In this document: in pieces, positions 1 through 41,051 of the stretch
Position numbering within the stretch: the first letter of the stretch is position 1
Layout of the letters: each line of letters opens with the position of its first letter
IMG/VR virus record: IMGVR_UViG_2526164667_000035
Strand: one strand, 5' to 3'
From: a virus
Taxonomy: Duplodnaviria; Heunggongvirae; Uroviricota; Caudoviricetes
Length of the DNA stretch: 41,051 nt
The notes under the pieces: generated by a model
Databases searched by the model: none
Seen by the model: only the letters and a program-made list of their open reading frames with translations
What the model was told of the DNA's origin: nothing
Made by a program: the position numbers and the translations under genes

Positions 1-286
1 TGGGAAGCGTTGCCTGCGCTTTTATCCGGATTTACAGCAGGGAAAGCCTCCAGTGCGCAAGTCAATAAGGTTATTCGGCAGGCCAGCTTTATTGCTGCAG
101 CTCTGGCCCAGTTTGTAAGTGATAAAACGCAACGGGATGTGCTTGATAATGGTGATCTGCCCGGTTTTGTTGAATTGCTGGGATCGGGGTTTGCTGTTGA
201 ATACCTGAGCCGCAAGAATCCGTTTGGCGATATCAAATCGGATGGCACGGTGAAAACGGCTCTCGAAAACCTTGGTTTGGGAGAAG
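1..286. repeat. Right copy of a long inverted repeat; exact reverse complement of 1878..2163 (runs to the window edge, so true length may be greater)
   Basis: Direct comparison: bases 1..286 equal the reverse complement of 2163..1878 with no mismatch; identity ends at 287/1877. Confidence 0.9.
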
Positions 287-354
287 CCAGATATGTCATT
301 CAGCGAGAGCTAATGCCAATGGTGCGTGGATACGCTGGTCAGATGGTGCAATAG
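10..354 (+). CDS. Partial (5' truncated by window edge) duplicate of the tail-fibre N-terminal constant region carried in the inverted repeat, followed by a 22-codon unrelated tail; probably not an independent gene
   Basis: Translation is identical to residues ~32-119 of the 1387..2247 tail fibre up to GLGE, then diverges (ARYVIQ...) and stops after 22 codons. Confidence 0.45.
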
Positions 355-614
355 AAGTCTTTGGAACGGGGGGTTCTAATGATAATGGACTGGCTAAAGT
401 CGTTTATCCAATTGCGCTACCTAAGCTTTCACGTTTTATCAGCATAGCGGAAAGAATAGGAACGGATTATGGGGGCACATCTAATAACGTTCACGTTTCA
501 ATGATCGTGGATGACCAGGTCACTAATACCGGTTTTTATGTCCGCTGCCAGATGTACGACGGAACACCATCAACAAGTGCTTTTTCCTGGAGGGTTTATT
601 GTGCGCCTGTTTAA
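201..614 (+). pseudogene. Cryptic alternative tail-fibre tip domain (Sv-prime-like), open in a frame offset by one base from the constant region; no ATG start
   Basis: Stop-free frame from 201 to TAA at 612-614 encodes ...[34 protein letters not shown]...QMYDGTPSTSAFSWRVYCAPV, a pattern typical of receptor-binding fibre tips; missing from the ORF track because it has no long M-initiated segment. Confidence 0.4.
260..285. other. Candidate 26-bp DNA-invertase crossover site (hix/gix/cix/pix-like), right copy
   Basis: ctctcgaaaacc-tt-ggtttgggagaa: two imperfect inverted 12-bp half-sites around a 2-bp core, resembling Hin/Gin-family sites as I recall them (half-site ending AAAACC). Sits at the inner end of the inverted repeat. 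Confidence 0.6.
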
Positions 615-798
615 TCCTGTTACTTTGACTGAAGTAATCCCCGGTCTTCATGACGTGACCGGGGCTGTTGAATTACCAGAAGATAACTGGTTTTTTACTG
701 CATCTGAAATCCCTGAAGGAATGGAAATATCTGTTAACGAGAAGGGAGAACCCATTCTGATTGAGATTAAACCGTCTCAGGAGGAACTGGCCAGATGA
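601..798 (+). CDS. Small putative alternative tail-fibre chaperone-like protein (U-prime position), 65 aa from a GTG start
   Basis: GGAGGG Shine-Dalgarno about 7 nt upstream of GTG at 601; convergent with the tfa gene and overlapping its 3' end by 32 bp, as at the centre of Mu G / P1 C segments. Short for a Tfa, so function is uncertain. Confidence 0.35.
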   Translation: MRLFNPVTLTEVIPGLHDVTGAVELPEDNWFFTASEIPEGMEISVNEKGEPILIEIKPSQEELAR

Positions 799-1372
799 CA
801 TCTGGCGCGGTGCTGGTATCTGTTGCCATCACCGCGTCAGTGTAATCCAGCACGGCGTTAAGTCGGGTGTTTTCTGCCTGCGTCAGCTTCCGTCCGGCCT
901 GTAATTTCAGTTGAATCAGACTGATGGAAGCCATTGCTGCATCAATCAGTGACTGGCGCTGTGCTTCTGCCGCTTCTACTGCGGCGCTATGCTGTGCCTC
1001 AGTATTCGTCCCCCATTTCTCACCATCCCATTTATCATATGGCGTTAACGGGGCGATAGTGGTTGTATTTTCAGGGTAATCACCCAGAGCTGTGATTTCT
1101 TTCGATTCTCCTGTTTCAGTGCTATAGATGATTTCACCGCGATGGTCTGGCACATATTCCCATGAGTTAAAATCTGCAGAACGGCAGATTGCATAACCAG
1201 CTTTATGTGTAACTGGTGCATCTAAACAAGAACATGCCGGGATGCCGACGCCAACCGCAAGATATTCAGTTGATGTGGAAAGATATTCCCGCGTCTTGCT
1301 GTCGTAGTTGTATATGACGACTTCACCCGCGACAGTCGCCAGTAGGGCCTCATTCAGTGTGACTGTATTCAT
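767..1372 (-). CDS. tfa: Tail fibre assembly protein (lambda Tfa / Mu U family)
   Basis: C-terminus ...DTSTAPDVIWPVPPETV matches the conserved Tfa C-terminal motif; immediately downstream of the tail fibre gene. Start moved to the internal ATG (MNTVTL...) preceded by GAGGA. Confidence 0.8.
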   Translation of the reverse strand: MNTVTLNEALLATVAGEVVIYNYDSKTREYLSTSTEYLAVGVGIPACSCLDAPVTHKAGYAICRSADFNSWEYVPDHRGEIIYSTETGESKEITALGDYPENTTTIAPLTPYDKWDGEKWGTNTEAQHSAAVEAAEAQRQSLIDAAMASISLIQLKLQAGRKLTQAENTRLNAVLDYTDAVMATDTSTAPDVIWPVPPETV

Positions 1373-1386
1373 GGTATCCTCGCGCA

Positions 1387-2247
1387 TTATGCCGCCCTCA
1401 CGATGTAGTTGAATGCAATATTACGAGGTCTGTTTTCTGTCGCTGTAGGAACAACTCTTGAGACATCCAAATTAGCGTAAATATGACGATCTGTCATAGA
1501 AACTGATGACTTACCAGTAGATTCAGCTTTTATCACAACGGAATCATACATTCCCTCATCATTCCCAAAAAATGCACCAGAGCCATTGCCAAAAAAATAC
1601 AGTGCTGATATTTCATGCCTTGCACCAATTGTCCCCGTGATATTTCTGATTGCATCTCCCTGAGAGTTCAATATAGTTCGGCCCGAATCAACCCCACGCC
1701 CGTCATCCCAGCCGCGAATAAATTCACCGCGTAAATCAGGCAATTTATTTGTCGGGTAAGCCTTTGCCAGTTCCGGGTATTCTTCAGCAGAAAAAGCCGC
1801 ACCATTGCATTTCAGCCAGCCTGTTGGCGGAGTGGCTGAAGGCCACGGAACAGGCACCCCAACAGGTAATGCTGAGCCTTCTCCCAAACCAAGGTTTTCG
1901 AGAGCCGTTTTCACCGTGCCATCCGATTTGATATCGCCAAACGGATTCTTGCGGCTCAGGTATTCAACAGCAAACCCCGATCCCAGCAATTCAACAAAAC
2001 CGGGCAGATCACCATTATCAAGCACATCCCGTTGCGTTTTATCACTTACAAACTGGGCCAGAGCTGCAGCAATAAAGCTGGCCTGCCGAATAACCTTATT
2101 GACTTGCGCACTGGAGGCTTTCCCTGCTGTAAATCCGGATAAAAGCGCAGGCAACGCTTCCCATTCCTCCTGCGACATAACATTGGCATTTTTACCCGTT
2201 GCGAATGCTTTAAAGTCATTTTTTGCCATCAGAGTAATACTCCCCAT
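1387..2247 (-). CDS. Tail fibre protein (constant N-terminal part within the inverted repeat, variable C-terminal tip 1387..1877)
   Basis: 286-aa ORF last in the baseplate operon; C-terminal region ([31 protein letters not shown]...) resembles phage tail-collar / fibre tip domains; followed by tfa. Confidence 0.8.
1878..2163. repeat. Left copy of the inverted repeat, inside the 5' part of the tail fibre gene
   Basis: Perfect reverse-complement match to 1..286. Confidence 0.9.
1879..1904. other. Candidate DNA-invertase crossover site, left copy
   Basis: Reverse complement of the 260..285 site, located within the tail fibre coding sequence at the constant/variable junction (after GLGE). Confidence 0.6.
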
Positions 2248-2251
2248 GCCC

Positions 2252-2908
2252 CTACATCAAAACCACTGATGAATTCGTTATCCATATCAAAACCAAAAAT
2301 TTTGAACCTTCCGATGGGGTTTCCACCGAAGGTGTTTCAATGCCACCCGCCCACACCCCGGCGGCTTTTACTGTGAGATATCCCTGTTTAATTGCAGCAA
2401 TTAACTCACGCGATACATCTGAAATATCAGTATCAGGAAAGACCCAGACCGATATCGTCATGTCCTGGTTATCGACTATCTGCATTCGCAGCCTGGATCC
2501 TGCTGTTGCCGCGTCAAGAATTACCGGAAGCGAATCATTCCGTCCGTCCCAGTTATTAATCGCAATCTTCGCTTTAAGAATGACACGATAAGTTTCATCG
2601 CTGAGATACATGTATCCAGAATCAGGATCATATGGCCCCTGCCATACACCCTGATCATATCCAAGCCCGTCGGTATCCCAGCTGAAATAGACACCTGAAA
2701 TAGGCTGGCTGACAACACGGCTACGTCCGATCCACAATCCCAGAATGTCAAGTTGCACACCAACCGCAGAGTCAATATCAAATGCAGTAATCAGCCCTCT
2801 GGTGGCCGCCGCAACATCAATAAGCGGCCGGGTCATCAGATCAACATGTGCAAGAAATTTAGGTTTGGTGGCGTGGTAGTTCGTGATTAGTTCGGTGTAT
2901 TTGCTCAT
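2252..2908 (-). CDS. Baseplate/tail protein, Mu gp48 / YmfQ (DUF2313)-like
   Basis: 218-aa ORF between the baseplate J-like gene and the tail fibre, the position of Mu gp48; tight packing with neighbours. Confidence 0.55.
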
Positions 2909-4104
2909 GACTCCACCGTTATAACGATATTTTCCGGGGTACAGGACGCAGATTCGTTATATCTGATATCAATGTTTGATGATGACAAAGCCCCCGGGGA
3001 TTTCCCAATCGTCAGTTCCTGAATATCGTAATAGCGTGCATTCCCGCCACTCACCACGCCAAGATTCGCCGGTGAGTAAATGCGACTTAAAAGGACCGAA
3101 TCACCAATCATCAGACTATTGATATAGTCGGAAATAGCCTGCTGGATCTGCTGCCCTATCTGTGAGGTATAACCCGTAAAAACTTTTAATTTAATCCGGG
3201 CATAAACAGGCACATCACTGGAACGCGAGAATTTGATTACATGGGGATTGCCGTATTTATCCGGAACCGTAACGGATGTTGTACCGTGAGTGGCTGTCCC
3301 CTGGCCTTTATTTCCTCTGATAGCCTGAGCAATATCCGTTACATCACCGCCATCCACAATTACAGCAACAGAGTGTGGCGGTAACCCGTTACCGTCCTCC
3401 GAACCAGTATCGTTTTCATAGAGTTTGTGGCGGGTTACACCGGTAACATTAGAAACAGCACCATCCAGTGCTTCAAATGGGGTTATTGATGGCAACGCAA
3501 CACTTTGCGACTGGCGGATACGTAACTCAGCGTCAGTTTCTGCCGGAGTGCCCACAGTAGCCGCAGCAGGATTAGTTACCGAAACCCAGCCACGGGTTGG
3601 CGTATTAATTTCAGTGATAGTTCCAGCCAGCGCCGCCACTGCACCTCTGACGGAACATTTTGCGGTCACCATCACTGTACCATCCACGCCGACCACCACT
3701 GAAGCAGGCAAACGCCATATCACATTATTACTGTCTTTCACGCTGCCATTAATGATGGTTGTTCCGGCAGTTCCTGTAAGAAGCAAATCAACCGTAGAAT
3801 TCGTCGCGCCTTTACGTGAAATACCATTTATTTTCACGTTACTGGTCAATGCAGCCCCATAGCCGGTTGCCGGTGAAAAACAGTTGTAGACAGTTATCGC
3901 CATATTATTGGCATCATGAATCGCCAGCGCCATCAGAGCCACCATCTGGCCGTCTTTGCTGTCCGGTTCGAGGTAGGCATCACTGCCATAAATCTGCTGA
4001 AAATAGCTAATCAGGGTGCTGAGTATCGTCTGATAATCAGGCGCACTGATCCCCTCCGCGGTTACCTTTGCAGATAAACCGAGAGAATCAAGGTTCAGAG
4101 CCAT
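2905..4104 (-). CDS. Baseplate J-like protein (Mu gp47 / P2 J family)
   Basis: 399-aa ORF, 4-bp overlap with downstream gene, conserved position upstream of the fibre genes. Confidence 0.7.
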   Translation of the reverse strand: MALNLDSLGLSAKVTAEGISAPDYQTILSTLISYFQQIYGSDAYLEPDSKDGQMVALMALAIHDANNMAITVYNCFSPATGYGAALTSNVKINGISRKGATNSTVDLLLTGTAGTTIINGSVKDSNNVIWRLPASVVVGVDGTVMVTAKCSVRGAVAALAGTITEINTPTRGWVSVTNPAAATVGTPAETDAELRIRQSQSVALPSITPFEALDGAVSNVTGVTRHKLYENDTGSEDGNGLPPHSVAVIVDGGDVTDIAQAIRGNKGQGTATHGTTSVTVPDKYGNPHVIKFSRSSDVPVYARIKLKVFTGYTSQIGQQIQQAISDYINSLMIGDSVLLSRIYSPANLGVVSGGNARYYDIQELTIGKSPGALSSSNIDIRYNESASCTPENIVITVES

Positions 4105-4457
4105 TACGCCTCCGATGTAACAGTCGTTATTCCATAGAGAGTGTCGATTTCAGCGGAAAACATGACACGTCGGGTCGTGGTATCCACCGTCGTATTGAAA
4201 GAGAGGATTGATTTAACGCCCCGCGTTTCGAGGATGCGCTTACGGATCGCCAGGTTGTAGGTTTCCGGCTTCTGCTTACCGAGTACGGACTGGATCCACG
4301 GAGTCCCCTCGGTGGTGTCGAGAAACCATTGCCCATACCACAATTCGAATCGCGTTTTTACCGCCTGCGCCACGGCCTCCGGCGAGTTAATCAGCCAGGT
4401 GTCATCACCGCTGCCAAAGGTGTAATCGCCATCGGCGTCTTCACGTCTGTATCGCAT
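4104..4457 (-). CDS. Baseplate wedge protein (gp25 / GPW-like, Mu gp46 position)
   Basis: 117-aa ORF between spike-like and J-like genes; start overlaps upstream stop (ATGA). Confidence 0.55.
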   Translation of the reverse strand: MRYRREDADGDYTFGSGDDTWLINSPEAVAQAVKTRFELWYGQWFLDTTEGTPWIQSVLGKQKPETYNLAIRKRILETRGVKSILSFNTTVDTTTRRVMFSAEIDTLYGITTVTSEA

Positions 4458-5209
4458 CAGTTTACCCCATCGGTATTGCTTCCACCGCGCTGAACACCGC
4501 CATGAGTGTGCGTATCATCGATTGGCTTGCCGTTAGCCTTCACGCTACCCAAAAACTCAACAGCACCAGTGATTTTTGAAGCCACACCAGAAACAACAGA
4601 CCCCACCATGCCACCCATCCAGGTTAACAGGCCATGAATGGTTACTTTCTCAGAAAAATCAGCCAGGGGGGCAACCACATCAAGCCCCCCCGGAGCGACA
4701 ATTTTAATTTTCCTGGTATCAGGATTAAGCTCAAAATAGGTGCTGCCGTCGTCACTACGCAACTGTGTGGCACTGGTATTAATACCGCTAATCTTCCTAG
4801 CCTGCGACTGGGGACCGACAATACAAAACGCATCCGATAAATCATGCATTCTGTCATCAACAGGCTCCTGTATCCCGCCGCTCTGCCACCAGAAATCAAT
4901 ACAACGATCGGCAAAAACGACAAGACACTCATCCCCGGCTTTTACCGGAAAAGTCAACGTACAGCCTCCGCCGCGCGGGAATACCACTGGCACATCCGCC
5001 AGCAATGGGTAATTTTTGGTAATGCGGTTACCGTAGTTATCCTTTTCAACCGAACGGATAGCTGGCTGCACAACCGCCGTCACCGCGTCAGGAGCGAATG
5101 ACTGAATAATGCCAGGCAAGGCGACGCGGATCTGGTTCTTTGTTGTTTCCCGCTCGGACTTGAATGTTTCGGCAAGGTCACCGCTACGAGTCTGGTCTGA
5201 TATGGCCAT
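4457..5209 (-). CDS. Baseplate spike / assembly protein V-like (Mu gp45 position)
   Basis: Start placed at internal ATG (MAISDQ...) with AGGAG about 7 nt upstream; the longer ORF start would overlap the terminator hairpin. Confidence 0.6.
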   Translation of the reverse strand: MAISDQTRSGDLAETFKSERETTKNQIRVALPGIIQSFAPDAVTAVVQPAIRSVEKDNYGNRITKNYPLLADVPVVFPRGGGCTLTFPVKAGDECLVVFADRCIDFWWQSGGIQEPVDDRMHDLSDAFCIVGPQSQARKISGINTSATQLRSDDGSTYFELNPDTRKIKIVAPGGLDVVAPLADFSEKVTIHGLLTWMGGMVGSVVSGVASKITGAVEFLGSVKANGKPIDDTHTHGGVQRGGSNTDGVN

Positions 5210-5225
5210 TTGATAAACTCCTGAA

Positions 5226-5250
5226 AACAAAAAACCCGCCAAGTGGCGGG
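5226..5250 (-). terminator. Rho-independent terminator closing the AT-rich island
   Basis: On the - strand: CCCGCCACUUGGCGGG hairpin (6-bp GC stem, 4-nt loop) followed by UUUUUUGUUUU. Confidence 0.6.
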
Positions 5251-5271
5251 TCTACAGGAACAACTCTAAGT

Positions 5272-5442
5272 TTATTTTTTCTGTTTAAAATTGTCCAACT
5301 CAGGTTCTTTAACGCTTTCTGTCATGTAATCCAATCCATCAAAAGGTACTTCAAGCATTATACTGCTTTCATAATCAGCCATGGATTGCTCTGCTTGCGT
5401 TGGCTTACTTTGCTGTGAGTTGTCATTATTTGATGTTGTCAT
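5272..5442 (-). CDS. Small acidic hypothetical protein (56 aa), last gene of the AT-rich island
   Basis: ATG..TAA ORF below the ORF-track size cutoff (MTTSNNDNSQQSKPTQAEQSMADYESSIMLEVPFDGLDYMTESVKEPELDNFKQKK); 3 nt downstream of the preceding stop; weak SD. Confidence 0.35.
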   Translation of the reverse strand: MTTSNNDNSQQSKPTQAEQSMADYESSIMLEVPFDGLDYMTESVKEPELDNFKQKK

Positions 5443-5445
5443 CAA

Positions 5446-6001
5446 CTATGCCTTATTTATCAAAAGAAAAGTAACCGATAATATGAAAAAACCGAAAGAT
5501 AACGCAATTCCTTCAAAAAGATAACGAGCATAAACTGCCTTTTCTTTATGAAGACTTTCGATCAATTCAACAGCTTTACCATACTGAAACATATGGTATC
5601 TAAGCGTTTTAATTTTATCACCGTAAAGTAAAAAATCATGCTCTTCTTTTCGCTTATGAGTAGGCATTTTTGGTATATCTTTCAGTCCCCAAGTACGCCA
5701 TAGGAAAAAAAAAGCACATAACAATACAAACAAAGCACAGATATGCACAAAGTATAGATAATGTTAAAAACCAATTACTCTTTAGCCCACTTTTGAAATC
5801 AACAGTCCCAAATACAGCCAGTAGAGCAGAGGTTTCTACAGCTAAAATAGCAAGAAGGTAGTTAACTTTGTCCTCAAGACGACGATATGTTGATTTTGCT
5901 TCCTCATATCTATCTTTATAATATGACGAAATAAAATCAGCGCCTATAGTCTCAATTGCCTTTTGTTCTTCTGTTGTATCTATTGGCGAACGCTTGCTCA
6001 T
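5446..6001 (-). CDS. Hypothetical multi-pass membrane protein, split into two overlapping frames at a T9 homopolymer (frameshifted pseudogene or phase-variable gene)
   Basis: ORFs 5654..6001 and 5446..5748 overlap by 95 nt; both are hydrophobic across the overlap; a run of 9 T (- strand) at 5705..5713 sits at the junction; loss of one T would fuse them into about 184 aa. About 33% GC. Confidence 0.45.
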
Positions 6002-6008
6002 TTCTTAA

Positions 6009-6356
6009 TCAACCAACAACTTTCTTACACGGGAAAGAGCCAATAATTTTCGGAGCATCCATGCTGTTCTGCAACAACTGGACGTTCAGGAAACGCGTTT
6101 TAGTGCCCGGTCGATGGATATACTCGAACCCATAATTGTTGCCATCTTTGGCAGGCATCAGCTCCATTTTGATCTGCATGCCTGTACCGTCTTTACCCAA
6201 CATTTTTACTTTTTGGGACGTTACTGTTTCGCCATTGATTTTAAATAATGAGTCAGGGATCGCATCCATACGAAAGTTGCCGCATTGCATCGTTATGGTG
6301 TTTGCACTTACACCAACAGACACTAACGCCAGCAATGAAAATATCCATCGTTTCAT
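6009..6356 (-). CDS. Secreted/periplasmic hypothetical protein with Sec-type signal peptide (115 aa)
   Basis: Start at internal ATG (MKRWIFSLLALVSVGVSA-NT...) with GGAGAGG upstream; classic n-h-c signal peptide with AxA-like cleavage site; two Cys in mature part; lower GC than flanking tail genes. Confidence 0.55.
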   Translation of the reverse strand: MKRWIFSLLALVSVGVSANTITMQCGNFRMDAIPDSLFKINGETVTSQKVKMLGKDGTGMQIKMELMPAKDGNNYGFEYIHRPGTKTRFLNVQLLQNSMDAPKIIGSFPCKKVVG

Positions 6357-6358
6357 TT

Positions 6359-7423
6359 CTATAATCCTCTCCGCAAAGCAGTGCTGGATGGCATATCCTG
6401 CGCACCGCGCGCTTCGCACATCATATCCATGTACCACGCCTGGCCCCTTGTGTCGCCAGTGTACATAATCCCGCGCACAATATAAACGCCATCCGTTGCG
6501 ATGCTGGCAGGCTGCGCGGTGGTACCGCTGAGCGTGATATTTCCGTCCGTGTTCTGGTCGGTGATCTGCCCGCCGGCCATCGCGATATCGTTGTTCGACA
6601 GCGCGGTGCGGAATACTGAAGCCTGATCCAGCTGAATGAGCCCGTTAACCCGGATGTTCGGGTTAATCAGCGCGCGGACGTTTACGCCGTTGCCGATAGT
6701 CTGCTGTGGCATACCGATAAGCCCCGTGGCACTGTTGAGCACAATCGCGTCGTGAACATATTCGTTATTCGCTACCATCTGGCGCTGACCATCCACAAAC
6801 TGCCATGTTGCGCCACATTGTCCGGCCACGTTATCCATAAGATGACGTGTCATGCCGAATAGCACCTGGCCCCGGGGGAAAACGGTAGCAGGCATTTCAG
6901 GCGTCAGACCTTCAGTCGCGCCTTTGGCCTCGAAGTCTTTCATCAGCGCGCGATTCACGTCTGCGACCGTATAACCGGCCGCCAGCGTCTGCGAAGTTAT
7001 GCTGGTGGCAAAAGCCAGATCAGTATCTGCTGCCTGAATCAGGACGTAGGAATCAACCGGACTGTCTTTTCCTGTGACCGAGTAGCGAATTTCACCGCTG
7101 AAAATTAGTCCGTAGTTGCGGCCATCACTCTGGCCCACGTCCGCCGCGTCAACTTCCCGCACAGTCCCGACGTCGCTTGCCGACACCTCCGGCGCGATAC
7201 CGTCGTAACCCGCAATCAGACGCACTTTCGAAAATTCCTGCCCGGTGATTCGGTTCACAGTATCTGCCGAGAGGTTATAAATTTTGATAGTCCCTACCCG
7301 GGACGCACTGCTGATGTTGAACCAGTCGATCGTAAAGGTGACTTTAAAATCACTTAGCTCAATTCCCTGACCGTTCCCGTCCACAAGCTGCAGCTCGAAA
7401 TGTCTCATCCAGTTCTGTGACAT
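6359..7423 (-). CDS. Baseplate hub-like protein (Mu gp44 / P2 D-like position)
   Basis: 354-aa ORF downstream of tape measure and two small tail genes; assignment by size and synteny only. Confidence 0.5.
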   Translation of the reverse strand: MSQNWMRHFELQLVDGNGQGIELSDFKVTFTIDWFNISSASRVGTIKIYNLSADTVNRITGQEFSKVRLIAGYDGIAPEVSASDVGTVREVDAADVGQSDGRNYGLIFSGEIRYSVTGKDSPVDSYVLIQAADTDLAFATSITSQTLAAGYTVADVNRALMKDFEAKGATEGLTPEMPATVFPRGQVLFGMTRHLMDNVAGQCGATWQFVDGQRQMVANNEYVHDAIVLNSATGLIGMPQQTIGNGVNVRALINPNIRVNGLIQLDQASVFRTALSNNDIAMAGGQITDQNTDGNITLSGTTAQPASIATDGVYIVRGIMYTGDTRGQAWYMDMMCEARGAQDMPSSTALRRGL

Positions 7424-7425
7424 GC

Positions 7426-7728
7426 TTACTCCGTTGATACCAGTAAATGGCTGCGACTGCCCAGGTCAGTTTTCGTGGGATAATCCTGTGTGTTGTCATC
7501 GCAGACCACCAACAGCTTAAAACCAAGCCCCATACAGGCGTACTGCGCCAGCAGATCAGCGCCAGTGACGAGAGGAATACCGGAGATTACTGGCTCCCCT
7601 CTGTCATTCTGCAGGTCCATAATCCAGTACAGATCGCGCCATATGATGCTAATCCGCCAGGTGACACCGCCCAGGACGATGCTGAACTGCTGGTTGTCCG
7701 CTGTCAGCGGAATTTCCTGAATTGTCAT
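7426..7728 (-). CDS. Hypothetical tail protein
   Basis: 100-aa ORF tightly packed in the tail operon. Confidence 0.4.
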   Translation of the reverse strand: MTIQEIPLTADNQQFSIVLGGVTWRISIIWRDLYWIMDLQNDRGEPVISGIPLVTGADLLAQYACMGLGFKLLVVCDDNTQDYPTKTDLGSRSHLLVSTE

Positions 7729-8315
7729 TAGCCGCCTCCCAGTAATGACGCCACGTTACCCGTAATGCTTTTCAGCAGTGAAGTATCTGGAGGCTTTGTG
7801 GTTTTGTTGCCGCTATTCTGTACCGCCGACGTGCTGGCCCCTTCCTTCATGTTGGTTTTATCCGCGACGGTAATCTGCTGTGTCCGGGAGATAAGGACCT
7901 CCCTCAGGGTAAGGACGGCGGACAGGACATTTTCGGTTGTCTTGTCCGTCGTCACTTCCAGCGCCCGGATCAACATGTTGCTGTACAGCCGTTTACCGGT
8001 TACCACATCGAAGGGGATACGGCTTTCCTGCAGATCCAGTAGCTCCTGATACGTCTGCTGAGGACTCAGGCCGAGCAGGCTGGTAGCCGTCAGGTTACTG
8101 GCAAAATCCAGCAATGTGCCGCCACCGGCGAAACCAACCTCCATCACCACTTCTGACGGTTTTTTATAGGCATGATCAGCGACAGCAGCCCCGACCTCTA
8201 CCGGATGCTCGGTTATTTCAAGCATATCTGTATGCTTCTCTGAAATAACAACACTGGGAACAATCATTCCTATTTTTCTGCTCTGCTGATGAAAAAGTGT
8301 AGAGAGAATATCCAC
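7728..8315 (-). CDS. Hypothetical tail protein (position of Mu DNA-circulation / P2 U-like protein)
   Basis: 195-aa ORF immediately after tape measure; start overlaps upstream stop. Confidence 0.4.
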   Translation of the reverse strand: MDILSTLFHQQSRKIGMIVPSVVISEKHTDMLEITEHPVEVGAAVADHAYKKPSEVVMEVGFAGGGTLLDFASNLTATSLLGLSPQQTYQELLDLQESRIPFDVVTGKRLYSNMLIRALEVTTDKTTENVLSAVLTLREVLISRTQQITVADKTNMKEGASTSAVQNSGNKTTKPPDTSLLKSITGNVASLLGGG

Positions 8316-10303
8316 TAACCCACCCTCACCTGATTACTTCGCATGACCTGAGCATTTGCAGACTGTTGCCGACGTGCAATCTCATTACCGACAGCGTGCG
8401 GATCTCCGCCACCGTAAATGTGGTAGGTATTTTGCTGGTTAACCTCTGTCATTTTGCCACTAATTCCCGCCACGGCAGCCTTATTAATCAGCTCTCGAGA
8501 ATAGATATTTCTTCCATTTTCATGCTGGATAATGCTGCTCATCAATGCTGACATGGTTTTCGGATCGCTCATATTCAGGGCAGCCCGGGGATCCACTCCC
8601 AGTCGTTGCGATACAGCCCTGATATACGCAGTTGTGTTGTTATTATCAGAGGCAGGTGCCCAGGTAGAGATAATTTTTTCCACACTGTTTATTCCTCGCC
8701 CGGCGTACAACATTAACTGACGAGCAAGAGCCCGTAATCCATCAAAGGCAGTTTCAAATCTGGCAAATCGCCCGCCCGGGTGTTCAAGAGAAGCCCCCGC
8801 CTGACCAGCAAAATTAAGGTTTCCCGGATTGTTATTCCGCTCTCCTCGTTTCGTAGCCTGTGCATGTTGTTCCGGCTCATCATCACCAAACCAGCCGCGT
8901 ACCGTCCGGCCCACACTGCGGGGATCGAATCCCCAGTGCTCTTTAATCCAGTCGGCAGTACTGTTAGCGCTGTCTGTAACCATCGGCATCGCTGACGGAT
9001 TTTCGCTGCCCTGATTAAGTATCTGTTTGCCGATGCTGACGGCATCAGCCCAGCGTCCATCTTTGATAGCATTGAGCAGGTCGGCGATCATGTTCAGCAT
9101 TTTGCTGAATTCGCCCATCTGGTCGATGAAGTTGCTGAAATCCCACTTCAGGGACCATGATTTGGGGTCAATATTGAGTAGTTTCGCCAGCGCTTTCGCC
9201 AGATCGTTAACGGTCGTTTTAAGGTCACGAACCATCTTCAGCGCGGCATCGACCTCCGGTTTCCACTTGCCCCAGTCAATCAGGCTGTCGCCGCCTTCCT
9301 TCCAGGTCTGATAGTCCTCCCACAGGAGGGCAATCCCCGCCGCCAGCGCGGTAATGAGGCCAACCGGCGACATCCAGAACGTACTGTTCAGAATGCGCAG
9401 CGCAATCGTCAGTGCGCCAAACAGCGAGATCAACTCCCGCGTTTGCTTATCCAGCGATTGCCACCAGGTGATAAGGCCTGATGTCCCCTCAATCAGTCTG
9501 AAGAACAGCCGCCCGATAATATCCCCGAGCGCCAGAATGCCTTTTATGGCTTTCGTCAGGGTCTGCTCGATACGAGGGAAGTTGTCCAGGATATGGCGGC
9601 GCAGGGTGTCCAGCGAACCTGCAAGCCCACCCGCAAGATTAGAGCCGATTTTGTCACGGGCCATGCCTGCCATCGCGCTAAACTCACGCAAGGAGGTCAT
9701 AAATTTGTTGGAGCTTCTGGCCGCCTCGTCAGCATTGAAGCCGATAGCTTTCGCCATTGCGCTGTACTGCCCGGAGAAGCCACCCACACCCCGGCGCATC
9801 GCCATAAGGGTATTTTCGTCAATGCCCAGCATCTGCGCATACTGGTTAGCCCGGTAATACGGCATGCCGCTGAGCTTCTGGCCTACACCTGTAAAAATAG
9901 CGGCCATGTCACGCATGTTACCGCTGGCATCCCGTGTCTGTACCCCCAGGCGATTCAGAAATCCCTCTGCACCGGGATTATTACGAATAAACCGGGAGAG
10001 GCTTTCCAGAGAAGATCGCGCAGCGTCCACGCTGCCGCCAACCTGCGAAACCGCATAGCCAATAGACTGAATTCCCTGGACTGTCGCTCCAGTGCGCTGT
10101 GACGCCCAGTAAAGATTATCCAGACCGGAGGCGATCTTAGCCGTGAAGGCCACCACGGACAGCGCGGCTCCTTCAACGGCCAGCCCCATTTTGATGACAT
10201 TTGCAGTTGTACCGGCGAGGACAGAACCGAACTTTTTCGCTCCTGCATCATCCACACTGAAGCCAAGCGAGACGAGGAAATCTTTAATAGTTTCAGCGTT
10301 CAT
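8315..10303 (-). CDS. Tail tape measure protein
   Basis: 662 aa, largest tail gene, Ala/Gly-rich with predicted helical stretches, downstream of the chaperone. Start set at ATG (MNAETIK...) preceded by GGAGAGAGGA; the ORF-track start is an upstream TTG. Confidence 0.8.
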   Translation of the reverse strand: MNAETIKDFLVSLGFSVDDAGAKKFGSVLAGTTANVIKMGLAVEGAALSVVAFTAKIASGLDNLYWASQRTGATVQGIQSIGYAVSQVGGSVDAARSSLESLSRFIRNNPGAEGFLNRLGVQTRDASGNMRDMAAIFTGVGQKLSGMPYYRANQYAQMLGIDENTLMAMRRGVGGFSGQYSAMAKAIGFNADEAARSSNKFMTSLREFSAMAGMARDKIGSNLAGGLAGSLDTLRRHILDNFPRIEQTLTKAIKGILALGDIIGRLFFRLIEGTSGLITWWQSLDKQTRELISLFGALTIALRILNSTFWMSPVGLITALAAGIALLWEDYQTWKEGGDSLIDWGKWKPEVDAALKMVRDLKTTVNDLAKALAKLLNIDPKSWSLKWDFSNFIDQMGEFSKMLNMIADLLNAIKDGRWADAVSIGKQILNQGSENPSAMPMVTDSANSTADWIKEHWGFDPRSVGRTVRGWFGDDEPEQHAQATKRGERNNNPGNLNFAGQAGASLEHPGGRFARFETAFDGLRALARQLMLYAGRGINSVEKIISTWAPASDNNNTTAYIRAVSQRLGVDPRAALNMSDPKTMSALMSSIIQHENGRNIYSRELINKAAVAGISGKMTEVNQQNTYHIYGGGDPHAVGNEIARRQQSANAQVMRSNQVRVG

Positions 10304-10532
10304 TATCCTCTCTCCATTTCTCAATGCGCCGCTGGTTATCCGCTTTTACCGCCAGATGGTCATTCAAAAGAGCAATATCGTACAAATCGACAGAGCCATC
10401 TTTAAGTGCTGTATAAGGAATTAACCCGGCGTCAACCGGATTGAGAAGGTAGGACAGCCCGTCCGGCAGGCTGTTAAACGTCAGCCCTGTTGCAGGCTCT
10501 GCGTCGTGCTGGTAAGGGGTGTAGGCAAAAAA
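10293..10532 (-). other. -1 frame extension of the tail assembly chaperone (G/GT-type programmed frameshift product)
   Basis: Slippery run AAATTTTTTG at 10526..10535 (- strand, fits X XXY YYZ as A AAU UUU); the -1 frame is then open for 80 codons with no start codon, filling the gap up to the tape measure start. Confidence 0.55.
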
Positions 10533-10933
10533 TTTCCCAGCGAATCGGCGACCACCCGCGCCACCAGCTGCAGCATGACCAGCAAGTCAATATCATCAAA
10601 CATCAGTTCGCCCTGGGTAAATACCGGAACCCATCCGTCCATATGACGCCGCGATACCACCGCAAGACAGGGATGAATAATCGCACTGGTGTCATCTTCG
10701 GTCAGGGAAGACAGTTCCTCAGCGATACGCGGGAGCATGGTTTCAAACACCGGTTTTAACTGCTCGAATTTCACGGTGTCGATTTTGCCATCAGCAGGCA
10801 AACGGGAGCGAATGCTCCCGAAATCTGACATCATTCCTGCCAGCACCGGCAGAAGTTTGCGGGTCACTTTCAGTTGGTCAAAAACGCTGAGTTTTGCCAC
10901 GCGATATTTCACGCCTTTGATTTCGAATTCCAT
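10481..10933 (-). CDS. Tail assembly chaperone (zero-frame product)
   Basis: 150-aa ORF between tube and tape measure genes; contains the slippery site near its 3' end. Confidence 0.6.
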   Translation of the reverse strand: MEFEIKGVKYRVAKLSVFDQLKVTRKLLPVLAGMMSDFGSIRSRLPADGKIDTVKFEQLKPVFETMLPRIAEELSSLTEDDTSAIIHPCLAVVSRRHMDGWVPVFTQGELMFDDIDLLVMLQLVARVVADSLGNFLPTPLTSTTQSLQQG

Positions 10934-10936
10934 GTA

Positions 10937-11377
10937 TTAAAACTCCCCGAGAACCTGGTCAATCTTGCCGCAGTCAAACACCCACGGCATCGTATTACCG
11001 GTTTTAGCGTTGGCGTTATCCGGTTGTTTCTGGAACGCAACACTGCGTGCCGTGATGATGTCGCCGCTGACCTTGTTGCGGATCACGATAACGTTATTCC
11101 CCCATGTGGCAGAAGACTGGCTCTGTGCGTTATACGCCAGCGACAATTTTTTATTTGTCGATGATGTCTTCAGAAGGTTAACGGTAATCGTCCCGCTTTT
11201 ATCTGCATGGAGACTGTGCATCACTTCGCCATCAGCACCGATGGTCATGGTGTTTTTAGGACCGCCCATCGCAACCACAATCCCCTCTTCAGAACTTGCC
11301 GAACCGTACCCGAGGTCAATCGAACCGGTCGGCCCGGTCAGCGTCGCAGTGACATCCATAAAAGAATAGGTAGACAT
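10937..11377 (-). CDS. Tail tube protein
   Basis: 146-aa ORF directly downstream of the sheath gene. Confidence 0.55.
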   Translation of the reverse strand: MSTYSFMDVTATLTGPTGSIDLGYGSASSEEGIVVAMGGPKNTMTIGADGEVMHSLHADKSGTITVNLLKTSSTNKKLSLAYNAQSQSSATWGNNVIVIRNKVSGDIITARSVAFQKQPDNANAKTGNTMPWVFDCGKIDQVLGEF

Positions 11378-11387
11378 TCACTTCCCC

Positions 11388-12533
11388 TTAGCGAACAACG
11401 TTAATCTGTACGTCAGCGTAATGAACCGCGCCTGCAAGTTTTATTGCAGCCTGAATCACCGGAGCCTTACGGGCTTCACGTTCTGATTGTGCCTGTTCAT
11501 CCAGTGGCTGGGCGTATACGTAATAACCTTTGGGCAGCGTGTCACCTGATGACAACTGACCCAGGTCGCCACCGTTCCATACGCCCGGAGCAATCAGTCC
11601 ATTCTGAACGGCCTGATCCAGTGATTTTTCAACACTTGATAACAGTCTGGTAATACCGGCTTCAGTCTGGGGTACTTTCGTGGTGCTGGTATAAAGCAGG
11701 TTATAGAGGTTGGTCTGCACATAATTCTGTAACCAGTCCAGGCCGTGGCGTTCATCAAAGAAATCGCCGTTAGCCATCACTCCCTGCTGGAGGATAGCCG
11801 TATCATTCTGGTAGTACACGAATACATTGCAGTTTTTTGCATCAAGTGCCGATGCTTGGCTGACTGTCAGTGTTTCATACCCGACGCCCGGCTCCTGCTT
11901 AAACTTGAGCGTAATCGCGGTATTACTGCCATTGAAATTAACCGTGAATGCCCGGCCAAATGCAGATAACGCAGCGTATTTATTACCCGATGAATACTGA
12001 ATAAAACTGCGTGAATATCCGGCGGTTTTCAGTTTTGATGCCAAATCATCGCTGGATGCAGTCTGCAGGCATTTCTCATCGCTTGTCGTAATCGCCAGAA
12101 TACGGCTTACAGAAGAGGATTCGATCGCCGCAGCCACTTTCAGCCAGTCTGCATCCGGAATATCTGCATCGTCTGCAATCCCCAGCCCATACCATGAAGT
12201 ATAATCGAGCATGGTATTCACAGCCTGCTCCAGCGTCTCAGGCGTGGCCTGTTCGCTGTCTCCCTTCGTTTTCACCCAACGACCAACAAAAACCTCCTGA
12301 GGTTTCGGTGATTGAGAGAAAAACACCTGCGCAGCCTTATATTCTGGTGACTCCACGCCAAAATCTTTTCCAATATCTTCCGCGGCAGAATAACGGCGAA
12401 TGCGCTCACTTACCGGAATGATTGTGGACGGGCCGAGAATGAGTAATGCACCAAAATTTCGCCCTGATGCTGCACGCGGCGACATGATCACATCAACATT
12501 AACAACGTTTGATACAGGCAAGCCCTGTGCCAT
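11388..12533 (-). CDS. Tail sheath protein (Mu-like, DUF3383-type)
   Basis: 381-aa ORF at the start of the tail module, followed by tube/chaperone/tape measure. Confidence 0.6.
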
Positions 12534-12536
12534 AGC

Positions 12537-13145
12537 TTAATCTCCGAAAAAGATGACTGGTGCTTCCACCAGCGATTTAATACCGTACTCGCGCACAACC
12601 TTCCGGCGCAGACGCACCGTCATATCGTAGCGGCGGACCCATTGCTGATTAATAAGTTCAGGGAAGGGAGTCAGACCTGTGTAATCGCCAAGAGACAGCC
12701 CCAGCACATTCAGTGCTGCGTTGTTCTGCGGTACAGATATACCGTCACGAAACCGGGACGCATACACCATCCCCGCCGGACCATAAAACGAAGCCATACA
12801 CTCAATCGTTTCATGCCGCCAGAGCTGAGAGCCATCATCAGTCTGTCTGGTGAATGCCGGACTGTCATCACCTGACCATCCGATAACCCCAAACGCACAC
12901 CAGTTCGTTTCAGCCGGTAGCAGTGGCGGCTGCTCTTTCTGCCAGCGCGGGCGAACCATCCCGGCAGACAGACCGGAAACGTTACGCATCCACTGGCTTA
13001 ACAGCCTGTCGAGCGCTTCGTCATAATCCGGATCGCCACTGGTTGGTATCAGCCATCCGCGCTCTGTGCTGGTGTTATTGCTCAACCGGAATTCCCCCAT
13101 CAAACGGCAGCAACTCACAATGCGCCTGAACGAATCCGGCACCAT
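12537..13145 (-). CDS. Hypothetical neck / tail completion protein (start uncertain)
   Basis: ORF in the head-tail joining block; the longest start overlaps the upstream gene by 70 nt, so the true start is probably internal. Confidence 0.35.
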   Translation of the reverse strand: MVPDSFRRIVSCCRLMGEFRLSNNTSTERGWLIPTSGDPDYDEALDRLLSQWMRNVSGLSAGMVRPRWQKEQPPLLPAETNWCAFGVIGWSGDDSPAFTRQTDDGSQLWRHETIECMASFYGPAGMVYASRFRDGISVPQNNAALNVLGLSLGDYTGLTPFPELINQQWVRRYDMTVRLRRKVVREYGIKSLVEAPVIFFGD

Positions 13146-13464
13146 ACGCTGTATACGGGTCGACGAAAGTCACACGATAATCACGGCCCTGATACGTCAC
13201 GATATCGGCATCACGGCCAGTCTGTCCCTGCGTCAGTCGCTCAGTCGTCACAATCAGAATTGCACCACTGATTACCTGCCCGGCCTGCATACGACGGTTT
13301 TCCAGAGAGCGATCAACAGTTACGACTCCGGCAAACTGCTTTTTAACTTCGCTGTCGCTGCCGATCCCGTCCGCATCCACCGTTTGCACACGGCGTGTTA
13401 CCCACAAATTGAAGTCGCAAAAATCGGGGTCAAAAAGCACATCTGTTACATCAAGAGTCGGCAT
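13075..13464 (-). CDS. Hypothetical head-tail joining protein
   Basis: 129-aa ORF, tightly packed between head and tail modules. Confidence 0.35.
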   Translation of the reverse strand: MPTLDVTDVLFDPDFCDFNLWVTRRVQTVDADGIGSDSEVKKQFAGVVTVDRSLENRRMQAGQVISGAILIVTTERLTQGQTGRDADIVTYQGRDYRVTFVDPYTAYGAGFVQAHCELLPFDGGIPVEQ

Positions 13465-14005
13465 TTTTATCCCTCACAACATGGGTAATCGCTCTGCGAT
13501 ATTGCCCGGTGTCAATTAATGGTTTCGCCAGTTCGGTTCCCGGGGATTCGCCAGCAGCACGCCGGGCAAGTTCCAGTGTTGCCCCCTTGCGCCCCCGACG
13601 AGCCCGGGCTTCAACAGTACTGTCAGCAAGCGGCGTAAAGCCGGTAATGGTCATGTAACGCCTGACGCCATTAGCGGCCAGTGTTCCGGCACGGTTGAGT
13701 GCGCTTTCTGCTCCCGCAGCATTACCATCAAGTGCAGCCTGCGCCGCGGCTTTGAGCTGCGGCACCGTCTGCTCTTCTGCCGATTTAACGCCGGGGACCA
13801 GGTGAGGTCGTGGCGGGATGTTCTGCTCTGGTGAGCCGTATTCGTTGAGGTAACCGATGCCCGCATTACCAAACGGAACATCATCCCGCTCGCTGTCTTC
13901 CGAAGGGATGCCGACCAGCACATCTTTTTTGGTTAACGACCTGAGCGCATCCAGAATAGCCTTAGCGTTATCCACCCTCGTTGTTACACCGCTTTTGAAA
14001 CTCAT
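13451..14005 (-). CDS. Hypothetical head completion / adaptor protein
   Basis: 184-aa ORF in the same block. Confidence 0.35.
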
Positions 14006-14409
14006 AGCTGGCGACCACCTGCACCGAACATCGTGATCAACTGATAAAATTCAGCGCCATATCGGGTGTTATTCCAGAAACCTGCATCAGGATTCAGCGT
14101 CGCGCTGGTGTCATAACTGACGCTTACCTTATCCACGGACTTTGAGGACTGAACACCATTGGTTGAACCGCCCGGCTCGCCAGCCAGCATCGCCCGGCTG
14201 TCTGCCGCCCAGAGCGTCATGTAGTGCGCAACGAACAACCCGGCAAAGTACGGAAACAACTTTTTGCCGGTGACGTTTTCGCTCAGCAGTTCATCGGCCA
14301 GATTCAGACGAAACTGGATTTGCGCTTCGGGATATTTGGCAGGGTCAGCAAACTGCGGGAAGTCGCGGCGAAAATCACTTACCGCTGGCAGACTTTGATT
14401 CTTTGGCAT
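14002..14409 (-). CDS. Hypothetical head-tail connector protein (DUF4054-like position)
   Basis: 135-aa ORF downstream of the capsid gene. Confidence 0.35.
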
Positions 14410-14596
14410 TTTTTACCTCGTTACGCGCGTCTGTGGCTTTGCCAACGGATACTTCCACGTGCGCACGAGTGAACCAGTGCGTGGCAACGTCTTCCTCCAC
14501 AGCATGACGGCCTTTAACAAACTCGCGCCGTGAACCGTCGGGAAGCGTGAGCACAAACGGGGTATGTACGTGTATTACTGCATTATTTTTTGCCAT
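14375..14596 (-). CDS. Small hypothetical head protein
   Basis: 73-aa ORF right after the major capsid gene. Confidence 0.3.
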
Positions 14597-14637
14597 CGGG
14601 TCATCCTTAATGGCCCCGCCAGGGGGCCATGTGGCTG

Positions 14638-15579
14638 TTAAATGCCATCAACGTACGAAATGGTTTCTTTGTACACTGGCTCGACTGCACCCAGCTTGCC
14701 GTAGTAAGTGACGATCTGATACAGACCGCGATACTGCACCGGCACGCTCTGAAGCGGAACCAGCGGGTAGCGGACGTATTTTTTATCGTTGGTGTACGCA
14801 ACCATGCGATCCTTATTCCCCACACCACGGCCTTTCAGCCATTTAACCGCGCGGATATTCAGCGGAACACCGTTCTGGTGATAGCTGATGGTGTTGGTCT
14901 GAAGGTACGTCAACAGGGACTGGTTACCCGCAGATGAAACGATGATGCTGGACAACAGAGCAAACTGCTCAGGCGGGATCAGCAAATCACGCGGAACCAC
15001 AGAGTAACCGGAAGCGGCCCACGCATCAGACAGCACCTGGTTAATGCTTGCGCGGATTTCGTCCGGTGTTGAGGTTGCCCACGTTTTGGCAGCGTTGTTG
15101 ACAGGCACGCCGTCCAGGGTAACAAGGCCTTTCAGGTTTAATGCAGAATCGCCAACATATACCTGTTCATCGTTATCCATCTGCCATTTCAGTTGCATAC
15201 CGTCATACTTCTGCGTATCAATCGGGCGGCCGACCTGCTGAGCAGCCTGCAATTCTATGACCGTCCAGCCAAGTTCCATCCCCCACAGGTTCAGCGGGTT
15301 ACCAGATTTGCCGATATCCACGTTCACGCCAGCAATAGCGGTTGAGTCTTTGCCTACCCAGTTTTTGCCATTCGGATTTGCACCAGTACCCGCAGCGGCG
15401 AAGCTGGTATTCGTCCAGCTGGAAATGTCATCTGCGATGGAGACATCTTCACGCAGTTGGATATCGCGGGTCCAGGTGTACCCCACCAGTGGCAGGTTCA
15501 GCGTCTGGTCGAGTCGCTCCAGCTCCCCGATGAGAAAGGCACCAGAGCTGTCAACGGTTGCCTGATCAAAAGTAATCAT
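14638..15579 (-). CDS. Major capsid protein (DUF2184-type)
   Basis: 313-aa ORF after scaffold-like and decoration-like genes; sequence (MITFDQATVDSSGAFLIGELERLDQ...) resembles DUF2184 capsid proteins by recollection. Confidence 0.65.
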   Translation of the reverse strand: MITFDQATVDSSGAFLIGELERLDQTLNLPLVGYTWTRDIQLREDVSIADDISSWTNTSFAAAGTGANPNGKNWVGKDSTAIAGVNVDIGKSGNPLNLWGMELGWTVIELQAAQQVGRPIDTQKYDGMQLKWQMDNDEQVYVGDSALNLKGLVTLDGVPVNNAAKTWATSTPDEIRASINQVLSDAWAASGYSVVPRDLLIPPEQFALLSSIIVSSAGNQSLLTYLQTNTISYHQNGVPLNIRAVKWLKGRGVGNKDRMVAYTNDKKYVRYPLVPLQSVPVQYRGLYQIVTYYGKLGAVEPVYKETISYVDGI

Positions 15580-15590
15580 TCGTCTGTTCC

Positions 15591-16097
15591 TTAAATCTTC
15601 CAGGAAATTTCTGCATTGCCGTTAGCATCACCGGCACCTGTGAATTCAGCGTTGGTCAGCACCACGTTTTTGCCACTGACTGACGTGGCCATGAATCCAC
15701 CCAGCGGCACTTTGATGGATTCATCAGTGGAGACGACAACGTATACCGGATCGCCTTTTTTGATGGTGCTGGTATCAAAATCAGAACCGAGATTAACGGT
15801 CACGTAGCCACGCTTCATTGCGTCGCCCGGGAAGTTCTTGCCACTCCCCACCTGGCGAACCATGTCCGGCTGCGAAGTGGTCGGATAAGGGCGCACATAG
15901 ATCCCCTTCACCTTGTCTGCGGTATCACCATCTGCCAGCGGCACGAAAAAACCGTCATCATCGTATTTACCAGCCAGCCCATAGGCAGCGAAGGCGTTAT
16001 CGGATTTAAGGACCACCGGTTCGACGGTTAAGTCCTGCGGGCGAGAGACAGCCCCGGCAATGCCAACAGGCATCCGGTACAGAAATACATTATTCAT
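15591..16097 (-). CDS. Structural / head decoration-like protein (DUF2190-like)
   Basis: 168-aa ORF immediately upstream of the capsid gene, the usual DUF2190 position. Confidence 0.5.
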   Translation of the reverse strand: MNNVFLYRMPVGIAGAVSRPQDLTVEPVVLKSDNAFAAYGLAGKYDDDGFFVPLADGDTADKVKGIYVRPYPTTSQPDMVRQVGSGKNFPGDAMKRGYVTVNLGSDFDTSTIKKGDPVYVVVSTDESIKVPLGGFMATSVSGKNVVLTNAEFTGAGDANGNAEISWKI

Positions 16098-16100
16098 TTT

Positions 16101-17321
16101 TTACCCTTTACGGTTTGCCCAGAATTCAGCGTTTTGTTTGTTCAGGGAAGCGATACTGGTCATGCCCATGTTTGGGCGCTGTGCATCGCCGGTGGTGGCG
16201 CGGGTGTTTCGCCCTTTGGCAATCTCAGACACGGCATTAAACGCCATGTCGACCGATTGTTTCGGCAATTTGCGGATATCCGCATCACCGACGATCTGGC
16301 GAACCAGCGTTTTATCTGCGGAAGCCAGAACCTCGCGTTTGAACTCGGTCGGTTTCATCTTACGGCTCAGATCGATACCCGGAACAATAACTTCGGCACG
16401 CCAGGCTGAGTCACCAGTAATCGTGGTTTCCTCTTCATCGTCCTCGCCGTCACCGGTCGGATTATCGTCAGGCTTATTGTCGTTATCGCCCGTGGCATTT
16501 CCTTCCAGCTTAGCCAGCAGGGCTTTCAGTAATGTTTTGAGGTCATCATCACTGTCGCCGGTTGGACCTCCGCCCATCTCTGGTGCTTTGTCCGGTAGCG
16601 GTTGCTGCGGGGACAGGTTGATGTTGAGATTAACGCCCTGCGGCAAATCCCCCTCATCTCCTGTAACCGATGCGGGAGCCGACTCCACCAGTTCGTTCAT
16701 GGTGTCAGCGTCCCCCGTTTTGATGGCCGTGCGCATGCGGGTCCACCAGCTTTTCTTTTGATTTGCCATTGTGTCTCTGTCTCCAATTGCACAACGATTT
16801 CCGGCTCTGCCTTTAGGAACAAGAGCCACATGGTTTCCGGTAATATCGACCTGCTCGGCTTTACCTGGCTCGGTCTGCTCATACTCCGCGTCATATCCGC
16901 ACGACACTTCGCGCAGGCCATCTTCGATAAGCTGAATGGCGCTTTCGTCTTTGACGATAAGGTCAGCCAGCATCAAATCAGACTGCTCACCCGTCCCGCG
17001 CCGGACATTCTGGAGGTGCCCGACAGCAAGCTCTTTCCAGTTCTCGGGATTTACCAGCCGCACATTCCCGTTTTCATCTTCAGGATGCAGGATCGTGATG
17101 CTCATCCCTTCGAATGAGGCAAGCGTGGCCGGATGGAATACCTGCTCAGGAGAACGCGTGACGACTATTTCACCGAACTTATCGGGTTTCAGTTTTGGCA
17201 GGTCATCAGCACCATAGAGCTGCTTACCTGTTCGTCCTATCGGCACGTCTTTGCACAGCAACGAGCCGTCAGCCAGCTGGTAGCGGGTTTCTCCCAGCCG
17301 GGTATTGAAAAAATATTTCAT
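16101..17321 (-). CDS. Head scaffold / prohead protease-like protein (DUF2213-like) with acidic low-complexity linker
   Basis: 406-aa ORF between the Mu F-like gene and the decoration gene; central Asp/Gly-rich low-complexity segment. Confidence 0.5.
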   Translation of the reverse strand: MKYFFNTRLGETRYQLADGSLLCKDVPIGRTGKQLYGADDLPKLKPDKFGEIVVTRSPEQVFHPATLASFEGMSITILHPEDENGNVRLVNPENWKELAVGHLQNVRRGTGEQSDLMLADLIVKDESAIQLIEDGLREVSCGYDAEYEQTEPGKAEQVDITGNHVALVPKGRAGNRCAIGDRDTMANQKKSWWTRMRTAIKTGDADTMNELVESAPASVTGDEGDLPQGVNLNINLSPQQPLPDKAPEMGGGPTGDSDDDLKTLLKALLAKLEGNATGDNDNKPDDNPTGDGEDDEEETTITGDSAWRAEVIVPGIDLSRKMKPTEFKREVLASADKTLVRQIVGDADIRKLPKQSVDMAFNAVSEIAKGRNTRATTGDAQRPNMGMTSIASLNKQNAEFWANRKG

Positions 17322-17335
17322 GGGTTACCTGCGAT

Positions 17336-18109
17336 TCAGGCGGGATAAGATTGGGAAGTGGGAAAAACGATTTCTTTATAACAGCGACAATTCGGGAGCT
17401 CGCCAGCGTGACCGGTCATGCCGTCAAGCGTAGGAGGTTTGCCCCATTCGACAAATTTACCTTCCATTTCCTGATGAGAATGCCTGACGTCACCATCTTC
17501 GGCTGTACGCCAGATATAACCATTCGAACCAATTGACAGCGCACGCGCCTGATCCAGCGCTCCGGTTGCACGTCCAAGTTCAGTACGGGCAATCAGGTCA
17601 GCTCTGGACTTTGCTATATCACCCGATGCGGCTATTTCTTTAGCAAAATGTTCCGCTCTCCCACCGGTAACAACAGCTTCTATCGCCCGATTCTGGATGT
17701 CGTACACCCTGTCAGCCGCCTCGAGGGGTAGCGATTTGATGTACTTAACCTGTTCAGCAACGATGGATTTCATCACCTGCCCTGGAGGGGCACTGTTTAC
17801 CAGATTGCGTAGCTCACGGCTGATGGTTTTGCTGTGTTTACGCCACTGCTCATCATTCTTGCGCACAATGTCGGCGGTAAAGTTTTCCGCGACCTTTGTC
17901 GCCCAGGGGGTGATGATTTCACTGTAGCGTTCCAGCGCCTCAATAATTTCCGTGATACTGTCATTTGAACCATCGTAGCGACCATTTACGATGTCCCCGA
18001 CCGCCCGCGCTATCCTGCGTAGACTGGTTCGATACCGGATTTCCGCCTGACGGTTCCTGCGGTTCGTCATCAGGTTCGCCGATGCCGGGCGGCGCTTCGT
18101 CTTCGGCAT
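17336..18109 (-). CDS. Head morphogenesis protein (Mu gpF / SPP1 gp7 family); start uncertain
   Basis: Follows the portal gene as in Mu F-like genes; the annotated ORF overlaps the portal 3' end by about 150 nt. Confidence 0.65.
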   Translation of the reverse strand: MPKTKRRPASANLMTNRRNRQAEIRYRTSLRRIARAVGDIVNGRYDGSNDSITEIIEALERYSEIITPWATKVAENFTADIVRKNDEQWRKHSKTISRELRNLVNSAPPGQVMKSIVAEQVKYIKSLPLEAADRVYDIQNRAIEAVVTGGRAEHFAKEIAASGDIAKSRADLIARTELGRATGALDQARALSIGSNGYIWRTAEDGDVRHSHQEMEGKFVEWGKPPTLDGMTGHAGELPNCRCYKEIVFPTSQSYPA

Positions 18110-19427
18110 TCTCTATGTCCTCGTCGGTAATGGATGCCCCGATGCCGGTTACGTCAGAATTTTCGCGCAAATCAGTCATAGCGGCTTTCAGTGTCATCAG
18201 ACCATCACCCAGCGCTGTACTGATTGCGTTGGTGGTATTTAACGCCACCGTTGAACGATCGACATCAGACATTTGCCAGAGCGGGTTAAACTCAAACGTG
18301 AAATCATCCGGGAGCGGCTTGCCAAGTTCCGAACGATGCATGATGTCCAGTATCCGCCGCACCGGAAGACGTAAACGCCTCTCCTGCAACGAGCTTACCC
18401 GGTCGTAATAGTTGGCAAGGTCTGCATCGCCGGTAGAAAATCCTTTCGGGGACTGTCCGAACAACCGCACCAGTGGGATACCAACAGCGCCACTAATCTG
18501 TTCTGCAAACTGCGACAGGATGTCATCCAGACCACTGAAGCTGTACTGATGCGTTTCAAACTTATCCCGCGAGTCCATGAGCGTCATACCTTCATTGCTC
18601 TGGAACTGTCGAATCAGGTCGATATTCTTCAGCAACGCTTCATACGCAGGACCACCAAGTGCGATAAGCTCGCGTAGCTTCTCCACGCTGTAGGTGCGCA
18701 GATGCGCCTTGTAGACCAGCTGCGCCGCGCCGACAGTAGCGCTGTCGAACGCGGTAAGACGATCCCAGATACGCTCTACAACCGACATTCCCCATTCGTT
18801 CTCGGTCATCTTCTGCTGAAATGGCAGCGTGACGCCATCAAAGCGAATCAGGCGACTGTGATGAATGCGCCAGGCAGGAATTCCCGTTGCTGTGGTCACC
18901 ACATCGTAAAACTCAGGTTTACCCAGGTCCGGCCCCATATCTTTAATGCGGCGGGTCAGTACCGGGTCAATCATCCAGCGGTCGAGCGGGAGAATCCCCT
19001 TAAACTTGCCCTTACCGATGGTTTCGGGTCGCAGCGGGGTCATTGGTGCCTGCCCCTCAATCATGATGAAACCCACCGCGCCGCCGTAGAGGCGCGACCA
19101 TTTCAGCACGTCATTCAGCGCATCCCAGATTTGCAACTCATCCAGTTGTGATTCGAGAATGCCGCGATCTTTTGCATCAATTTCCGAAGTGATGCGAATG
19201 CCTTTGCGGGTCATATCATCCGGGATAGCATCGACCGCTTCGCCGATGATCCAGGACGAACGATAGGACCATTCCACCAGCATGCGGTTACGACTGGTGA
19301 AATTAGCCCGGTAGGTGGATGCTGAGTGCTGGTTAGGTGTCTGCATCCCTACGCGGGCAATAAAATTCTCATAACCATCAGCTGTGGCCTGCGCAGTTCG
19401 CCGCAGGGCTTGTTTGTTTCGTGCCAT
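17961..19427 (-). CDS. Portal protein
   Basis: 488-aa ORF directly after the large terminase (start overlaps terminase stop); acidic C-terminal tail. Confidence 0.75.
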   Translation of the reverse strand: MARNKQALRRTAQATADGYENFIARVGMQTPNQHSASTYRANFTSRNRMLVEWSYRSSWIIGEAVDAIPDDMTRKGIRITSEIDAKDRGILESQLDELQIWDALNDVLKWSRLYGGAVGFIMIEGQAPMTPLRPETIGKGKFKGILPLDRWMIDPVLTRRIKDMGPDLGKPEFYDVVTTATGIPAWRIHHSRLIRFDGVTLPFQQKMTENEWGMSVVERIWDRLTAFDSATVGAAQLVYKAHLRTYSVEKLRELIALGGPAYEALLKNIDLIRQFQSNEGMTLMDSRDKFETHQYSFSGLDDILSQFAEQISGAVGIPLVRLFGQSPKGFSTGDADLANYYDRVSSLQERRLRLPVRRILDIMHRSELGKPLPDDFTFEFNPLWQMSDVDRSTVALNTTNAISTALGDGLMTLKAAMTDLRENSDVTGIGASITDEDIENAEDEAPPGIGEPDDEPQEPSGGNPVSNQSTQDSAGGRGHRKWSLRWFK

Positions 19428-21049
19428 CAGGCCTGTCTCCCTAGCAGCTCCCAGATGTTCAGGGCTGAATTCATTGGGGCATAGTTGATCATCACCGAGT
19501 CGGCAAGGTTTGGCGATCGGGTTCCATCAGGCTGTTTATCAATAACTATTTTTCCCACACCATTAATGGAATAGGTCGGCTGCGAAAGCTCGATGATGAG
19601 TTTATCTTTGAGTGCCATGCTACTGCTGATTGAGATGATCTCGTCCGGGTTGTAAGCCATACCTTCAGCCACGGCGCGCCAGGTATTCTGAAAAAGTTTA
19701 CGTAACCGCCACCAGCTCTGGGCTTTGGCGTTAGCGAAGAAGTCCTTGTTCAGACGTGCGGCTTGCCCGTTGTCCCCGCGAACAGCTTCATCATCTGGAT
19801 CAAATACCGCGCCACTACCTCGAAACGGTGTGGCGAGTATTGACGGTCGACGCGCAACGTTACGCAGTTCGTTGATAGCGCGTGCATCGCCGCGAACGCC
19901 AGCGCCCAGCCCGTCCTCGTCAAAGCGAAACTCTTCGAGGTTGTCCTGTTCGCAAAAACCGAAAACCTTCTCGACGGACTGATAAATGTCACTGCCCACA
20001 CCGGACCATTCCCGCACATTTTCCAGGAGGAAGCCATGACGGGTGGAAAATGCATTTTTGTCCCTGCCTTCGTCGGCGACATCCATCGCGCCAAGTCGTT
20101 TGCCTGTTGGCTGGATACCCAGTTTGATATGTGCATCAACGGCAGCCTGTACCCATTCGGATGGAATCAGGACGCCTTCCGCTGATGCGCTGTAGTTCAG
20201 ATCAAGTTCCTGTGCCACCACCACCGGATTATCGATTTTCTCGCATTCCCTGCGATACCACTCTTCATCCTTGCGAGGATCATCCCGCCAGTGGAATGTG
20301 AATACCGGTATCTTCCCGCCATGACGCTTCTGAGCGAACGGGTTCGCCATGCCGTTAACTGAACTCAGGTCAATACGGCAACGCGTCGTTTGTGACAACG
20401 CCGCATCAATCAGCAGAGGACGCTGAAGGAATGCAGCCTCATCAACCAGATAAAGCGTGGTACGGTCACCACGACCAATATTATCGCCAGCCTCGCCTTT
20501 GATAACGGCACCAGTTTCAGGAAACTCAACACGCATATATGGCGCGTGCTTCTTCTCGCTCCACGAACCGCGAAACTCTACAGGTAGCGTTTCCACAAAC
20601 TTGCGCGCCTTCCAGAACAATGCTTTCGGGTCACCAGTGCTGTCGACGTATTCCTCTTTACGGGAGCCGAAACCGATAACCATTTCTTTGTTGAAGAGAC
20701 AAAGCGAGCAGGCCAGTCCGATCGCGGTCCAACTGAGCCCCATTTCACGGGATTTTTCGGTAATACCATTCTCCCTATTGCCCCAGCGTTCCATAATCCA
20801 GTGGATCCACTCCTCCTGCTTAGGGAAGAGTAAAAACGGAATGGTCACCGGCAGGCCATAATCAATATTACGCGGGTCCGTTGTCATGCCCCAGTCGATG
20901 ATGAACTGAGCCGGATTGGTTCGGTAAAACTGCTTCAATACGGGCAATATTTCAGGATTCTGGCGAATGCGCTGTAGGCGTTCCATCCGCCATTCAAAAA
21001 CCATCTGGTAATCAGGATGTTTAAAATCGAAGGGGAATGGTAACGGCAT
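19427..21049 (-). CDS. Terminase large subunit
   Basis: 540-aa ORF after the small terminase; N-terminal ATPase-like region then nuclease-like C-terminus; size and position are canonical. Confidence 0.85.
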
Positions 21050-21051
21050 AC

Positions 21052-21624
21052 TTAGCCCATCATTTTTCTATACGCCTCTGCAGCCTGCTCCGGCGTTAAG
21101 TTGGTAATTTCTGTTCTGACGGGTCCTCCATCAGCGCCAGTCACTTCATTTTTGACGTTGTCTTTAAACGCCTGAACAGAAACATGACGCCCAAGCAACT
21201 CAAGGTTTTTTACCTTATCAGGCCACTTAATCTTTTTAAGGATCCCGACCATTTCTCTGTCATCTCCTCGCCCTTCAAACATTTCAGCGAGGTTAAATCC
21301 ACTCAGGTACCGACGCCACGATTCCGGCCACGCAGACAGAGGCTTAATACTTAAATCGTCCTCCAGGATGTCAGCCACATCGAGCCTGTCGATCTCAACC
21401 AGTCGCATCAGCACATAATTCGCATCAATGCCCAGTTGATCAATACGCTCCTGCTTTAGCTCGTTGATGCGGGCACGTATCTCAGGTTTACCGTATAGTT
21501 CAGCCCCCGTAACATGTGCTCGCCTGGAGGCGTAGCCTGCGCGAATAGCTGCTTGTGTAGCATTAAGATCGACAAGAAACTCGCGACAAAACACCTCGTG
21601 TTTTGCTTTCAGCTCCTTAGTCAT
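21052..21624 (-). CDS. Terminase small subunit (P27-type)
   Basis: 190-aa ORF; N-terminus [31 protein letters not shown] resembles P27-family small terminase. Confidence 0.7.
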
Positions 21625-21685
21625 TTTATTTTCCAGTTATCAGGTCATTATCGAAGCCCCTCCAGGAAGAGCTTCTGTAATGCTA

Positions 21686-22210
21686 TTACCGGGATTGTTC
21701 TATTTGTCGGACACCAGCCAACTGGTTATTCGCCTTCTCGATGGCTGCCAACAATGGGTTAATCCACAGAACAGCCTGGCAATATGTCAACGTTCTGGTG
21801 GTAGTGGCACGATCACCGGCTGAGTCAATGTCCCCAGAATCGGCGTGCAATGCGCTGGCGCGTAAACGGTTCGCGTAGTTGAGCAACCCGACAGCAATAT
21901 CAACAGGAACAGGGAAATCACAGTTCTTTTCACGGAGCAGAACCTCACGGTATTTGATGACTGTCTTCTCGTTACCGATGTCGACCAGAGAATTTAATCG
22001 GCTTGCGTTTTCTGCTATCTGGTTAAAACGATTGAAGTTTAATGCCTGATTAGCTATCACTTTCCCTTGATATTCAGCTTCACCTTCCGCTTTATCAGCC
22101 CGCAACTTTTCTGCCTGATACTTGCTGTGGTAATGGTTTGCAGACCAGACGAGCGCCCCAAAGACAGAGAAGAAAAATGCCGCGATGACAATCTTATAAG
22201 TCAGCTTCAT
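21686..22210 (-). CDS. Rz-like i-spanin
   Basis: N-terminal signal-anchor TM segment then charged coiled-coil-like region; overlaps endolysin 3' end; contains the embedded Rz1 ORF. Confidence 0.6.
   Translation of the reverse strand: MKLTYKIVIAAFFFSVFGALVWSANHYHSKYQAEKLRADKAEGEAEYQGKVIANQALNFNRFNQIAENASRLNSLVDIGNEKTVIKYREVLLREKNCDFPVPVDIAVGLLNYANRLRASALHADSGDIDSAGDRATTTRTLTYCQAVLWINPLLAAIEKANNQLAGVRQIEQSR
21787..21933 (-). CDS. Rz1-like o-spanin lipoprotein embedded in Rz in a different frame (48 aa, GTG start)
   Basis: Translation VKRTVISLFLLILLSGCSTTRTVYAPAHCTPILGTLTQPVIVPLPPER: lipobox LSGC and Pro-rich C-terminus; GAGGT upstream of the GTG. Confidence 0.55.
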   Translation of the reverse strand: MKRTVISLFLLILLSGCSTTRTVYAPAHCTPILGTLTQPVIVPLPPER

Positions 22211-22670
22211 TTACCACCCCACCAGCATCTTTAAACCTGGAAATCAGGTCACCGATTTTATGTTCATACTGACCGTAACCAGCGCCCGGCAGTGAAGCCC
22301 AGATATTGCTGCAACGGTCGATTGCCTGACGAATATCGCCGCGATCAATCATCGGCAAAGCGCCACGCTCTTTTATCTGTTGCAGTGCCACAGCGTCCTG
22401 GCTTTTAGGAGAGAAGTCTGTCAGCCCTAACTGCTTGCGGTAAGCATCCCACCAGCGTGAAAGAAGTTGATAACGGCCTGCGGCTGTTGATTTGAGTTTC
22501 GGGTTTAGCGTGACAAGTTTTCGAGGGTGATCGGAGTAATCAGTGAAGAGTTCGCCACCGACAATAACGTCATAACCGTGGTTACGTGTCGGTTGTCGCC
22601 CGTTATCCGTTCCTTCTGACCATGCCAACATATCCAGGAAAGCTTTACGTTGGGAATTTAGTGTCTGCAT
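22194..22670 (-). CDS. R: Endolysin, lambda R-like lytic transglycosylase
   Basis: 158 aa; by recollection near-identical to lambda R over most of its length (NSQRKAFLDMLAWSEGTDNGRQ...RNHGYDVIVGGELFTDYSDHPRKL...). Confidence 0.9.
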   Translation of the reverse strand: MQTLNSQRKAFLDMLAWSEGTDNGRQPTRNHGYDVIVGGELFTDYSDHPRKLVTLNPKLKSTAAGRYQLLSRWWDAYRKQLGLTDFSPKSQDAVALQQIKERGALPMIDRGDIRQAIDRCSNIWASLPGAGYGQYEHKIGDLISRFKDAGGVVNEADL

Positions 22671-22673
22671 GAA

Positions 22674-23015
22674 TTACTCCTTAGAGCCACCAAACTTGTT
22701 ACCGATTACTCGCATTGCAGCCCCACGAATAGCATCGACACCGATCAGCCCAACACCACCACCAATGGCAACAGAAAGAGATTTAGGCCATCCAACATAC
22801 TCAAGAGCGGATGCAAAGGTCAGCGTCAGAGCACCACAGAGCAAAATCTCAAGCGTTTTTCGTTTCCAGCCGCCGCCACCGCCAAAATAGGCAATGCGCA
22901 AGCCAGCCATAACAATTGACATAACCACTGCGCCCAACGGCGTATCTCCACGCCACCAACTTTGTAAGAGTTCCAGTAAGTCAGGCCAGGAATGAGGAGC
23001 ATTGTGCATTTTCAT
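22674..23015 (-). CDS. Holin with lambda S-like dual-start motif (Met-Lys-Met)
   Basis: Three hydrophobic segments; start placed at MKM with GGAGGTG about 8 nt upstream; immediately upstream of the endolysin. Confidence 0.65.
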   Translation of the reverse strand: MKMHNAPHSWPDLLELLQSWWRGDTPLGAVVMSIVMAGLRIAYFGGGGGWKRKTLEILLCGALTLTFASALEYVGWPKSLSVAIGGGVGLIGVDAIRGAAMRVIGNKFGGSKE

Positions 23016-23113
23016 ACTTCCCACCTCCGCCATTACGGGGTGTTGTTGAAAGGCGGGCCCTGCGTATACGCCCGTAGGATTGGGTTATGAGCCGTCCTTC
23101 GGTGGGCCCTGAA

Positions 23114-23139
23114 TACAAAAAAAGTTCGCCATAGCGAAC
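23114..23139 (-). terminator. Rho-independent terminator upstream of the holin (tR-prime-like)
   Basis: - strand GGUUCGCUAUGGCGAAC hairpin (6-bp stem) followed by UUUUUUU. Confidence 0.6.
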
Positions 23140-23368
23140 CTTGTTAAATTTGTTAAAAAAGGAAGTTATTTAACATAATGTACGTTATAGGAACCACACG
23201 ATCACCGCTCGCAATAGATTTGCGATGAAAGGCCTATTTAATCAACTTAAGTGGTCCAGAATGACGAAATTCGAGTGAATAAAAGGTGCATAAAAAAGGG
23301 CAAAAACTGCATAGCGTTTTTTCGCGACGAAAACCCTGTTTTATTAACTTTTCCCCAGAATGGGGCAA

Positions 23369-23392
23369 TAAAAAAGGCCCCTTGCGGAAGCC
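23369..23392 (-). terminator. Possible weak terminator about 70 nt downstream of the 113-aa ORF
   Basis: - strand GGCUUCCGCAAGGGGCC hairpin (includes G-U pairs) followed by UUUUUUAUU. Confidence 0.35.
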
Positions 23393-23459
23393 TCTTCGTG
23401 ATGAACTGTTTTCAACAGATATCAGGCTAATCGGCTTTTTGGAATTCCACAACTATTTT

Positions 23460-23801
23460 TTATCTTACCTTGATGCCTGATGCCGTCAGATGTTTACGAC
23501 AGTCCTGAATACCTTCGTTATAACCCGCATCGTAGAAGCTATCCGGCTTTGCCTTCAGCGCAGGAAGCGTAACGCTGGTAGCTCTTCGTTCGGCCAGAAC
23601 ACCTGCCTGAAAGAGTGTCCACATCAACTGAACTGCTGAATCACAGTAAGTAAAATCTTCACTGTACAATTCTCGTTCAATCCTGATGCCAAGTTGAGCC
23701 TTCATTGATGCGCCAATATTACCTTTGACCTGCAACGACAGATCTGGGTACCTCTGTTCCATGAAGCTTTCAAATCTGTTGCGAACGCTGATCAGAGCCA
23801 T
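23460..23801 (-). CDS. Hypothetical protein between Q and the late regulatory region
   Basis: 113-aa ORF with normal composition; no motif recognised. Confidence 0.4.
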   Translation of the reverse strand: MALISVRNRFESFMEQRYPDLSLQVKGNIGASMKAQLGIRIERELYSEDFTYCDSAVQLMWTLFQAGVLAERRATSVTLPALKAKPDSFYDAGYNEGIQDCRKHLTASGIKVR

Positions 23802-23832
23802 CTGGTTCCCTTACGTGATTGATTGCTGGATA

Positions 23833-24255
23833 TTATGCCGCCGAGCAGCTCCTACGCAAAGTCCTGATAGCCTGAGGCTTTGACTGAACCGACTGATCCA
23901 TTTCGAGCACCACATCCAGCATGGCTAAGCAACCGTCAATAAATCCCTCTGCCGCCTGAAGCCTCTTCAGAACGTGGGTGTGAGATACGCCGAGCTTCTC
24001 ACCCATCGCCCGCACGGGCATGGCCTGGACGTAATGCCACTCAAGGAGCGTGCACAGATACGGATCTTTTTTCTTCAGGCAGCTCATAGCGGAGTTGATG
24101 ATAAGACCGTCATTGTCACTGCATTTCAGCCTTCCAGACTGCGTCGCGGGTAGCAGATTCTTAAACCCAGCTGCAACAGGAGGAAAGTAGACGCTACCAC
24201 CTTCACTCGCTGCCCAGCCACCCCAGCGCTCTAAAACCTGTTGAATATTACGCAT
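23833..24255 (-). CDS. Late-gene antiterminator Q (QuuD-like family)
   Basis: 140 aa; N-terminus MRNIQQVLERWGGWAA...AAGFK and ...KRLQAAEGFIDG... resemble small Q proteins of lambdoid prophages by recollection; canonical position upstream of lysis genes. Confidence 0.65.
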   Translation of the reverse strand: MRNIQQVLERWGGWAASEGGSVYFPPVAAGFKNLLPATQSGRLKCSDNDGLIINSAMSCLKKKDPYLCTLLEWHYVQAMPVRAMGEKLGVSHTHVLKRLQAAEGFIDGCLAMLDVVLEMDQSVQSKPQAIRTLRRSCSAA

Positions 24256-24384
24256 AGCTCTGACCTCTACGTTTTGCTACGAAAAAATTTTCTGAGAACC
24301 ACGTTTGTTTATCCGTGGGTGTGGATAACGCAGTTCCGATTCGCTTATTACACGCTGTTATGTGCAAAAAATTCCTTGTTCGGC

Positions 24385-24565
24385 CTGTACCAACCTGTAC
24401 CCACCTGTACCAGCTCTTTTCAAACCTTTTCCCCAAGCGACTTATATATATATATGGGGTTCTTAGTAATTAGGTTGGTACAGATGGTACAGTTGGTACT
24501 GGCCTTTAAATTCAATTAGTTAAAATGTACCAACCTCTATTTTGAGGTTGGTACAGGTTGGGACA
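24385..24565. repeat. Iteron array and AT-rich tract: putative replication origin
   Basis: Three tandem CTGTACC(A/C)(A/G)C repeats at 24385..24414; (TA)6 tract at 24443..24455; three inverted-orientation copies at 24473..24502; perfect 13-bp inverted pair ATGTACCAACCTC / GAGGTTGGTACAG at 24525..24556 over the primase stop codon. Confidence 0.55.
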
Positions 24566-26729
24566 CCGCCTCAAAAATTCGAGTCATTTTCCCCCCAATT
24601 CGCCTTTGGGCACGCTTATACCCGCAATTTTGCAAAACATTACTAATTCGCATTTCTTCGCGTTTTCCGATGCGGTCAGGATTTAGCCCAATCGCATCAC
24701 GCAAAACATCACTTGCGCGTAAAAATTCGCAATTTCGCGGAAGTTCATTAGTCATCAGGTCTGGCGTGTCGAGCCATTTCTCTACCGTTTCAAGCCAAGC
24801 ATCCTTGATGGTGTACTGTTCATGGACACTCGCTGCCAGTTGTTCAGCCTCACGGAACTGGATACCCCCCAGACGCTGAAACACCTCACGAGCCTCAGCC
24901 CAAAGTAAAAGGAGATCTCTTTTTATCGCTTTCACGTCGACTTTCGACACTTCCACGGGGAGCCAGCGACGGTTACCAGTCTTGTCCGCAAGGAATTCGT
25001 CCTCATTGGTGGTACCAACGAACACCAGGCGACGAGGAAACTGGGTGGCGAACTCCCGGTATTTCGGGATCCAGTTTTCGTGAGTACGCGTCACAAACGC
25101 TTTGATTGACTCCAGCTCTTTGGTATTAAGTCCGCGCAGTTCACCAATCTCTGCCACCAGCCGACCACGCATTTTTCGAGCGAGATCATCGTCTTTTTCG
25201 GCAAAAGAGATTTCAGTAAAAAACGCAGGATCAGGGCTCAGTGCCTCCACTCCGGAAGACTTACCGCAGCCCTGCGGACCAACGAGGATCGGCACCATAT
25301 CCGCTTTGATGCCTGGCTCCAGTACTCGCCCCGCCAACGCGGTCCACATGTACATAGACACCGCACGGGTATAAGGCGTGTCGGCGGTACCGAAGTGCGT
25401 ATGGTAGAAACATTCGATGCGCGGCACGCCATCCCACTCCAGTCCGTTCAGCCAGGTGATCGCTGAATCGAATGGTTGTTCATCGGCTGCAAGTAACACC
25501 ACATCGCGAATAAGTTCACGACCAACAGGTTTAAATCCCCGCTTTTCCATCGTGATGCGCAGGCGCGCATAATCCGCATCGGTGAAGGCCTGCCACTGGC
25601 CGGAGCCTGCCTGGGCGAACATGATTTCGTCACGGAACTGGTCAAAGCGAATATCGATGTCCACGAAGTCAGGACGCACAACGGCTTTTGCCGCGTTGCT
25701 GATGGTGGCCTCGATGCGGCCCCATTTGTCGCGCTCGAACGCCGGCAGCGGTAACGGCTCGGCCACTTCGGTGCTGGTCAGGTCTTCGAAATCGTCGTTG
25801 CGGATCCCGATGGCATTAAGGAAATCGCCGTCGTCGCGGTGCGCGCAGCTAGCGTGCAGGCACTTAAAATGCCCCTGCTCAAAGCCCGCGGTACCGCCCG
25901 GGAAGTAAACCGTGCTCGTCGGGTCGCCGCCGGTGCTGTGGCCGTCTTCGAACGGGCAACGGATATAGCGCTCGCCGTTCGCGCCGTCCAGCAGCGTCCA
26001 GCCATTGGCATCGAGATATTCCGCCGTATCATCCGTGGCGCCGGGCGTGAAGGTTGAACGGTCGCGCATCTTCGTGCTGCCCGCTTCGGTGGTGACCGAC
26101 ACAGGTAACTGTTCCGCCAGTCGCTGCCACAGCGTTTCAAGCTGCTCACCAGTAATAGCCGGAGGTTCATCCGGCAAACCGCCGTCCCATTCGATACGCG
26201 CGCCGCTGCTGTGCGTACCGCAGGCAACAAACTGCTGCCCGTTCGCCAGCAGCTCGATAATCCCCATATCGCCCGCCAGACGGTGGATGCGCTTACGGAA
26301 ATCGCCGTCAACGGCCAGCAGGTACAGGCATTTGTTACTGTTGGCGCGCCAGCGACGCGGCGGCAGCTCACCAAGCAGCTGCACCAGCGTTTTGCGAATA
26401 TCGGCCTGGATATCTTCGTCTTCGCTGTCGCAGTCCAGCGCCAGCCAGCCATGGCCTGTACGCACGCAGATGCCATAATCCGGTTCATTCGACCAGCGGG
26501 CAAAATCATGCTCAGTAACAACATGACCGGTCCATTGAGCAATACCGGTGACCTGACGGTCCCGGTTATAGCGACTTGGCGTCTTACCCAGCGCTTTCAG
26601 TTTACTGTCAGGGGATATAGTCGCACCGGGGTTACATACAACTGGGAGAAGATGAGCAGTTCGCCCCAATACCAGGTCGAAATGAAACCACTCATCAGGC
26701 GTAGCTCCCCATGGTTTGCTATCAGACAT
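24537..26729 (-). CDS. Replication protein: primase-polymerase-like N-terminal region fused to P-loop NTPase/helicase
   Basis: 730 aa; acidic DxD-type motif (LALDCDSEDED), Cys/His cluster (CLHASCAH), Walker A GPQGCGKSS in the C-terminal half; ends within the iteron array. Confidence 0.65.
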   Translation of the reverse strand: MSDSKPWGATPDEWFHFDLVLGRTAHLLPVVCNPGATISPDSKLKALGKTPSRYNRDRQVTGIAQWTGHVVTEHDFARWSNEPDYGICVRTGHGWLALDCDSEDEDIQADIRKTLVQLLGELPPRRWRANSNKCLYLLAVDGDFRKRIHRLAGDMGIIELLANGQQFVACGTHSSGARIEWDGGLPDEPPAITGEQLETLWQRLAEQLPVSVTTEAGSTKMRDRSTFTPGATDDTAEYLDANGWTLLDGANGERYIRCPFEDGHSTGGDPTSTVYFPGGTAGFEQGHFKCLHASCAHRDDGDFLNAIGIRNDDFEDLTSTEVAEPLPLPAFERDKWGRIEATISNAAKAVVRPDFVDIDIRFDQFRDEIMFAQAGSGQWQAFTDADYARLRITMEKRGFKPVGRELIRDVVLLAADEQPFDSAITWLNGLEWDGVPRIECFYHTHFGTADTPYTRAVSMYMWTALAGRVLEPGIKADMVPILVGPQGCGKSSGVEALSPDPAFFTEISFAEKDDDLARKMRGRLVAEIGELRGLNTKELESIKAFVTRTHENWIPKYREFATQFPRRLVFVGTTNEDEFLADKTGNRRWLPVEVSKVDVKAIKRDLLLLWAEAREVFQRLGGIQFREAEQLAASVHEQYTIKDAWLETVEKWLDTPDLMTNELPRNCEFLRASDVLRDAIGLNPDRIGKREEMRISNVLQNCGYKRAQRRIGGKMTRIFEAVSQPVPTSK

Positions 26730-26904
26730 GGGTTAAGCCTTTTTGTTTGACTACATTTTTTTGCTCCAAAATCTTTTCAAGTTGAAGAGCTCTTAGCTCT
26801 GGGATTTCCTCCCCCCATTGAGATACGGCTCCTTTGGAAACCTTCAATAGTCTCGCTAGTTTCGCTTTACTTCCTGCAAGCTCAATTGCTTCTGCTTTTT
26901 TCAT
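26722..26904 (-). CDS. Cro-like HTH regulator (YdaS-like)
   Basis: 60 aa from the ATG (MKKAEAIELAGSKAKLARLLKVSKGAVSQWG...); divergent from the repressor gene. Confidence 0.6.
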   Translation of the reverse strand: MKKAEAIELAGSKAKLARLLKVSKGAVSQWGEEIPELRALQLEKILEQKNVVKQKGLTHV

Positions 26905-26913
26905 ACCCGTCAC

Positions 26914-27017
26914 CCAGGAAATATATGGTTATATGAGGTTAAGAAAACTAAACCTACAAGTCAAGAAAGCGATACCCTGATTAAGTTAAGCTAACTAAAC
27001 TATATGAGGGTAAAACC
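26914..27017. promoter_or_regulatory. Divergent promoter/operator region between cro-like and cI-like genes
   Basis: 104-bp AT-rich intergenic region with repeated TATATGAGG motif (about 26930 and 27001) and near-palindrome AGTTAAGCTAACT; operators not resolved. Confidence 0.4.
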
Positions 27018-27710
27018 ATGATTAATGATCGTATTCGCGAGGCTCGTCGCAATGTCCACCTAACGCAGGATGCGCTTGCTAAACGTATTGGTCTAACTAA
27101 AGCCACGATTTCACAATGGGAATCCGGAAACACCACACCTAACGGGAAAAATCTTATAAATCTGGCCGAAGCATTGAACGTTTCTCCAGAGTGGCTACTT
27201 TCAGGCAAAACAAGCGATACCAAAGAAATACATTCTAATGCACAAGTTGAGGGGGGGTTTTCTGTATGGGACTCATCAACGCCATTAGAGGATGATGAAG
27301 TGGAAATACCGTTCTATCAGGAAATTGAACTATCTGCCGGTAATGGTACTTATGTTGATATAGATCGAATGGGATGTAAGTTAAGATTCGCCCGTTCAAC
27401 GTTGCGCAAAGCAGGTGTTGACGTAAATTGTGCGGCTTGTGTCAGCATCCACGGCAACAGCATGGAACCGGTATTACCAGATGGCGCTGTCGTCGGCATA
27501 GATACATCAAAAACAGGTGTAAAAGATGGTCAAATGTACGCTATAGACCAAGACGGATTACTTCGTGTCAAACTATTGTACCGTCTCCCAAGCGGACTCC
27601 GGATACGCTCTTTCAATAGGGATGAATACGCAGACGAAGAGTATTTTAATCAAGAGGCTAATAAAATCAGGATTATAGGCCAAGTATTTTGGTACTCCGT
27701 TCTGCTCTGA
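27018..27710 (+). CDS. CI-like prophage repressor (N-terminal HTH, C-terminal S24 LexA-like peptidase domain)
   Basis: N-terminal HTH (LTQDALAKRIGLTKATISQWESG) and C-terminal GNSMEP serine motif with downstream Lys; GAGGG SD 7 nt upstream. Confidence 0.85.
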   Translation: MINDRIREARRNVHLTQDALAKRIGLTKATISQWESGNTTPNGKNLINLAEALNVSPEWLLSGKTSDTKEIHSNAQVEGGFSVWDSSTPLEDDEVEIPFYQEIELSAGNGTYVDIDRMGCKLRFARSTLRKAGVDVNCAACVSIHGNSMEPVLPDGAVVGIDTSKTGVKDGQMYAIDQDGLLRVKLLYRLPSGLRIRSFNRDEYADEEYFNQEANKIRIIGQVFWYSVLL

Positions 27711-27734
27711 GCGTAAATTCACTCTATACCACAT

Positions 27735-27761
27735 GCCCGCTTCCTAAGCGGGCTTTTCTTT
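27735..27761 (+). terminator. Rho-independent terminator after the repressor gene
   Basis: GCCCGC-TTCCTAA-GCGGGC hairpin followed by TTTTCTTT. Confidence 0.7.
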
Positions 27762-27798
27762 ACCTATCCGAAAAAGTTCACTTTTCTTAACTACAACA

Positions 27799-27834
27799 CT
27801 TGACTTTGTGAGTTTAGAGGTCTTAACTATATGC
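27799..27834 (+). promoter_or_regulatory. Candidate early promoter (PL analogue)
   Basis: TTGACT, 17-nt spacer, TTAACT; the -10 is weak, so this is tentative. Confidence 0.3.
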
Positions 27835-28022
27835 GTGAAGTTAAGATATCTATACACAGATATTTAAACTACAAGTCGAACGGCGCGACTCTAAACCATG
27901 CGTCGGGACCGTGGCGGGACAGGATGTCGGCAATACGGGTCAGTAAGTTCCCTTTGGGGTGCGGCGAAGCACTGGGTCGAAGCCGCCGAACCACCAAAGT
28001 GAACTGAATGAGGAATCACAAG

Positions 28023-28217
28023 ATGCCTAAATATAAACTGGTTAATGACCTGGCTATCGGCGACAAAATTGAATTCAGTGGAAAACGGATAATGGAGGTT
28101 ACCCAAAAAACTGACCGCGACCAGCATAACGTTAGCCTGACTCTAGTTAACAAACATACAGGTTCTGCGACTAATACTTGTTTTAACCGAATGGATACCG
28201 TCGTCCTTCCCCCATAA
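28023..28217 (+). CDS. Small hypothetical protein (64 aa)
   Basis: ATG with upstream TGAGGA; followed by a terminator. Confidence 0.4.
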   Translation: MPKYKLVNDLAIGDKIEFSGKRIMEVTQKTDRDQHNVSLTLVNKHTGSATNTCFNRMDTVVLPP

Positions 28218-28259
28218 CAATCCTCTGAATCCTCCATGTAATTGCTGTGTGTAGTCTTT

Positions 28260-28287
28260 GCCCGCCTCAAGTGACGGGCTTTTTTAT
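28260..28287 (+). terminator. Rho-independent terminator
   Basis: GCCCG...CGGGC stem followed by TTTTTT. Confidence 0.5.
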
Positions 28288-28344
28288 GTCTGAAAGCGCA
28301 CTCGCAACAGCGTGCTCCCCGATATGAAAAAAGGAATACAACCG

Positions 28345-28494
28345 ATGAAACCTGAACACATCCATCGACTGACGGGGCGCGATGTTCTCCGTTATCGCCG
28401 TAAAAACTTCGATTTGATGACCGGTCTGGCCGTTGCCACTGCGCTCGGTCTGATCATCACTTTCATTCTCCTTGTAGCGAGGCCCACAGTATGA
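28345..28494 (+). CDS. Small single-pass membrane protein (49 aa)
   Basis: Internal ATG with AAAGGA SD; C-terminal hydrophobic helix (LAVATALGLIITFILLVA); stop overlaps the next start. Confidence 0.35.
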   Translation: MKPEHIHRLTGRDVLRYRRKNFDLMTGLAVATALGLIITFILLVARPTV

Positions 28495-29393
28495 GTTTAG
28501 AAACCAATCTAGAACTTAATAATCAACTTCTGGCACAACATAATGCGCTGCTTGAACGTCTTATCCGCACAATGGCATCAGGCATTGTTATGCATCCTGA
28601 CACGATTTCACGAGTGCAGGAATGTCGGGATACAGCAACTGAAACTGAAAATATGTCAGCGGCAATGACACTGGATGATCTGGAGTTCAGCGACGTTATC
28701 GCACTGGCTGGTTTCTACCCGGTAGCCACCCCTATCACAGAAGACATGCTGCAACGTGCTGTTGCCTACCGTGATGCTGAAGGCGATAAACGAGTAGTTC
28801 AGATTGATGCTCTCGACAGCGCATTGCAGGGCGTCAAACGAGCCAGGGCGCTGCTTAAACCTGCTCTCCTGGACCTGTCCCGTAACATCCTTAAGTTCTG
28901 GGACGACCTGCCAACCATCGGCGAGCGACGTGCTTTTGCCGAGCAGCTACTTGATGCACCTGCGGATGGGCGTGATGAAGTTAAGCCGAAAAAGGCCAGT
29001 AACAAGGATGGAGAACGCACGGGGCCGTTTTACGTCAAAAATGTATCCGGCACAGCAGCCAGTGAACTCCACACCTTACGCAAGTTGAACGAGATGCTGA
29101 AAAAAGGCCATATCGAGATCAACCGTGTTGAGTACCTTCAGCTGCAGGAAGAATTTGCACGCAGAGACGCAGCAAATTCCAGCCAGAATAATGACGCCAA
29201 AGATGACCATACAATTGATTTCGCGGCACTACGCAAACAAGCTGAAGGGTTGATCCTCCAGTTAGCAAAAGGGGGTTACCGGGCAGAAGCTATTGCAATT
29301 CTGGAAAAACAGGGAGCCAGGAAACTTGGTGAAGTAACGGATGAAAATCTCGCTGAAGTAATCACCCTGGCTGAAAAAGCACTGGAGGGTTAA
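28491..29393 (+). CDS. Hypothetical protein (300 aa)
   Basis: ATGA start overlap with the upstream gene; no motif recognised; mixed charged / helical composition. Confidence 0.5.
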
Positions 29394-29395
29394 TC

Positions 29396-30697
29396 ATGCC
29401 AGACGTTCATGCACAACTTTCTCCATCATCAGCGCATCGATGGATGCTCTGCCCAGGAAGTCTGGCGCTGGAGGCCACACAACCGGATAAAGAAACAACT
29501 TTTGCAATCGAGGGCACTGCAGCGCACGCGCTTGCTGAAAAAGTTCTACGAAACAGGCAAAGCCACCCGGAACACTACGCCGGATGCAATGTTTCTATGT
29601 TTCTCGGCTCATACCCCCTTCGCGAAAATCCTGATGATACATCTGGCCCACAGGTGGATGATGAAATGGTCGAAGCCGTTGGCCGGTATGTTGATACGGT
29701 CTGGACTCTTGCACAGAATAATGAACTATTGGTTGAACAACGTGTTGATTTCTCACATATAACGGGTGTGGAAGAATCTTTCGGAACTGCCGACGGCATA
29801 ATCATCGCTGGTAACGAATTACAAATCCACGACCTGAAATATGGCAAAGGCGTCCGCATTGATGCAGAACAAAATGAGCAACTACAACTGTATGCTCTGG
29901 GTGCGCTTGAACAATTCAGCATGCTGTATGACTTTGAAACTGTAAGATTATTTATTCACCAACCAAGGCTCAACCACGTTTCAGAATGGTCGTTAACCGT
30001 ACAGGAACTTCAGTCTTTCGGTGAACGGGCGCTGGAGGCCGCAACCAGTGCGATCCTTGTTCTCAATATTGCTGAATGCGAAGGCATTGAGACACTACCG
30101 CTGGAAAACTTCATACCTGGAGAAAAACAGTGCCGCTTCTGTAAAGCAAAAGCTATTTGCACTGCCCAGAAAATGCAGCATTTACAAACAGCGGCCAGCG
30201 ATTTTGAAGATCTGACAAAGCCTGTCAGCGAAATAATCACCAATGCCAGCGCACGTGTACCTCTGTTAACCATTGAGCAGCTTGCAGAGATCTATAGCCA
30301 GGCCAACTTTATTGAATCCTGGCTAAAGGCAGTACGGGACCGGGTTCACAATGAACTCAATGCCGGACATCCGGTACCGGGGTTTAAACTGGTAACAGGA
30401 AAACAAGGTAACCGGGCCTGGAGTGACGAAGAGGCAGCTCGCGCACTTCTGAAGGACCAGTTCAGGTACAAAACTGAAGAAGTATTCGACTTTAAACTTA
30501 TTAGTCCCACAAAAGCCGAAAAACTTATCAAAAAGGCCAGTCCGCGCCGTTGGTCAAAAGTCGAGGCACTGATAACACGAGCTGATGGTAAACCCACCGT
30601 CGTTCCCGAGTCAGACCCACGCCCCGCACTCAATATCAACCCTGTAAATGATTTCGACGACGTATCCGACGATACGCTAACCGCAGACCTTATCTGA
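29396..30697 (+). CDS. PD-(D/E)XK-type nuclease, DUF2800-like (Cas4/RecB-like with C-terminal Cys cluster)
   Basis: N-terminal [15 protein letters not shown] and Cys cluster [10 protein letters not shown], matching DUF2800 hallmarks as I recall them. Confidence 0.6.
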
Positions 30698-30712
30698 TTT
30701 AAGGAAATCCCC

Positions 30713-31261
30713 ATGAAACTGAAGCTGAACAATGTTCGTCTGGCCTTCCCGTCTCTGTTTGAAGCTAAAACTGTAAACGGCGAAGGCGATCCGCGTTTCT
30801 CCGCAGTATTTTTAATGTCTCCCAAACACCCACAACTGGAAGAAATCCGTAAAGCTATGAAGCAGGTAGCGAAGGAAAAATGGGGGGAGAAGTGGGAGTC
30901 CATTTATAACCAGCTGGAGAAAAAACTCAATCTGTGCCTGCATGATGGTGATGAAAAAGCAGAGTATGAAGGCTTTCCCGGCAATTTCTTCCTGAACGCT
31001 GCTAACAAAGCGCGCCCAGCTGTTCTTGATCGCGATCGTTCGCCACTAATTCAGGCTGATGGACGTCCCTATGCAGGGTGCTATGTAAACGCCGTTATCG
31101 ATATCTGGGCACAGGACAATAATTTCGGTAAACGCATTAATGCCTCACTCGGCGGAGTCCAGTTCCTGCGAGACGGCGATGCATTCGCTGGCGGCGGAGT
31201 GGCAAGCGCTGACGATTTCGACGATATCAGCGAAGGTGCTGATGCTGAAGCACTAATTTAA
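30713..31261 (+). CDS. DUF2815-like protein (phage single-strand DNA-binding-like)
   Basis: N-terminus MKLKLNNVRLAFPSLFE resembles DUF2815; sits between DUF2800 and the DNA polymerase as in known phage replication modules. Confidence 0.55.
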   Translation: MKLKLNNVRLAFPSLFEAKTVNGEGDPRFSAVFLMSPKHPQLEEIRKAMKQVAKEKWGEKWESIYNQLEKKLNLCLHDGDEKAEYEGFPGNFFLNAANKARPAVLDRDRSPLIQADGRPYAGCYVNAVIDIWAQDNNFGKRINASLGGVQFLRDGDAFAGGGVASADDFDDISEGADAEALI

Positions 31262-31312
31262 AAATATTCATCCCCCAGCTACGTGCTGGGGTATCTCATG
31301 AGGGAAAGGATA

Positions 31313-31954
31313 ATGTCACAGCCCGTATTAACTAATCACCTTAAAACTCAAATCATCAATAACGCACTTGAGAAAGCGGGTATCCCCAAACGTAAATCAG
31401 CACTACGAGCTGCTCGTGTTGAATGGGCCGAACGTGTTCGGCTTGCAGCTATCGGGGGCGTAGAGAAAGACGCTGAAATATTAAAAAATATAAAAAAGAT
31501 TGAATCCATGGTAACAAAAATCCCTGATTCATTAAAAACCAATAGTTCTTTAATTCGAAAAGATTGCTGCATATATCTCAATCTGGCTGGAGCCAGAGCA
31601 AACATTTATTTCAATGGCAACTACAGAGGTTATGAATCAGGAGCCCCCGAGCATATTAATAAAATAGCACCTGCAGAATTTACTCTACTTGGCGAAGATC
31701 CTCTGGTAACGGAGTTTTATAGCTTTGATGCTCTCTACACACAAATTAAAAGTGATGAAACCGAAATCATACAGAACGTCAGCGCGGCTCTAAATAAAGT
31801 TCGGACAGTAAAACGATTACTGGATGTATGGCCCGAAGCTAAAGAACTGCTTCCAACAGACGCACCGCCAGTCCCTTTAGCACCAGCAGTACATCGAGAG
31901 ACATTAAATGAAATGATAGGCCTTCCTACCAATACAGTGTCTGATACTCAATAA
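31313..31954 (+). CDS. Hypothetical protein, AT-rich (213 aa)
   Basis: Start at ATG with GAAAGGA SD; markedly lower GC than flanking genes; no motif recognised. Confidence 0.5.
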   Translation: MSQPVLTNHLKTQIINNALEKAGIPKRKSALRAARVEWAERVRLAAIGGVEKDAEILKNIKKIESMVTKIPDSLKTNSSLIRKDCCIYLNLAGARANIYFNGNYRGYESGAPEHINKIAPAEFTLLGEDPLVTEFYSFDALYTQIKSDETEIIQNVSAALNKVRTVKRLLDVWPEAKELLPTDAPPVPLAPAVHRETLNEMIGLPTNTVSDTQ

Positions 31955-32637
31955 CAAGGGGGATGCTTATTATATGATTTTGAACGTTTTACAATCTCGT
32001 TAAGAGGCGTGAAATCAAAATCTCTGAATAACACATCAGGATACTTCGCTCTTGCTTTATCCAGCAGGCCAGTTAAAGTATTTTTTGTGTTACCCAACAT
32101 TGTATTAACCGCCACTACATGTCTAATTTCTGGAGGTTTATCTATACCACCAGAAATTGCTTCATTAAGAACCGACGCCAGTGGGGTTTGTCCCTTACTT
32201 GTTGAATCCCACAGCGTCATTAACAGACGAGCTGCGTCTATAAATAGCTTTTTGTCAGCATTTGGCTTGACAGTAATACCGGAACTACCAGAGCCAGAAC
32301 CGGAACGTTCTATTGCTGCACTGGTATCCGATTTCATAGGATTAAATAACGGCAGCTCTGTACAACCGATACGCCGAATGAAATCCTTTGCAACATCTCT
32401 ACCACAGAAAAAAGCCCCTGTACAATTTTCATCAGAGCGTTTTTTAAATGAAAAACAATAGTACTGATCGGTTAACGGATAACCGGAATAACTGGTTTTA
32501 GTTTGTCCAGTAATAAGTTTCAGGTGTGCAACAGGCTGAATAATAAAATCCCGAACTATCGCATCTTTTATGTCGTTACCACGGTGACAATAATATTCAG
32601 GTAATCCATTAGGCTGTCTCTTATTACCCACAGTCAT
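31948..32637 (-). CDS. Hypothetical Cys-rich two-domain protein on the opposite strand, AT-rich (229 aa)
   Basis: Strong AAGGAGG SD; N-terminal region with Cys/His positions (CH...C...C...C...C), SGSGSGSSG linker, then a C-terminal domain; 7-bp convergent overlap with 31313..31954. Confidence 0.55.
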   Translation of the reverse strand: MTVGNKRQPNGLPEYYCHRGNDIKDAIVRDFIIQPVAHLKLITGQTKTSYSGYPLTDQYYCFSFKKRSDENCTGAFFCGRDVAKDFIRRIGCTELPLFNPMKSDTSAAIERSGSGSGSSGITVKPNADKKLFIDAARLLMTLWDSTSKGQTPLASVLNEAISGGIDKPPEIRHVVAVNTMLGNTKNTLTGLLDKARAKYPDVLFRDFDFTPLNEIVKRSKSYNKHPPCY

Positions 32638-32698
32638 TAGTTGCCTCCTTTAATTCATGATATCTAGCATTTAACCATATACCATATGAGGATATTTT

Positions 32699-34762
32699 AT
32701 GTCCAATATACTATGGGGCGACCTGGAAACCTATTGTGACATTCCGATCAACAACGGTACCCATGCGTATGCCGAAGGCGTTGAAGTGATGCTTTTCGCA
32801 TGGGCTATCAACGACGGGCCAGTAAATGTGTGGGATATCACTGCCGGTGGTGGTATTCCACACGGCTTATACGAAGCAATCGCAGACCCTGAAACCCTGC
32901 TTTATTTCCATAACTCTCACTTCGACCGCACCGTTCTGCGTTATGCAATGCCGCGACTGGCACCGCCAGTCGAACGTTGGCGCGACACGATGGTGCAGGC
33001 GCTGGCGCACGGTCTCCCGGGGTCTCTGGGGGAACTCTGCGAAATACTAGGCGTCCCGCAAGACAAAGCGAAGGACAAAGAAGGTAAAGCGCTGATCCAG
33101 CTGTTCTGTAAGCCACGCCCGAAAAACAGCAAACTGCGTCGGGCCACCAGTAAAACCCACCCGGAAGAATGGCGGCGCTTTGTTGATTACGCCGGACTGG
33201 ATATCGAGGCAATGCGCGAAGTCTATAAACGTCTGCCGAAGTGGAATTATCAGGGGACAGAGCTGGCGCTCTGGCATCGTGATCAGCAGATCAACGACCG
33301 GGGCGCCTGCATGGACATGCAACTCGCGCGCGCTGCGATCGAAGCGGTAGACCAGGAGCAAAAGCGCTTGGCAAAGCGTACACAGGAAATGACTGATGGC
33401 GAAGTGCAGGCAGCCACACAACGGGACGCGTTGATTAAGCACATCGTTGAATCCTACGGTGTGGAGCTACCAGACATGCAACGCAGTACCCTGGAACGTC
33501 GTATAGCCGACCCCGATTTACCATCTGCCGTGAAAGAACTGCTGGCTATCCGCCTGCAAGCCAGTACTACCAGCACCAGTAAATACAAGGCACTGATGAA
33601 AGGCGTAAGCCACGACGGGCGCTTACGCGGTACGCTACAGTTCTGCGGGGCGTCACGTACCGGTCGTTGGGCCGGACGGCTATTCCAGCCCCAGAACCTT
33701 CCCCGCCCTTCACTAAAACAGGAACAAATAGACGAAGGCATCGAAGCACTGAAAGCCGGATGTGCAGACCTGCTGTTTGACAATATCATGGAACTAACCA
33801 GTTCAGCGTTACGTGGCTGCATTATCGCGCCAACAGGCAAAAAACTGGTGGTAAGTGACTTGTCAAACATTGAAGGCCGTATGCTGGCATGGCTGGCGGG
33901 AGAAGAATGGAAACTGAATGCATTCAGAGAGTACGACGCCGGAACGGGTCCGGACTTATATAAACTGGCGTATGCAAAAGCTTTCGATATTGCACCAGAT
34001 GATGTTGATAAACACATGCGTCAGATCGGTAAAGTCATGGAACTCGGTCTGGGTTATGGAGGTGGTGTATCGGCTTTCATCACTTTTGCTCTGGTTTACG
34101 GTCTCGATCTCGACGAGCTGGCGAACGCCGCGCTGCCAAACATTCCCCGCGATGTTATCCGCGAGGCGAAAAGCTGGTACGACGAATCGGTTAAACGTAA
34201 GTCGACCTTTGGCCTGTCCGAGCGTGTATTCATCGCATGTGACTCGCTCAAGCGCCTGTGGCGCAGGGCGCACCCGGCGACCTGCGATTTCTGGTACGAG
34301 CTGGAGCGCACTGTCCGCACAGCAATCGCCACACCGCAAAAAACATTGTATTGCGGTTATCTTAAAATCCGCCGCGATGGCGCGTGGCTGCGCATACAGC
34401 TACCATCCGGACGCGCTGTATGCTACCCGTCTCCGGTTATCGAACAAGGGAATATCACCTACATGGGTGTTAACTCTTATTCGCGTAAATGGCAACGACT
34501 CAAAACCTACGGCGGAAAGCTGGTGGAGAACGTCACCCAGGCGGCCGCCCGCGACGTTCTGGCCGGAAACATGCCGCTTATCGAAGATGCCGGTTACAGC
34601 ATTGTGCTGACGGTACACGACGAGGTGATCACCGAATCACCTGACACAGAAGATTTCAACGATAAAGCGCTTTCCGCGCTTCTCTCCACTAACCCCGAAT
34701 GGGCGCCCGATATCCCACTGAACGCTGGCGGTTTTGAGGCGTACCACTACCGTAAGGATTAA
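32699..34762 (+). CDS. Family A DNA polymerase with N-terminal 3'-5' exonuclease domain
   Basis: 687 aa; exonuclease-type motifs ([15 protein letters not shown]) and polymerase motifs ([16 protein letters not shown]; VHDEV). Confidence 0.85.
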
Positions 34763-34767
34763 CTCCT

Positions 34768-34983
34768 ATGTCATTTAAATACCGGGATAATCCACTTTAT
34801 TACAGGGCTGCAAGGGAGGCTTTGCGACTTGAACAATCCGGCGAATATGACCGGGCAGCGAAGGTCTGGGCAAAAGCCAACCGCGAATCACATCACGAAC
34901 TGAATCAGGAATGGAGTGAACGCAGATCTGATTTTTGCCTGATGCAGAATATGCGTGAAAAGCGTAAGGCGGTCGAAGAATGA
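34768..34983 (+). CDS. Small hypothetical protein (possibly ANR-like small regulator)
   Basis: 71 aa; vague resemblance to small prophage regulators by memory only. Confidence 0.35.
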   Translation: MSFKYRDNPLYYRAAREALRLEQSGEYDRAAKVWAKANRESHHELNQEWSERRSDFCLMQNMREKRKAVEE

Positions 34984-35279
34984 TCGTTTACGTTGCCGGG
35001 CCGATGAGCGGTTACGAGCAATTTAACCGCCCGGCCTTTCATTCCGCAGCAAAGAGGCTAACGGACAAGGGATATGTTGTGCTTAACCCCGCAACTTTAC
35101 CCGATGGTTTGACACAGGCTCAGTACATGGACATCTGCCTCGCAATGCTTCGCTGTGCCGATACGATTTATATGCTCAAAGAGTGGGAGTACTCTGCCGG
35201 CGCACGTGCAGAAAACGCGTTGGCAGAGAAACTGGAATTGAATGTGCTTTTTGAAGAGTGGGATTCAGATGGCCTATGA
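34980..35279 (+). CDS. DUF4406-like protein (nucleoside 2-deoxyribosyltransferase-like fold)
   Basis: 99 aa; N-terminal MIVYVAGPMSG...VLNPA pattern typical of DUF4406 as I recall it. Confidence 0.5.
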   Translation: MIVYVAGPMSGYEQFNRPAFHSAAKRLTDKGYVVLNPATLPDGLTQAQYMDICLAMLRCADTIYMLKEWEYSAGARAENALAEKLELNVLFEEWDSDGL

Positions 35280-35562
35280 ACGTGAGAGCCTTATCGAAAA
35301 GCACCTCGTCGCTGAAGTGAAAAAGGCTGGCGGTGTGGCCTTTAAGTTCGTATCTCCCGGTCGCCGCTCGGTACCGGATCGCATTGTTCTGCTACCCGGC
35401 GGCCGTCTTGTTTTCGTTGAATGCAAAGCACCCGGCAAAGCACCACGCGCCGACCAGTTGCGCGAGCACGAGCGGCTGCGCGAGCTGGGCTTTACCGTGG
35501 TGGTGCTGGATAGCAAAAATCTGGAGGGGATATTGTGCGGGGAGCCTATTACAACGAAATAG
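35269..35562 (+). CDS. VRR-NUC domain nuclease
   Basis: 97 aa from the internal ATG; PDRIVLLPGGRLVFVECKAPGK motif; typically paired with an SNF2-like helicase in phage genomes. Confidence 0.6.
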   Translation: MAYERESLIEKHLVAEVKKAGGVAFKFVSPGRRSVPDRIVLLPGGRLVFVECKAPGKAPRADQLREHERLRELGFTVVVLDSKNLEGILCGEPITTK

Positions 35563-36548
35563 ACCCTAACGCAGCACAATGGCTGCGTAACCTTATTGCT
35601 GCGGGTCATATCGCCCCGGGTGAAGTTGATGAAAGGAGTATCGAAGATGTCGCACCAGACGACTTGCGCGGATTCACACAGTGCCATTTCTTCGCCGGGA
35701 TCGGCGTCTGGTCTTATGCTCTGCGTCTGGCCGGACGGCCGGATAACAAACCGGTCTGGACAGGAAGTTGCCCGTGCCAGCCTTTCAGCTCGGCTGGTAA
35801 AAGCGCTGGGTTTGATGACGAGCGGCACCTATGGCCAGCACTATTCCACCTCATCAGCGAGCGACGCCCTAAGCTGGTATTTGGCGAACAGGTTGCGGGA
35901 GTCAATGCCTGGTTCGATCTTGTACAAACTGACGTGGAAGCAGTGGACTACGCCTTTGGGCTTGTCCCGTTTCCGGCTGCGGGCGTCGGTGCCCCGCATA
36001 TCCGAGATAGAGCGTATTGGGTGGCCGACGCCAGCGGCGAGCGACCACAGCGGTGGCGAAAGCGCCTCAATAGCATTGAGGAAGATGTCTGGAGATCGTC
36101 GACCGTCCGGCAACACGCTACACAGCTCCCTGCGGGATTTTGCTCACCTGGCGGGGTGGTACACCCCAACCTGCAACACAAACCCACAGCCGGAGACAAA
36201 ACGCGGTCTAGAAACCTTAGCGGGGCTATCCAGATTAGCGGGATGGCCGACAGTGACGACGGTCGACAACAACCAAGTTCGTGGCGAGGGCCCAGCAGCC
36301 AATCATACCAAACGGGGAACGCCCCTCGGCGGCCCAATACGATTAACAGCTGCTGGGATGATGCTGACTGGCTCCTCTGCCGGGATGGTCGCTGGCGGCC
36401 AGTTGAATCCGGCACATTCCCGTTGGCTCATGGGATTACCTCCAGAGTGGGACGACTGCGCGCCTACGGCAACGCGATAGTCGCACCAGCTGCCGCAACA
36501 TTCATCCGCTCGTTTATGGAATGCGCAGGATACGACCTCATCTGTTGA
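35535..36548 (+). CDS. DNA (cytosine-5) methyltransferase
   Basis: Motif I FAGIGVWS (FxGxG), motif IV PCQPFS, ENV-like GEQV, RxR-type HIRDRAYWV; GTG start with GGAGGGG SD. Confidence 0.75.
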
Positions 36549-36550
36549 TA

Positions 36551-37480
36551 TTATGGGTTAGGTAATGCACGATTATTAAAATTATCAATAATTTGCAACG
36601 CCGCCGTTTGTCCGCCAGCCAATAGCCCTGCTTTACTCAGAAGGTATTTAGGGAATTTGGTTGGTAAATAAACCGCACGAAGCCAGTGCCTGAATACAGC
36701 TAAAGCATTATCAGGGTATGCATAGACCATTTGGGGATTACTTGCGGATTGGTTGAATTCTTCAGGGTAATAGTGCTGGCAGCGTTGTCTTGGGCCAATC
36801 GTCGCATCGTAGTTGGAAGAAGACCAGTAGCGAGCCCAGTGCTGGCCCACACTGATATCCGGTACAGTGTACTGGTTTACTGCTAATCCAGCATGGATGA
36901 GGTCTACCATTAAACCGGCAATTTCATTGAATACAATGAAATGTCCAGCAGGAACCGAGTTTGCCCCATGCATGATTGACACACGAGAGTGGTAATGACG
37001 CCAAGGGTCATCAGGTATGTAGCCAAGCGCTGTATAGATGTAACCACGCATACCCGCACGGGATAGCTCACGGAAAAACTGTAGCGCAGTAGGAGTTGCA
37101 GCACTTTGAGATACAAATGCGTAGAACTCCAGAATAGCCATACAGACTACTTCTGGGTACGCATAATGGACTGACCCATCTTTGTTGATTGGGATATAAA
37201 GAGTCGGCTCATTATATTGCTCACGCTGTAAATATGAGCTGATAAACTCCATACGCCCTCGAGCGAAAACTCCGTGGCGGAAGCTCTCTTCCCACTCTCG
37301 AGAAATATCCGCGATATTACTACGATGCACCCCGCAAATCCTGGCCAGCCCATTTTGCGTAAGGTAGGAGATCCCGTTCTGAAGAACCCCCATTTCTATT
37401 TCGTTAAAAACCCCCTCAGTACTAACACCTAAGTCCAGTATTTGTTGGGGTGCGGGTTGCTGACCACCAAATTCACTCAT
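36551..37480 (-). CDS. Hypothetical protein with putative N-terminal HTH, opposite strand to neighbours (309 aa)
   Basis: Segment ISYLTQNGLARICGVHRSNIADISREW looks like a helix-turn-helix; convergent with the methyltransferase and divergent from the helicase. Confidence 0.5.
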   Translation of the reverse strand: MSEFGGQQPAPQQILDLGVSTEGVFNEIEMGVLQNGISYLTQNGLARICGVHRSNIADISREWEESFRHGVFARGRMEFISSYLQREQYNEPTLYIPINKDGSVHYAYPEVVCMAILEFYAFVSQSAATPTALQFFRELSRAGMRGYIYTALGYIPDDPWRHYHSRVSIMHGANSVPAGHFIVFNEIAGLMVDLIHAGLAVNQYTVPDISVGQHWARYWSSSNYDATIGPRQRCQHYYPEEFNQSASNPQMVYAYPDNALAVFRHWLRAVYLPTKFPKYLLSKAGLLAGGQTAALQIIDNFNNRALPNP

Positions 37481-37590
37481 TTTATTGTTTATCCTTACAT
37501 TTAACCCTGTGGGTTACCTTCGCTGTGAATAGTAAAAATTGCCAGGCCAACTGGTGCGACCTCTAACTAGCAAAAATTTGCGAGATTATA

Positions 37591-38985
37591 ATGCCTCAAA
37601 ACTTTATCCCTCGCCCCTACCAAGATCTCATTATCAACCACGAAATCGACATCATGCGCTGCAACATCTGGGCAGGTATGGGAATGGGTAAAACCGTAGC
37701 GACACTCACCACGCTGGAAGATCTTTTCATGGCTGGAGCAGAAACACGCCCCGCGCTGGTCCTCGCGCCGCTACGCGTTGCAGCAAGCACCTGGCCTGAT
37801 GAAGCTGTTAAATGGGGGCATCTGCGTAATATTGAGGTGCAGCCGATTGTTGGTAACGCCAAAGCGCGCTCTGCAGCGCTGGCGAACAGCAACGCAAGCG
37901 TGTTCACCATCAACTACGATAACCTTGTCTGGCTGGTTGAGGAATTGGGAGAACGATGGCCGTTCGGTACTGTCATTCCAGATGAAAGCACCCGGCTAAA
38001 ATCCTTCCGGCTGCGAGGTGGTGGTAAGCGCGCGGCGGCGCTGGGCAAAGTGGCGCATAAGTATGTCCGGCGCTGGATAAATCTCACCGGTACGCCAGCA
38101 CCGAACGGCCTGGTAGATTTGTGGGGACAAGCGTGGTTTGTGGACCAGGGGCAACGTCTCGGACGCACTTACGGCGCGTTTACCTCACGCTGGTTCAACT
38201 CGATACAGTTTCCGGGGCAGAGCTGGACCAAACTGGAACCGTTTGCTCACTCACAGGGTGAAATACAGCGAGCGTTAGCCGATGTGACCCTATCGCTGAA
38301 TGCGGCCGACTGGTTCGATATCAAAGACCCCATCCATAACGTAATCCGCGTGGATATGCCGCCGAAGGCCCGTCAGCAGTATCGTGAAATGGAAAAGGAA
38401 ATGTTCCTCGAGCTGAATGGCGAAGGCATCGAAGCACCGAACGCCGCGGCAAAGACACTGAAGTGTCTGCAAATCGCCAGTGGCGCAGTATACACAGACG
38501 ACACCGGAAGTTGGTCAGAACTGCATGACACCAAACTGCAGGCGCTGGACAGCATACTGACCGAAGCAGCTGGCGCACCTGTGCTGGTTGCTTATCACTG
38601 GAAACACGATCTTGAACGCTTGCTTAAAGCATTCCCTCGCGGTCGTCACCTCGACCAAGATCCACAGACACTGCGCGACTGGAATTCCGGAAAGATTCCT
38701 GTTCTCTTTGCACAGCCAGCCAGCGCGGGCCACGGTCTGAACATGCAGGACGGCGGAAACATACTGGTATTTTTCTCACACTGGTGGGACCTGGAGCAGT
38801 ATCAGCAAATTATTGAACGTATCGGCCCCACCAGGCAGATACAGGCCGGACACAATCGTCCGGTATTTATTCACCACATTATTGCGGCCGACACTATGGA
38901 CGAAATGGTGATGGAGCGGCGCAACTCAAAACGAACAGTGCAGGACATCCTGCTCGATGCCATGAAAAAGAGAGGTATAGCATGA
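37591..38985 (+). CDS. SNF2/DEAD-like superfamily 2 helicase
   Basis: Walker A GMGKT, DExx-type box IPDESTRLK, C-terminal helicase domain. Confidence 0.7.
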   Translation: MPQNFIPRPYQDLIINHEIDIMRCNIWAGMGMGKTVATLTTLEDLFMAGAETRPALVLAPLRVAASTWPDEAVKWGHLRNIEVQPIVGNAKARSAALANSNASVFTINYDNLVWLVEELGERWPFGTVIPDESTRLKSFRLRGGGKRAAALGKVAHKYVRRWINLTGTPAPNGLVDLWGQAWFVDQGQRLGRTYGAFTSRWFNSIQFPGQSWTKLEPFAHSQGEIQRALADVTLSLNAADWFDIKDPIHNVIRVDMPPKARQQYREMEKEMFLELNGEGIEAPNAAAKTLKCLQIASGAVYTDDTGSWSELHDTKLQALDSILTEAAGAPVLVAYHWKHDLERLLKAFPRGRHLDQDPQTLRDWNSGKIPVLFAQPASAGHGLNMQDGGNILVFFSHWWDLEQYQQIIERIGPTRQIQAGHNRPVFIHHIIAADTMDEMVMERRNSKRTVQDILLDAMKKRGIA

Positions 38986-39182
38986 GCGAGAAACCCGACG
39001 ATTTACTCACCCCAGATGAAGTATGCCAAAAGTTAGGTATTACACAGAAAACGCTATGTGAGTGGAATATTAAGCATCGTCATCGGGCTATCCTGGCACC
39101 AATTCGTTTCAGTGCAAAAGTAGTTCGTTATGAGCGCCGAAATGTCGACGCTTTTATTCAAAAGTGTCGCAGCCAGTATTAA
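38982..39182 (+). CDS. Excisionase / AlpA-like HTH protein
   Basis: 66-aa ORF with HTH-like segment (LTPDEVCQKLGITQKTLCEW); ATGA overlap with the helicase stop; adjacent to the integrase. Confidence 0.5.
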   Translation: MSEKPDDLLTPDEVCQKLGITQKTLCEWNIKHRHRAILAPIRFSAKVVRYERRNVDAFIQKCRSQY

Positions 39183-40582
39183 CCTCGCCGCCGTAGCAAT
39201 GCAACCTGCGCAAGTATGCTCCGCTCGTGAGCCTCGAAAGCTTCGCGCTTTAACGCAATCTCTTCCTGTAAAATCTCATCAGAAAAGTCGTAATGTTCTG
39301 CCATCGGGTCATCTGACTTGCTGGAGTGGTGAAGGCAAAGGAGGCTGATTTCCCTTCGGTCTGATCGGGAATAGCCTCTTTCCTTCATTAAGGCAATAAC
39401 ATTGCTCTTAAAGAATTTACGGCACATCGTATTAAATGCACCGTCTTTCCCTTTAACAGTCCCATCATGTTTTATTCCTTTTACAGCCCCGTCCGGGCTG
39501 TATGTTTTCACCAGCTTATCCAGTGATCGTTTTGAAAATGGCTGCATTGGATCACGTGGCTGCAAAAATACATAATCCCTGTTGCACTCAGGAACTGAAT
39601 CACGCCAGGCTTTCTGCTCGTCGATAATCCGCCGGATCTCAGGCGTTATCGGCAGGCGGAAAGCCTTTTGTGTTTTCATAGCCCCTCGCATGCCGATAAC
39701 CCCTTCCGGATAAACAATTTCACCAGCCTCCTCGTGAACGTAGTCCCAGCGCAGGTTATGGACATTAATCGGACGAACGCCAGTGATGATCATGAAGCGA
39801 ACAGCATTCTTCTGGTGTACAGAGGTGCAGGCAGCAACATTGAGCCAGAGTCGGGCGATTGATTCAATATCGGTAAAAAGCCGTGTGGGGGTAGGTTTCT
39901 GTACGCGGGAGGAAACATAATCATCTGGCAGACTGGCGGCAACATTGCGGCCGTTGCAAAGAGTAGGTGCGCAGAACTTCCAGAACCGACGGAGCTCGGC
40001 AAACAACTCCAGGGCGTTATTGTTCGAGCGAGTGGCGATCCACTCGTCCAGCACTTCCACCAGCCGATTGTATGTTACGTCGCTGAACACCTCACGCTCG
40101 CCGAACGTTGCTTTAATCCGGTTGATACGCACCCCGTAGGTTGTGAAACTGTCCGGGCTCAGCTTCTGCCGGGCGACTTTGGCTTTGAGGTCATCCCGGT
40201 ACATTTCCAGCGCTGCATGTACGGACTCTGCCCGCAAGCCACAGTCAGCCATACCTAGCGCTTTTTCGCGCGCCAGCTGGATAGCGAGCTCCGGCCACTC
40301 GCCGAGCTTTTTACCCTTGAGGCCCATCTTTTTTGGAAACTCGGCGTAAAATGTAACCTTACCGGCTTTGCTGAAATCGATACGGAGATAGTTCTCTTTT
40401 TCGTATTTGGAACGGCGAGCCACGCCGGAAGCAGCGAGGATGATTTTGGCGGCAGCAACACAGATTTTCATGTGTGCGCTGGTATAGGGGGGTTTACAGG
40501 CGTCCCATTTTTCAGATGCGGCTAAAACATCGTCATTATTGGGGCTATCCGGATTATGTGTTACAGTGCGCGGCATTCTCAA
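39179..40582 (-). CDS. int: Tyrosine-type site-specific integrase
   Basis: C-terminal catalytic region with TGVRP (Arg box) and LCLHHSSKSDDPMAEHY, resembling the lambda Int LLGHKSDTMASQY segment with the catalytic Tyr; at the prophage edge beside a host gene. Confidence 0.7.
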   Translation of the reverse strand: MRMPRTVTHNPDSPNNDDVLAASEKWDACKPPYTSAHMKICVAAAKIILAASGVARRSKYEKENYLRIDFSKAGKVTFYAEFPKKMGLKGKKLGEWPELAIQLAREKALGMADCGLRAESVHAALEMYRDDLKAKVARQKLSPDSFTTYGVRINRIKATFGEREVFSDVTYNRLVEVLDEWIATRSNNNALELFAELRRFWKFCAPTLCNGRNVAASLPDDYVSSRVQKPTPTRLFTDIESIARLWLNVAACTSVHQKNAVRFMIITGVRPINVHNLRWDYVHEEAGEIVYPEGVIGMRGAMKTQKAFRLPITPEIRRIIDEQKAWRDSVPECNRDYVFLQPRDPMQPFSKRSLDKLVKTYSPDGAVKGIKHDGTVKGKDGAFNTMCRKFFKSNVIALMKERGYSRSDRREISLLCLHHSSKSDDPMAEHYDFSDEILQEEIALKREAFEAHERSILAQVALLRRRG

Positions 40583-40781
40583 TCCTTATCTGCGTAGGCG
40601 CAGAAAACAAGCTCACACATACAAGTCTTTTCTACGGGACAAAATGCAATGTGTTGCGGTTTTGTGTTGCTGGACTGAGTTTATCAAGGTTAAATACACT
40701 GGATCAACATACAGTAAGTTAATGACGGTAAAGCATACAAACTCGATACAACTTACTGATTTTAAAATGATTTAACGGTAA

Positions 40782-41051
<270 letters not shown>

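Follow-up and report, generated by a model that had tools for sequence, protein, structure and literature searches.

The DNA analysed, referred to below as the window, is a stretch of 41,051 nucleotides filed as virus record IMGVR_UViG_2526164667_000035. Its right end is E. coli chromosome (yfhL), preceded by genes for a tyrosine integrase and for phage replication, and the window is therefore a prophage whose tail-fibre end is found at the left. The same prophage occupies the interval between yfhL and yfhH in complete genomes, and its end carries the genes for a DUF2612 wedge protein, the fibre and Tfa, a convergent small open reading frame, an alternative fibre tip and a serine recombinase gene. 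The fibre gene of the window (2247..1387, minus strand) encodes 286 amino acids including a Collar domain; NCBI gene calls begin at the ATG at 2229 and yield a protein of 280 residues. Exact-product look-ups with the 286-aa fibre and the 206-aa tfa product returned no match, since the start codons chosen in public gene calls lie further downstream, while the 280-aa version of the fibre was matched. The constant 5′ part of the fibre gene (Sc) is located outside a segment that harbours two alternative promoterless tips (Sv and Sv′) and their assembly genes on opposite strands, as is typical of the Hin/Gin/Cin/Pin family. All coordinates are collected in Table 1.

Table 1 Features at the left, tail-fibre end of the window
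Feature	Position	Strand	Remarks
Second Sc copy, reverse complement	1..259	+	Sc aa ~39-114, at contig end; 100% complementary to 1905-2163
Left crossover site	260..285	-	Outer half 260-271, core TT 272-273, inner half 274-285
Alternative fibre tip Sv′	274..614	+	Promoterless, starts at left site; would be read only if fused to Sc by inversion
65-aa ORF	601..798	+	Follows Sv′ and occupies the place of a tail-fibre assembly gene; convergent with tfa, 3′ ends overlap
Tail-fibre assembly gene tfa	767..1387	-	Serves tip Sv; Pfam Caudo_TAP, E = 4.9e-30
Variable fibre tip Sv	1387..1890	-	aa ~120-286, with a phage tail Collar domain; joined to Sc in the present orientation
Right crossover site, fibre-proximal	1879..1904	+	Inner half 1879-1890, core AA 1891-1892, outer half 1893-1904
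Constant N-terminal fibre part Sc	1893..2247	-	aa 1 to ~119; outside the segment; transcribed with upstream baseplate genes
DUF2612/Phage_Wedge1 baseplate gene	2252..2908	-	Directly upstream of fibre gene

A module spanning 789-1903 is common to HK97, P2-like and Klebsiella phages and stops at the right crossover site. On the other arm of the segment, Sv′ of relatives exhibits weak gp53-like similarity at the C-terminus (Pfam Gp53-like_C, E = 0.008, under the curated cut-off). In L003 and L004, two of the related loci, Sc and Sv′ form an intact fusion protein of 226 aa. Compared with all relatives, Sv′ of the window is broken by a 1-nt deletion at ~306, and the frame stops at 354. If real, this frameshift may leave the switch half-dead in this strain, the flipped state then resulting in a truncated fibre. 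The wedge gene likewise bears a strain-specific 1-nt deletion, at ~2294. No Pfam family was matched by the product of the 65-aa ORF. This exact product occurs in 4,195 blocks of the collection and lay within this cassette in every locus that was read.

The first-pass annotation had described a perfect inverted repeat of 286 bases within the fibre gene, and this is exact: the arms at 1-286 and 1878-2163 comprise 286 nt each and are 100% reverse complementary. This length is a lower bound, as the left arm is cut by the edge of the window and has no natural end. At the inner ends of the arms sit two inverted sites, i.e., the only two copies in the window of the 26-mer TTCTCCCAAACC-AA-GGTTTTCGAGAG. 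The sites themselves had been recognized before, but the left one had been placed one base off, at 261-286 instead of 260-285, because the repeat extends one base past the site. The half-sites, 12 bp each, flank a 2-bp AA/TT core and agree at 9 of 12 positions; inverted 26-bp sites with such imperfect halves are a feature of the family. Against the family half-site consensus both copies score 17 out of 18, and the runner-up among the 26-mers of the whole 41 kb reaches 13. Shuffled sequences did not contain a single match to the 26-mer even when up to three mismatches were allowed. Judged by their sequence, the two 26-bp elements are genuine crossover sites of the Hin/Gin/Cin/Pin type. They delimit an invertible segment of 1,619 bp, measured from core to core, and the right site coincides with codons 115-123 of the fibre gene (ALENLGLGE). 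Note that the left site carries the fibre-proximal outer half where the invertase-proximal one is expected.

A tblastn search with PinE detected no serine recombinase in the window (best E = 0.59), because the contig ends first. The suggestion that the invertase might be encoded beyond the left edge is supported by near-clonal assemblies: in assemblies encoding an identical fibre protein, a small serine recombinase gene is adjacent to the segment. In the near-clonal assembly L020 this gene starts 27 bp past the segment, is intact and specifies a protein of 184 aa with Resolvase (E = 1.5e-51) and HTH_7 domains, the closest solved structure being that of Gin (3uj3, E = 1.7e-93). The invertases of related loci in strains DX6 and EC20017429 share 96-97% identity with PinE of e14. 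Where intact, the gene is annotated as pinE; some strains, such as the relatives 97-3250 and 8D, have only a truncated copy. In this family, the Fis-dependent recombinational enhancer resides in the 5′ part of the invertase gene. Invertase activity is predicted for the strain under study.

Support for inversion comes from a comparison of genomes. Sites were extracted from 15 resolved loci (L001-L005 and L009-L018), each of which possesses one fibre-type and one invertase-type outer half-site, and across these loci the common inner half plus AA is joined to either type of outer half. The invertase-proximal site TTCTCCCAAACCAACGTTTATGAAAA, which was not found in the window, is present in L001-L005, L010, L013 and L017, and close variants occur in the remaining loci. 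The inner flanks, tctggc on the Sv′ side and a/tgagcc on the Sv side, trade partners between orientations, and they do so exactly at the core. Some prophages that are otherwise similar differ by this swap alone, e.g., L009 and L012 or L001 and L003. Orientation A, which is also that of the near-clonal assemblies L020 and L021, is found in L001, L002, L005, L012, L017 and L018, and orientation B in L003, L004, L009-L011 and L013-L016. Among 5,426 complete E. coli genomes, the Sc-Sv junction was encountered in 572 and the Sc-Sv′ junction in 11. Positions 1-620 of the window are contiguous at ~99% identity in six complete genomes, which have one Sc each and represent the other orientation. Both orientations, with the exchange at the core, therefore exist between genomes. 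For e14, clonal E. coli cultures have been found to contain both orientations, detectable by whole-genome sequencing and PCR (PMC4272514). Taken together, the e14-identical sites, the near-clonal invertase and the occurrence of both orientations support the reading as an invertible tail-fibre segment of Hin/Gin type with the layout of e14 P, as had been proposed in the first-pass annotation.

The long inverted repeats, which had been regarded as part of this element, did not withstand scrutiny. Positions 1-8908 of the window are identical (0 mismatches) to the draft WGS contig AIGN01000051.1 (GCA_000249955.2) from its very first base, and the extra Sc copy therefore constitutes the terminal ~260 bases of a contig. 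The window joins the left junction of orientation B to the right junction of orientation A. Unlike any of the 15 resolved loci, it has a fibre-type outer half and adjoining Sc sequence at either end of the segment. Among the resolved relatives, the natural repeat never extends beyond the site itself (~15 perfect bases), and each has a single constant fibre part. The identical 280-aa fibre is encoded in further assemblies, 24 contigs of which were read. Two of these, L020 and L021, match positions 267-8229 of the window at 99.9% and continue to the left of the core dinucleotide into intact pin and yfhH; the near-clonal assemblies contain a single copy, on contigs of 284-287 kb. The complete arrangement of positions 1-3000 was found in none of the 5,426 complete E. 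coli genomes. The proviso that the repeat might be an assembly duplication thus fits well, as the extra Sc replaces the invertase flank exactly at the core.

A second assembly leads to the same place. A Logan k-mer contig from SRR094968, which is either the assembly's own run or that of a near-identical strain, shows 0 substitutions relative to positions 1878-8910 of the window. On the upstream side it extends over 12 kb with no interruption, and at its other end it stops at 1878, the last base that the Sc-Sv and Sc-Sv′ junctions have in common. A de Bruijn graph branches at 1878 if one Sc joins both tips in the reads. Together, the two assemblies suggest that both orientations were present in the sequenced DNA. 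The ~260 repeat bases outside the left site are most likely a contig-end chimera of the two orientations and not a part of the element. We infer that the segment existed in both orientations in the culture from which the DNA was sequenced, and that the assembler would have proceeded out of the prophage, via Sc and Sv, until it reached the other end of the segment. At this point it would have followed reads from flipped molecules (Sv′-site-Sc) instead of those leading from Sv′ and the site into pin, and would then have stopped. The artefact is no argument against inversion, because this kind of error is just what a mixture of orientations in the sequenced DNA would be expected to cause.

Three other explanations for the terminal repeat have to be weighed. 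One is that two near-identical copies of the prophage, or of its fibre region, lie in opposite orientations and were collapsed during assembly, so that the left arm is the Sc of the second copy. Multiple cassettes are indeed common, with a median of two places and up to 11 per E. coli genome; strain FDN-9 carries the cassette in two different prophages (L014 and L015), and a collapsed repeat would also yield a graph branch at 1878. Other prophage families, however, share just the last ~79 nt of Sc (matches start from 208), whereas 260 nt of the arm beyond the site match with 100% identity. Any second copy would therefore need to belong to the same prophage, and an origin of the left arm from another prophage family was rejected, the constant parts of e14 and Mu type having just these ~79 nt in common with it. 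The uninterrupted Logan contig and the single copy on the large contigs of the near-clonal assemblies also speak against a second copy, and we consider this explanation improbable. Very improbable, in our judgement, is a physically real long repeat, in which an inverted Sc duplicate replaces the invertase flank and forms either two convergent fibre genes or a structure resembling the C segment of P1. This is what the deposited sequence shows, and the invertible fibre regions of P1 and p15B do contain long inverted repeats. Here, however, the sites occupy the inner and not, as in P1-type elements, the outer repeat ends, and there is no further site. The arrangement is absent from the complete genomes and from the near-clonal assemblies, the repeat touches a contig end, and its breakpoint falls exactly on the crossover core. 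Intramolecular inversion cannot make such an arrangement; in the serine-recombinase mechanism, two identical sites cannot be joined in antiparallel alignment when the core is asymmetric, as AA/TT is. Were the repeat real, both tips would be permanently fused to the constant part, a rearrangement not expected from normal Pin chemistry.

The remaining explanation holds that the cassette is a frozen relic which no longer inverts in this strain and that the terminal repeat stems from an unrelated misassembly or chimeric read. The frameshift in Sv′ and the truncated recombinase genes of the relatives 97-3250 and 8D would be in keeping with loss of function. A random chimera, however, would not break at the core and recreate the authentic Sc-Sv′ junction of other genomes; moreover, the near-clonal assemblies retain the intact invertase, and Pin paralogues act in trans on such sites (PMC12529663). 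We therefore attach very little probability to a relic. In summary, we hold it to be highly likely that the locus is an e14/Pin-type invertible tail-fibre cassette of a myovirus-like E. coli prophage and that its long repeat is a contig-end chimera.

The way in which the switch would operate can be outlined by analogy with the invertase family, from which the individual steps are taken. A serine invertase of the Hin/Gin/Cin/Pin type, encoded ~27 bp beyond the segment in near-clonal genomes, would pair the two inverted 26-bp sites and cut at the 2-bp AA/TT core, upon which rotation of the subunits would flip the 1,619-bp segment. In one orientation, Sc would be fused in frame to Sv, followed by tfa, and in the other to Sv′, followed by the 65-aa ORF. 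The promoterless tips would be read via Sc from the upstream late operon. Each flip would thereby switch the fibre tip and hence presumably the receptor that is recognized.

What these findings add is mainly of a methodological nature. System, sites and cassette are already known and very common in E. coli prophages; among the 15 resolved loci, the same cassette is carried by prophages of P2-like, Mu-like and DUF2612 type. Fibre switches of the Pin type that use precisely these sites belong to textbook knowledge, and little is added to the biology. Where a long perfect inverted repeat reaches a contig end and terminates at a recombinase crossover site, it should be taken to indicate a population with mixed orientations and not to belong to the element. 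Such chimeric contig ends, like breaks of the k-mer graph at the last common base, can flag actively inverting segments in draft genomes. In addition, the fibre of this prophage is marked as phase-variable, which matters for host-range prediction. There is a possible bearing on prophage-encoded blocking of phage adsorption, a topic raised by recent work on e14 (PMC12529663).

All features of the Hin/Gin/Cin/Pin systems, as represented by the e14 P segment, that were tested were found, save for an invertase gene in this contig. The C segment of P1 with its invertase Cin and the Min system of p15B also have an invertible tip region with long inverted repeats, and the 286-bp repeat resembles them superficially. 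In P1 C and p15B, the long repeats lie inside the segment and the crossover sites at the outer ends of these repeats. Here, in contrast, the crossover sites occupy the inner repeat ends, the additional Sc lies outside the segment, and resolved relatives are devoid of a long repeat. A P1-like long-repeat element was rejected, there being two sites only, both at the inner ends, and none at or beyond 2163. The G segment of Mu is closer. Its invertase Gin belongs to the same serine invertase family and is, as stated above, the closest solved structure to the near-clonal enzyme, the logic of Sc, Sv and U versus Sv′ and U′ is the same, and the same cassette even occurs in Mu-like prophages (L010 and L014). 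Differences from Mu concern the sequence of the sites, the tips and the phage backbone.

The most extensive similarity exists with the P segment and PinE of e14 in E. coli K-12 (Plasterk and van de Putte 1985, as cited in PMC4272514). The two systems are not the same in every respect. The segment comprises 1,619 bp here and 1,797 bp in e14, and Sc differs save for its last ~79 nt. The second arm encodes a different tip, weakly gp53-like, and only the 65-aa ORF in place of TfaP of e14. The prophage described here is apparently complete and myovirus-like, with yfhL/yfhH at its borders and a DUF2612 wedge protein, while e14 is a defective lambdoid element at icd. On the other hand, the order of wedge gene, Sc plus Sv, tfa, convergent tfa′ plus Sv′ and pin is shared, and tfa and Sv of the window exhibit ~90-92% DNA identity to tfaE and stfE (~92% for tfa over the aligned part). 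The agreement extends to the sites. The inverted repeat of e14 has been published as CCTTCTCCCAAACCAA (PMC12529663), and the inner half of the left site plus the core correspond to this sequence minus its outermost C. In K-12, the e14 site adjoining the constant fibre part reads TTCTCCCAAACCAAGGTTTTCGAGAG and the one adjoining pinE reads TTCTCCCAAACCAACGTTTATGAAAA. The fibre-proximal 26-bp site of the window is identical to its e14 counterpart (K-12 L019:3779-3804), and the same is true for the invertase-proximal site in relatives.

In strains 97-3250 and 8D, only the first 89 codons are left of the recombinase gene adjoining the invertible tail-fibre cassette. The prophages of these two strains are closely related, yet their segments lie in opposite orientations despite the truncated genes, which suggests either that another Pin paralogue inverted the segment in trans or that truncation occurred later than the flip. 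In the Hin/Gin/Cin/Pin family, the enhancer normally resides in the 5' part of the invertase gene. One Mu-like prophage carries the cassette followed by a GmrSD-type restriction gene in place of the invertase gene.

Coordinates of the features described (window positions unless a relative locus, L001, L003 or L010, is named)
Feature	Location	Content
tfa+Sv module (fibre tip with tfa)	789-1903	
Small differences, mostly 1-base indels, from near-clonal assemblies or the Logan contig	~306, ~2294, 5275, 5702-5705	
Low-GC slot	5001-6500	GC 38.6% (~52% in surroundings); flanked by spike and baseplate genes
Replication/modification block	28491-37480	DUF2800, DUF2815, Nmad5 (nucleotide-modification associated), family-A-like DNA polymerase
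Further genes in block	28491-37480	VRR-NUC, DNA cytosine methyltransferase, DEAD-box helicase
Truncated recombinase gene, 97-3250	L001:3673-3939	
Truncated recombinase gene, 8D	L003:6951-7217	
Cassette and restriction gene, Mu-like prophage	L010:6270-8463	

Compared with near-clonal assemblies, the window lacks a G at ~306, which frameshifts the alternative tip Sv', and an A at ~2294, which leaves the DUF2612 protein 218 aa long instead of 226 aa. The latter deletion is probably real because it is common to the window and the Logan contig, an independent assembly of run SRR094968. Relative to the window, the same contig shows a 1-base deletion at 5275 and altered bases at 5702-5705, and a single 184-aa ORF there corresponds to separate 115-aa and 73-aa genes in the window's contig. 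Given these differences, some of the draft indels may be sequencing errors.

Within the tail operon, the low-GC slot appears to be a site of variable cargo ('moron'), because relatives have other genes, e.g., DUF4282, at the same position. Its small ORFs of 100, 115 and 142 aa gave no Pfam match. The same is true of two ORFs of 229 and 309 aa that lie unannotated on the reverse strand in the replication/modification block, the gene set of which hints at DNA modification.

The tfa+Sv module shares 86-94% DNA identity with HK97, HK106, P2-like and Klebsiella phages. As this similarity reaches no further than the crossover site's outer edge, the site also serves as a module boundary in the horizontal exchange of fibre tips.

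What the first reader, a model, noticed from the sequence alone, without database searches (positions are those of the whole stretch)
201..614. Alternative fibre tip domain is out of frame with the constant region
After the inverted repeat, the frame continuous with the fibre constant region runs only 22 codons (ARYVIQ...) before a stop. A frame offset by one base is open for about 137 codons and encodes a convincing fibre-tip-like sequence ([18 protein letters not shown]...). So the inverted orientation would give a truncated fibre unless one base is gained or lost near 287-300. This could be a decayed alternative receptor specificity, a sequencing indel, or a locked switch.
Basis: seen in the sequence. 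Interest (0 to 1): 0.5.

Follow-up and report, generated by a model that had tools for sequence, protein, structure and literature searches.

The report
One-base gap in spare tail-fibre tip
The out-of-frame "alternative fibre tip" is the spare arm of an ordinary Pin-type invertible tail-fibre switch in an E. coli prophage; its frame is broken by one missing G seen only in this 2012 draft assembly, so it is either a base-calling error or a very recent private mutation.

Summary
After the repeat, the constant-region frame stops after 22 codons, and another frame is open over 201-614.

- **Cause:** one missing G (GG→G at window 307; CAGCGAGAGCT versus CAGCGAGGAGCT). With the G restored, the flipped fibre reads ...[22 protein letters not shown]... 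and is 226 aa, as annotated in strain DX6.
- **How private it is:** no other copy examined has the gap. That covers 110 complete E. coli genomes, 9 viral contigs, four draft relatives and 32 protein clusters.
- **Source:** the window is bases 1-41051 of contig AIGN01000051.1 (E. coli DEC9D), and position 1 is the contig end.
- **The 286-bp perfect repeat is not biological.** Relatives have only a 20-nt imperfect repeat, with an invertase gene where the window has a second constant-region copy. The window carries both constant|Sv and constant|Sv' junctions, so it mixes both orientations. That argues against a locked switch.
- **The crossover sites** are identical to those of the e14 P segment.

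I cannot decide between error and real mutation without reads. I lean towards error (about 0.6), because every indel in this assembly is a homopolymer-length change and a second assembly of the same strain disagrees only by indels. Interest is low.

The parts
1..259 (+). Second, inverted copy of the fibre constant region (codons ~23-108). It is the constant-side flank of the flipped-state junction, appended at the contig end.
   Evidence: 100% reverse-complement of 1905-2163. Window position 1 is contig position 1 of AIGN01000051.1. Near-identical prophages L013/L014 have a 184-aa invertase here instead.
260..285 (+). Pin-type 26-bp crossover site CTCTCGAAAACC|TT|GGTTTGGGAGAA. It has the constant-side outer half-site (C at 271) and central TT at 272-273, and encodes ALENLGLGE.
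   Evidence: Junction table. Identical half-sites in e14 of K-12. The e14 repeat TTGGTTTGGGAGAAGG is reported in PMC12529663. Only 2 such sites in the window, against 0.02 expected by chance.
286..614 (+). Alternative fibre tip Sv' (109 aa when repaired). It lies in frame 1 for 286-306 (ARYVIQR) and in frame 3 from 309 (ANANGAW...CAPV, stop 612-614).
   Evidence: Apart from the missing G, identical to L013/L014 over 287-1010.
306..308 (+). Site of the one-base loss: CGA-GAG here, CGA-GGA-G in every other copy (GG→G at 307).
   Evidence: Alignment A1. Pairwise difference lists. Allele counts.
601..798 (+). 65-aa ORF (GTG start) that follows and overlaps the tip; possibly a shortened alternative fibre chaperone.
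   Evidence: An identical protein, WP_001236015.1, is annotated in three complete genomes. phrog_5400 positions 1-66 of 145 (E 2.6e-23); weak match to tail-fibre-assembly phrog_188. No Pfam family.
767..1372 (-). Tail fibre assembly protein (201 aa) of the expressed arm.
   Evidence: Pfam Caudo_TAP, E 4.9e-30. 85% identical to e14 TfaE.
1387..1878 (-). Expressed variable tip Sv (163 aa, tail-collar domain).
   Evidence: Pfam Collar, E 2.5e-15. 58% identical to the e14 StfE fragment. Product computed.
1879..1904 (-). Second crossover site, the constant|Sv junction, identical to 260-285.
1905..2229 (-). Fibre constant region of the genuine gene (ATG at 2229; 117 aa up to and including GLGE).
   Evidence: The exact 280-aa product is on record in 87 collection blocks.

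Best explanation
**What it is.** Window 260-1904 is a two-state, Pin-type invertible tail-fibre cassette of a prophage. The prophage lies between the yfhH side and yfhL in E. coli DEC9D.

**How it works.** The fibre gene runs leftwards from 2229. Its first 117 codons are constant and end in the crossover site (...ENLGLGE).
- As assembled, the constant part continues into a collar-domain tip (Sv) followed by a Caudo_TAP chaperone.
- Inversion between the two 26-bp sites would join the constant part to the other tip (Sv', 286-614), which is followed by a 65-aa ORF.

**Why the frame is off.** One G is missing (GG→G at 307). With it, the flipped fibre is a normal 226-aa protein. Without it, the product is 139 aa and has no tip.

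**Status of the missing base.** It is private to this one draft assembly. I judge it more likely a base-calling or consensus error near a troublesome contig end than a real mutation.

**The 286-bp perfect inverted repeat** is not part of the element. The assembler walked through the cassette and out through the junction of the other orientation. This means the sequenced culture held both orientations.

**Shown:** the anatomy, the position of the indel, its uniqueness, and the chimeric contig end.
**Inferred:** that it is an error rather than a mutation, and that inversion was active in the culture.
For: **Indel position**
- Alignment with DX6, FDN-9 and 97-3250 shows CAGCGA-GAGCT versus CAGCGAGGAGCT.
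- The same single difference appears against L013/L014 at 99.9% identity and against L025 at 97.8% identity, caught in the flipped state.

**Uniqueness**
- 0 of 110 complete E. coli genomes with this tip reach 99% identity to the window allele, and every listed hit spans 82 nt for the 81-nt probe.
- All 9 IMG/VR matches are the 35-nt intact form.
- The 114-aa and 37-aa ORFs created by the frameshift are on record only in AIGN01000051.1.
- R41 and G42 are invariant in 12 homologues down to 57% identity.
- The tip is in frame with LGLGE in at least four different constant-region contexts.

**Repair**
- The repaired product is 226 aa, the same length as the DX6 annotation.

**Chimeric contig end**
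- Window position 1 is contig position 1.
- Relatives have a 20-nt, 95% repeat and an invertase next to the cassette.
- The window has constant|Sv' and constant|Sv junctions, both with the constant-side C at 271, and no invertase-side junction.
- An independent Logan contig of run SRR094968 stops at exactly the last base the two junctions share.

**Lean towards error**
- All three indels against close relatives are homopolymer-length changes (307 GG, 2295-2299 A-run, 5705-5713 A-run), alongside only 3-4 substitutions.
- The two assemblies of this strain differ by 2 indels and 0 substitutions in 9 kb. At 5280 the Logan contig is the odd one out, so the reads are indel-prone.
- The rest of the tip is identical to L013/L014, with no other sign of decay.
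- Another assembly of the same project (DEC14C, P0021) has a frameshift in its copy of this tip.
Against: - Window 6101-41051 has no indel at all against two other strains' assemblies. The consensus is therefore generally good, and a miscall of a 2-base run is an unusual consensus error unless coverage was low there.
- Position 307 lies inside the cassette, where reads of both orientations should contribute.
- The second private indel (A6→A5 at 2299) also appears in the Logan assembly of SRR094968. That is compatible with real mutations in this strain, although the two assemblies probably share reads.
- I could not read the genome announcement, so the sequencing platform is unverified.
Confidence: 0.6

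Rival explanations
1. The G is really missing in DEC9D: a recent private frameshift that inactivates the spare tip. The switch would then alternate between a working fibre and a 139-aa tipless one. The 127-aa ORF formed by the invertase-side leader plus the tip would also be lost.
For: - The sequence as deposited says so.
- The assembly is free of indels over 35 kb.
- A second private frameshift lies 2 kb away, in the DUF2612 baseplate gene, and is reproduced in the Logan assembly. This could indicate a decaying tail module.
- Other genomes show independent frameshifts in this tip (P0021, P0022).
- Strain 97-3250 has a truncated invertase, so decay of such switches does occur.
Against: - No other decay in the tip: 287-1010 is otherwise identical to L013/L014.
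- The ratio of indels to substitutions is far too high for real divergence: 3 indels to 3-4 substitutions here, against 2 indels (both the window's own) to 73 substitutions versus L025.
- All the indels are homopolymer contractions or expansions, and the reads are demonstrably indel-prone.
- The site is 307 nt from a chimeric contig end.
Confidence: 0.36
2. The switch is locked: the 286-bp repeat is a real inverted duplication of the constant region, or inversion no longer happens, and the spare tip decays because it is never used.
For: As deposited, the window shows a perfect 286-bp inverted repeat and contains no invertase gene.
Against: - The repeat ends only because the contig ends.
- All relatives have a 20-nt repeat and an intact 184-aa invertase beside the cassette.
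- Having both junction types in one assembly requires DNA of both orientations.
- The Logan contig breaks at the exact branch point.
- Clonal E. coli cultures are known to hold both orientations of such segments (PMC4272514).
Confidence: 0.03
3. The offset is functional: programmed ribosomal frameshifting or transcriptional slippage restores the tip during expression.
For: None beyond the offset itself.
Against: - The offset is not conserved: every other copy is in frame.
- The site CGAGAG is not a slippery sequence (read directly from the sequence).
Confidence: 0.01

Closest known systems
P segment of cryptic prophage e14 in E. coli K-12 (stfP-tfaP / tfaE-stfE, invertase PinE)
   Same: - The crossover sites are identical on both sides: CTCTCGAAAACC|TT|GGTTTGGGAGAA on the constant side and TTTTCATAAACG|TT|GGTTTGGGAGAA on the invertase side (repeat also given in PMC12529663).
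- Same layout: two convergent tip-plus-chaperone arms, with the invertase next to the cassette in relatives.
- The window's Tfa is 85% identical to TfaE, and its Sv 58% identical to the StfE fragment.
   Different: - The other arm is a different module. The window's tip has no BLASTP similarity to the StfP tip, and the 65-aa ORF is not TfaP.
- The host phage differs: baseplate genes DUF2612, Baseplate_J, and E217/phiTE-like tail genes.
- The window's copy has the one-base gap.
- The cassette is about 1.6 kb, against 1797 bp in e14.
G segment of phage Mu (Gin; S/U versus S'/U')
   Same: Same principle, from established knowledge: a serine invertase flips a cassette so that a constant fibre N-terminus is joined to one of two C-terminal tips, each with its own assembly protein. 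This changes host range.
   Different: In Mu the constant part is most of the fibre, whereas here it is only 117 aa. The site sequence is of the pix type rather than gix. No sequence comparison with Mu was made here.
C segment of phage P1 (Cin), which has long (about 0.6 kb) inverted repeats
   Same: As deposited, the window's 286-bp perfect repeat resembles the long repeats that flank the P1 C segment (established knowledge).
   Different: Here the long repeat is an assembly product. The crossover sites sit at its inner ends, and relatives have only 20 nt of repeat.

Membership tests
Pin/Gin/Cin/Hin-type invertible tail-fibre switch | Two inverted ~26-bp crossover sites with the conserved AAACC-NN-GGTTT core | tested here: met
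   Sites at 260-285 and 1879-1904, identical to the e14 sites. 2 found in the window against 0.02 expected.
Pin/Gin/Cin/Hin-type invertible tail-fibre switch | Serine (resolvase-family) invertase gene adjacent to the cassette | tested here: inconclusive
   Absent from the window, because the contig ends in the junction. Present directly beside the cassette in 99.9%-identical prophages L013/L014 (184 aa; Resolvase plus HTH_7; phrog_125 DNA invertase, E 8.7e-96) and in DX6 (annotated pinE).
Pin/Gin/Cin/Hin-type invertible tail-fibre switch | Constant fibre N-terminus outside the cassette; two alternative C-terminal tips inside, on opposite strands, each in frame with the site | tested here: met
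   Met for the family. In this window one arm is in frame. The other is off by one base because of the missing G.
Pin/Gin/Cin/Hin-type invertible tail-fibre switch | Both orientations occur, with exchange at the central dinucleotide | tested here: met
   L013, L014 and 97-3250 are in one orientation; DX6 and L025 are in the other. The C/G difference at the last outer half-site base stays with the outer flank. Both constant-side junctions occur in this one assembly.
Pin/Gin/Cin/Hin-type invertible tail-fibre switch | Fis-bound recombinational enhancer within or near the invertase gene | not tested
   The invertase region is outside the window and no enhancer scan was made in the relatives.
Gp53-like C-terminal fibre-tip domain (Pfam PF21882) | Score above the Pfam gathering threshold | tested here: not met
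   The repaired tip scores 17.8 bits (E 0.005) against a cut-off of 24.9. It does match the C-terminal end of phrog_2557 (E 2e-16) and, weakly, three tail-fibre PHROGs. The fold check failed, with mean pLDDT 49.9. So it works as a fibre tip by position, but membership of PF21882 is not shown.

The most novel reading that the evidence does not exclude
The missing G is real, and inversion is active in DEC9D. In this strain a host-range switch would then have become an on/off switch: one orientation gives virions with a complete fibre, the other gives virions with a 139-aa tipless stub. The same lesion would remove the 127-aa ORF made of the invertase-side leader plus the tip. That ORF has the same architecture as e14 StfE2, which a 2025 paper reports as blocking phage T2 adsorption (PMC12529663).
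Probability: 0.3. Interest if true: 0.2.

Novelty: already known. Interest (0 to 1): 0.1.

Why it matters
It matters little for biology. Pin-type fibre switches and decayed or mis-called spare arms are familiar.

The practical lessons concern annotation:
1. Invertible segments in mixed cultures can make assemblers append the other orientation's junction at a contig end. This creates a false long inverted repeat and hides the invertase gene.
2. A frame offset in such a place should be checked against relatives and reads before it is called a pseudogene.

If the deletion proved real, it would be one strain-specific example of a host-range switch degraded into an on/off switch.

Tried and rejected
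- **GTDB species representatives:** a scan for either allele found nothing. This is uninformative, because E. coli has only one representative there.
- **Exact look-ups:** the 286-aa fibre version and the edge-truncated 117-aa product were not on record. The 280-aa version worked.
- **Structure:** AlphaFold of an intact homologue (P0002) with a 12-sequence alignment gave mean pLDDT 49.9. That is too poor for a fold search, so none was run.
- **DH5alpha hit (H90):** expected to be e14, but it is a P2-like prophage with an IS3 element inside the cassette.
- **True e14 from MG1655:** its StfP tip shows no BLASTP similarity to the window's tip. The tip is therefore not the StfP/StfE2 domain itself.
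- **Genome announcement:** Hazen et al. 2012 (PMC3370608) is not held, and searches for the platform found nothing. A pyrosequencing-type platform is my inference from indel-only disagreements, not a documented fact.
- **Second view of position 307:** looking up the window's Tfa returned only the NCBI contig, not the cassette contig of SRR094968.
- **Programmed frameshifting:** rejected because the offset is not conserved.
- **Third crossover site (shufflon):** rejected, since only two sites are found with up to 3 mismatches.

Full report
**1. The observation**

Window 1-286 is a perfect reverse-complement of 1878-2163. Translating frame 1 gives the fibre constant region up to ...[11 protein letters not shown], then [22 protein letters not shown] and a stop at 352-354. 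Frame 3 has no stop between 201 and 614 and contains [18 protein letters not shown]...SWRVYCAPV.

**2. Anatomy**

- On the minus strand a 280-aa fibre gene runs from 2229 to 1387. It has a Collar domain (E 2.5e-15).
- A Caudo_TAP assembly protein follows at 1372-767. A DUF2612 baseplate gene lies upstream at 2908-2252.
- The fibre's first 117 residues end in GLGE.
- Window 260-285 reads CTCTCGAAAACC|TT|GGTTTGGGAGAA, and the same site in inverse orientation lies at 1879-1904.
- These are the only two such sites in the window, even allowing three mismatches (0.02 expected by chance).
- Between the sites lie two convergent arms: Sv plus Tfa on the minus strand, and the frameshifted tip plus a 65-aa ORF (601-798) on the plus strand.

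**3. Where the frame breaks**

I aligned the window with three complete genomes that carry the same cassette: DX6, FDN-9 and 97-3250. The window reads CAGCGA-GAGCT where all three read CAGCGAGGAGCT. One G of a GG pair is missing at position 307.

- ARYVIQR (286-306) is therefore genuine, and genuine sequence resumes in frame 3 at 309.
- Restoring the G gives ...[25 protein letters not shown]...CAPV and a flipped-state fibre of 226 aa.
- That matches the length and sequence pattern of the protein annotated in DX6, where the same phage type sits in the other orientation.
- In FDN-9 the same tip is the in-frame C-terminus of a P2-type fibre.

**4. How widespread is the gap?**

It was found nowhere else.

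- An 81-nt probe centred on the site hits 110 complete E. coli genomes. None reaches 99% identity, and every listed hit spans 82 nt.
- Nine IMG/VR contigs all have the longer, intact form.
- L013 and L014, draft genomes with the same prophage at 99.9% identity, have GG.
- L025, a relative 2.2% diverged and caught in the flipped state, also has GG. Against 73 substitutions, its only two indels relative to the window are the window's own two contractions.
- Protein homologues fall in 32 clusters. In 12 aligned members, down to 57% identity, R and G at this spot are invariant.
- The tip is joined in frame through LGLGE to at least four unrelated constant regions, and to the short invertase-side leader.
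- The 114-aa and 37-aa ORFs that exist only because of the frameshift are on record in one contig only.

**5. Provenance and the long repeat**

Those look-ups identify the window as bases 1-41051 of AIGN01000051.1 in GCA_000249955.2. Window position 1 is contig position 1. A strain table in PMC5592225 assigns AIGN to E. coli DEC9D (O26:H11, Denmark 1967).

- In L013/L014 the cassette is flanked by a 20-nt, 95% repeat, not by 286 nt.
- Its far side abuts a 184-aa resolvase-family protein that matches the DNA-invertase PHROG at E 8.7e-96. Two small genes and yfhH follow.

The junction table settles the matter. The constant-side half-site ends in C (AAACC TT) and the invertase-side half-site ends in G (AAACG TT).

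| Source | AAACC TT (constant side) joined to | AAACG TT (invertase side) joined to |
|---|---|---|
| L013, L014, 97-3250 | Sv | Sv' |
| DX6 | Sv' | Sv |
| Window | both Sv and Sv' | no such junction |

One molecule cannot carry both constant-side junctions unless the constant region is duplicated. The simpler reading is that the DNA preparation held both orientations, and the assembler left the cassette through the flipped-state junction until the contig ended.

An independent Logan assembly of run SRR094968 has no substitutions against the window over 9 kb. Its contig stops at exactly the last base shared by the two junctions, as expected at a graph branch. Clonal E. coli cultures holding both orientations of the e14 segment have been documented by sequencing and PCR (PMC4272514). 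The switch is therefore probably active, not locked.

**6. Error or mutation?**

*For an error*
- Against L013/L014 the window shows 3-4 substitutions and three indels in 8 kb. All three are homopolymer-length changes: GG at 307, A5 versus A6 at 2295-2299, and an A-run of 9 versus 8 or 10 at 5705-5713.
- The two assemblies of this strain disagree only by indels. At 5280 the Logan contig is the odd one out, so the reads themselves are indel-prone.
- The tip shows no other damage.
- The site is 307 nt from a chimeric contig end, where depth is often low.
- DEC14C, from the same project, has a frameshift elsewhere in its copy of this tip.

*For a real mutation*
- Window 6101-41051 has no indel at all against two other strains.
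- A two-base run is an uncommon place for a consensus error.
- The A5 allele at 2299 is reproduced in the Logan assembly, though probably from the same reads.

I could not read the genome announcement. That the platform was a pyrosequencing type is my inference. I put error at about 0.6 and real mutation at about 0.35.

**7. Comparison with known systems**

- The e14 P segment of K-12 has exactly the same two outer half-sites and the same inner half-site. Its repeat is quoted as TTGGTTTGGGAGAAGG in PMC12529663.
- The window's Tfa is 85% identical to TfaE, and its Sv 58% identical to the StfE fragment.
- The frameshifted tip is a different module from the StfP tip, with no BLASTP match.
- Against Pfam Gp53-like_C it scores below threshold: 17.8 bits against a cut-off of 24.9.
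- It does match the C-terminal end of phrog_2557 at E 2e-16.
- A structure model was too poor to use.
- By mechanism this is the same kind of switch as Mu G/Gin and P1 C/Cin (established knowledge). The resemblance to P1's long repeats is an artefact here.

**8. Verdict**

The cause is one missing G, private to one 2012 draft contig, in the spare arm of a well-known kind of fibre switch. The long inverted repeat is an assembly chimera that incidentally shows the switch was flipping. The finding is ordinary and of low interest.

Noticed in passing
window 2295-2299 (in DUF2612 gene 2252-2908, minus strand): An A-run of 5 where L013, L014 and L025 have 6. This shortens the baseplate-wedge protein from 226 to 218 aa, gives it a different tail, and removes its overlap with the fibre start codon. 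The 218-aa product is on record only for DEC9D (the NCBI contig and the Logan assembly of SRR094968). It is a second private frameshift, 2 kb from the first.
   Followed up: partly
window 5705-5713 (gene split into 5654-6001 and 5446-5667, minus strand): An A-run of 9 inside a 184-aa membrane-like gene embedded in the tail module.
- L013 has 8 and an intact gene.
- L014 has 10 and a split gene.
- The Logan assembly of DEC9D has 9 plus a compensating 1-nt loss at 5702, and an intact gene.

This is either a hypervariable tract or repeated miscalls.
   Followed up: partly
window 601-798: The 65-aa ORF after the tip covers only positions 1-66 of the 145-position phrog_5400, and only weakly resembles fibre-assembly proteins. 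It looks like a shortened alternative chaperone. Even so, the identical protein (WP_001236015.1) is kept in FDN-9, DX6 and 97-3250.
   Followed up: partly
L013:7616-7999 (minus); equivalent to window ~260-614 joined to the invertase-side flank: In unflipped genomes the invertase-side leader plus this tip forms a 126/127-aa ORF (P0001, MMPVSCNLCIFLNVGLGE plus the tip; 87 member sequences). It has the same architecture as e14 StfE2, which PMC12529663 reports as blocking T2 adsorption. The so-called silent arm may therefore not be silent.
   Followed up: no
L002:3673-3939 (E. coli 97-3250): In this complete genome the recombinase next to the same cassette is annotated as incomplete, missing its C-terminus. 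This is a candidate for a truly locked switch in a relative.
   Followed up: no
L023:3869-5046 (record labelled DH5alpha, NZ_CP026085.1): An IS3-family transposase is inserted in the cassette between this tip and the 65-aa ORF, in a P2-like prophage. That is unexpected for a record labelled DH5alpha.
   Followed up: no
window 40790-41051: The window ends exactly at the stop codon of a host ferredoxin gene (yfhL-type, 86 aa; Fer4 in L017). An integrase-like gene lies at 39179-40582 next to it. This fixes the prophage's right boundary.
   Followed up: partly

What the first reader, a model, noticed from the sequence alone, without database searches (positions are those of the whole stretch)
5226..6361. 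AT-rich three-gene island with its own terminator inside the baseplate operon
Between the baseplate hub gene and the spike gene, normally adjacent in Mu-like tails, sits about 1.1 kb of much lower GC (roughly 33-45% versus about 55%). It encodes, co-directionally and tightly packed, a Sec-signal periplasmic protein, a multi-pass membrane protein and a 56-aa acidic peptide, then a strong terminator. None looks like a virion component. An envelope-targeted secreted plus membrane protein pair in a structural operon is the pattern expected of superinfection-exclusion or abortive-infection cargo, and I do not recognise these proteins.
Basis: partly seen in the sequence, partly recalled or inferred. 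Interest (0 to 1): 0.7.

Follow-up and report, generated by a model that had tools for sequence, protein, structure and literature searches.

The report
Prophage cargo slot with membrane-protein pair
The AT-rich stretch between the tail hub and spike genes of this E. coli prophage is a standing cargo slot holding one conserved secreted protein plus a swappable, uncharacterised pair (a membrane protein distantly like a known anti-phage pore-former, and a tiny acidic peptide), and the membrane gene is broken by a one-base slip in this copy.

Summary
The AT-rich block is real: 37.5% GC, the lowest 1.1-kb stretch in the 41-kb window. It is not one island but two nested modules on the minus strand.

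ORF A (6356-6009) is a Sec-signal, two-cysteine, 8-stranded beta-barrel protein. It is not cargo. Homologues sit directly after the hub gene in E. coli, Salmonella, Klebsiella, Yersinia and Citrobacter relatives.

Only 5255-6008 is variable cargo. It holds B, a 3-TM, 184-aa protein with weak but repeated similarity to the PycTM pore-forming effector of Pycsar, and D, a 56-aa acidic peptide. B and D are adjacent in all 18 close loci examined. No cyclase lies nearby.

In this window B is split by a T9 run; most copies have T8. T7, T9 and T10 alleles all occur in public assemblies.

The terminator is not the island's own. The same hairpin precedes the spike gene in 13 of 14 relatives whatever the cargo, and the phage encodes a Q antiterminator.

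Hub and spike were not adjacent in any of the ~25 relatives examined; other copies carry YafO toxin, DUF4282 or DUF2335 genes there.

Best reading: B-D is a cyclase-independent membrane toxin/effector plus small regulator, probably for phage exclusion or abortive infection. Function is inferred, not shown.

The parts
6359..7423 (-). Baseplate hub gene (354 aa), the upstream conserved flank
   Evidence: Pfam E217_GP41 E=3.3e-5 and NCBIfam orf58_phage_fam E=2.8e-47. The SEN34 RefSeq record annotates the homologue as baseplate hub. Protein identity to the Salmonella, K. aerogenes and Serratia hubs is 82%, 83.5% and 62.5%.
6009..6356 (-). ORF A: 115-aa secreted protein of the STY1065/STY2022 family (phrog_3443). 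It has a signal peptide (residues 1-19), an 8-stranded beta-barrel, and conserved Cys25 and Cys110.
5255..6008 (-). The actual variable cassette (B+D), bounded by the homology breakpoints with relatives that carry other cargo
   Evidence: In blastn against L003, L004 and L027-L031, the spike-side flank matches up to window 5240-5254. The hub-side flank matches down to 6008-6019 in relatives that carry A.
5654..6001 (-). B, N-terminal frame (115 aa as read here): conserved cytoplasmic helix (Y..RYEEAK..YRRLEDK.N), TM1 and TM2. It runs out of frame after the T9 run.
   Evidence: ORF list; alignment with intact alleles. This exact 115-aa product is seen on 12 public contigs.
5705..5713 (-). T9 homopolymer on the coding strand (A9 on the plus strand) inside the Phe-Phe-Phe codons of TM2. 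It is the site of the +1 frameshift and the only homopolymer of 8 or more bases in the 41-kb window.
   Evidence: T7 (105 aa), T8 (184 aa intact, more than 2,200 contigs), T9 (115 aa, 17 contigs) and T10 (106 aa, 69 contigs) alleles exist in public assemblies.
5446..5704 (-). B, C-terminal frame: the IPKMP loop, a cytoplasmic helix and TM3. It is in frame with the N-terminal part only if the run is T8.
   Evidence: AF2 on the intact protein gave pLDDT 79.5 with helices 9-65, 77-104, 118-126 and 129-183. Kyte-Doolittle TM segments are 46-69, 75-106 and 160-184.
5272..5442 (-). D: 56-aa acidic peptide (pI 4.2) with a YE..I...VPF(G/D)(D/G)L...TES core and a Lys-rich tail. It is always coupled to B.
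   Evidence: phrog_18231 E=6e-44. Present immediately after every close B homologue examined: 4 genomic contexts and 14/14 IMG/VR loci. Similar short hydrophilic peptides follow 5 of 6 remote B-like genes.
5222..5253 (-). Intrinsic terminator (stem AGACCCGCC/GGCGGGTTT, loop ACTT, then a T-run) ending about 12 nt before the spike Shine-Dalgarno sequence. It is a conserved backbone feature.
   Evidence: A hairpin with the same or an equivalent stem at the same position occurs in 13/14 relatives with unrelated cargo; loops vary (ACTT, ACCC, TTCG, GGAT, TTAG) and Mulock has a different GC stem. It lies inside the conserved spike-side flank.
4457..5209 (-). Membrane-puncturing spike gene (250 aa from the ATG at 5209), the downstream conserved flank
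   Evidence: Pfam PF18352 (N-terminal spike domain) E=3.8e-43 and the Apex motif.
23833..24255 (-). Q-type antiterminator of the same prophage. It is the likely means by which late transcription reads through the terminator at 5253-5222.
   Evidence: Pfam Phage_antitermQ E=5e-42; PGAP annotation in the 97%-identical ETEC-2264 prophage. Read-through itself is inferred.

Best explanation
Shown by the sequence and comparisons:
- The region between the hub and spike genes of this Q-antiterminated temperate myovirus (SEN34/Brunovirus-like, integrated between yfhH and yfhL in the near-identical ETEC-2264 copy) is a standing accessory-gene slot with a fixed layout.
- The layout is: hub, then a secreted or lipoprotein gene (here ORF A), then variable cargo, then a conserved intrinsic terminator, then the spike.
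- The cargo here is a two-gene module. B is a 184-aa, three-TM, N-in protein with a highly conserved cytoplasmic juxtamembrane helix and an invariant Glu inside TM1. It is a distant relative of PycTM pore-forming effectors but has no cyclase partner.
- D is a translationally coupled 56-aa acidic cytoplasmic peptide.
- In this window B carries a +1 frameshift in a T9 run.

Inferred mechanism:
- B is a membrane-permeabilising toxin or effector.
- D is its small protein partner, holding it inactive or triggering it, as the 56-aa SpoIISB does for the 3-TM toxin SpoIISA.
- Together they give the lysogen or infected cell abortive-infection or exclusion activity against other phages.
- The conserved terminator insulates the essential spike and wedge genes from any transcription of the slot in the lysogen. 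Q-modified polymerase reads through it during lytic growth.
- ORF A is a separate periplasmic, disulfide-tied beta-barrel kept linked to the tail-tip genes. It most plausibly acts in the envelope against superinfection or re-adsorption by phages of its own kind.
- Because of the frameshift, the module here is either off or expressed only at low level, through transcriptional slippage on the T9 run.
For: Slot architecture:
- 353/5426 complete E. coli genomes carry this hub/spike family, but only 21 have A+B+D.
- Alternative cargos are seen.
- Homology breakpoints lie at 5251-5254 and 6008-6019.
- The terminator is conserved regardless of cargo. Q is present.

B-D as a unit:
- D follows B in E. 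coli, Salmonella, K. aerogenes and Serratia, where B identity is 40-60%, and in 14/14 IMG/VR loci.
- Remote B-like genes are also followed by coupled 36-53-aa hydrophilic, Lys-tailed peptides. One such pair sits next to Tn7-like transposition genes.

PycTM link:
- The intact E. coli B (184 aa, T8 allele) hits PADLOC PycTM at E=9e-4.
- 10/17 close homologues hit PycTM models (best E 1.6e-5), and 16/55 remote homologues do (best E 2.7e-6).
- PycTM was the only PADLOC family matched by more than two of the 55 remote members, and the only family matched at all by the 17 close ones.
- Pfam PF18967 (PycTM) is precomputed on four Salmonella homologues.
- PycTM is described as a membrane-disrupting abortive-infection effector (PMC11224242).

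Topology and conservation.

Foreign composition holds in every host: B-D is 34-37% GC against 51-63% for the flanks.

Recurrent inactivation at the T tract, with four length alleles, fits a costly or toxic membrane protein or on/off switching.

ORF A: secretion signal, conserved cysteine pair, barrel fold and synteny. Other secreted proteins or lipoproteins replace it at the same position.
Against: - There are no functional data of any kind.
- The PycTM similarity is weak. It falls below Pfam thresholds and concerns a TM-rich protein.
- No cyclase is present, so the Pycsar signalling logic cannot apply as such.
- No sigma-70 promoter was found upstream of A or B. A is 2 nt from the hub stop, so the genes may be expressed only late in the lytic cycle. 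That fits a role in the phage's own cycle at least as well as lysogen defence.
- PADLOC did not recognise most alternative cargos, so 'defence hotspot' rests on a YafO toxin, a weak HEPN-like match and analogy.
- B is absent from 50,697 GenBank phage records and from GTDB species-representative genomes, so it is sporadic.
- This window's copy is frameshifted.
- For ORF A, the idea of an inhibitor of the tape-measure lytic transglycosylase is not supported. The window's TMP has no Pfam SLT hit. Serratia has SLT but no A, while K. aerogenes has A but no SLT call.
Confidence: 0.5

Rival explanations
1. B-D is a plain toxin-antitoxin or addiction module. It is a membrane toxin plus a labile small protein antitoxin that stabilises the prophage, or is merely selfish, with no anti-phage role.
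For: - The architecture matches SpoIISA (3-TM toxin) plus SpoIISB (56-aa antitoxin). The A5 profile gives a weak, non-significant hit to the SpoIISA chain 3o6q_A (E=0.074).
- The same slot holds a YafO type II toxin pair in other E. coli.
- The two genes are tightly translationally coupled.
- Recurrent frameshifts in B, the putative toxin, rather than in D are what one expects when a toxin is costly.
Against: - In classic type II systems the antitoxin usually comes first. Here the small gene is downstream.
- TA modules and abortive infection are not mutually exclusive.
- The PycTM similarity points to defence effectors.
- No toxicity data exist.
Confidence: 0.2
2. The genes serve the phage's own lytic cycle. 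They would be late-expressed envelope proteins that tune lysis timing (holin or antiholin-like), help genome delivery or exit, or stop progeny from re-adsorbing to infected cells or debris, as Llp and Cor do.
For: - No separate promoter was detected. A abuts the hub gene and B abuts A, so all are probably on the Q-dependent late transcript.
- ORF A is conserved and syntenic across the whole phage group, down to 31% identity. That is the pattern of a phage-beneficial gene, not random cargo.
- The first position after the hub always encodes an exported protein, even when the family differs.
Against: - The prophage already has a lambda-family holin, a GH24 endolysin and a further gene downstream of the endolysin in the lysis block.
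- B-D is present in only 21 of 353 E. coli prophages of this family, so it is dispensable.
- B-like and peptide pairs also occur outside phages, for example next to Tn7-like transposition genes.
- B gave no Pfam or PHROG hit to holin families.
Confidence: 0.17
3. B is an anti-defence decoy. As a phage-borne PycTM-like protein it would soak up cCMP/cUMP, or co-assemble with a host PycTM as a dominant negative, and so blunt Pycsar-type immunity.
For: B shows similarity to PycTM without a cyclase. It is probably expressed late from the phage tail operon.
Against: - Relatives occur on non-phage elements and as stand-alone genes.
- The conserved partner peptide D is unexplained by this idea.
- No evidence of nucleotide binding.
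- The similarity is weak.
Confidence: 0.05
4. The region is decaying junk: AT-rich horizontally acquired DNA without current function, as the frameshift suggests.
For: B is frameshifted in this window, and T7, T9 and T10 alleles are seen in about 90 public contigs. The DNA is AT-rich.
Against: - Intact B is seen on more than 2,200 contigs.
- B and D keep open frames and conserved motifs at 40-60% identity across four genera.
- A has 386 clusters with invariant cysteines.
Confidence: 0.05

Closest known systems
Pycsar effector PycTM (Pfam PF18967; PADLOC PDLC02363-65)
   Same: Similar size (about 165-185 aa). Both have a cytoplasmic helix running into TM helices. There are weak but repeated HMM matches covering residues 31-140. 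PycTM is a membrane-disrupting abortive-infection effector (PMC11224242).
   Different: No PycC cyclase lies in the prophage or near any of the 9 homologue contexts inspected. The similarity is below curated thresholds. B is instead always paired with a small acidic peptide, so its activation logic must differ.
SpoIISA/SpoIISB toxin-antitoxin of Bacillus subtilis (from my own knowledge; PDB 3O6Q)
   Same: A three-TM membrane toxin with a cytoplasmic helical part, plus a hydrophilic partner protein of about 56 aa encoded next to it.
   Different: No significant sequence similarity (E=0.074). SpoIISA is larger (248 aa). The host range and genomic setting differ. Gene order and regulation were not compared.
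Phage morons in late operons, such as the HK97 gp15 superinfection-exclusion moron (Hendrix/Juhala concept; Cumby et al. 2012; from my own knowledge)
   Same: AT-rich accessory genes inserted between tail genes, present in some relatives and absent in others, ending at a terminator. An inner-membrane protein is the product.
   Different: No own promoter was detected. The terminator is a fixed part of the slot shared by all cargos. There is no sequence similarity to gp15. The slot was occupied in every relative examined.
T4 Imm (membrane) plus Spackle (periplasmic) superinfection exclusion; T5 Llp and phi80/N15 Cor lipoproteins linked to tail genes (from my own knowledge)
   Same: An exported protein and a membrane protein encoded by a phage. 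Llp and Cor precedent exists for exclusion genes kept next to the tail-tip or receptor-binding genes they must match.
   Different: No sequence or fold similarity was found. ORF A is a beta-barrel with an SPase I signal, not a lipoprotein, and not helical as Spackle is (from my own knowledge). A and B are not co-inherited.
PliC/MliC periplasmic lysozyme inhibitors
   Different: Avidins, the Cap15 barrel and a T6SS immunity protein score the same or higher. Sequence identity is 7-13%. The PliC/MliC signature motifs (SxSGAxY and YxxxTKG, from my own knowledge) are absent.

Membership tests
Pycsar anti-phage system | A pyrimidine cyclase (PycC) encoded next to the effector | tested here: not met
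   No cyclase appears in the PGAP annotation of the 97%-identical ETEC-2264 prophage. No cyclase Pfam hit lies within 4 kb of B homologues in the 9 look-ups.
Pycsar anti-phage system | The effector belongs to the PycTM family (PF18967 / PADLOC PycTM HMMs) | tested here: inconclusive
   PADLOC gave E=9e-4 for the intact E. coli B (T8 allele), a best of 1.6e-5 among 17 close homologues and 2.7e-6 among 55 remote ones. The local Pfam scan gave no PF18967 hit at E<=1. Only precomputed or 'faint' hits exist.
Pycsar anti-phage system | The effector is gated by cCMP or cUMP | not testable with these tools
   This needs binding or activity assays.
Phage moron (Hendrix/Juhala sense) | Present in some phages and absent at the same position in close relatives | tested here: met
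   B+D is in 21 of 353 E. coli prophages of this family. Other cargo occupies the same breakpoints. This is not met for ORF A, which is conserved.
Phage moron (Hendrix/Juhala sense) | Base composition differs from the surrounding genes | tested here: met
   34.4% GC against 51-55% for the flanks; the lowest in the window. The same holds in other hosts.
Phage moron (Hendrix/Juhala sense) | Own promoter upstream and own terminator downstream | tested here: inconclusive
   No sigma-70-like site lies upstream of A or B on the minus strand, but this was a simple consensus scan only. A terminator is present but is shared by the slot in all relatives.
STY1065/STY2022 family (phrog_3443), for ORF A | Full-length sequence match to the family | tested here: met
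   phrog_3443 E=1.4e-51 over residues 1-114 of 115. PGAP gives this name to a near-identical E. coli allele of ORF A (WP_000832849). The local NCBIfam HMM library had no model for it.
PliC/MliC lysozyme inhibitors, for ORF A | 8-stranded barrel with the family's conserved loop motifs | tested here: not met
Holins | Match to a holin family and location in the lysis cassette | tested here: not met
   No holin family appears in Pfam or PHROGs for B. The prophage's holin and endolysin lie about 19 kb away.
SpoIISA-like membrane toxin with small antitoxin | Sequence homology to SpoIISA | tested here: inconclusive
   Profile against PDB: 3o6q_A at E=0.074, 15.8 bits, 39 residues. Only the architecture is alike.

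The most novel reading that the evidence does not exclude
B-D defines an undescribed, cyclase-independent two-gene membrane immunity module. In it a PycTM-type pore-former is controlled by a roughly 40-60-aa acidic, Lys-tailed micro-protein instead of a cyclic nucleotide. The module is spread on prophages and Tn7-like elements, and in E. coli it is switched on and off by a hypermutable T7-T10 tract. Alongside it, the hub-adjacent exported protein (ORF A and its lipoprotein substitutes) would be a family-wide periplasmic self-exclusion factor that co-evolves with the tail tip.
Probability: 0.25. Interest if true: 0.65.

Novelty: new variant of a known kind. Interest (0 to 1): 0.48.

Why it matters
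- If B-D is active, it shows that PycTM-like pore-formers can be used without a nucleotide-signalling enzyme, gated by a micro-protein. That would be a new control logic for a known effector class.
- It adds a well-defined, easily mined cargo hotspot (hub | exported protein | cargo | terminator | spike). The hotspot is present in about 6.5% of complete E. coli genomes and in Salmonella, Klebsiella, Serratia and Yersinia.
- Carriers include important pathogens: O55:H7 CB9615, O103:H2 12009 and ETEC H10407.
- The conserved terminator in front of an essential spike gene, together with a Q antiterminator, gives a testable model for how such slots are insulated in lysogens.
- The T-tract polymorphism may be a simple on/off switch for a costly membrane protein.

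Tried and rejected
- Pfam, NCBIfam and PADLOC gave nothing for ORF A or D.
- PDB sequence profiles for the A and B families gave no significant hit.
- Foldseek of A against viral structures found nothing at E<=1e-3.
- The afdb50 fold library was unavailable.
- Rfam on 4400-7500 gave only sub-threshold hits caused by the terminator.
- Literature searches for STY1065, 8xMP and SEN34 found nothing on these genes. Papers mentioning PycTM describe canonical Pycsar only.
- A profile search with A5 in the search for homologous proteins added little.
- The search for related loci with A5 failed for lack of a conserved stretch. With A2 on GTDB representative genomes it found nothing.
- I considered that ORF A inhibits the tape-measure lytic transglycosylase. 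I dropped it because the window's TMP has no Pfam SLT hit and A and SLT do not co-occur.
- I considered that the frameshift is a sequencing error. This cannot be excluded for this window. However, T7, T9 and T10 alleles recur in many independent assemblies and on two haplotypes.
- Plus-strand ORFs in the region (84, 63, 59 and 110 aa) were rejected as spurious. It is the minus-strand frames that stay open and conserved at 40-60% identity across genera.
Full report
**1. What is in the sequence**

All genes in this part of the window are on the minus strand. In the direction of transcription the order is as follows:
- tape measure (10324-8315)
- Dit-like baseplate protein (8315-7728)
- plug (7728-7426)
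- hub (7423-6359)
- ORF A (6356-6009)
- a membrane-protein gene B, read here as two overlapping frames (6001-5654 and 5748-5446)
- a 56-aa ORF D (5442-5272)
- a hairpin with a T-run (5253-5222)
- the membrane-puncturing spike (5209-4457), then the sheath initiator and baseplate J

Composition:
- GC of 5226-6361 is 37.5%, against 50.6% for the whole window.
- It is the lowest of all 1136-bp windows (mean 50.7%, sd 4.0).
- B+D is 34.4%, ORF A 43.4%, hub 55.3% and spike 51.4%.

The hairpin has 9 pairs and folds at -20.2 kcal/mol (z = -3.2). It is followed by TTTGTTTTCA. The compositional anomaly, the tight co-directional packing, the exported protein, the acidic peptide and the terminator are therefore all real.

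**2. The membrane gene is frameshifted in this copy**

- The island is found complete in 21 of 5426 complete E. coli genomes. These include O55:H7 CB9615, O103:H2 12009 and ETEC H10407.
- In 20 of them, B is one 555-nt ORF of 184 aa.
- The window and strain 2000-3039 have one extra T in a run that is T8 elsewhere. On the plus strand the run is A9 at 5705-5713. It is the only homopolymer of 8 or more bases in the 41 kb.
- The run encodes Phe-Phe-Phe inside TM2.
- Public assemblies contain four length alleles:
  - T8: intact, two exact variants each on at least 1000 contigs, plus others
  - T9: 115-aa product, on 12 + 5 contigs; the window's exact product is on 12
  - T10: 106 aa, on 69 contigs
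  - T7: 105 aa, on 1-3 contigs
- T9 occurs on two different haplotypes. The tract is therefore a recurrent mutational hotspot.
- I cannot tell whether this reflects phase-variation-like switching, counter-selection of a costly protein, or (for this one window) a sequencing error.
- From established knowledge, runs of nine A/T cause transcriptional slippage in E. coli. A T9 allele need not be fully null; this is inference.

**3. It is two nested modules, not one island**

ORF A:
- In every related phage or prophage examined, hub and spike are separated.
- The gene directly after the hub is usually an ORF A homologue. Identities are 53-60% in vB_EcoM-606R2, SEN34, Yersinia YP3 and Klebsiella Mulock. 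They are 31-36% in more distant Klebsiella and Citrobacter phages with the same synteny.
- The family has 386 clusters at 90% identity across Enterobacterales. It matches phrog_3443 (E=1.4e-51). PGAP names it the 'STY1065/STY2022 family'.

Homology breakpoints:
- blastn between the window and relatives carrying other cargo places the spike-side flank up to 5240-5254, so it includes the terminator.
- The hub-side flank runs down to 6008-6019, the ORF A stop, in relatives that carry A.
- In relatives that have a different first gene it runs only to about 6402.
- The swappable cassette is therefore 5255-6008, which is B+D only.

Survey of the slot:
- 353 of 5426 complete E. coli genomes carry the hub/spike family.
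- Conserved-flank spans range from about 2.65 to 3.8 kb. In the 60 records listed the slot was never smaller than about 700 bp.
- Alternative cargos include a DUF4282 small membrane protein, a DUF2335 membrane protein, a YafO-family toxin with an upstream 190-aa gene, a weak HEPN-like protein with a 256-aa partner, and several unknowns.
- All slot genes are AT-rich relative to their flanks, in all hosts.

**4. The terminator belongs to the backbone**

- The hairpin ACCCGCC-loop-GGCGGGT followed by T6-7 sits 20-22 nt before the spike ATG in 13 of 14 loci compared. These come from E. coli, Salmonella, K. aerogenes, Serratia and Klebsiella phages, with unrelated cargo.
- Loops vary: ACTT, ACCC, TTCG, GGAT and TTAG.
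- Mulock has a different GC-rich stem (GCCCAC/GTGGGT) at the same place. YP3 has another hairpin.
- 13 of 14 IMG/VR loci also have it, about 195-220 nt after B.
- There is no room for a promoter between the T-run and the spike ribosome-binding site.
- The prophage encodes a Q-family antiterminator (window 24255-23833, Pfam E=5e-42; annotated in the 97%-identical ETEC-2264 prophage).
- I infer that late transcription reads through by Q antitermination. Any Q-independent transcription of the slot would stop there, protecting the lysogen from expressing tail genes.
- No sigma-70-like promoter was detected upstream of A or B. Expression in the lysogen is therefore unproven.

**5. ORF A**

- The N-terminus has a basic n-region, a 12-residue hydrophobic core and a V-S-A cleavage motif. 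The AxA column is conserved.
- Cys25 and Cys110 are invariant in 32 homologues. This fits a disulfide-tied periplasmic protein.
- AlphaFold2 with a 32-sequence alignment gives pLDDT 83 and an all-beta, 8-stranded model.
- There was no hit in the viral structure library or in PDB sequences.
- The C-terminal two-thirds (INGE.VTSQK ... MGLMPAKDGNNYGF ... RFLNVQLLQNSMDAPKIIGSFPCKK) is about 90% conserved across genera. The first strands are variable.
- Other exported proteins can occupy the same position:
  - in K. aerogenes, a 296-aa lipoprotein whose C-terminus is the A domain
  - in Serratia, an unrelated 224-aa lipoprotein, with a 241-aa counterpart in E. coli OkiPb01690
  - in an APEC strain, a 153-aa signal-peptide protein
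- So the position always encodes an envelope protein. By analogy with T5 Llp and phi80 Cor, which are kept next to the tail genes they must match (my knowledge), I infer an envelope-level role against superinfection or re-adsorption.
- A specific idea, inhibition of a tape-measure lytic transglycosylase, is not supported.

**6. B and D are the real pair**

B:
- B homologues form only 22 clusters.
- At 40-60% identity in Salmonella, K. aerogenes and Serratia they lie in the same slot.
- Each is followed within 1-13 nt by a 52-57-aa acidic ORF (pI 4.2-4.7). These share the motif YE..I...VPFGDL...TES and a Lys-rich tail.
- All 14 IMG/VR loci with B show the same arrangement.
- B divergence follows phage divergence but runs faster. 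Against Salmonella, B is 53% identical, the hub 82% and the spike 66%. Against Serratia the figures are 40%, 62.5% and 47%.
- The AF2 model (pLDDT 79.5) has long helices at 9-65, 77-104, 118-126 and 129-183. Hydropathy gives TM segments at about 46-69, 75-106 and 160-184, so B is N-in and C-out.
- Invariant residues cluster in three places:
  - the cytoplasmic helix before TM1 (Y27, R31, Y32, E34, Y39, R41-L42-E43-D44-K45, N47)
  - TM1 itself (E56, S58)
  - after TM2 (P110, M112, P113), plus Y140 and K154

Relatives of B:
- An exhaustive profile search found 81 representatives with E<1e-3. Most are 160-190 aa and match end to end.
- Of seven look-ups among these (six distinct proteins), none is near a cyclase. 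In five of the six a 36-53-aa hydrophilic, Lys-tailed ORF follows directly, and several carry a TES[FY]-like motif. One pair sits next to Tn7-like transposition genes (tnsB, tnsC, tnsD).
- PADLOC PycTM models match 10/17 close homologues (best E 1.6e-5) and 16/55 remote ones (best E 2.7e-6). PycTM was the only PADLOC family matched by more than two of the 55 remote members, and the only family matched at all by the 17 close ones.
- Pfam PF18967 (PycTM) appears only as precomputed or faint hits.
- PycTM is the membrane-disrupting receptor/effector of Pycsar (PMC11224242).

Conclusion for B and D:
- B is a probable distant relative of PycTM.
- The locus fails the defining test for Pycsar because it has no cyclase.
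- The partner is a micro-protein instead. Architecturally this resembles the SpoIISA (3-TM toxin) / SpoIISB (56 aa) pair, but the sequence hit is not significant (E=0.074).

**7. Best explanation and rivals**

- Best supported (about 0.5): B is a membrane-permeabilising effector or toxin. D is its small regulator. The pair is accessory cargo that gives exclusion or abortive infection. This copy is off or leaky because of the T9 run.
- Rival (about 0.2): a plain toxin-antitoxin or addiction module.
- Rival (about 0.17): a late-expressed function in the phage's own cycle. The absence of a detectable promoter and the family-wide conservation of A favour this for A in particular.
- Rival (about 0.05): an anti-Pycsar decoy.
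- Rival (about 0.05): decaying junk, which the conservation of open frames across genera argues against.
- All functional statements are inference. The anatomy, distribution and synteny are shown.

**8. Novelty and verdict**

- Morons in tail operons, prophage defence hotspots and PycTM effectors are all known.
- I found no description of the following in the libraries or papers available:
  - the fixed hub | exported protein | cargo | terminator | spike layout
  - the cyclase-less PycTM-like protein paired with a micro-protein
  - the T7-T10 tract
- I rate this a new variant of a known kind, of moderate interest. It is a good, cheap experimental target rather than a surprise.

Noticed in passing
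window 5705-5713: The homopolymer inside B exists as T7, T8, T9 and T10 alleles in public assemblies. T10 is on 69 contigs, T9 on 17, and T8 on more than 2,200. It is the only run of 8 or more bases in the 41-kb window. It may be an on/off switch or a site of transcriptional slippage.
   Followed up: partly
window 5222-5253 and 23833-24255: A strong intrinsic terminator sits immediately before the essential spike gene in nearly all relatives, and the prophage encodes a Q antiterminator. This implies that the late tail operon depends on antitermination in its middle.
   Followed up: partly
window 1-1700: Window 1-286 aligns in inverted orientation to the ETEC-2264 prophage, and 789-1309 aligns at only 90%. 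That region in ETEC-2264 holds pinE, gp53-like tail-fibre fragments and two opposed tail-fibre assembly genes. This looks like a Pin/Gin-type invertible host-range segment caught in the other orientation.
   Followed up: no
L016:3098-3988 (K. aerogenes) and L017:3695-3988: In K. aerogenes the ORF A barrel domain is the C-terminus of a 296-aa lipoprotein. A sister assembly calls only the 97-aa domain. This is a domain fusion of the conserved exported protein.
   Followed up: partly
L003:3715-4779 (phage vB_EcoM-606R2, ON470579.1): In this GenBank record the hub gene is annotated as two CDS (212 + 139 aa), where relatives have one 354-aa gene. It is probably a frameshift or a sequencing error.
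   Followed up: no
L006:3118-3351 (SEN34_20): The SEN34 RefSeq annotation of the ORF A homologue (77 aa) lacks the signal peptide. tblastn aligns residues 1-113, so the annotated start is probably too far downstream.
   Followed up: partly
L023:4001-4701: A remote B-like gene plus a 53-aa coupled ORF lies directly next to tnsD/tniQ, tnsC and tnsB of a Tn7-like transposon, which is a typical cargo position.
   Followed up: no
window ~26500 and ~31000-31500: These are two further stretches with GC below 42% in 1.1-kb windows. In the aligned ETEC-2264 record they fall around the replication/regulatory region and near small hypothetical genes. They may be further accessory genes.
   Followed up: no
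window 8315-10324: The window's tape-measure protein gave no Pfam SLT hit. The Salmonella and Serratia orthologues carry precomputed SLT (PF01464) hits. Its C-terminal ...ERNNNPGNLNF... domain is unassigned.
   Followed up: no

What the first reader, a model, noticed from the sequence alone, without database searches (positions are those of the whole stretch)
5654..5748. T9 homopolymer at the junction of two overlapping membrane-protein ORFs
The two hydrophobic ORFs of the island overlap by 95 nt and a run of nine T (coding strand) lies in the overlap at 5705..5713. Removing one T joins them into a single protein of about 184 aa. Such tracts are slipped-strand mutation hotspots, so the gene may be phase-variable, a recent pseudogene, or a sequencing error at a homopolymer.
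Basis: seen in the sequence. Interest (0 to 1): 0.5.

Follow-up and report, generated by a model that had tools for sequence, protein, structure and literature searches.

The report
Frameshifted prophage membrane gene at T-run
The two overlapping reading frames are one prophage membrane-protein gene split by one extra T in a run of eight, a copying slip that has recurred in related E. coli and Salmonella prophages; this is an ordinary mutational hotspot, with no sign of a purpose-built switch.

Summary
A T9 run (minus strand, 5705..5713) lies in the 95-nt overlap of ORFs 5654..6001 and 5446..5748, and deleting one T gives a 184-aa protein.

That 184-aa form is the normal gene. It matches PHROG 18554 end to end. 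Twenty of 21 complete E. coli genomes with the island appear to carry T8 with one intact CDS (six read directly). Orthologues of 36-60% identity in Salmonella, Klebsiella and Serratia are single uninterrupted genes in the same slot, between the tail hub and spike genes.

The run is unstable. Assemblies identical over 3.3 kb carry T8, T9 or T10. T7 and a second T9 occur on two other haplotypes. The window therefore holds a recent, recurrent slippage frameshift, and a one-off sequencing error is unlikely.

An evolved phase-variation switch is not supported. The run is what AT-rich Phe codons give by chance (P 0.57-0.74) and it is absent at this site in most orthologues.

The T9 allele should make a 115-aa truncated protein. 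Transcriptional slippage may give a minority of full-length product (inferred).

The gene's function is unknown. It is low-GC accessory cargo, paired with a small downstream protein, and weakly resembles PycTM, with no cyclase nearby. My guess is a prophage exclusion or defence membrane protein. Interest is modest.

The parts
5705..5713 (-). T9 homopolymer (wild-type length T8). It encodes the FFF at the cytoplasmic end of the second hydrophobic helix and is the site of the +1 insertion.
   Evidence: The alignment shows this is the only indel against 7 E. coli loci. T7 to T10 variants are seen.
5446..6001 (-). The whole frameshifted gene. With T8 it encodes a 184-aa protein with three hydrophobic helices (PHROG 18554), identical to P0024.
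   Evidence: (E 7e-129, profile positions 1-184 of 184), (invariant residues on both sides of the run; AF2 helices 9-66, 77-104, 118-126, 129-183; hydrophobic segments 46-69, 75-106, 160-184).
5654..6001 (-). N-terminal ORF as it reads in the window: 115 aa, made of about 99 native residues plus a 16-residue out-of-frame tail (PMAYLGTERYTKNAYS). It equals public protein P0037.
5446..5748 (-). C-terminal remnant frame: 100 aa from a GTG, or 73 aa from the ATG at 5667 as annotated in RefSeq. It holds the conserved cytoplasmic segment and the last helix. No Shine-Dalgarno is evident before either start.
   Evidence: The absence of a ribosome-binding site was read directly from the sequence.
5272..5442 (-). 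Small acidic 56-aa partner gene (PHROG 18231), starting 3 nt after the stop of the membrane-protein gene. It is conserved downstream of every close orthologue.
6009..6356 (-). Upstream 115-aa gene with an N-terminal signal-peptide-like segment (STY1065/STY2022 family, PHROG 3443). It is the first gene of the low-GC cassette, and this position is variable in other genera.
5232..5253 (-). Intrinsic-terminator-like hairpin plus T-run, between the cassette and the spike gene.
   Evidence: and the sequence.
5250..6050 (.). Low-GC stretch (about 33-35% against about 50-58% in the flanking tail genes). This is accessory cargo in the slot between the hub and spike genes.
   Evidence: One search shows a related prophage with different cargo in the same slot.

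Best explanation
The two ORFs are the halves of a single accessory prophage gene. The gene encodes a 184-aa inner-membrane protein with three hydrophobic helices. It sits in a low-GC cargo cassette (secreted 115-aa protein, membrane protein, small 56-aa acidic protein, terminator) between the tail hub and spike genes of a contractile-tailed E. coli prophage.

The functional allele has T8 (TTT TTT TTC, Phe-Phe-Phe). In this window, replication slippage has added one T. Translation therefore leaves the frame after residue 99 and stops after 16 foreign residues. The product is a 115-aa, two-helix fragment that lacks the conserved cytoplasmic segment and the last helix.

The event is recent: the flanks are identical to those of T8 siblings. 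It is also recurrent: T7, T9 and T10 occur on several haplotypes. The run thus behaves as a mutational on/off hotspot.

The run itself is an incidental product of AT-rich Phe codons. I found no evidence that it is an evolved contingency tract or a programmed recoding site.

Two further steps are inferred and not shown. First, the T9 allele is largely loss-of-function but leaky, because E. coli RNA polymerase slips on T runs of this length and some transcripts would be restored to U8. Second, the intact protein acts at the inner membrane of the lysogen, with its small partner, as an exclusion or abortive-defence type function.
For: - **Single gene.** The T8 product matches PHROG 18554 over its full length. 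Of 21 complete E. coli genomes with the island, 20 give a 770-nt match with three CDSs listed under it; six of these were read and carry T8, and their annotation shows one 184-aa CDS. Orthologues of 36-60% identity are single 175-183-aa genes with invariant residues on both sides of the run. They always lie in the same hub-to-spike slot.
- **Slippage.** The only indel against 7 loci is at the run. L022 (T8), L008 (T9) and L021 (T10) have zero differences over 3.3 kb apart from the run. T7 loci are 6-9 differences from a T8 genome. The T9 of strain 2000-3039 is 0-1 differences from T8 genomes of another haplotype. Public proteins correspond to T7 (105 aa), T9 (115 aa; 5 + 12 contigs) and T10 (106 aa; 69 contigs), against at least 1,290 contigs with the intact form among the members listed.
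- **Incidental run.** Synonymous resampling gives P(run of 8 or more) = 0.57-0.74 for this gene. The Salmonella, Klebsiella and metagenome orthologues read CFYYLW (T5) at this site.
- **Accessory cargo.** GC is about 34%. A terminator follows the cassette. A sister prophage carries other genes in the slot. The prophage has a separate holin/endolysin cassette.
- **Leakiness.** E. coli RNA polymerase rescues 5-10% of expression at T7/T8 runs (PMC6260861), and 9A/9T is the typical slippage-prone length in bacteria (PMC1088944).
- **Function lead.** PADLOC PycTM profiles hit 14 of 20 family members, best E 1.6e-5.
Against: - No read-level data were available, so a homopolymer miscall in any single assembly cannot be excluded.
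- Contig counts are not independent isolates. The 69 T10 contigs could come from one heavily sampled clone.
- On the window's own haplotype, about one third of contigs are frameshifted (81 against 165). That is high for neutral decay and could mean selection for the off state or fast switching.
- The functional inference is weak. There is no Pfam hit. The PycTM match for this protein is E about 1e-3. No cyclase lies nearby. Fold searches returned only generic helical bundles.
- No promoter for lysogenic expression was found.
Confidence: 0.8

Rival explanations
1. This is an evolved phase-variable (contingency) gene. The T run is kept so that lysogen populations switch a costly or toxic membrane protein on and off reversibly, at high frequency.
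For: T7, T8, T9 and T10 occur in otherwise identical or near-identical prophages and on at least 3 haplotypes. About a third of contigs on the window's haplotype are off. Four of five divergent alleles carry some A/T run of 8 or more bases, and Serratia has T8 at the same site.
Against: The run is expected from the protein sequence and codon usage (P 0.4-0.74 per allele). It is replaced by T5 (TGTTTTTATTAT) in the Salmonella, Klebsiella and metagenome orthologues. Runs in other alleles lie at unrelated positions. No reversion has been demonstrated. From general knowledge, E. coli has active mismatch repair and short A/T runs switch far more slowly than classical poly-G/C contingency tracts. 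At least 93% of the listed contigs are T8 overall.
Confidence: 0.15
2. The extra T is a sequencing or assembly error at a homopolymer, and the real genome has T8.
For: Homopolymers are the classic site of indel miscalls. Only one base is involved. No reads could be inspected.
Against: The identical 115-aa ORF is called on 12 contigs, including an assembly that differs from the window by 1 base in 6,348 and so appears to be independent. A second T9 occurs on another haplotype in a complete RefSeq genome. T10 is seen on 69-84 contigs or index blocks.
Confidence: 0.05
3. This is a programmed recoding site. The T9 arrangement is used, as in Shigella mxiE, to make both a short and a long product by transcriptional slippage or +1 ribosomal frameshifting on UUU-C.
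For: A T9 lies in the overlap of two ORFs, the same layout as mxiE (PMC1088944). E. coli RNA polymerase slips on T runs of 7 or more. tRNA-Phe could re-pair from UUU to UUC in the +1 frame (inference).
Against: The frameshift-requiring layout is the rare state: 1 of 21 complete genomes, and at most about 7% of listed contigs. Orthologues need no frameshift and most have no run. T7 and T10 alleles need a different correction, so no single programmed event fits them all.
Confidence: 0.07
4. These are two genuine, separately translated small membrane-protein genes.
For: RefSeq annotates two CDSs in strain 2000-3039, and both frames are open.
Against: Every split form is nearly identical to an intact allele. 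No homologue has separately conserved genes. No ribosome-binding site precedes the downstream start. Residues are conserved continuously across the junction.
Confidence: 0.02

Closest known systems
Shigella flexneri mxiE (T9 run joining mxiEa and mxiEb by transcriptional slippage) and Citrobacter rodentium tssM1 (A11 run)
   Same: An A/T homopolymer of at least 9 bases lies at the junction of two overlapping frames of one protein, in an enterobacterium. RNA polymerase slippage at such runs can restore the long product (PMC1088944; PMC4256274).
   Different: In mxiE and tssM1 the out-of-frame layout is the conserved, functional state. Here the in-frame T8 is the norm and T9 is a rare recent mutation. 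Rescue in this window would need a one-base deletion or a two-base insertion in the RNA. No RNA data exist.
Homopolymeric-tract contingency loci (slipped-strand phase variation in Haemophilus, Neisseria, Campylobacter)
   Same: A run inside a coding region toggles the frame, and length polymorphism is seen among near-identical strains.
   Different: The run is short, A/T, predicted by codon usage, and not conserved among orthologues. Switching rate and reversibility are unmeasured. From general knowledge, the host has mismatch repair.
HK97 gp15 moron (inner-membrane superinfection-exclusion protein encoded inside the tail operon)
   Same: Low-GC accessory gene with a terminator inserted among tail genes of an E. 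coli prophage and encoding a small inner-membrane protein (PMC3594210).
   Different: There is no sequence relationship. Here the unit is a three-gene cassette, no promoter was detected, and exclusion activity is untested.
PycTM, the transmembrane effector of Pycsar (and 2TM effectors of CBASS)
   Same: Similar size, and weak profile similarity over the N-terminal helix and first two hydrophobic helices. PADLOC PycTM gives E 1.3e-3 for this protein, best E 1.6e-5 in the family, and hits 14 of 20 members.
   Different: No pyrimidine cyclase is present in any of the contexts examined. No Pfam hit was found in my own scan. A small downstream partner protein is present instead.
PHROG 18554 (phage protein family of unknown function)
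   Same: The T8 product matches the full length of the profile, 1-184 of 184, at E 7e-129.
   Different: The window's copy is frameshifted. The family has no assigned function.

Membership tests
Slipped-strand phase-variable (contingency) gene | A homopolymer inside the coding region whose +/-1 change toggles the reading frame | tested here: met
   T8 gives 184 aa, T9 gives 115 aa, T7 and T10 give 105 and 106 aa.
Slipped-strand phase-variable (contingency) gene | Run-length polymorphism among closely related strains | tested here: met
   T8, T9 and T10 loci have 0 other differences over 3.3 kb. T7 and a second T9 lie on other haplotypes.
Slipped-strand phase-variable (contingency) gene | The run is maintained beyond what composition predicts and is conserved among orthologues | tested here: not met
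   P(run of 8 or more) is 0.57-0.74 from codon usage; the site reads T5 in the Salmonella, Klebsiella and metagenome alleles, and only Serratia has T8 there.
Slipped-strand phase-variable (contingency) gene | Reversible, high-frequency switching within a clonal population | not testable with these tools
   This needs read-level counts or fluctuation assays.
Programmed transcriptional-slippage gene (mxiE type) | An A/T run of at least 9 bases in the overlap of two ORFs of one protein | tested here: met
Programmed transcriptional-slippage gene (mxiE type) | The out-of-frame layout is the conserved state among homologues | tested here: not met
   the in-frame single gene is the norm.
Programmed transcriptional-slippage gene (mxiE type) | Heterogeneous mRNA run length that yields the long product | not testable with these tools
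   Only an analogy is available: 5-10% rescue at T7/T8 by E. coli RNA polymerase.
PycTM (Pycsar effector) | Significant match to PycTM profiles | tested here: inconclusive
   PADLOC gives E 1.3e-3 for this protein and a best E of 1.6e-5 in the family. Pfam shows no hit at E of 1 or less. Four homologues (P0009, P0013, P0015, P0016) carry a precomputed PF18967 flag; that this accession is the PycTM/DUF5706 family is my recollection, not checked here.
PycTM (Pycsar effector) | An adjacent pyrimidine cyclase (PycC) | tested here: not met
   No cyclase lies in the window's cassette or in the contexts of close and remote relatives.
PycTM (Pycsar effector) | Activation by cyclic-nucleotide binding | not testable with these tools
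   This requires biochemistry.
Moron (accessory transcription unit in a phage operon) | Present in some but not all closely related phages at the same site | tested here: met
   238 genomes have the tail region; only 21 have this cassette; one such genome carries other cargo in the slot.
Moron (accessory transcription unit in a phage operon) | Base composition that differs from the flanking genes | tested here: met
   33-35% GC against about 50-58%.
Moron (accessory transcription unit in a phage operon) | Its own terminator | tested here: met
   a hairpin with a T-run at 5253..5232(-). This is a consensus match only.
Moron (accessory transcription unit in a phage operon) | Its own promoter, active in the lysogen | tested here: inconclusive
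   One search found no sigma-70-like site upstream of the cassette on the minus strand. Expression was not tested.
PHROG 18554 | A full-length profile match | tested here: met
   E 7.3e-129, positions 1-184 of 184, for the T8 reading.

The most novel reading that the evidence does not exclude
The membrane protein and its small partner form an uncharacterised, cyclase-less, PycTM-like toxic or defence module carried as cargo on prophages, Tn7-like transposons and defence-type islands. In E. coli and Salmonella prophages the T run would act as a working on/off switch, with the off state made leaky by transcriptional slippage, letting lysogen lineages shed and regain a costly membrane effector.
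Probability: 0.12. Interest if true: 0.55.

Novelty: new member of a known kind. Interest (0 to 1): 0.3.

Why it matters
For annotation, the two 'hypothetical proteins' should be merged and flagged as one frameshifted gene. The 115-, 106-, 105- and 73-aa database entries are fragments of a single family.

For biology, this is a clean natural example of an A/T run generating T7 to T10 alleles in otherwise identical prophages. It could be used to measure slippage rates, or to ask whether losing this membrane protein is selected in lysogens.

The gene and its small partner are conserved cargo on several kinds of mobile element and have no known function. The intact and frameshifted natural alleles provide ready-made isogenic material for testing a role in phage exclusion or toxicity.

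Tried and rejected
- **Isolated phages.** DNA and protein searches of the INPHARED phage collection found no match. The family is known only from prophages and the PHROG set.
- **Family libraries.** Pfam and NCBIfam gave nothing above noise.
- **RNA.** An Rfam scan of 5000..6600 gave only sub-threshold matches at the terminator.
- **Pattern scans across the run.** The species-representative genomes gave 0 hits. The JGI metagenomes gave 1 hit, with T8. Neither helped with allele frequency.
- **Lysis function.** Rejected because the prophage has a separate holin, endolysin and putative spanin cassette.
- **Selection for the run across alleles.** Rejected after the codon-resampling test.
- **Cyclase partner.** Looked for in the contexts of remote relatives and found none.

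Full report
**1. Observation**

The + strand carries A9 at 5705..5713, which is T9 on the coding minus strand. On the minus strand, ORF 5654..6001 (115 aa, ATG) and ORF 5446..5748 (100 aa from a GTG) overlap by 95 nt. Editing the run in silico gives these products:

| Run length | Product |
|---|---|
| T7 | 105 aa |
| T8 | 184 aa |
| T9 | 115 aa |
| T10 | 106 aa |
| T11 | 185 aa |

It is the only homopolymer of 8 or more bases in the window. A 9-mer run as such is not improbable: 55 of 100 shuffles of the window contain one.

**2. Setting**

The window is essentially a whole prophage of about 40 kb. It has a contractile tail module, namely tape measure, Dit-like protein, plug, 354-aa hub, spike, sheath initiator and baseplate J. 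It also has a separate holin and endolysin cassette.

Between the hub and spike genes lies a stretch of 33-35% GC, against about 50-58% around it. This stretch holds three minus-strand genes:
- a 115-aa protein with an N-terminal signal-peptide-like segment (STY1065/STY2022 family, PHROG 3443);
- the split membrane-protein gene;
- a 56-aa acidic protein (PHROG 18231), starting 3 nt after the membrane gene's stop.

A terminator-like hairpin follows at 5253..5232. A sister prophage with the same tail genes carries different cargo in this slot, a 113-aa protein and a DUF4282 protein. About 238 complete E. coli genomes have the tail region, but only 21 have this cassette. The cassette is therefore accessory, moron-like cargo. 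It matches the description of morons in PMC3594210, except that no promoter was detected.

**3. One gene, not two**

- The T8 reading matches PHROG 18554 from residue 1 to 184 at E 7e-129.
- Of the 21 complete E. coli genomes with the cassette, 20 give a 770-nt match with three CDSs listed under it. Six of these were fetched: all carry T8, and their annotation shows a single 184-aa CDS. One genome (strain 2000-3039) has 771 nt, T9 and two CDSs.
- Orthologues at 36-60% identity are single uninterrupted genes of 175-183 aa in the same slot, each followed by a 52-57-aa gene. They come from Salmonella enterica, Klebsiella aerogenes, Serratia and metagenomes.
- Their alignment has invariant residues on both sides of the run, for example C89, L100, W104, L106, P110, M112, P113, Y140 and K154.
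- A profile search of 1.8 billion representatives found only full-length relatives or obvious fragments. No lineage has two separately conserved genes.
- Neither candidate start of the downstream frame has a visible Shine-Dalgarno sequence (read).

**4. The run is unstable**

In an alignment of 3.77 kb with seven E. coli loci, the only indel is at the run.

The exact 115-aa ORF of the window is called on 12 public contigs. One of them (GCA_026679655.1) differs from the window by a single base in 6,348, so it appears to be an independent assembly of a near-identical prophage.

Over 3.3 kb, L022 (T8), L008 (T9) and L021 (T10) have no difference other than the run. Three T7 loci sit on another haplotype, 6-9 differences from the T8 genome of O55:H7 CB9615. 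The T9 of strain 2000-3039 sits on a third haplotype, 0-1 differences from T8 genomes such as O103:H2 12009. At least four independent slippage events are therefore visible.

Public protein clusters tell the same story:

| Run state | Product | Contigs |
|---|---|---|
| T8 | 184 aa (185 aa for P0029) | at least about 1,290 among the listed members |
| T9 | 115 aa | 5 + 12 |
| T10 | 106 aa | 69 (plus a Salmonella-type 146-aa variant) |
| T7 | 105 aa | 1 + 2 (plus a 145-aa variant) |

On the window's own protein haplotype (P...T), the counts are 165 intact against about 81 frameshifted contigs. These are contig counts, not independent isolates, and only part of the cluster was listed, so they are rough.

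**5. Evolved switch or incidental run?**

T8 is TTT TTT TT(C), encoding Phe-Phe-Phe at the cytoplasmic end of the second hydrophobic helix. Resampling or permuting synonymous codons with the family's own usage (TTT 51: TTC 10) gives a run of 8 or more in 57-74% of trials for this gene, and in 22-64% for the other alleles.

At the homologous site, the Salmonella, Klebsiella and metagenome alleles read CFYYLW (TGTTTTTATTAT, T5). Only the Serratia allele has T8 there. The other alleles have their own runs at unrelated places: Salmonella T8 in the last helix, and Klebsiella A9 at His-Lys-Lys-Lys.

I conclude that the run is a by-product of an AT-rich, Phe/Lys-rich gene. It makes the gene mutationally fragile. 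There is no evidence that it is kept as a contingency tract or as a recoding signal.

**6. Consequence of T9**

What the sequence shows: the product keeps residues 1-99 (the N-terminal helix and two hydrophobic helices), gains 16 foreign residues, and loses the conserved positively charged segment 101-160 and the third hydrophobic helix. The downstream frame is still identical to the intact allele P0024, so the lesion is recent.

What is inferred:
- Loss of function is likely.
- The off state may be leaky. In reporter assays, E. coli RNA polymerase rescued 5-10% of expression at T7/T8 runs, including by deletion (PMC6260861). 9A/9T is the length at which slippage becomes evident in many bacteria, as used by Shigella mxiE (PMC1088944) and, with A11, by Citrobacter tssM1 (PMC4256274).
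- For T9, restoration needs U8 or U11 in the RNA. A +1 ribosomal shift from UUU to UUC is also conceivable. None of this could be tested here.

**7. What the gene does**

The function is unknown.
- The AF2 model (pLDDT 77) is all-helical, with helices 9-66, 77-104, 118-126 and 129-183. Hydropathy gives three hydrophobic segments, and the charge distribution suggests N-terminus in, C-terminus out.
- Fold searches were uninformative. Pfam and NCBIfam gave nothing.
- The only recurring lead is weak similarity to PADLOC PycTM profiles: E 1.3e-3 for this protein, and 14 of 20 family members hit with a best E of 1.6e-5. Seven of 30 remote relatives also hit, and those relatives are linked to the family at 99.8% hhalign probability.
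- No cyclase lies next to any member examined. The contexts are prophage cargo slots, the cargo end of a Tn7-like transposon, a locus with DUF4760 and a UvrD-like helicase, and a short contig next to an Acb2/Tad1-hairpin protein.
- A small downstream ORF accompanies the gene nearly everywhere. In one remote relative, a similar segment is fused to its C-terminus.

My working guess, at roughly 0.3-0.4 confidence, is a two-protein inner-membrane module that benefits the lysogen by exclusion or abortive defence. By architecture it resembles the HK97 gp15 moron. Membership in PycTM is not established, and one defining feature (the adjacent cyclase) is not met.

**8. Verdict**

One gene is split by a +1 slip in a T8 run, and the run is demonstrably polymorphic (T7 to T10) in nature. 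The best description is a recent, recurrent frameshift at an incidental homopolymer hotspot in an accessory prophage gene. The kind is known, so I class it as a new member of a known kind. Interest is modest at about 0.3. The more novel reading is a working, leaky on/off switch on a new cyclase-less PycTM-like defence module. It is not excluded, and I give it about 0.12.

Noticed in passing
window 5250..6360; L030 4996..5630; L013 3098..3988; L015 3147..3821: The slot between the tail hub gene and the spike gene is a cargo hotspot. A sister E. coli prophage carries a 113-aa protein plus a DUF4282 protein there instead. In Klebsiella and Serratia prophages, the gene upstream of the membrane protein is replaced by unrelated 296-aa or 224-aa genes.
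   Followed up: partly
window 5272..5442(-); L019 4521..4637; L031 4540..4701; L032 857..1594: The membrane protein is almost always followed by a small ORF of 38-57 aa, with the motif VPFGxLxVxTES in close relatives. In the remote relative P0054 (245 aa), a similar segment (RPPKVSGPDLVVSTSS) is fused to the C-terminus. This suggests the two proteins work together.
   Followed up: partly
L031 (Tn7-like TnsB/TnsC/TniQ next to the pair); L019 (DUF4760, UvrD-like); L032 241..732 (Acb2_Tad1_hairpin protein): Remote relatives of the family sit in cargo of other mobile or defence-type contexts. One lies beside a protein with an Acb2/Tad1 sponge-like hairpin domain. No cyclase appears in any context.
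   Followed up: no
L013 4445..4453 (A9); L009 4485..4492 (T8); L015 4262..4269 (T8) and 4405..4412 (A8): Divergent alleles of the same gene carry their own long A/T runs at other codon positions (Lys-Lys-Lys, Phe-Phe). These may be further frameshift hotspots. Their polymorphism was not examined.
   Followed up: no
window about 5965..5973(-), protein residues 11-12; public protein P0029: A 185-aa variant on 10 contigs has an extra Glu (TTEEQ becomes TTEEEQ). This is an in-frame expansion of a short GAA repeat near the 5' end of the same gene.
   Followed up: no
public proteins P0044 (146 aa) and P0049 (145 aa), Salmonella-type alleles: T10 and T7 alleles in which the first stop of the shifted frame is itself mutated (GD* becomes GGL...). 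The out-of-frame tail therefore runs on for about 40 more residues.
   Followed up: no
window 4685..4691: A C7 run in the spike gene is created by two substitutions specific to the window's lineage; all seven compared E. coli loci have A at 4685 and 4688. The gene remains in frame.
   Followed up: no
L009 1..3994: In one Salmonella genome, the integrase and RecT region lies about 1.7 kb from the 115-aa cassette gene, with no hub, plug or tape-measure genes called in between. This looks like a prophage with an internal deletion.
   Followed up: no

Follow-up and report, generated by a model that had tools for sequence, protein, structure and literature searches.

The stretch of viral DNA analysed here (41,051 nucleotides, hereafter the window) encodes terminase, portal, tail, baseplate, lysis, cI/cro/Q and integrase functions and thus represents a complete phage, the first 23.8 kb of which (structural, packaging and lysis genes) are 97% identical over 84% to the induced myophage vB_EcoM-611R5. 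The interval from cro to Q is occupied by one VapE gene, and domain searches detected neither Phage_rep_O nor P-family domains there. A dense group of 9-bp repeats (iterons) lies across the 3′ end of the VapE gene. The features of the region, together with two distant genes referred to below, are as follows.

24537-26729, minus strand: replication initiator gene (730 aa), from domain and family searches
24567-24722, minus strand: predicted winged-helix coding region, residues ~670-721 (AF2 model)
24573-24587, minus strand: codons of wing residues 715-719 (M-T-R-I-F), which covary with the iteron word and are not iteron DNA
24526-24565, unstranded: stop-proximal iteron triplet, from the repeat scan and the alignment of relatives
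24501-24525, unstranded: AT-rich spacer that separates the main array from the stop-proximal triplet, TTTTAACTAATTGAATTTAAAGG in gene orientation
24474-24500, minus strand: gene-proximal array of three head-to-tail iterons with a 9-bp period, conserved in position and changing in word by class
24415-24473, unstranded: conserved core between the two arrays, holding (TA)6T at 24443-24455
24386-24414, plus strand: gene-distal array, in which three iterons recur every 10 bp in the orientation opposite to that of the proximal array, its position kept in relatives
24363-24373, unstranded: conserved flank directly outside the distal array, AATTTTTTGCA in gene orientation
24386, 24396, 24406 and 24526, plus strand: starts of TGTACCAAC copies (≤1 mismatch scan)
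24474, 24483, 24492, 24547 and 24557, minus strand: starts of TGTACCAAC copies (≤1 mismatch scan)
21052-21624: small terminase gene
39179-40582: integrase gene

The initiator matched the PHROG DNA helicase and primase families. Residues ~393-657 form an SF3/AAA+ VapE-like helicase (Pfam VapE-like_dom, E 2.3e-60), and a phmmer search against the PDB aligned residues 393-657 with SaPI1 Rep bound to DNA (7pds_A, E 9.1e-34). Residues ~48-185 make up a Prim-Pol (AEP) primase domain (PF09250, E 8.6e-11), which the whole-protein Pfam scan missed and a separate scan of the N-terminal 330 aa brought out. No Pfam family matched the C-terminal domain and no NCBIfam family was found for the 730-aa protein, while an AF2 model of residues 620-730 predicted a winged helix at residues ~670-721, with a wing β-hairpin formed by residues 704-711 and 714-721. 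Since a search with the C-terminal 111 aa gave short fragments only, the alignment for structure prediction was padded with full-length homologues. The tail of the protein (residues 722-730) is encoded by iteron DNA. We found no published experiments on this replication-module family, and the window's module is absent from the Eru scheme for replication regions of non-lambdoid Stx phages.

Iteron array and AT-rich core

Scanning with TGTACCAAC at ≤1 mismatch located nine copies within 180 bp (24386-24565) in both orientations, confirming the repeat cluster of the original prediction. At this threshold about 9 matches are expected by chance in the whole window; the remaining ~41 kb contained 6 scattered matches, which is chance level, and no second cluster, and in second-order Markov simulations (200 runs) the most crowded 200 bp contained 1-3 copies. 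The iteron region also has the densest 7-mer repeat among all 200-bp stretches of the window. From 28 nt inside the gene end the iterons extend to 151 nt beyond the stop codon (24537-24539), in keeping with the predicted position at the 3′ end of the replication gene. Read in gene orientation, two direct iterons and one inverted iteron at the stop codon are followed by a spacer, three direct iterons, the (TA)n core and three inverted iterons.

Within the stop-proximal triplet, the minus-strand iterons 24557-24565 and 24547-24555 fall in the last codons of the gene and the plus-strand iteron 24526-24534 lies directly past the stop codon, an arrangement seen in 16/16 representative relatives aligned, whatever their iteron word, as well as in the further loci displayed. 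For the perfect inverted pair that spans the stop codon the original prediction gave 13 bp, but its arms proved to be 12 bp long (24526-24537 and 24544-24555); the perfect 13-bp pair is that of 24384-24396 with 24545-24557, which joins the two outermost iteron blocks.

The repeats are, as anticipated, arranged around a (TA)6 tract. The (TA)6T sequence at 24443-24455 is flanked by CCCC/GGGG. Among all 16-bp stretches of the window, the one containing it ties for the lowest duplex stability, and at scan sizes of 24-100 bp its instability is in the top 0.1% of the window; the tract is the probable site of first melting. The spacer at 24501-24525 ranks third among the least stable 24-bp stretches; its sequence is common to many relatives, not all. 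Column entropy in the alignment of relatives is near zero beside the TA tract, while the iteron positions vary, and the core motif GGGGAAAAGGTT (gene orientation; plus strand 24423-24434) reads GGAAAGGTT even in a Burkholderiales relative. The outer flank is present in enterobacterial, Xenorhabdus and Burkholderiales relatives (alignment columns ~293-308). A perfect DnaA box at 24320-24328 was set aside as a part of the origin, because the flank holding it is replaced in many relatives. The GC-skew profile over 1.2 kb exhibited a sign change only, caused by iteron orientation, and no Rfam family was found in 23800-27100.

Iteron words and initiator tails in related loci

The locus was compared with 70 distinct origin regions from IMG/VR and E. 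coli, plus loci from a scan of GTDB genomes. The same layout was observed in about 80 related loci, among them loci from E. coli, Xenorhabdus, Photorhabdus and Pectobacterium, the range extending to a Burkholderiales MAG whose protein is 51% identical. Xenorhabdus yunnanensis XENO-10 carries two different origin types (L091 and L092). The array remains beside rep even where another gene follows: Q lies downstream here, the gene for a 91-aa protein in another locus (L034).

The iteron word itself varies, with 14 top 9-mers that make up about 11-13 types; beside TGTACCAAC, these include the commonest class, TGGAACCAC, and TGTACCCAC. The word changes in all three blocks at once, and the core between them is nearly invariant. 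The initiator is likewise almost invariant across relatives apart from its last ~25 residues, and it is in the final ~35 columns of the protein alignment that mutual information with iteron class is highest. In the alignment, the wing motif GK-xx-(R/K)-x-(F/W/Y) differs by iteron class: its aromatic residue is W when iteron position 7 is C (52/52 loci) and F or Y when that position is A (27/27 loci), a pairing that agrees in 79/79 scored loci. Each iteron word pairs with its own set of wing motifs, the exception being GKVLKVW, which is shared by the closely related TGTAACCAC and TGTATCCAC types. The expectation that the repeats would be conserved along with the initiator was thus borne out in both respects, the layout being kept in ~80 relatives and the words tracking the wing motif.

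Because the covarying codons adjoin the iterons, part of this association could be linkage within a recombining cassette; the concerted change of nine dispersed copies, as read from the alignments, argues against pure hitchhiking. The same concerted change is no proof that the rep product is the protein that binds the iterons, which the covariation makes probable. Conserved layout, concerted words and wing motif together lend strong comparative support to the predicted iteron origin bound by its adjacent initiator, and we consider 24363-24566 very likely to be the lytic replication origin of the temperate phage, operating in the manner of SaPI/PICI origins.

The hairpin at the stop codon invites a different reading, in which the repeats are mainly a terminator or attenuator that ends the early rightward operon and controls read-through into the Q antiterminator gene, the extra copies being incidental. 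The 12-bp perfect stem closes a 6-nt loop and is followed by TTTTAACTAA on the coding strand, the RNA fold is stable (-23.5 kcal/mol, z -3.7), and P4 likewise has a terminator between alpha and crr; moreover, no promoter-like site was detected between the array and Q, so that Q is probably read from upstream. However, the hairpin is formed by only one of the three iteron blocks, and only about half of the hairpin groups have a T-run, which is absent in the commonest class and in the TAGAC classes although the hairpin and the other six iterons persist there. A terminator would explain neither the opposed arrays around the conserved (TA)n core nor why every copy varies in step with the wing motif, and termination as the main role is unlikely. 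The suggestion that the array is partly a terminator accordingly holds for this allele, in which the hairpin precedes TTTT on the minus strand, and fails across the family, in which the T-run is not conserved.

Covariation points to probable binding by the adjacent protein and not to the effect of that binding, which is also consistent with the repeats being operators by which the replication protein or another regulator would control transcription of Q or of its own operon, with no origin function. The array lies directly upstream of Q, and initiators commonly autoregulate via their own iterons. A stringent sigma-70 scan revealed no promoter-like site in 24256-24536, a weak negative, since the expected early promoters escaped the scan as well. 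The array remains linked to rep where the downstream gene is not Q, a (TA)n core that is conserved, maximally unstable and set between opposed arrays is a feature of origins and not of operators, and the homologous SaPI system has the same layout as an origin, all of which makes a purely regulatory function very unlikely.

Pac sites and attP arms, too, can carry clusters of short repeats facing both ways, and the array might by this token be a packaging or recombination site (pac, cos or att-like) for a terminase or recombinase. Yet the small terminase gene is 3 kb away and the integrase gene lies at 39179-40582, neither is linked to the array in relatives, and the replication protein is the only one whose change tracks the iteron word; we regard this reading as highly improbable.

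Known replicons and the proposed mechanism

By sequence homology, the SaPI Rep-ori replicon of Staphylococcus aureus (Rep1/PriRep and ori; PDB 7PDS) comes closest, its helicase domain being homologous to that of the window's initiator (E 9e-34). In SaPIs a helicase that loads itself serves as the initiator and reads the iterons through a C-terminal winged helix, and the ori lies directly 3′ of rep, with six to twelve iterons split by an AT-rich region and at least two on each side of it in opposite directions (PMC9371898). In the window, too, the array lies immediately 3′ of rep; three opposed iterons, where SaPIs have at least two, stand on each side of the AT-rich region, the initiator has a predicted C-terminal winged helix, and the iteron word appears, from the comparison of relatives, to be matched to the C-terminal domain of its cognate Rep. 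Primase and Rep are fused in one chain in SaPI5, as in the window. The iterons are 9 bp long here and 5-6 bp in SaPIs, the extra triplet overlapping the stop codon is unlike SaPI, and the winged helix has no detectable sequence similarity to SaPI1 Rep, the phmmer match ending at residue 657. A SaPI is a phage-inducible satellite island, whereas here a temperate Enterobacterales myophage of full size, organised as cI/cro/Q, carries the replicon; because the window encodes a complete phage, we place it in the same replicon type as SaPI/PICI and in another element type.

Gram-negative PICI replicons such as pri-rep-ori of EcCICFT073 resemble the window in host group and layout. In these elements a fused primase-helicase gene is followed directly, on its 3′ side, by ~9-bp iterons in two sets, one on either side of an AT-rich stretch. 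The cloned pri-rep-ori segment replicates autonomously (PMC6092414), as do cloned rep-ori segments of published SaPIs and Gram-negative PICIs (PMC9371898; PMC6092414). The PICI iterons TGTCTACC are visible in CFT073. Homology to the E. coli PICI Pri-Rep was rejected (best BLASTP E 3.2); the Gram-negative PICI protein belongs to a different primase family, and PICIs are satellites.

The likeness to P4 alpha and its ori drawn in the original prediction stands as an analogy and fails both as homology (best BLASTP E 0.65) and in cis layout. P4 alpha also combines primase, helicase and a C-terminal origin-binding domain in one polypeptide, the P4 type 1 iterons are short (8 bp) and occur in both orientations, and crr follows the alpha gene directly on its 3′ side, after a terminator, much as the window's array lies 3′ of its gene. 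However, P4 requires two elements, ori (9086-9809, annotated about 2.1 kb past the far end of alpha) and crr (4291-4590), where the window has one cluster. The alpha primase is of the Toprim type, not Prim-Pol; the P4 record annotates alpha only as 'DNA primase'. Like lambda, with its O protein and ori-lambda, the phage of the window is temperate and has a cI/cro switch, a probable iteron origin beside an AT-rich stretch, and early transcription that runs rightward through this origin. The lambda origin lies inside the O gene and has four 19-bp iterons, and P recruits host DnaB; the window's initiator, unlike lambda O, carries its own helicase and primase.

We propose that one polypeptide, comprising the Prim-Pol primase, the VapE-type hexameric helicase and the C-terminal winged helix, would act throughout initiation. 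The winged helix may bind the 9-bp iterons, the opposed iterons flanking the core would place initiator assemblies around the (TA)6 tract, and this tract would then melt. The helicase could load itself with no separate loader, the Prim-Pol domain would prime, and extension would probably be carried out by the phage's own family-A polymerase with a single-strand-binding protein, both from the leftward operon. The second wing strand, GK-xx-(R/K)-x-(F/W/Y), would set the iteron word that is read, through presumed residue-base contacts. Since the origin lies within ~300 bp of the wing codons, tail and iterons may be inherited or exchanged as one small specificity cassette, and such exchange would have produced the 14 top 9-mers and about 11-13 origin types in otherwise near-identical replicons.

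A module whose sole annotation is 'VapE domain-containing protein' is thereby given a probable replication origin and specificity determinant. An origin organisation seen as a hallmark of PICI satellites is present here in a complete temperate phage. Two further ideas, a recognition code in the wing that would make wing and origin a swappable cassette, and a timer from replication to late genes, are offered tentatively and are, taken jointly, rather doubtful. Under the first, F/Y would read A and W would read C at iteron position 7, and the two residues after GK would set iteron positions 3-5. The ~300-bp unit of wing and origin would on this view be swappable and have given rise to a dozen or more mutually orthogonal replicons, so that related prophages could coexist in one cell. 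The timer is suggested by the position of the origin between the last early gene and Q, with the stop-codon triplet doubling as a hairpin: initiator bound to the triplet might gate read-through into Q and so tie late expression to replication.

The related loci also provide a natural series of about a dozen matched pairs of initiator tail and iteron in nearly identical backgrounds, which could be used for studies of DNA reading by winged helices and for building orthogonal replicons. The replication module was found in 109 of 5426 complete E. coli genomes (about 2%) and also occurs across Enterobacterales.

Genome context and the replication gene

The window is the genome of a temperate phage, or most of one, with the following genes around its replication gene:

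27018-27710, plus strand, cI-like repressor
26722-26913, minus strand, cro
24537-26729, minus strand, single replication gene (730 aa)
281-bp spacer between the replication gene and the Q-family antiterminator
23833-24255, minus strand, Q-family antiterminator; holin, small terminase and myovirus structural genes lie beyond it
28491-38985, plus-strand genes, leftward operon

The first 23.8 kb, the structural, packaging and lysis region, matches two induced E. coli myophages, vB_EcoM-611R5 and 606R2 (97% identity across 84% of it), and shows a further relationship to Salmonella phage SEN34. Genes of the leftward operon code for a DUF2800 PD-(D/E)XK nuclease, an Enc34-type ssDNA-binding protein, the nucleotide-modification-associated protein Nmad5, a DNA polymerase of family A, a C5 cytosine methylase and a SNF2-type helicase, and also for an integrase. 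For a lambda-regulated prophage, this replication and DNA-modification gene set is unusually full. Of 5426 complete E. coli genomes, 109 carry the replication gene together with the spacer downstream of it, chromosomal in every case, and the gene is annotated there as 'VapE domain-containing protein' and nothing more.

The replication protein contains a Prim-Pol domain (PF09250, residues ~48-185, E 8.6e-11), with the same precomputed match in many relatives, and a VapE-like domain (residues 427-639, E 2.3e-60). Residues 393-657 align with chain A of PDB 7PDS (E 9e-34), a cryo-EM structure showing SaPI1 Rep bound to DNA (PMC9371898), and a Pfam search of the last ~110 residues matched no family. 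Judged by structural genes, the nearest sequenced phage is vB_EcoM-611R5; it has just the Prim-Pol part in common (ON470588.1, 11829-12797; residues 1-321, 62% identity), so its helicase part must differ, suggesting domain-level mosaicism inside the replication gene. The same split was also seen in several GTDB loci (L096-L104 and L106).

Iteron arrays downstream of the replication gene

The predicted repeat cluster and TA tract were both recovered. Nine copies of the iteron word TGTACCAAC (at most one mismatch) lie within 24386-24565, versus six dispersed over the rest of the window; the chance expectation for the whole window is about nine, and simulated sequences held at most three matches per 200 bp. 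The elements are arranged as follows:

24386, 24396, 24406, plus strand, gene-distal array of three head-to-tail iterons, 10-bp period
24443-24455, (TA)6T between the two opposed arrays
24474, 24483, 24492, minus strand, gene-proximal array of three head-to-tail iterons, 9-bp period
24526 (plus), 24547 and 24557 (minus), gene-end (stop-proximal) triplet

No 16-bp duplex stretch in the 41 kb is less stable than the one containing the (TA)6T (tied first), and with larger windows the tract still ranks in the top 0.1%. A perfect inverted pair does span the stop codon, with 12-bp arms (24526-24537 and 24544-24555) and a 6-nt loop; the 13-bp length first ascribed to it fits a different, long-range pair. 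In this allele the hairpin (12-bp stem, -23.5 kcal/mol) is followed by TTTT and has the intrinsic-terminator form that the original prediction had allowed for in part. However, the T-run is absent from the commonest word class (TGGAACCAC) and from the TAGAC classes, so termination cannot be the conserved role of the triplet, which may instead be an auxiliary binding block.

The comparison drew on 80 loci from IMG/VR, on 24 from a GTDB scan of one genome per species, and on three relatives with annotation: Yersinia phage YeP4 and the E. coli strains 97-3250 and Sx181-0-1. The annotated and IMG/VR sets gave 70 distinct downstream regions, and all readable ones share one layout in gene orientation: a pair of direct iterons within the final codons, followed by the stop, a short loop and a single inverted iteron; a spacer; three direct iterons; the conserved core TTACTAAGAACCCCA(TA)nAGTCG..GGGGAAAGGTTAGAAAA; and three inverted iterons. 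This layout is also kept in Xenorhabdus, Photorhabdus, Pectobacterium, Trabulsiella and Pluralibacter, and in a Burkholderiales MAG though protein identity there is only 51%. Beyond the distal array the sequence is replaced in many relatives, where the next gene encodes a 91-aa protein rather than Q; the array, the core and the short flank AATTTTTTGCA (24363-24373, gene orientation) still follow the replication gene. By this sequence comparison, the array goes with the replication gene and not with Q.

Two motifs persist out to the Burkholderiales relative and could be priming or loading signals: AATTTTTTGCA, immediately outside the distal array, and GGAAAGGTT (24423-24434, gene orientation), located between that array and the TA tract. 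The sole perfect DnaA box of the window (TTATCCACA, 24320-24328, minus strand) is part of an imperfect palindrome, TTATCC..N8..GGATAA, ~58 bp past the last iteron. Its flank is common to some relatives (variants TTATTCACG and TTACCCACG) and wholly replaced in others, indicating that the box is not in the conserved origin. Photorhabdus caribbeanensis (~2775-3100 of its locus, TGGAACCAC class) has an expanded origin with an additional copy of the stop-proximal block and more widely spaced distal iterons.

Covariation of the iteron word and the predicted wing

Layout and core are kept across relatives, but the iteron word itself is not: we found 14 different top 9-mers, several of them register or flank variants of one word, leaving about 11-13 iteron types. 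Besides TGTACCAAC, TGGAACCAC, TGTAACCAC, TGTTACCAC, TGTATCCAC, TGTCCCAAC, TGTCCCCAC, TGAAGCCAC and TGTAACAAC, which recur in the table below, they include TGTCACCAC (the Burkholderiales MAG), CTAGACCAC and three flank variants of xTAGACAAC (CTAGACAAC, GTAGACAAC and TAAGACAAC). Inside the arrays column entropy is periodic, with high values at positions 3-5 of the iteron and values close to zero at its C-AC end, and it is near zero in the core beside the TA tract. Each locus uses one word across all copies of all three blocks, the sole exception being TGTATCCAC loci, which also contain TGTAACCAC copies. That scattered copies vary in step around an unchanging intervening sequence indicates a common reader.

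The protein alignment is nearly invariant over its full length, and variation and mutual information with iteron class fall in the last ~35 columns, after the invariant ...CGYKR.QRR..GK. In the AF2 model, which predicts a C-terminal winged helix, the covarying residues fall on the second strand of the wing, a beta-hairpin.

Main wing motif after GK for each iteron word; minor variants exist within several words.
MT-R-I-F: TGTACCAAC (the window)
KM-R-I-F: TGTCCCAAC
KC-K-V-W: TGGAACCAC (commonest class)
VQ-R-V-W: TGTAACCAC
VL-K-V-W: TGTATCCAC
LM-K-V-W: TGTTACCAC
QQ-R-V-F: TAGACAAC
QI-R-V-W: TAGACCAC
KQ-R-I-W: TGTCCCCAC
SQ-R-V-Y: TGTAACAAC (Xenorhabdus)
MT-K-A-W: TGAAGCCAC

Among 79 scorable loci, C at iteron position 7 was paired with W as the wing aromatic (52/52) and A with F or Y (27/27). 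This association is not a trivial overlap, because the wing codons (24573-24587) come before the coding iterons, whose first residue is 722. Several classes have their stop codon within the first iteron and so leave the tail untranslated, which makes this iteron-encoded stretch dispensable. Linkage alone could drag along a neighbouring polymorphism, yet it is insufficient here, since nine copies in three blocks stay identical and the protein change is confined to the predicted DNA-contacting hairpin. We favour, with moderate confidence, the wing residues as direct specificity determinants.

GKVLKVW is paired with both TGTAACCAC and TGTATCCAC. Five TGTATCCAC-class loci (L029, L035, L036, L038 and L050) have TGTAACCAC as the word of their stop-proximal triplet and of one distal-array copy; either the same wing reads both words (VL-K-V-W versus VQ-R-V-W) or these loci are recent recombinants.

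Proposed mechanism and known systems

The region is very probably a replication origin bound by the adjacent protein, and the comparative evidence is the decisive part of the case: the conserved layout and the covariation with the wing strongly support the original reading, an iteron origin with its initiator alongside, which was essentially right. Its likening to P4 alpha stands as analogy only, without sequence similarity and with two separated cis elements in P4; the P4 alpha primase is of the Toprim type rather than Prim-Pol. A lambda O/P-type origin was excluded by gene content.

The closest known system is SaPI Rep-ori, with a homologous helicase, a C-terminal winged helix, the ori directly 3' of rep and, in the same geometry, oppositely pointing iterons flanking an AT-rich centre. 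Origin binding that needs no ATP, as well as melting and helicase activity, has been demonstrated for SaPI Rep (PMC9371898). By this homology the phage protein would be a self-loading initiator-helicase: its winged helix would dock on the iterons, the (TA)n core bracketed by the opposed arrays would open, hexamers would load, and the fused Prim-Pol domain would prime. The phage-encoded polymerase and SSB fit a largely self-sufficient replisome.

Gram-negative PICIs have the same organisation, and the EcCICFT073 rep-ori is capable of autonomous replication (PMC6092414). We located this origin region in CFT073, where its iterons (TGTCTACC) are visible; EcCICFT073 Pri-Rep revealed no similarity to the phage replication protein. 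Here a SaPI/PICI-type organisation is present in a complete phage, and our non-exhaustive search of the iteron, primase-helicase, prophage and non-lambdoid Stx-phage replication literature found no published account of this module's origin.

The kind of system is already known. What this case adds is a set of about a dozen natural initiator-tail/iteron pairs with a simple amino-acid-to-base association, offering a hypothesis on winged-helix recognition and on how related prophages avoid sharing an initiator. Xenorhabdus yunnanensis XENO-10 has two module copies on two contigs (L091 and L092) with differing words (TGTAACAAC; TGTAACCAC/TGTATCCAC), a single case consistent with diversification that avoids cross-talk.

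Follow-up and report, generated by a model that had tools for sequence, protein, structure and literature searches.

The proposed control region downstream of the cI-like repressor

The three genes studied here, at 28023-29393 of the window (the whole 41,051-nt stretch of phage DNA that was analysed), lie between a cI-like repressor and a set of replication genes. The original prediction described three ORFs after the repressor, and indeed all of them were found on the plus strand, co-directional with the cI-like gene. The features of the region and its surroundings are listed below.

27018-27710, plus strand: cI-like repressor (Pfam HTH_3 2.4e-18, Peptidase_S24 2.8e-17; PHROG 4, transcriptional repressor)
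27735-27761, plus strand: intrinsic terminator of the cI transcript (hairpin 27735-27753), GCCCGCTT-CCT-AAGCGGGC then TTTTCTTT
27776-27791, 27812-27827 and 27840-27855, no strand assigned: three copies of the 16-bp operator motif GTTAAG-N4-CTAAAC, flanking or overlapping the early promoter
27800-27805 and 27823-27828, among the operator copies: early promoter, -35 TTGACT and weak -10 TTAACT
27881-27941, plus strand: putative putL-like processive-antitermination RNA of 61 nt with two stem-loops (conserved core 27874-27945)
27946-28015, plus strand: GC-rich hairpin at the 3' end of the leader (from folding), then Shine-Dalgarno GAGGAA at 28010-28015
28023-28217, plus strand: 64-aa accessory gene, with GAGGAA 7 nt upstream
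28240-28287, plus strand: module like the 3' half of RprA (Rfam RF00034, 50.3 bits, E 3.2e-5)
28241-28264, plus strand: 24-nt stretch AATTGCTGTGTGTAGTCTTTGCCC, identical to E. coli RprA
28261-28280, plus strand: terminator hairpin GCCCGCC...GACGGGC, then T6 at 28281-28286
28345-28494, plus strand: 49-aa tail-anchored membrane peptide, core gene (PHROG 11981 at 2.6e-35)
28491-29393, plus strand: 300-aa APSE-1 P53-like protein, core gene (PHROG 6784 at 1.5e-179; PHROG 33976)
29396-30697, plus strand: DUF2800 PD-(D/E)XK exonuclease (Pfam DUF2800 1.2e-109)
30713-31261, plus strand: Enc34/gp2.5-like ssDNA-binding/annealing protein (Enc34_ssDNA-bd 2.4e-44)
32699-34762, plus strand: PolA (DNA_pol_A), to which the operon continues
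36551-37480, minus strand: BstA, a recognisable defence gene, away from the repressor

The order on the plus strand from 27754 to 29393 is cI terminator, promoter and operators, put-like RNA, 64-aa gene, RprA-like terminator, and the 49-aa and 300-aa genes. The 64-aa ORF had been described as bracketed by terminators. This is correct for the downstream terminator at 28261-28286, but the upstream one is cI's own and lies 270 nt before the ORF; the promoter, the three operators and the put-like RNA, all located between the two, had been missed.

The cI terminator has a GC-rich, 8-bp stem with a folding energy of -14.1 kcal/mol (z -4.69; fold and terminator scan), and no shuffled sequence out of 200 was as stable. 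Because this strong terminator follows cI and the next promoter is flanked by cI-type operators, the three genes are not a co-transcript of the cI-rexAB type. The operator motif also occurs twice in the cro-cI intergenic region (26938 and 26985). Eight of its ten matches in the window fall in the cro/cI and early-promoter regions, where 2.2 would be expected, and ten matches were reached by none of 100 shuffles. We infer that cI binds at these GTTAAG-N4-CTAAAC operators.

At the position of the early promoter, relatives whose immunity type differs carry clear sigma-70 promoters. A consensus promoter scan did not report the promoter at 27800-27828, whose -10 is weak in this immunity type, and it reported none before the 64-aa gene (27946-28022) or the 49-aa gene. 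This negative result is weak; because the scan is also blind to the annotated nun promoter in O276, a constitutive promoter may lie ahead of the 64-aa ORF.

The leader RNA resembles the put elements of lambdoid phages. Its core at 27874-27945 is 82.4% identical to HK022 putL over about 72 nt, and matching elements are annotated as "putL: antiterminator RNA" in O276, HK75 and HK639. The order repressor, pL, put is common to HK022/O276, HK639, phiEt88 and UPF_BP1, and the position of the window element, downstream of the promoter and operators at 27776-27855 and upstream of the terminator at 28261-28286, is as in O276. In a structure derived from the same six sequences on which it was tested, 93.3% of cells are paired across the 20 pairs (25-41% in slid controls), six pairs are changed on both sides, including all five of helix 2, and the covariation score was reached by 0 of 500 shuffles. 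The core is almost invariant inside this prophage family, so the covariation comes only from the comparison with lambdoid and P22-like elements. Homology and geometry together identify 27881-27941 as a putative antiterminator. Put-like elements are present in 62 of 5426 E. coli genomes. The hairpin that closes the leader varies in length among relatives, with insertions in its loop.

In some relatives, put is replaced at the same site by a leader with an exact rrn-type boxA, GCTCTTTAACAA, which occurs exactly once in each of nine loci; this region of the window has no such boxA. The relative L013 is a hybrid in which the operators of the window are joined to a boxA leader. The two leaders are therefore interchangeable, which is consistent with a shared role in anti-termination. 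Three other identities for the leader were rejected. A lambda-type nut site does not fit, as no boxA was found within two mismatches in 27750-28350; for a tRNA-like or tmRNA-like element, prompted by an ...ACCACCA motif, ARAGORN found nothing; and as for a coding sequence, indels in relatives disrupt the 34-aa and 58-aa ORFs that cross the leader, and neither ORF has a Shine-Dalgarno. At gathering thresholds, Rfam reported no family across the whole window, and put RNAs appear to be absent from Rfam.

Altogether, we favor the reading that 27754-29393 is the start of a repressor-controlled early operon, a counterpart of the HK022/lambda PL operon (probability about 0.7), with repression and antitermination both predicted from homology and geometry. 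In a lysogen, cI on the operators would keep the early operon silent. Upon induction or infection, the put RNA would act in cis to render RNA polymerase terminator-resistant, in the manner of HK022 put, which depends on the beta-prime zinc-binding region and is blocked by rpoC zinc-domain mutations. The resistant polymerase would pass the RprA-like terminator and transcribe the genes for replication and recombination. Any polymerase that terminates there would release a short RNA with an RprA-like 3' module of the Hfq-binding type.

The likeness to the left side of HK022 immunity extends over the whole arrangement: repressor, operators and promoter, put RNA, a small dispensable ORF, an intrinsic terminator, and early genes, all in the same orientation. 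The window put is 82% identical to putL and keeps both stem-loops via compensatory changes. There are also clear differences. The window phage is a non-lambdoid myophage with a VapE primase and a PolA replication module, its 64-aa ORF bears no relation to Nun and lacks a recognisable nun-type promoter, a strong terminator stands between cI and the promoter, the downstream terminator is RprA-like, and sister prophages swap put for a boxA leader.

The RprA-like terminator

The terminator at 28261-28286 was missed by a simple terminator scan because its loop is beyond the limit of that scan, while the Rfam RprA model aligns it as the terminator of RprA. Against the full RprA model the window scores 50.3 bits, below the gathering score of 70, and the L006 locus scores 52.4 bits. 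The module matches annotated rprA at 84.8% over 46 nt, in 5424 of 5426 E. coli genomes. It shares with RprA the identical 24-nt stretch followed by a terminator hairpin and U-tract, and some relatives also retain AUCCCCUGA(G/A)U of RprA's central region. In the phage hairpin, however, one A-U pair is changed to G-C and the next pair is mismatched, and the phage module lies within an operon, where it closes a cargo mRNA at the 3' end. No recognisable trace is left of RprA's 5' stem-loop, of the middle of its rpoS-pairing stretch or of its own promoter region; the part aligned to the RprA 5' half falls within the 64-aa ORF, without real similarity, and relatives have other cargo there.

The RprA-like module is present in every relative whose locus reaches far enough, including Salmonella and Klebsiella prophages, and its terminator stem covaries across the E. 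coli, Salmonella and Klebsiella relatives. Unrelated, N4-like Erwinia phages carry the same module as well, at the 3' end of their gene for thymidylate synthase. We found no paper describing an RprA-like phage terminator.

These observations raise the possibility that 27830-28287 mainly yields RNA rather than protein, with a processed 3' end that copies the 47-nt form of RprA, binds Hfq and alters the RpoS, Rcs and NarP circuits, and with the cargo ORF secondary. The 47-nt processed RprA (RprAproc) is biologically active on its own, represses a narP(+1+50)-lacZ fusion, and has its counterpart in the window module (PMC9262595). In addition to this activity, such a role is favored by the 24-nt single-stranded stretch and the terminator, identical or near-identical to those of RprA, by the retention of the module in every relative while all of the upstream sequence varies, and by its recurrence in the Erwinia phages. 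On the other hand, the 64-aa ORF is under clear purifying selection (dN/dS 0.09-0.25) and is therefore a real protein gene. The Rfam score is below threshold and the RprA elements named above are not recognisable, and the upstream put should carry most polymerases past the terminator. We regard an RNA as the main product as a tentative possibility, with the odds against it.

The cargo slot, the 64-aa gene and exclusion

The stretch from the leader RNA to the RprA-like terminator is a hypervariable slot: relatives carry at least six different cargos in it, and the 64-aa gene is an optional occupant. The homologues of the 64-aa protein all start with MPKYK, so the phage does not use the 69-aa reading from 28008; they form eight protein clusters at 66-95% identity. 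The protein is predicted to be a small, single-domain, all-beta barrel with the EF-P/eIF5A domain-I (KOW-like) fold, in which the hairpin tip K29-x-D31-R32-D33-x-H35 is invariant. It is a soluble beta-barrel and not a membrane protein.

No significant sequence or profile match to EFP_N emerged: there was no Pfam hit at E values up to 10, a PDB profile search gave E 0.22, and hhalign against EF-P sequences entered by hand gave E 0.089 and 0.0027. As to the modifiable Lys/Arg at the beta3-beta4 loop tip, the invariant Arg32 aligns with Arg32 of EarP-type EF-P, with acidic residues on both flanks. Compared with domain I of EF-P, eIF5A and EfpL, the 64-aa protein is stand-alone, without OB-fold domains II and III, and its tip is an acidic D-R-D instead of P-G-K-G. 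The EF-P-domain-I-like fold is common to many small uncharacterised phage proteins, and for this reason the fold does not settle either homology to EF-P or function. Our literature search found no paper combining elongation factor P, KOW and phage-encoded.

We tentatively view the 64-aa protein as a dispensable first-early factor that serves in host takeover, anti-defence or exclusion and may target the machinery of translation or transcription via its EF-P-domain-I/KOW-like fold. It is conceivable, though unlikely, that the phage mimics host regulators at the head of the operon, through either (a) a working copy of processed RprA or (b) the 64-aa protein as a mimic of EF-P domain I. If (a) were true, induction, or a cargo promoter active in the lysogen, would release an RprA copy able to bind Hfq and to redirect the host regulation that depends on RprA; if this copy works, the module in the N4-like Erwinia phages would mark a recurrent phage strategy. 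If (b) were true, the 64-aa protein would target the ribosome, an EF-P-modifying enzyme, or, as a KOW mimic, RNA polymerase or Nus factors, and would serve to exclude rivals or take over the host.

The original prediction treated the position after cI as an exclusion slot. Its accessory-gene idea holds for just one of the three, the 64-aa ORF; the other two genes belong to the core of the replication module. Of the three, the 64-aa gene is the only remaining candidate exclusion factor. In HK022, nun is the first ORF after putL and is followed by a terminator, which is where the 64-aa ORF sits, and nun's own promoter is annotated between putL and nun. According to King, Madsen and Weisberg, in 2000, nun is reportedly an exclusion gene expressed in lysogens. 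The status of the 64-aa ORF as optional cargo, the terminator directly after it, which would stop transcripts not passed through put, and the blindness of the promoter scan to nun-type promoters also favor such a role for this ORF. In addition, phage BTP1 carries bstA immediately 3' of cI (PMC8585504).

For all three genes to be lysogen-expressed superinfection-exclusion or abortive-infection factors like rexAB, sieB, nun and bstA is nonetheless improbable. Lambda rexAB, P22 sieB and BTP1 bstA likewise adjoin the repressor gene and are co-directional with it. The window genes, however, have no sequence or profile similarity to them, and they are not co-transcribed with cI because the terminator intervenes. 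A strong terminator parts the genes from cI, and operators surround the one promoter that could be recognised. None of the three proteins matched an exclusion or defence family such as RexAB or SieB in PADLOC, Pfam or NCBIfam, and the 64-aa protein, whose fold is all-beta, shows no similarity to Nun (BLASTP E 6.2). More broadly, searches for known families in Pfam, NCBIfam, PADLOC and PDB sequences gave nothing for any of the three. The window also has a bona fide BstA elsewhere; unlike BTP1 bstA, this homologue lies at 36551-37480, on the opposite strand. Finally, the 49-aa and 300-aa genes are core genes downstream of the RprA-like terminator, and in distant phages as well as virulent-like ones they keep synteny with replication genes.

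The 49-aa and 300-aa genes and the replication module

The original prediction of a 49-aa single-pass membrane protein was borne out, with one hydrophobic span at residues 27-45 (Kyte-Doolittle 2.56). The length of 49 aa is right, because an in-frame upstream ATG is out of frame in the relative L002. Homologues of 46-49 aa form 54 clusters across Enterobacterales, in which the first 20 residues and the C-terminal ILLVAR hardly change and the transmembrane core is variable. The N-terminus is basic and is placed inside by hydropathy. A similar tail-anchored peptide with the common motif HR(L/Y)..LTG.D is found at the same place in the Yersinia phage YeP5, while APSE-1 has no transmembrane peptide at this position. 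A 49-aa ORF downstream of put in phiEt88 was considered as a relative and proved unrelated.

The 49-aa gene overlaps the 300-aa gene by ATGA, and the two strictly co-occur, both being present in every relative examined. The 300-aa protein has 591 homologues, and the family comprises only 77 representative clusters among 1.84 billion proteins. Its layout consists of an N-terminal helix, a helical middle domain, a GPFY... motif and a C-terminal three-helix bundle. Structure prediction, which had been suggested as a check, gave an AF2 model of low confidence (pLDDT 61), whose matches are generic helical bundles only. The N-terminal helix, the middle domain and the C-terminal three-helix domain are common to the 300-aa protein and APSE-1 P53 (PHROG 33976). 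Relative to P53, the 300-aa protein has an extra GPFY... insert and other linkers, and its gene is preceded by the 49-aa transmembrane peptide, which APSE-1 P53 is not.

The DUF2800 exonuclease begins 2 nt past the stop of the 300-aa gene. A P53-like gene is located directly upstream of this nuclease in the window, in the E. coli, Salmonella and Klebsiella relatives, in APSE-1 and in YeP5. The window carries the DUF2800 nuclease, the DUF2815/Enc34 SSB and the family-A polymerase in one co-directional block, and a duf2800-gp2.5-polA replication/recombination module has been described (PMC8093625). The rest of the plus-strand arm, up to the integrase, consists of replication and modification genes. 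As a finding that would speak against exclusion, the original prediction had named silence in lysogens together with homology to replication or recombination proteins, and the synteny of the 49-aa and 300-aa genes with the exonuclease, SSB and PolA comes close to this.

The geometry of the locus argues against expression of the 49-aa and 300-aa genes from a repressed prophage, and we infer that they are early lytic genes rather than lysogen-expressed exclusion factors. Gene neighbourhood, the sole basis here, suggests with low confidence that their products are early lytic accessory parts of the exonuclease/SSB/polymerase machinery. Our best guess, a speculative one, is a membrane-anchored scaffold or adaptor.

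Two other functions were weighed. Like lambda Kil or cIII, the 49-aa peptide could serve host takeover, for instance by inhibiting cell division or FtsH, instead of belonging to the replication machinery. It is small and encoded in the early operon, the near-invariant cytoplasmic N-terminal 20-mer combined with a variable transmembrane core suggests a conserved host target, and YeP5 has a counterpart at the same place with HR(L/Y)..LTG.D. However, the peptide has no homology to Kil or cIII, APSE-1 lacks a transmembrane peptide there, and the ATGA overlap and strict co-occurrence with the P53-like gene argue for a shared function; a Kil/cIII-type role is therefore doubtful. The 300-aa protein could in turn initiate replication or bind the origin in the way lambda O does, with an origin in or near the gene. 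Its gene is the first large gene of the replication operon, and the protein has an N-terminal coiled-coil-like helix and flexible acidic linkers, as in some initiators. This is very unlikely given that there are no iterons and no AT-rich block in or near the gene, there is no similarity to any initiator family, and the phage already has a VapE/D5-type primase-helicase at 24537-26729. VapE/D5-type primase-helicases typically recognise their own origin.

On the early-operon reading that we prefer, the region would not be a lysogenic-conversion gene set but would hold the regulatory sequences and opening genes of an early operon antiterminated by put, in a prophage family present in about 3% of complete E. 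coli genomes. HK022-type put RNAs would operate outside lambdoid phages, and the exchange of put and boxA-type leaders at one site in sister prophages would let two anti-termination strategies be compared as they occur in nature. Put would have to override a terminator that closely copies the active 3' part of the host sRNA RprA, which makes this terminator a directly testable case of possible phage sRNA mimicry. Between put and this terminator lies a short, sharply bounded hot spot for accessory genes, a good place to seek new anti-defence or exclusion proteins, including the EF-P-domain-I-like one. The 49-aa and 300-aa genes stand out as conserved companions of the widespread DUF2800/gp2.5/PolA module.

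Layout of the phage and of the region after cI

The window represents a temperate myophage or prophage of E. coli; of 5426 complete E. coli genomes, about 153 have its conserved part. From 28233 onward it shares 98.6% identity with vB_EcoM-606R2 and its relatives (three induced phages), which do not share its immunity region. The genes and elements are arranged as follows.

Features of the window
Minus strand: tail, head and lysis genes
23833-24255, minus strand: Q antiterminator
24537-26729, minus strand: VapE-type primase-helicase
26722-26913, minus strand: cro
27018-27710, plus strand: cI
27881-27941, plus strand: put-like element (conserved core 27874-27945)
28023-28217, plus strand: 64-aa ORF
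28240-28287, plus strand: RprA-like terminator
28345-28494, plus strand: 49-aa ORF
28491-29393, plus strand: 300-aa ORF
Plus strand, in order: DUF2800 exonuclease, gp2.5/Enc34-like SSB, Nmad5 (31283-31954), PolA, DUF4406 (34980-35279), C5 cytosine methylase (35535-36548), SNF2 helicase
31948-32637, minus strand: 229-aa ORF
36551-37480, minus strand: 309-aa ORF
Minus strand, beyond the SNF2 helicase: integrase

Nmad5, the nucleoside 2-deoxyribosyltransferase-like DUF4406 protein and the C5 methylase are all encoded in the early operon, and this gene content suggests that the phage modifies its own DNA. The 229-aa ORF, counter-oriented between Nmad5 and PolA, has no Pfam or PHROG match and only a weak match to IetA (E 0.032). 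In relatives this position holds other genes, making it a second accessory slot.

Early promoter and leader RNA

The original prediction placed three unrecognised ORFs, the 64-aa one bracketed by terminators, in the slot where lambda has rexAB and P22 has sieB, and read small membrane proteins at this position as plausible exclusion factors. The ORFs and terminators are present; overlooked were a promoter, operator motifs and a put-like leader before the 64-aa ORF. Downstream of the cI terminator lie a -35 element (TTGACT at 27800) and a weak -10. The 16-bp motif GTTAAG-N4-CTAAAC is present three times around them, and two more copies lie between cro and cI. Eight of the ten matches to this motif in the window fall in the cro-cI and early-promoter regions, compared with 2.2 expected. 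At the same spot in relatives with another immunity type, the inverted repeats differ and the sigma-70 promoters are clear. From this geometry, we infer that the 27800 promoter is the cI-repressed early promoter.

HK022 putL is an RNA that acts in cis to render RNA polymerase resistant to terminators. The leader core in the window (~72 nt) is 82% identical to it and almost unchanged behind promoter/operators of four or more types; in phages O276, HK75 and HK639, the corresponding features carry the annotation putL. A two-stem-loop model was scored on an alignment of the window element with the put elements of HK022, HK639, phiEt88, UPF_BP1 and S9-5: 93% of cells were paired, versus at most 41% in slid controls, and across the six sequences all five pairs of lower stem II changed on both sides. 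Judged by its sequence and structure, the leader is a put RNA, and it would suppress termination in the early operon. An alternative hairpin, GNCG-AACGGC(G/C)-CGNC (27875-27889), lies just upstream of and overlaps put stem I, and also occurs in putL and putR of O276. Its paired arms covary, being GUCG/CGAC in the window, GACG/CGUC in putL and ACCG/CGGU in putR, and this hairpin may be in competition with stem I.

Elsewhere in the prophage family, and in APSE-1 and Yersinia phage YeP5, a different leader stands at the put position. It opens, immediately downstream of the early promoter, with an exact rrn-type boxA, GCTCTTTAACAA (position 5093 in relative locus L001, 1593 in L005, 2090 in L006, 119 in L008, 4083 in L009 and ~3766 in L010-L013), and continues into a conserved structured leader of ~200 nt with a shared motif, CUGGCAAAACGAAAUAGC, and no match in Rfam. 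In L013, the window's operators are fused to the boxA leader. This fusion and the common position indicate that put and boxA leaders are interchangeable cassettes, which fits a shared role in suppressing termination.

Cargo slot and RprA-like terminator

The 64-aa ORF is a real gene, with a good Shine-Dalgarno and dN/dS of 0.09-0.25. Its homologues (66-95% identical) always occupy the same slot in E. coli, Salmonella and Klebsiella prophages, and it occurs in roughly 12 of 153 E. coli prophages. The slot runs from the leader to a fixed right boundary (CTGAATCATCC...), and six or more distinct inserts are found there among relatives.

Inserts in the cargo slot
64-aa gene
CxxC...CxxC protein, ~65 aa
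Acidic peptide, 33 aa
68-aa protein
170-174-aa protein, starting MITVKRAEYLSAL...RYYLNGIFF (loci L017, L018, L021, L032, L037, L041)
189-aa gene, opposite strand

The 170-174-aa protein may be similar to the beta sliding clamp in its domain I. The 64-aa protein is modeled by AlphaFold as a confident all-beta fold (pLDDT 92) common to many small uncharacterised phage proteins; its invariant Arg32, at a hairpin tip, aligns with Arg32 of EarP-type EF-P, with sequence support that is weak but in register. A rexAB/sieB-like exclusion gene is at most a possibility here, and HK022 nun is the better analogy. The 64-aa gene occupies nun's position, the order in O276 being pL, putL, nun promoter, nun, terminator. 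The 64-aa protein is unrelated to Nun. No nun-type promoter was found before the gene by a promoter scan that also misses the real nun promoter, so the gene may yet be expressed in lysogens.

Both predicted terminators, that of cI and the RprA-like one after the 64-aa ORF, proved real. The Rfam alignment of 28167-28289 to RprA scores 50.3 bits against a threshold of 70, and the genuine similarity is confined to the last 46-47 nt. There, AATTGCTGTGTGTAGTCTTTGCCC matches E. coli rprA exactly, followed by a hairpin in which one A-U pair is replaced by G-C and the adjoining pair is mismatched, and then by a T-run. In RprA itself, this 3' part is released by processing as a 47-nt RNA with activity of its own (PMC9262595). 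Every relative whose locus extended far enough has the element, including Salmonella and Klebsiella prophages, in which the stem varies by covariation and RprA's AUCCCCUGAGU is also kept in some copies. In N4-like Erwinia phages (Ea9-2, locus L048 401-447; also Frozen, Rexella, Gutmeister and Tellus), the same module comes directly after the thymidylate synthase gene, and it occurs at 29 places on E. coli plasmids, suggesting that mobile elements repeatedly recruited this sRNA end. Our literature search found no paper on an RprA-like phage element. The terminator would be the one read through by put-modified polymerase, a counterpart of tL1; more speculatively, it may additionally yield an RprA-like RNA.

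Conserved gene pair and defence

The 49-aa ORF (PHROG 11981; 54 clusters of 46-49 aa across Enterobacterales) and the 300-aa ORF (PHROG 6784; 591 homologues, all annotated hypothetical) are likewise real, and the pair is found in every relative examined, making these core genes. The peptide has an almost invariant cytoplasmic N-terminal 20-mer, one hydrophobic span and an invariant ILLVAR motif. Its stop overlaps the 300-aa start (ATGA), and the exonuclease starts 2 nt past the 300-aa stop. In a Salmonella relative (L011 4463-5350), an extra 295-aa gene (YdhT_N, faint collagen match) separates the 48-aa peptide gene from the P53-like gene, so the overlap is not obligatory.

The 300-aa protein is related to APSE-1 P53. 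APSE-1 and YeP5 both have a P53-like gene immediately before those for the DUF2800 exonuclease, gp2.5-like SSB and PolA, and in YeP5 a tail-anchored peptide whose N-terminal motif is related is encoded at the position of the 49-aa gene. In phages, the duf2800-gp2.5-polA block is recognised as a module for replication and recombination (PMC8093625). With 77 representative clusters among 1.84 billion proteins, the P53-like family is small, and searches found no known homologue; the structure model of the 300-aa protein is mediocre and matches generic helical bundles, and its gene contains no iterons indicating an origin. The domain with its GPFY...IEI(N/T)KVEYLQ motif recurs in longer proteins from the search of representative sequences (P0185 and P0187, 500-513 aa), whose N-terminal parts match PHROGs labelled "exonuclease" (hhalign E 2e-11). 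As a tentative working guess, in which we place low confidence, the pair could form a membrane-tethered adaptor or scaffold for the exonuclease/SSB/polymerase machinery.

The rexAB/sieB analogy fails for these two conserved genes. The window's recognisable defence gene is the 309-aa ORF, a BstA homologue (PADLOC E 3.3e-110) counter-oriented inside the early operon. BstA is a known defence of prophages that works by abortive infection and is paired with a DNA element, aba, for self-immunity. Its gene directly follows cI in BTP1 (PMC8585504); here it sits between the methylase and SNF2 helicase. Altogether, operators, put-like RNA, cargo slot, RprA-like terminator and replication operon make up an established architecture. 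We infer that the operon would be silent in the lysogen and antiterminated by put, with the three proteins acting in the putative roles proposed here.

Follow-up and report, generated by a model that had tools for sequence, protein, structure and literature searches.

Both early arms of this E. coli prophage probably (in our estimate, with a chance of about 78%) belong to a single conserved set of phage replication and recombination genes, arranged on a regulatory map like that of lambda. In the window, that is, the whole stretch of 41,051 nucleotides analyzed, the prophage encodes its own DNA polymerase, SSB, nucleases, helicase, and primase. The + strand core (DUF2800 nuclease, DUF2815 SSB, family A polymerase, VRR-NUC nuclease, and SNF2 helicase) occupies positions 29396–38985, the edges of which correspond exactly to ORF limits (start of the DUF2800 gene and stop of the SNF2 gene, respectively), and the primase-helicase arm is divergent from it. 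The first-pass annotation had proposed that the prophage supplies a large part of the replication machinery itself, under lambdoid regulation and with a primase/helicase and an iteron origin on the other arm. These notions, as well as all five of its domain calls for the + arm, held when profile searches and sequence motifs were considered.

The polymerase arm

Six more genes, absent from the first-pass annotation, lie between those of the core; the arm and its borders are as follows.

28491..29393, + strand: 300-aa protein with an APSE P53-like C-terminus, directly upstream of the DUF2800 gene (phrog_6784, E 1.5e-179)
29396..30697, + strand: DUF2800 RecB/Cas4-like PD-(D/E)XK nuclease that has a motif of four Cys and ends in an acidic tail (Pfam PF10926, E 1.2e-109; PDDEXK_1)
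30713..31261, + strand: DUF2815/Gp2.5-like ssDNA-binding protein with an acidic C-terminal tail (Pfam Enc34_ssDNA-bd, E 2.4e-44; PHROGs)
31313..31954, + strand: slot 1, Nmad5-family protein, predicted to be associated with nucleotide modification (Pfam PF18757, E 2.4e-54; gene start taken from PGAP)
31948..32637, − strand: slot 1, 229-aa orphan of family UCP028583 (PF27729, carried by its homologs)
32699..34762, + strand: family A DNA polymerase with an N-terminal DEDDy-type 3′-5′ exonuclease domain (Pfam, PHROG, profiles, motifs)
34768..34983, + strand: ANR-family small regulator, immediately 3′ of the polymerase gene in this lineage (NCBIfam NF033650, E 9.4e-20)
34980..35279, + strand: slot 2, DUF4406 protein, nucleoside 2-deoxyribosyltransferase-like (Pfam, E 8.6e-34; phrog_355)
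35269..35562, + strand: VRR-NUC nuclease, Holliday-junction-resolvase-like (PDB 4QBO, E 4e-14; 4QBN, E 4e-10; phrog_93, E 1.6e-31)
35535..36548, + strand: slot 3, C5 cytosine DNA methyltransferase, Dcm (Pfam, E 6.8e-13; phrog_363, E 3e-89)
36551..37480, − strand: slot 3, BstA abortive-infection protein (PADLOC BstA, E 3.3e-110; phrog_6287, E 7.6e-98)
37591..38985, + strand: SNF2-family helicase/translocase (Pfam SNF2-rel_dom, E 7.4e-12; phrog_62, E 9e-157)
38982..39182, + strand: HTH_17 protein resembling excisionases, at the end of the + arm (Pfam HTH_17, E 1.3e-5; phrog_66 and phrog_1553, excisionase)
39179..40582, − strand: tyrosine integrase at the prophage end adjoining yfhL (Pfam Phage_integrase; PGAP)

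The 300-aa protein is kept in 70 of 80 close relatives, and its C-terminal ∼58 aa resemble APSE P53 and the product of the YeP4 gene at the equivalent position. DUF2800 is known to be RecB-like (PMC3424549); in the prophage protein, D133/D146/K148, Q162/Y166, and the Cys set (C19, C246, C249, and C255) are kept in eight to nine of nine homologs. The DUF2815 protein (phrog_112) matches the solved Enc34 SSB 5ODJ (E 4e-16) and probably also anneals ssDNA; a published classification places DUF2815 among the Gp2.5-type single-strand annealing proteins (PMC8093625). The spacing between both genes is constant: in 70 relatives, the ends of their tblastn matches lie 17–19 bp apart. The C-terminal tail DFDD[VI]S...[DE]L[IV] is common to exonuclease and SSB, both in the window and in its relatives; in YeP4 both terminate in AESLI, and in Chi, exonuclease, SSB, primase, and SNF2 protein all have an acidic W/F-D-[DE]n tail at the C-terminus. 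In T7, acidic tails common to several partners are a known route for docking onto the polymerase, and the tails shared here may be a hint at a protein network.

The polymerase matched Pfam DNA_pol_A (E 1.1e-13, partial), phrog_17 (E 1e-125), and, by profile comparison, Taq/Klenow (E 6e-20), and its motifs A (D387, E392), B (R441, K445, Y453), and C (H640, D641, E642) are invariant. Evidence for the proofreading domain is weaker (Pfam exo1, E 0.0099; PHROG "exonuclease subunit," 3.8e-7), and a profile of the N-terminal part matched only DEDDy exonucleases (E 0.015–0.5). Exo I (D8, E10), Exo II (F75-D76), and Exo III (Y164, D168) are conserved, with D or E at the acidic position of Exo II in every homolog; it is solely such motifs and weak profile matches that suggest the exonuclease domain. 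For the VRR-NUC protein, the Pfam match was below threshold (E 0.031), while its catalytic D/E-x-K aligned with that of the solved phage VRR-Nuc proteins 4QBO and 4QBN, and D46/E60/K62 (numbering of the 106-aa ORF) are invariant. The VRR-Nuc proteins of phages P9 and SETP3 cut four-way (Holliday) junctions (PMC4103454). In the SNF2 protein, Walker A and DE are invariant.

The genes in the slots are sparsely distributed among the 80 relatives: that for Nmad5 was found in just 18, that for DUF4406 in 12, and those for the C5 methyltransferase and BstA in nine each; the ANR-family gene is kept in 66. For the 229-aa orphan, neither the Pfam copy searched nor PHROGs, PADLOC, NCBIfam, and the phage database gave a match, and its predicted structure (pLDDT 78) had no fold match; its homologs sit next to a SIR2_2 gene or within a type I R-M locus. 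The three variable slots hold exchangeable defense/modification cargo (BstA, Dcm, Nmad5, and the UCP028583 orphan), outside the replisome.

Control region, initiator, and putative origin

The features between the Q-like gene and the polymerase arm are the following.

23833..24255, − strand: late-gene antiterminator of the Q type, encoded past the putative origin on the arm of cro and the primase (phrog_79 "anti-termination protein Q-like," E 1.5e-38)
24385..24566, no strand: putative replication origin, nine iterons of ∼10 bp with the core GGTTGGTACAG (repeat scan and shuffles)
24537..26729, − strand: primase-helicase/initiator, 730 aa (AEP Prim-Pol, E 1.2e-10; Pfam VapE-like, E 2.3e-60)
26722..26913, − strand: HTH regulator resembling Cro, at the start of the primase arm (phrog_409, E 8e-17; homolog an HTH regulator according to PGAP)
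26938–26953 and 26985–27000, no strand: two putative operators GTTAAG-N4-CTAAAC between cro and cI (motif count)
27018..27710, + strand: cI-type repressor with HTH and S24 self-cleaving domain (Pfam HTH_3, E 2.4e-18; Peptidase_S24, E 2.8e-17; phrog_4, E 2e-58)
27735..27855, + strand: candidate PL/OL-like region for control of the polymerase arm (hairpin, hexamer, putative operators)

The cI gene with its S24 domain, the divergent cro-like gene, and the Q-like antiterminator, the 606R2 homolog of which bears the annotation antitermination protein Q, account for the lambdoid regulation. The 16-bp putative operator occurs four times in the window, every time in the immunity region (0.08 copies expected); the two further copies are located at 27812–27827 (inverted) and 27840–27855 (one mismatch). 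Past cI, a terminator-like hairpin (27735–27753) is followed by a TTGACT hexamer, and another such hairpin (∼28261–28288, read from the sequence) separates the putative OL region from the operon. A consensus promoter scan called no promoter for the + arm; a PL-like promoter is presumed there.

The initiator consists of an N-terminal Prim-Pol domain, a Cys/His motif, a VapE-like (SF3-type) NTPase, and the C-terminal tail GK-xxx-[VI][WF], and it matches PDB 7PDS (E 9e-34), phrog_1156 (primase), and phrog_256 (helicase). At the 3′ end of its gene, with two iterons overlapping the last codons, lies the putative origin, in which two inverted iteron sets flank an AT-rich (TA)n stretch (∼24437–24472). 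Nine of the 15 window matches to GGTTGGTACAG (≤2 mismatches) fall inside 24385–24566; the shuffled window yielded a mean of 7.9 and a maximum of 14 matches across its whole length. In 57 close relatives, iteron type co-varies with the C-terminal motif of the initiator: at least eight iteron cores pair one-to-one with a form of GK-xxx-[VI][WF], the initiator outside this motif being 88–99% identical. Iteron specificity appears to be determined by this very short motif at the C-terminus.

In the Pri-Rep-ori of SaPI/PICI, alpha/ori of P4, and O/iterons of lambdoid phages, the repeats adjoin the initiator, and specificity region and iterons change together. The putative origin resembles these in having short repeats, in two sets around an AT-rich region, that touch the initiator gene, but differs in that the putative specificity determinant is a very short C-terminal motif and that the first iterons reside inside the last codons of the gene. 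YeP4 and Xfas53 have an equivalent origin design 3′ of their primase genes.

Distribution and closest systems

The order DUF2800-SSB-PolA-VRR-NUC-SNF2 is collinear in every distant phage examined, namely Xfas53, APSE-1, YeP4, Chi, HK578, Otaku, phiSa2wa, and Streptococcus P9 (30–76% identity). Seven of these eight have a large primase-helicase; the stretch fetched for APSE-1 did not cover that gene, and the APSE-7 record has a primase, the C-terminal half of which is 72% identical. The divergent transcription of the primase gene seen in the prophage recurs in Xfas53, Otaku, HK578, Chi, and YeP4. The polymerase arm had initially been regarded as present "in addition to" the primase/helicase arm and the phage as a notable mosaic; neither idea is supported by this comparison. 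The gene set is ordinary and already known: among 50,697 phage records, ∼1,600 carry it (PolA-type matches in 1651, DUF2800 in 1559), with nearly equal PolA/DUF2800 counts per genus of 450/442 for Salmonella, 259/255 for Escherichia, 130/130 for Streptococcus, 105/105 for Bacteroides, and 84/84 for Staphylococcus. VapE-type primases (Bacteroides 105, Staphylococcus 87, Paenibacillus 24) agree with the PolA counts there. Virulent phages (Chi, Jersey-like phages, Dhillonvirus) have the module as well. The "duf2800-gp2.5-polA module" was described as common among phages of both Gram-positive and Gram-negative hosts (PMC8093625), and the APSE early module as common to Xfas53, BPP-1, BcepC6B, and YeP4 (PMC8579659).

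The primase-helicase belongs to the PrimPol+VapE type in the prophage, phiSa2wa, and Chi, to D5_N/Pox_D5 in Xfas53 and P9, and to AAA_25 in Otaku and HK578. Because this partner is not of one family, the initiator is exchangeable, and to that extent the earlier notion of a "separate initiator" is partly right.

YeP4 and APSE-1 (P53-P51-P50-P45-P44-P41, xis, int) share with the prophage the succession P53-like gene, exonuclease, SSB, variable slot, PolA, variable slot, VRR-NUC, variable slot, SNF2, xis, and int; in YeP4, the repressor is also on the strand of the polymerase arm, opposed by a divergent cro-like gene and primase, with iterons 3′ of the latter. Identities to the prophage are 59–76% overall for YeP4 (PolA 74%, primase 73%, SNF2 74%, VRR-NUC 76%) and 55–74% for APSE-1. 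Virion genes, slot cargo, iteron sequence, and integration site (in the prophage, next to yfhL) differ; YeP4 and APSE are podoviruses (PMC8579659), whereas close relatives of the prophage carry vB_EcoM names, that is, those of myoviruses. Xfas53 has the map of the prophage, namely int-xis-helicase-nuclease-pol-[Ant]-SSB-exonuclease ... cI, then primase-Q-lysis-terminase, and likewise inverted repeat sets around (TA)n 3′ of the primase (PolA 57%, SNF2 57%, and SSB 62% identical), but its primase is of the D5_N/Pox_D5 type instead of VapE and its head genes are P22-like; no match for the P53-like gene was found in it. The Firmicutes phages phiSa2wa, P9, and Phi1207.3, temperate with cI/cro-type control and their own PolA, also have the five core genes and a VirE/VapE or D5-type primase (PMC8093625; PMC4260502), but in a single-strand rightward operon with the primase between PolA and VRR-NUC, the large proteins being 30–38% identical.

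Replication model and alternative readings

What is observed comprises the identities and catalytic motifs of the genes, their synteny and co-occurrence, and the covariation of iterons with the initiator; all of the biochemistry, and how far replication would be independent of the host, we infer. The cro-side arm takes the position of lambda O/P, with the initiator (PrimPol+VapE) and the origin immediately 3′ of its gene, and the cI-side arm that of red, with exonuclease, SSB/annealing protein, PolA, VRR-NUC, and SNF2 before xis/int. Upon loss of the repressor, the C-terminal domain of the initiator would bind the iterons, the AT-rich spacer would be melted, and the initiator would load as a hexameric helicase, its AEP domain priming synthesis. 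Phage PolA would then extend the primers while SSB coats the lagging strand, making the set a functional analog of T7 gp5/gp4/gp2.5. Finally, exonuclease and SSB/annealing protein, together with SNF2 and VRR-NUC, would lead to recombination-dependent replication, concatemers being debranched before packaging.

On paper, T7 likewise combines a family A polymerase, a single primase-helicase, an OB-fold SSB with acidic C-terminal tail, an exonuclease (gp6), and a junction-cleaving nuclease (gp3 endonuclease I). Its primase-helicase, however, is DnaG-type plus DnaB-like, as opposed to AEP PrimPol plus VapE/SF3-like, and its nucleases are FEN-like gp6 and endonuclease I, as opposed to PD-(D/E)XK enzymes (RecB-like, VRR-NUC); the phage studied here is temperate and iteron-initiated. 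Its replication system is no member of the T7 replisome type. By analogy to T7, largely host-independent replication is plausible, albeit incomplete: none of the genes examined was recognized as encoding a clamp, clamp loader, ligase, topoisomerase, or enzyme dedicated to primer removal, and host factors would therefore still be needed.

The + arm might instead be less a replisome than chiefly a recombination/repair module functionally replacing lambda Red, with exonuclease, annealing SSB, junction nuclease, and branch translocase carrying out recombination, PolA only filling gaps or extending invading 3′ ends and host Pol III conducting bulk synthesis once the phage primase-helicase has opened the origin. 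Its location argues for this, downstream of cI and closing in xis/int, which is where exo/bet/gam are found on the lambda map, as do the absence of a recognized processivity factor and the RecB-like, annealing, and Holliday junction-cleaving classes of its products (PMC3424549; PMC8093625; PMC4103454). Nevertheless, we consider it rather improbable as the main function: the polymerase is as strictly kept as the nuclease in ∼1,600 phages, virulent ones included, its polymerase and proofreading motifs are intact, and PolA, primase-helicase, and an acidic-tailed Gp2.5-like SSB mirror the T7 replisome. Replisome and recombination functions are compatible, not mutually exclusive. A recent mosaic, that is, a lambdoid phage with a primase/helicase-iteron replicon having separately gained a second, self-sufficient polymerase module, is very unlikely. 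Modular exchange at the initiator does happen, as the iteron/tail cassette is exchanged among close relatives and the initiator family varies among phages with the common five-gene core. Synteny contradicts it all the same: YeP4 has both arms in equal layout, Xfas53 combines that layout with another type of primase, the order of the APSE + arm is equal, all core-bearing phages examined (APSE-1 aside) have a primase-helicase, and no initiator or origin of its own was found in the polymerase arm.

We give next to no credence to the module being an inert, decaying remnant of a cryptic prophage, for which nothing specific speaks except that many E. coli prophages are defective. The gene set is present in 159 of 5,426 complete E. 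coli genomes, in most of which the region is 95–99% identical; all core ORFs are intact, with their catalytic residues conserved, and the − strand arm holds head, tail, lysis, and terminase genes. A literature search on phage 606R2 found no paper, and no experiment on the phage studied here was found. The core is present at 97.5% identity in the induced phages vB_EcoM-606R2, 689R2, and 611R5.

The polymerase operon as a widespread module

An Escherichia coli prophage, integrated beside yfhL, makes up the window. Read from right to left, its − strand encodes a cro-like gene, the 730-aa primase-helicase gene, a Q-like antiterminator, lysis genes, terminase, and virion genes; its + strand carries cI, a short variable stretch, and the polymerase operon, of which the last gene is excisionase-like, followed by an integrase gene on the opposite strand. 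The interval delimited by the first-pass annotation, 29396-38985, runs exactly from the start of the DUF2800 gene to the stop of the SNF2 gene. It is 99.6% identical to E. coli EC20017429, and parts of it are present in 159 of 5,426 complete E. coli genomes, chromosomal in every case; E. coli O103:H2 12009 and ETEC H10407 are further carriers of the element. In the induced isolates vB_EcoM-606R2, -689R2, and -611R5, the core genes are 97.5% identical, yet only 55% of the interval is covered; a literature search on vB_EcoM-606R2 retrieved no paper.

All five domains that had been assigned to this arm (DUF2800, DUF2815, family A polymerase, VRR-NUC, and SNF2) were recovered by profile searches. 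The DUF2800 nuclease (Pfam PF10926, E 1.2e-109) retains D133, D146, and K148 as the PD-(D/E)XK residues and Q162 and Y166 as a RecB-like pair; these and C19 are invariant among nine homologues, and C246, C249, and C255, which complete a four-cysteine set with C19, are kept in eight of the nine. Directly downstream, at a gap fixed at 17-19 bp (measured between tblastn match ends in 70 relatives), lies the DUF2815 gene, which encodes an Enc34-type, Gp2.5-like SSB (Pfam PF10991, E 2.4e-44; phrog_112 "Gp2.5-like", E 2.4e-56; solved Enc34 protein PDB 5ODJ, E 4e-16). The polymerase (PolA) is of family A, as its matches to phrog_17 (E 1e-125) and, by profile, to Taq/Klenow (E 6e-20) show. Across six distant homologues aligned with it, the residues of motifs A (D387/E392), B (R441/K445/Y453), and C (H640-D641-E642) do not vary. 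Its putative proofreading exonuclease is the weakest of the domain calls: the Pfam exo1 match is weak (E 0.0099) and the N-terminal profile gave marginal matches in the PDB (E 0.015-0.5), solely to DEDDy exonucleases (NrnC, RNase D, and Pol gamma); the Exo I, II, and III residues are conserved in the homologue alignment. The VRR-NUC call was kept despite a Pfam score below threshold (E 0.031) because the protein matches the solved structures 4QBO (E 4e-14) and 4QBN (E 4e-10) with its catalytic residues aligned. These structures show proteins of Streptococcus phage P9 and Salmonella phage SETP3; both are dimeric and cut four-way junctions (PMC4103454). For the SNF2 helicase, the assignment is clear from domain and PHROG matches and conserved motifs. 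A search of NCBIfam returned no match for DUF2800, SSB, VRR-NUC, or the primase. No clamp or clamp loader was recognized among the genes examined, nor was a ligase, a topoisomerase, or a primer-removal enzyme. A polymerase biology of the DpoZ type (non-canonical base) was also considered; no PurZ-like or other base-synthesis gene was recognized among the genes examined.

What did not hold was the description of this arrangement as a notable mosaic. Eight distant phages with a homologous polymerase were compared (Xylella Xfas53, Serratia Otaku, Escherichia HK578, Salmonella Chi, Staphylococcus phiSa2wa, Streptococcus P9, Hamiltonella APSE-1, and Yersinia YeP4), and the order DUF2800, SSB, PolA, VRR-NUC, SNF2, with stand-alone VRR-NUC and SNF2 genes downstream of PolA, is retained in all of them. 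A large primase-helicase gene accompanies the five genes in the same early region of the window and in seven of the eight phages; the stretch of APSE-1 examined did not include it, and the APSE-7 record has one. It is divergent from the polymerase operon in Xfas53, Otaku, HK578, Chi, and YeP4, as in the window. The idea of a separate initiator stands only insofar as the primase-helicase is the exchangeable part, drawn from three unrelated families across these phages.

The likeness extends beyond gene order. With YeP4, the window shares both arms (primase 73% identical over 98% of its length, PolA 74%, SNF2 74%, and VRR-NUC 76%) and the repressor/cro arrangement; with Xfas53, the cI, Q, lysis, and int-xis map; with APSE-1, the order from the P53 gene through the integrase. 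An early module common to APSE, Xfas53, BPP-1, BcepC6B, and YeP4 has been published (PMC8579659), a "duf2800-gp2.5-polA module" is common among phages of Gram-positive and Gram-negative hosts (PMC8093625), and the temperate Streptococcus prophage Phi1207.3 is a further example (PMC4260502). Among 50,697 records of a phage collection, this polymerase type occurs in 1,651 and DUF2800 in 1,559, with almost identical counts per genus. The original observation is accurate and its annotation sound; what it describes is a replication-recombination module that is widespread among phages, was described before, follows a standard lambdoid map, and is already annotated in RefSeq. The main value is corrective: temperate phages that bear a polymerase and have lambda-like control are common and have long been described (examples are APSE, Xfas53, prophages of Staphylococcus and Streptococcus, and those in ∼3% of complete E. 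coli genomes), and the combination should not be flagged as unusual.

Lambdoid control

The regulation had likewise been read correctly as lambdoid: divergent cI (HTH and S24 domains) and cro genes are accompanied by putative operators, a Q-like antiterminator (phrog_79, E 1.5e-38) lies upstream of the lysis and structural genes, and, judged by gene order, int/xis stand at the end of the leftward operon. Of the 16-bp motif GTTAAG-N4-CTAAAC, the window has four copies (0.08 expected), two between cro and cI and two directly past the cI terminator, adjoining a TTGACT hexamer. This placement fits OR/OL-type putative operators, which would control both arms.

An N-type antitermination gene was not recognized; the small ORFs at 28008-28494 are without functional annotation. 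When 26700-39300 was scanned with a sigma-70 consensus, promoter-like sites were not in excess over shuffled sequence and a promoter for the + arm was not called; a consensus scan of the same stretch gave 17 terminator-like sites (mean of 12.2 in shuffled sequence). A further, strong terminator-like hairpin can be read on the + strand at ∼28261-28288. The stretch from cI to the operon (27711-28490) is a fourth variable slot with small unannotated ORFs; in the EC20017429 prophage, nearly identical elsewhere, this stretch is different and includes a 570-bp gene on the − strand.

Primase-helicase, putative iteron origin, and acidic tails

The primase-helicase combines an AEP Prim-Pol domain (E 1.2e-10) with a VapE-like NTPase domain of the VapE/DUF5906 type (E 2.3e-60), and matches the solved VapE-like hexamer 7PDS (E 9e-34). 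The iterons proposed for this arm were confirmed as a cluster of nine copies of GGTTGGTACAG (at most two mismatches) inside 24385-24566; the whole window holds 15 copies (shuffle mean 7.9, shuffle maximum 14). On the primase strand, the cluster reads as follows.

Layout of the putative origin, 24385-24566, in order on the primase strand
Two copies within the last codons of the primase-helicase gene
An inverted copy, making a palindrome over the stop codon
Three direct copies
A TATATATATATA stretch
Three inverted copies, the last ∼130 bp short of the Q gene

Clustered short repeats, inverted sets flanking an AT-rich region, and an adjoining initiator gene are all present. A putative origin of this same design also lies 3′ of the primase gene in YeP4 and in Xfas53. 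Across 57 close relatives, at least eight iteron cores pair one-to-one with a C-terminal initiator motif of the form GK-xxx-[VI][WF].

Iteron cores and the paired C-terminal motifs of the initiator
GGTGGTTCCAG: GKKCKVW
GGTTGGTACAG: GKMTRIF
GGTGGTTACAG: GKVQRVW
GGTGGTAACAG: GKLMKVW
GGTTGGGACAG: GKKMRIF
GGTTGTCTA: GKQQRVF
GGTGGTCTAG: GKQIRVW
GGTGGATACAG: GKVLKVW

The few residues that are encoded by the iterons themselves were left out of this argument. The sites concerned are 24537-24600 (initiator C-terminus) and 24385-24566 (iterons) in the window and their counterparts in the compared loci L001-L082. Outside the motif, the initiator is 88-99% identical among relatives, and the (TA)n spacer is retained; EC20017429, at 99.6% identity in the polymerase arm, has an iteron type (GGTGGTTCCAG) other than that of the window. 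At the level of sequence, this covariation is the signature of putative cognate initiator-origin pairs. Core and motif look like a swapped origin-specificity cassette, and the pairs of this prophage family resemble naturally occurring specificity variants that are orthogonal to one another.

The DUF2800 exonuclease and the SSB share one acidic terminal peptide, DFDD[VI]S...[DE]L[IV] (window 30650-30697 and 31214-31261, respectively; compared with loci L088 and L093), the SSB ending in ...DDFDDISEGADAEALI. Where identity over the SSB body falls to only 55-60%, the motif is still retained. In YeP4, AESLI forms the C-terminal end of both proteins, and in phage Chi an acidic W/F-D-[DE]n ends four proteins: exonuclease, SSB, primase, and SNF2 helicase. 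By analogy with T7, this suggests that the shared tails may act as a docking motif on a common partner.

In lambda, the initiator genes O and P occupy one position of the map and the red exonuclease/annealing functions another; the window's initiator and origin occupy the O/P position, and its exonuclease, annealing, and junction functions that of red. PolA, a single primase-helicase, and a Gp2.5-like SSB with an acidic tail are together a functional analogue of T7 gp5/gp4/gp2.5. However, gp4 is a DnaG-type primase fused to a DnaB-like SF4 helicase, whereas the window encodes an AEP Prim-Pol with a VapE/DUF5906-type NTPase; because primase and helicase come from different superfamilies, the gene set does not belong to the T7 replisome family. 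In the scheme proposed here, the primase-helicase would initiate at the iterons, and the phage polymerase would elongate with its SSB; the RecB-like nuclease, the SSB through its annealing activity, SNF2, and VRR-NUC would then drive recombination-dependent replication and debranching. The iteron/initiator covariation and the shared acidic tails strengthen parts of this scheme. The largely host-independent replication that had been suggested is plausible by analogy with T7, and this prophage family would offer a compact and probably largely self-sufficient replicon.

Cargo slots and conserved neighbors of the operon

Three length-variable slots interrupt the operon at the same intervals in the compared loci L003-L082; outside them, the spacing of the core genes is fixed.

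Slots and cargo in the window
31262-32698: slot 1, SSB to PolA (gap 88-2559 bp among relatives)
31313-31954, + strand: Nmad5-family gene, slot 1
31948-32637, − strand: 229-aa orphan (PF27729/UCP028583), slot 1, on the opposite strand; homologues at L090 8001-8690 and L091 5106-5741
34763-35268: slot 2, PolA to VRR-NUC (gap 218-1825 bp), with DUF4406
35563-37590: slot 3, VRR-NUC to SNF2 (gap −22 to 2031 bp)
35535-36548, + strand: C5 methyltransferase (phrog_363, E 3e-89), slot 3
36551-37480, − strand: BstA abortive-infection gene (PADLOC, E 3.3e-110), slot 3, on the opposite strand, between the methyltransferase and the SNF2 helicase

In relatives, the slots carry TIR-like PDC-S35 (22 loci), PDC-S42, SIR2/ThsA-like PDC-S25, BstA, and several membrane proteins, many of them on the opposite strand. 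These three well-defined slots exchange defence and DNA-modification genes and are convenient places in which to seek new defence genes. Nmad5, DUF4406, and Dcm were considered as a DNA-hypermodification unit, which was ruled out: each has a slot of its own, and their occurrence in relatives (18, 12, and 9 of 80) is independent. A cluster of 285-aa Arg/Ser-rich slot ORFs was discarded as a shadow ORF. The 294-aa ORF at 35596-36480 (+ strand), which overlaps almost the whole methyltransferase gene in another frame, is probably a shadow ORF as well, because the methyltransferase frame is the supported one.

Dhillonvirus carries the same polymerase module, and there a point mutation in nmad5, but not its deletion, leads to escape from Tmn defence (PMC11846954). 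Published BstA systems have a cognate anti-BstA DNA element across the start codon (PMC8585504). The bstA start of the window is flanked by AACCCACA, ∼35 nt before the ATG, and AACCCGCA, ∼25 nt inside the gene, a candidate element of this kind. The 229-aa UCP028583 protein has no match in PHROGs, PADLOC, NCBIfam, or the phage database, and its AlphaFold model (pLDDT 78) gave no match to a known fold. Its homologues adjoin a 1056-aa SIR2_2 protein (Dickeya) or sit within a type I R-M locus with a HigB-like toxin, and the gene is a candidate defence gene.

These strands can be joined into one tentative reading, to which we assign a probability of roughly one in three: a self-contained T7-like replisome with a tail code and a swappable origin cassette, the slots as defence hotspots, and the 229-aa UCP028583 protein as an undescribed defence gene. 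The tail code, hitherto unreported, would serve to dock exonuclease and SSB on one common partner; in Chi, primase and SNF2 would dock there as well. In the origin cassette, equally unreported, specificity would be reprogrammed by swapping the last ∼15 codons of the initiator together with the iterons; if true, enterobacterial prophages that are nearly identical elsewhere would carry at least eight replicons orthogonal to one another.

Two further genes accompany the core.

Conserved neighbors
34768-34983, + strand: ANR-family (AraC negative regulator) protein, 71 aa (NCBIfam, E 9.4e-20), directly 3′ of the PolA gene
28491-29393, + strand: 300-aa protein, upstream of DUF2800 in 70 of 80 relatives

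As the ANR-family gene follows PolA in 66 of 80 relatives, it seems to be phage core and not a virulence add-on. The N-terminal part of the 300-aa protein diverges quickly (47-100% identity among relatives); its final ∼58 residues show conservation with APSE P53 and with the YeP4 gene that occupies this position.
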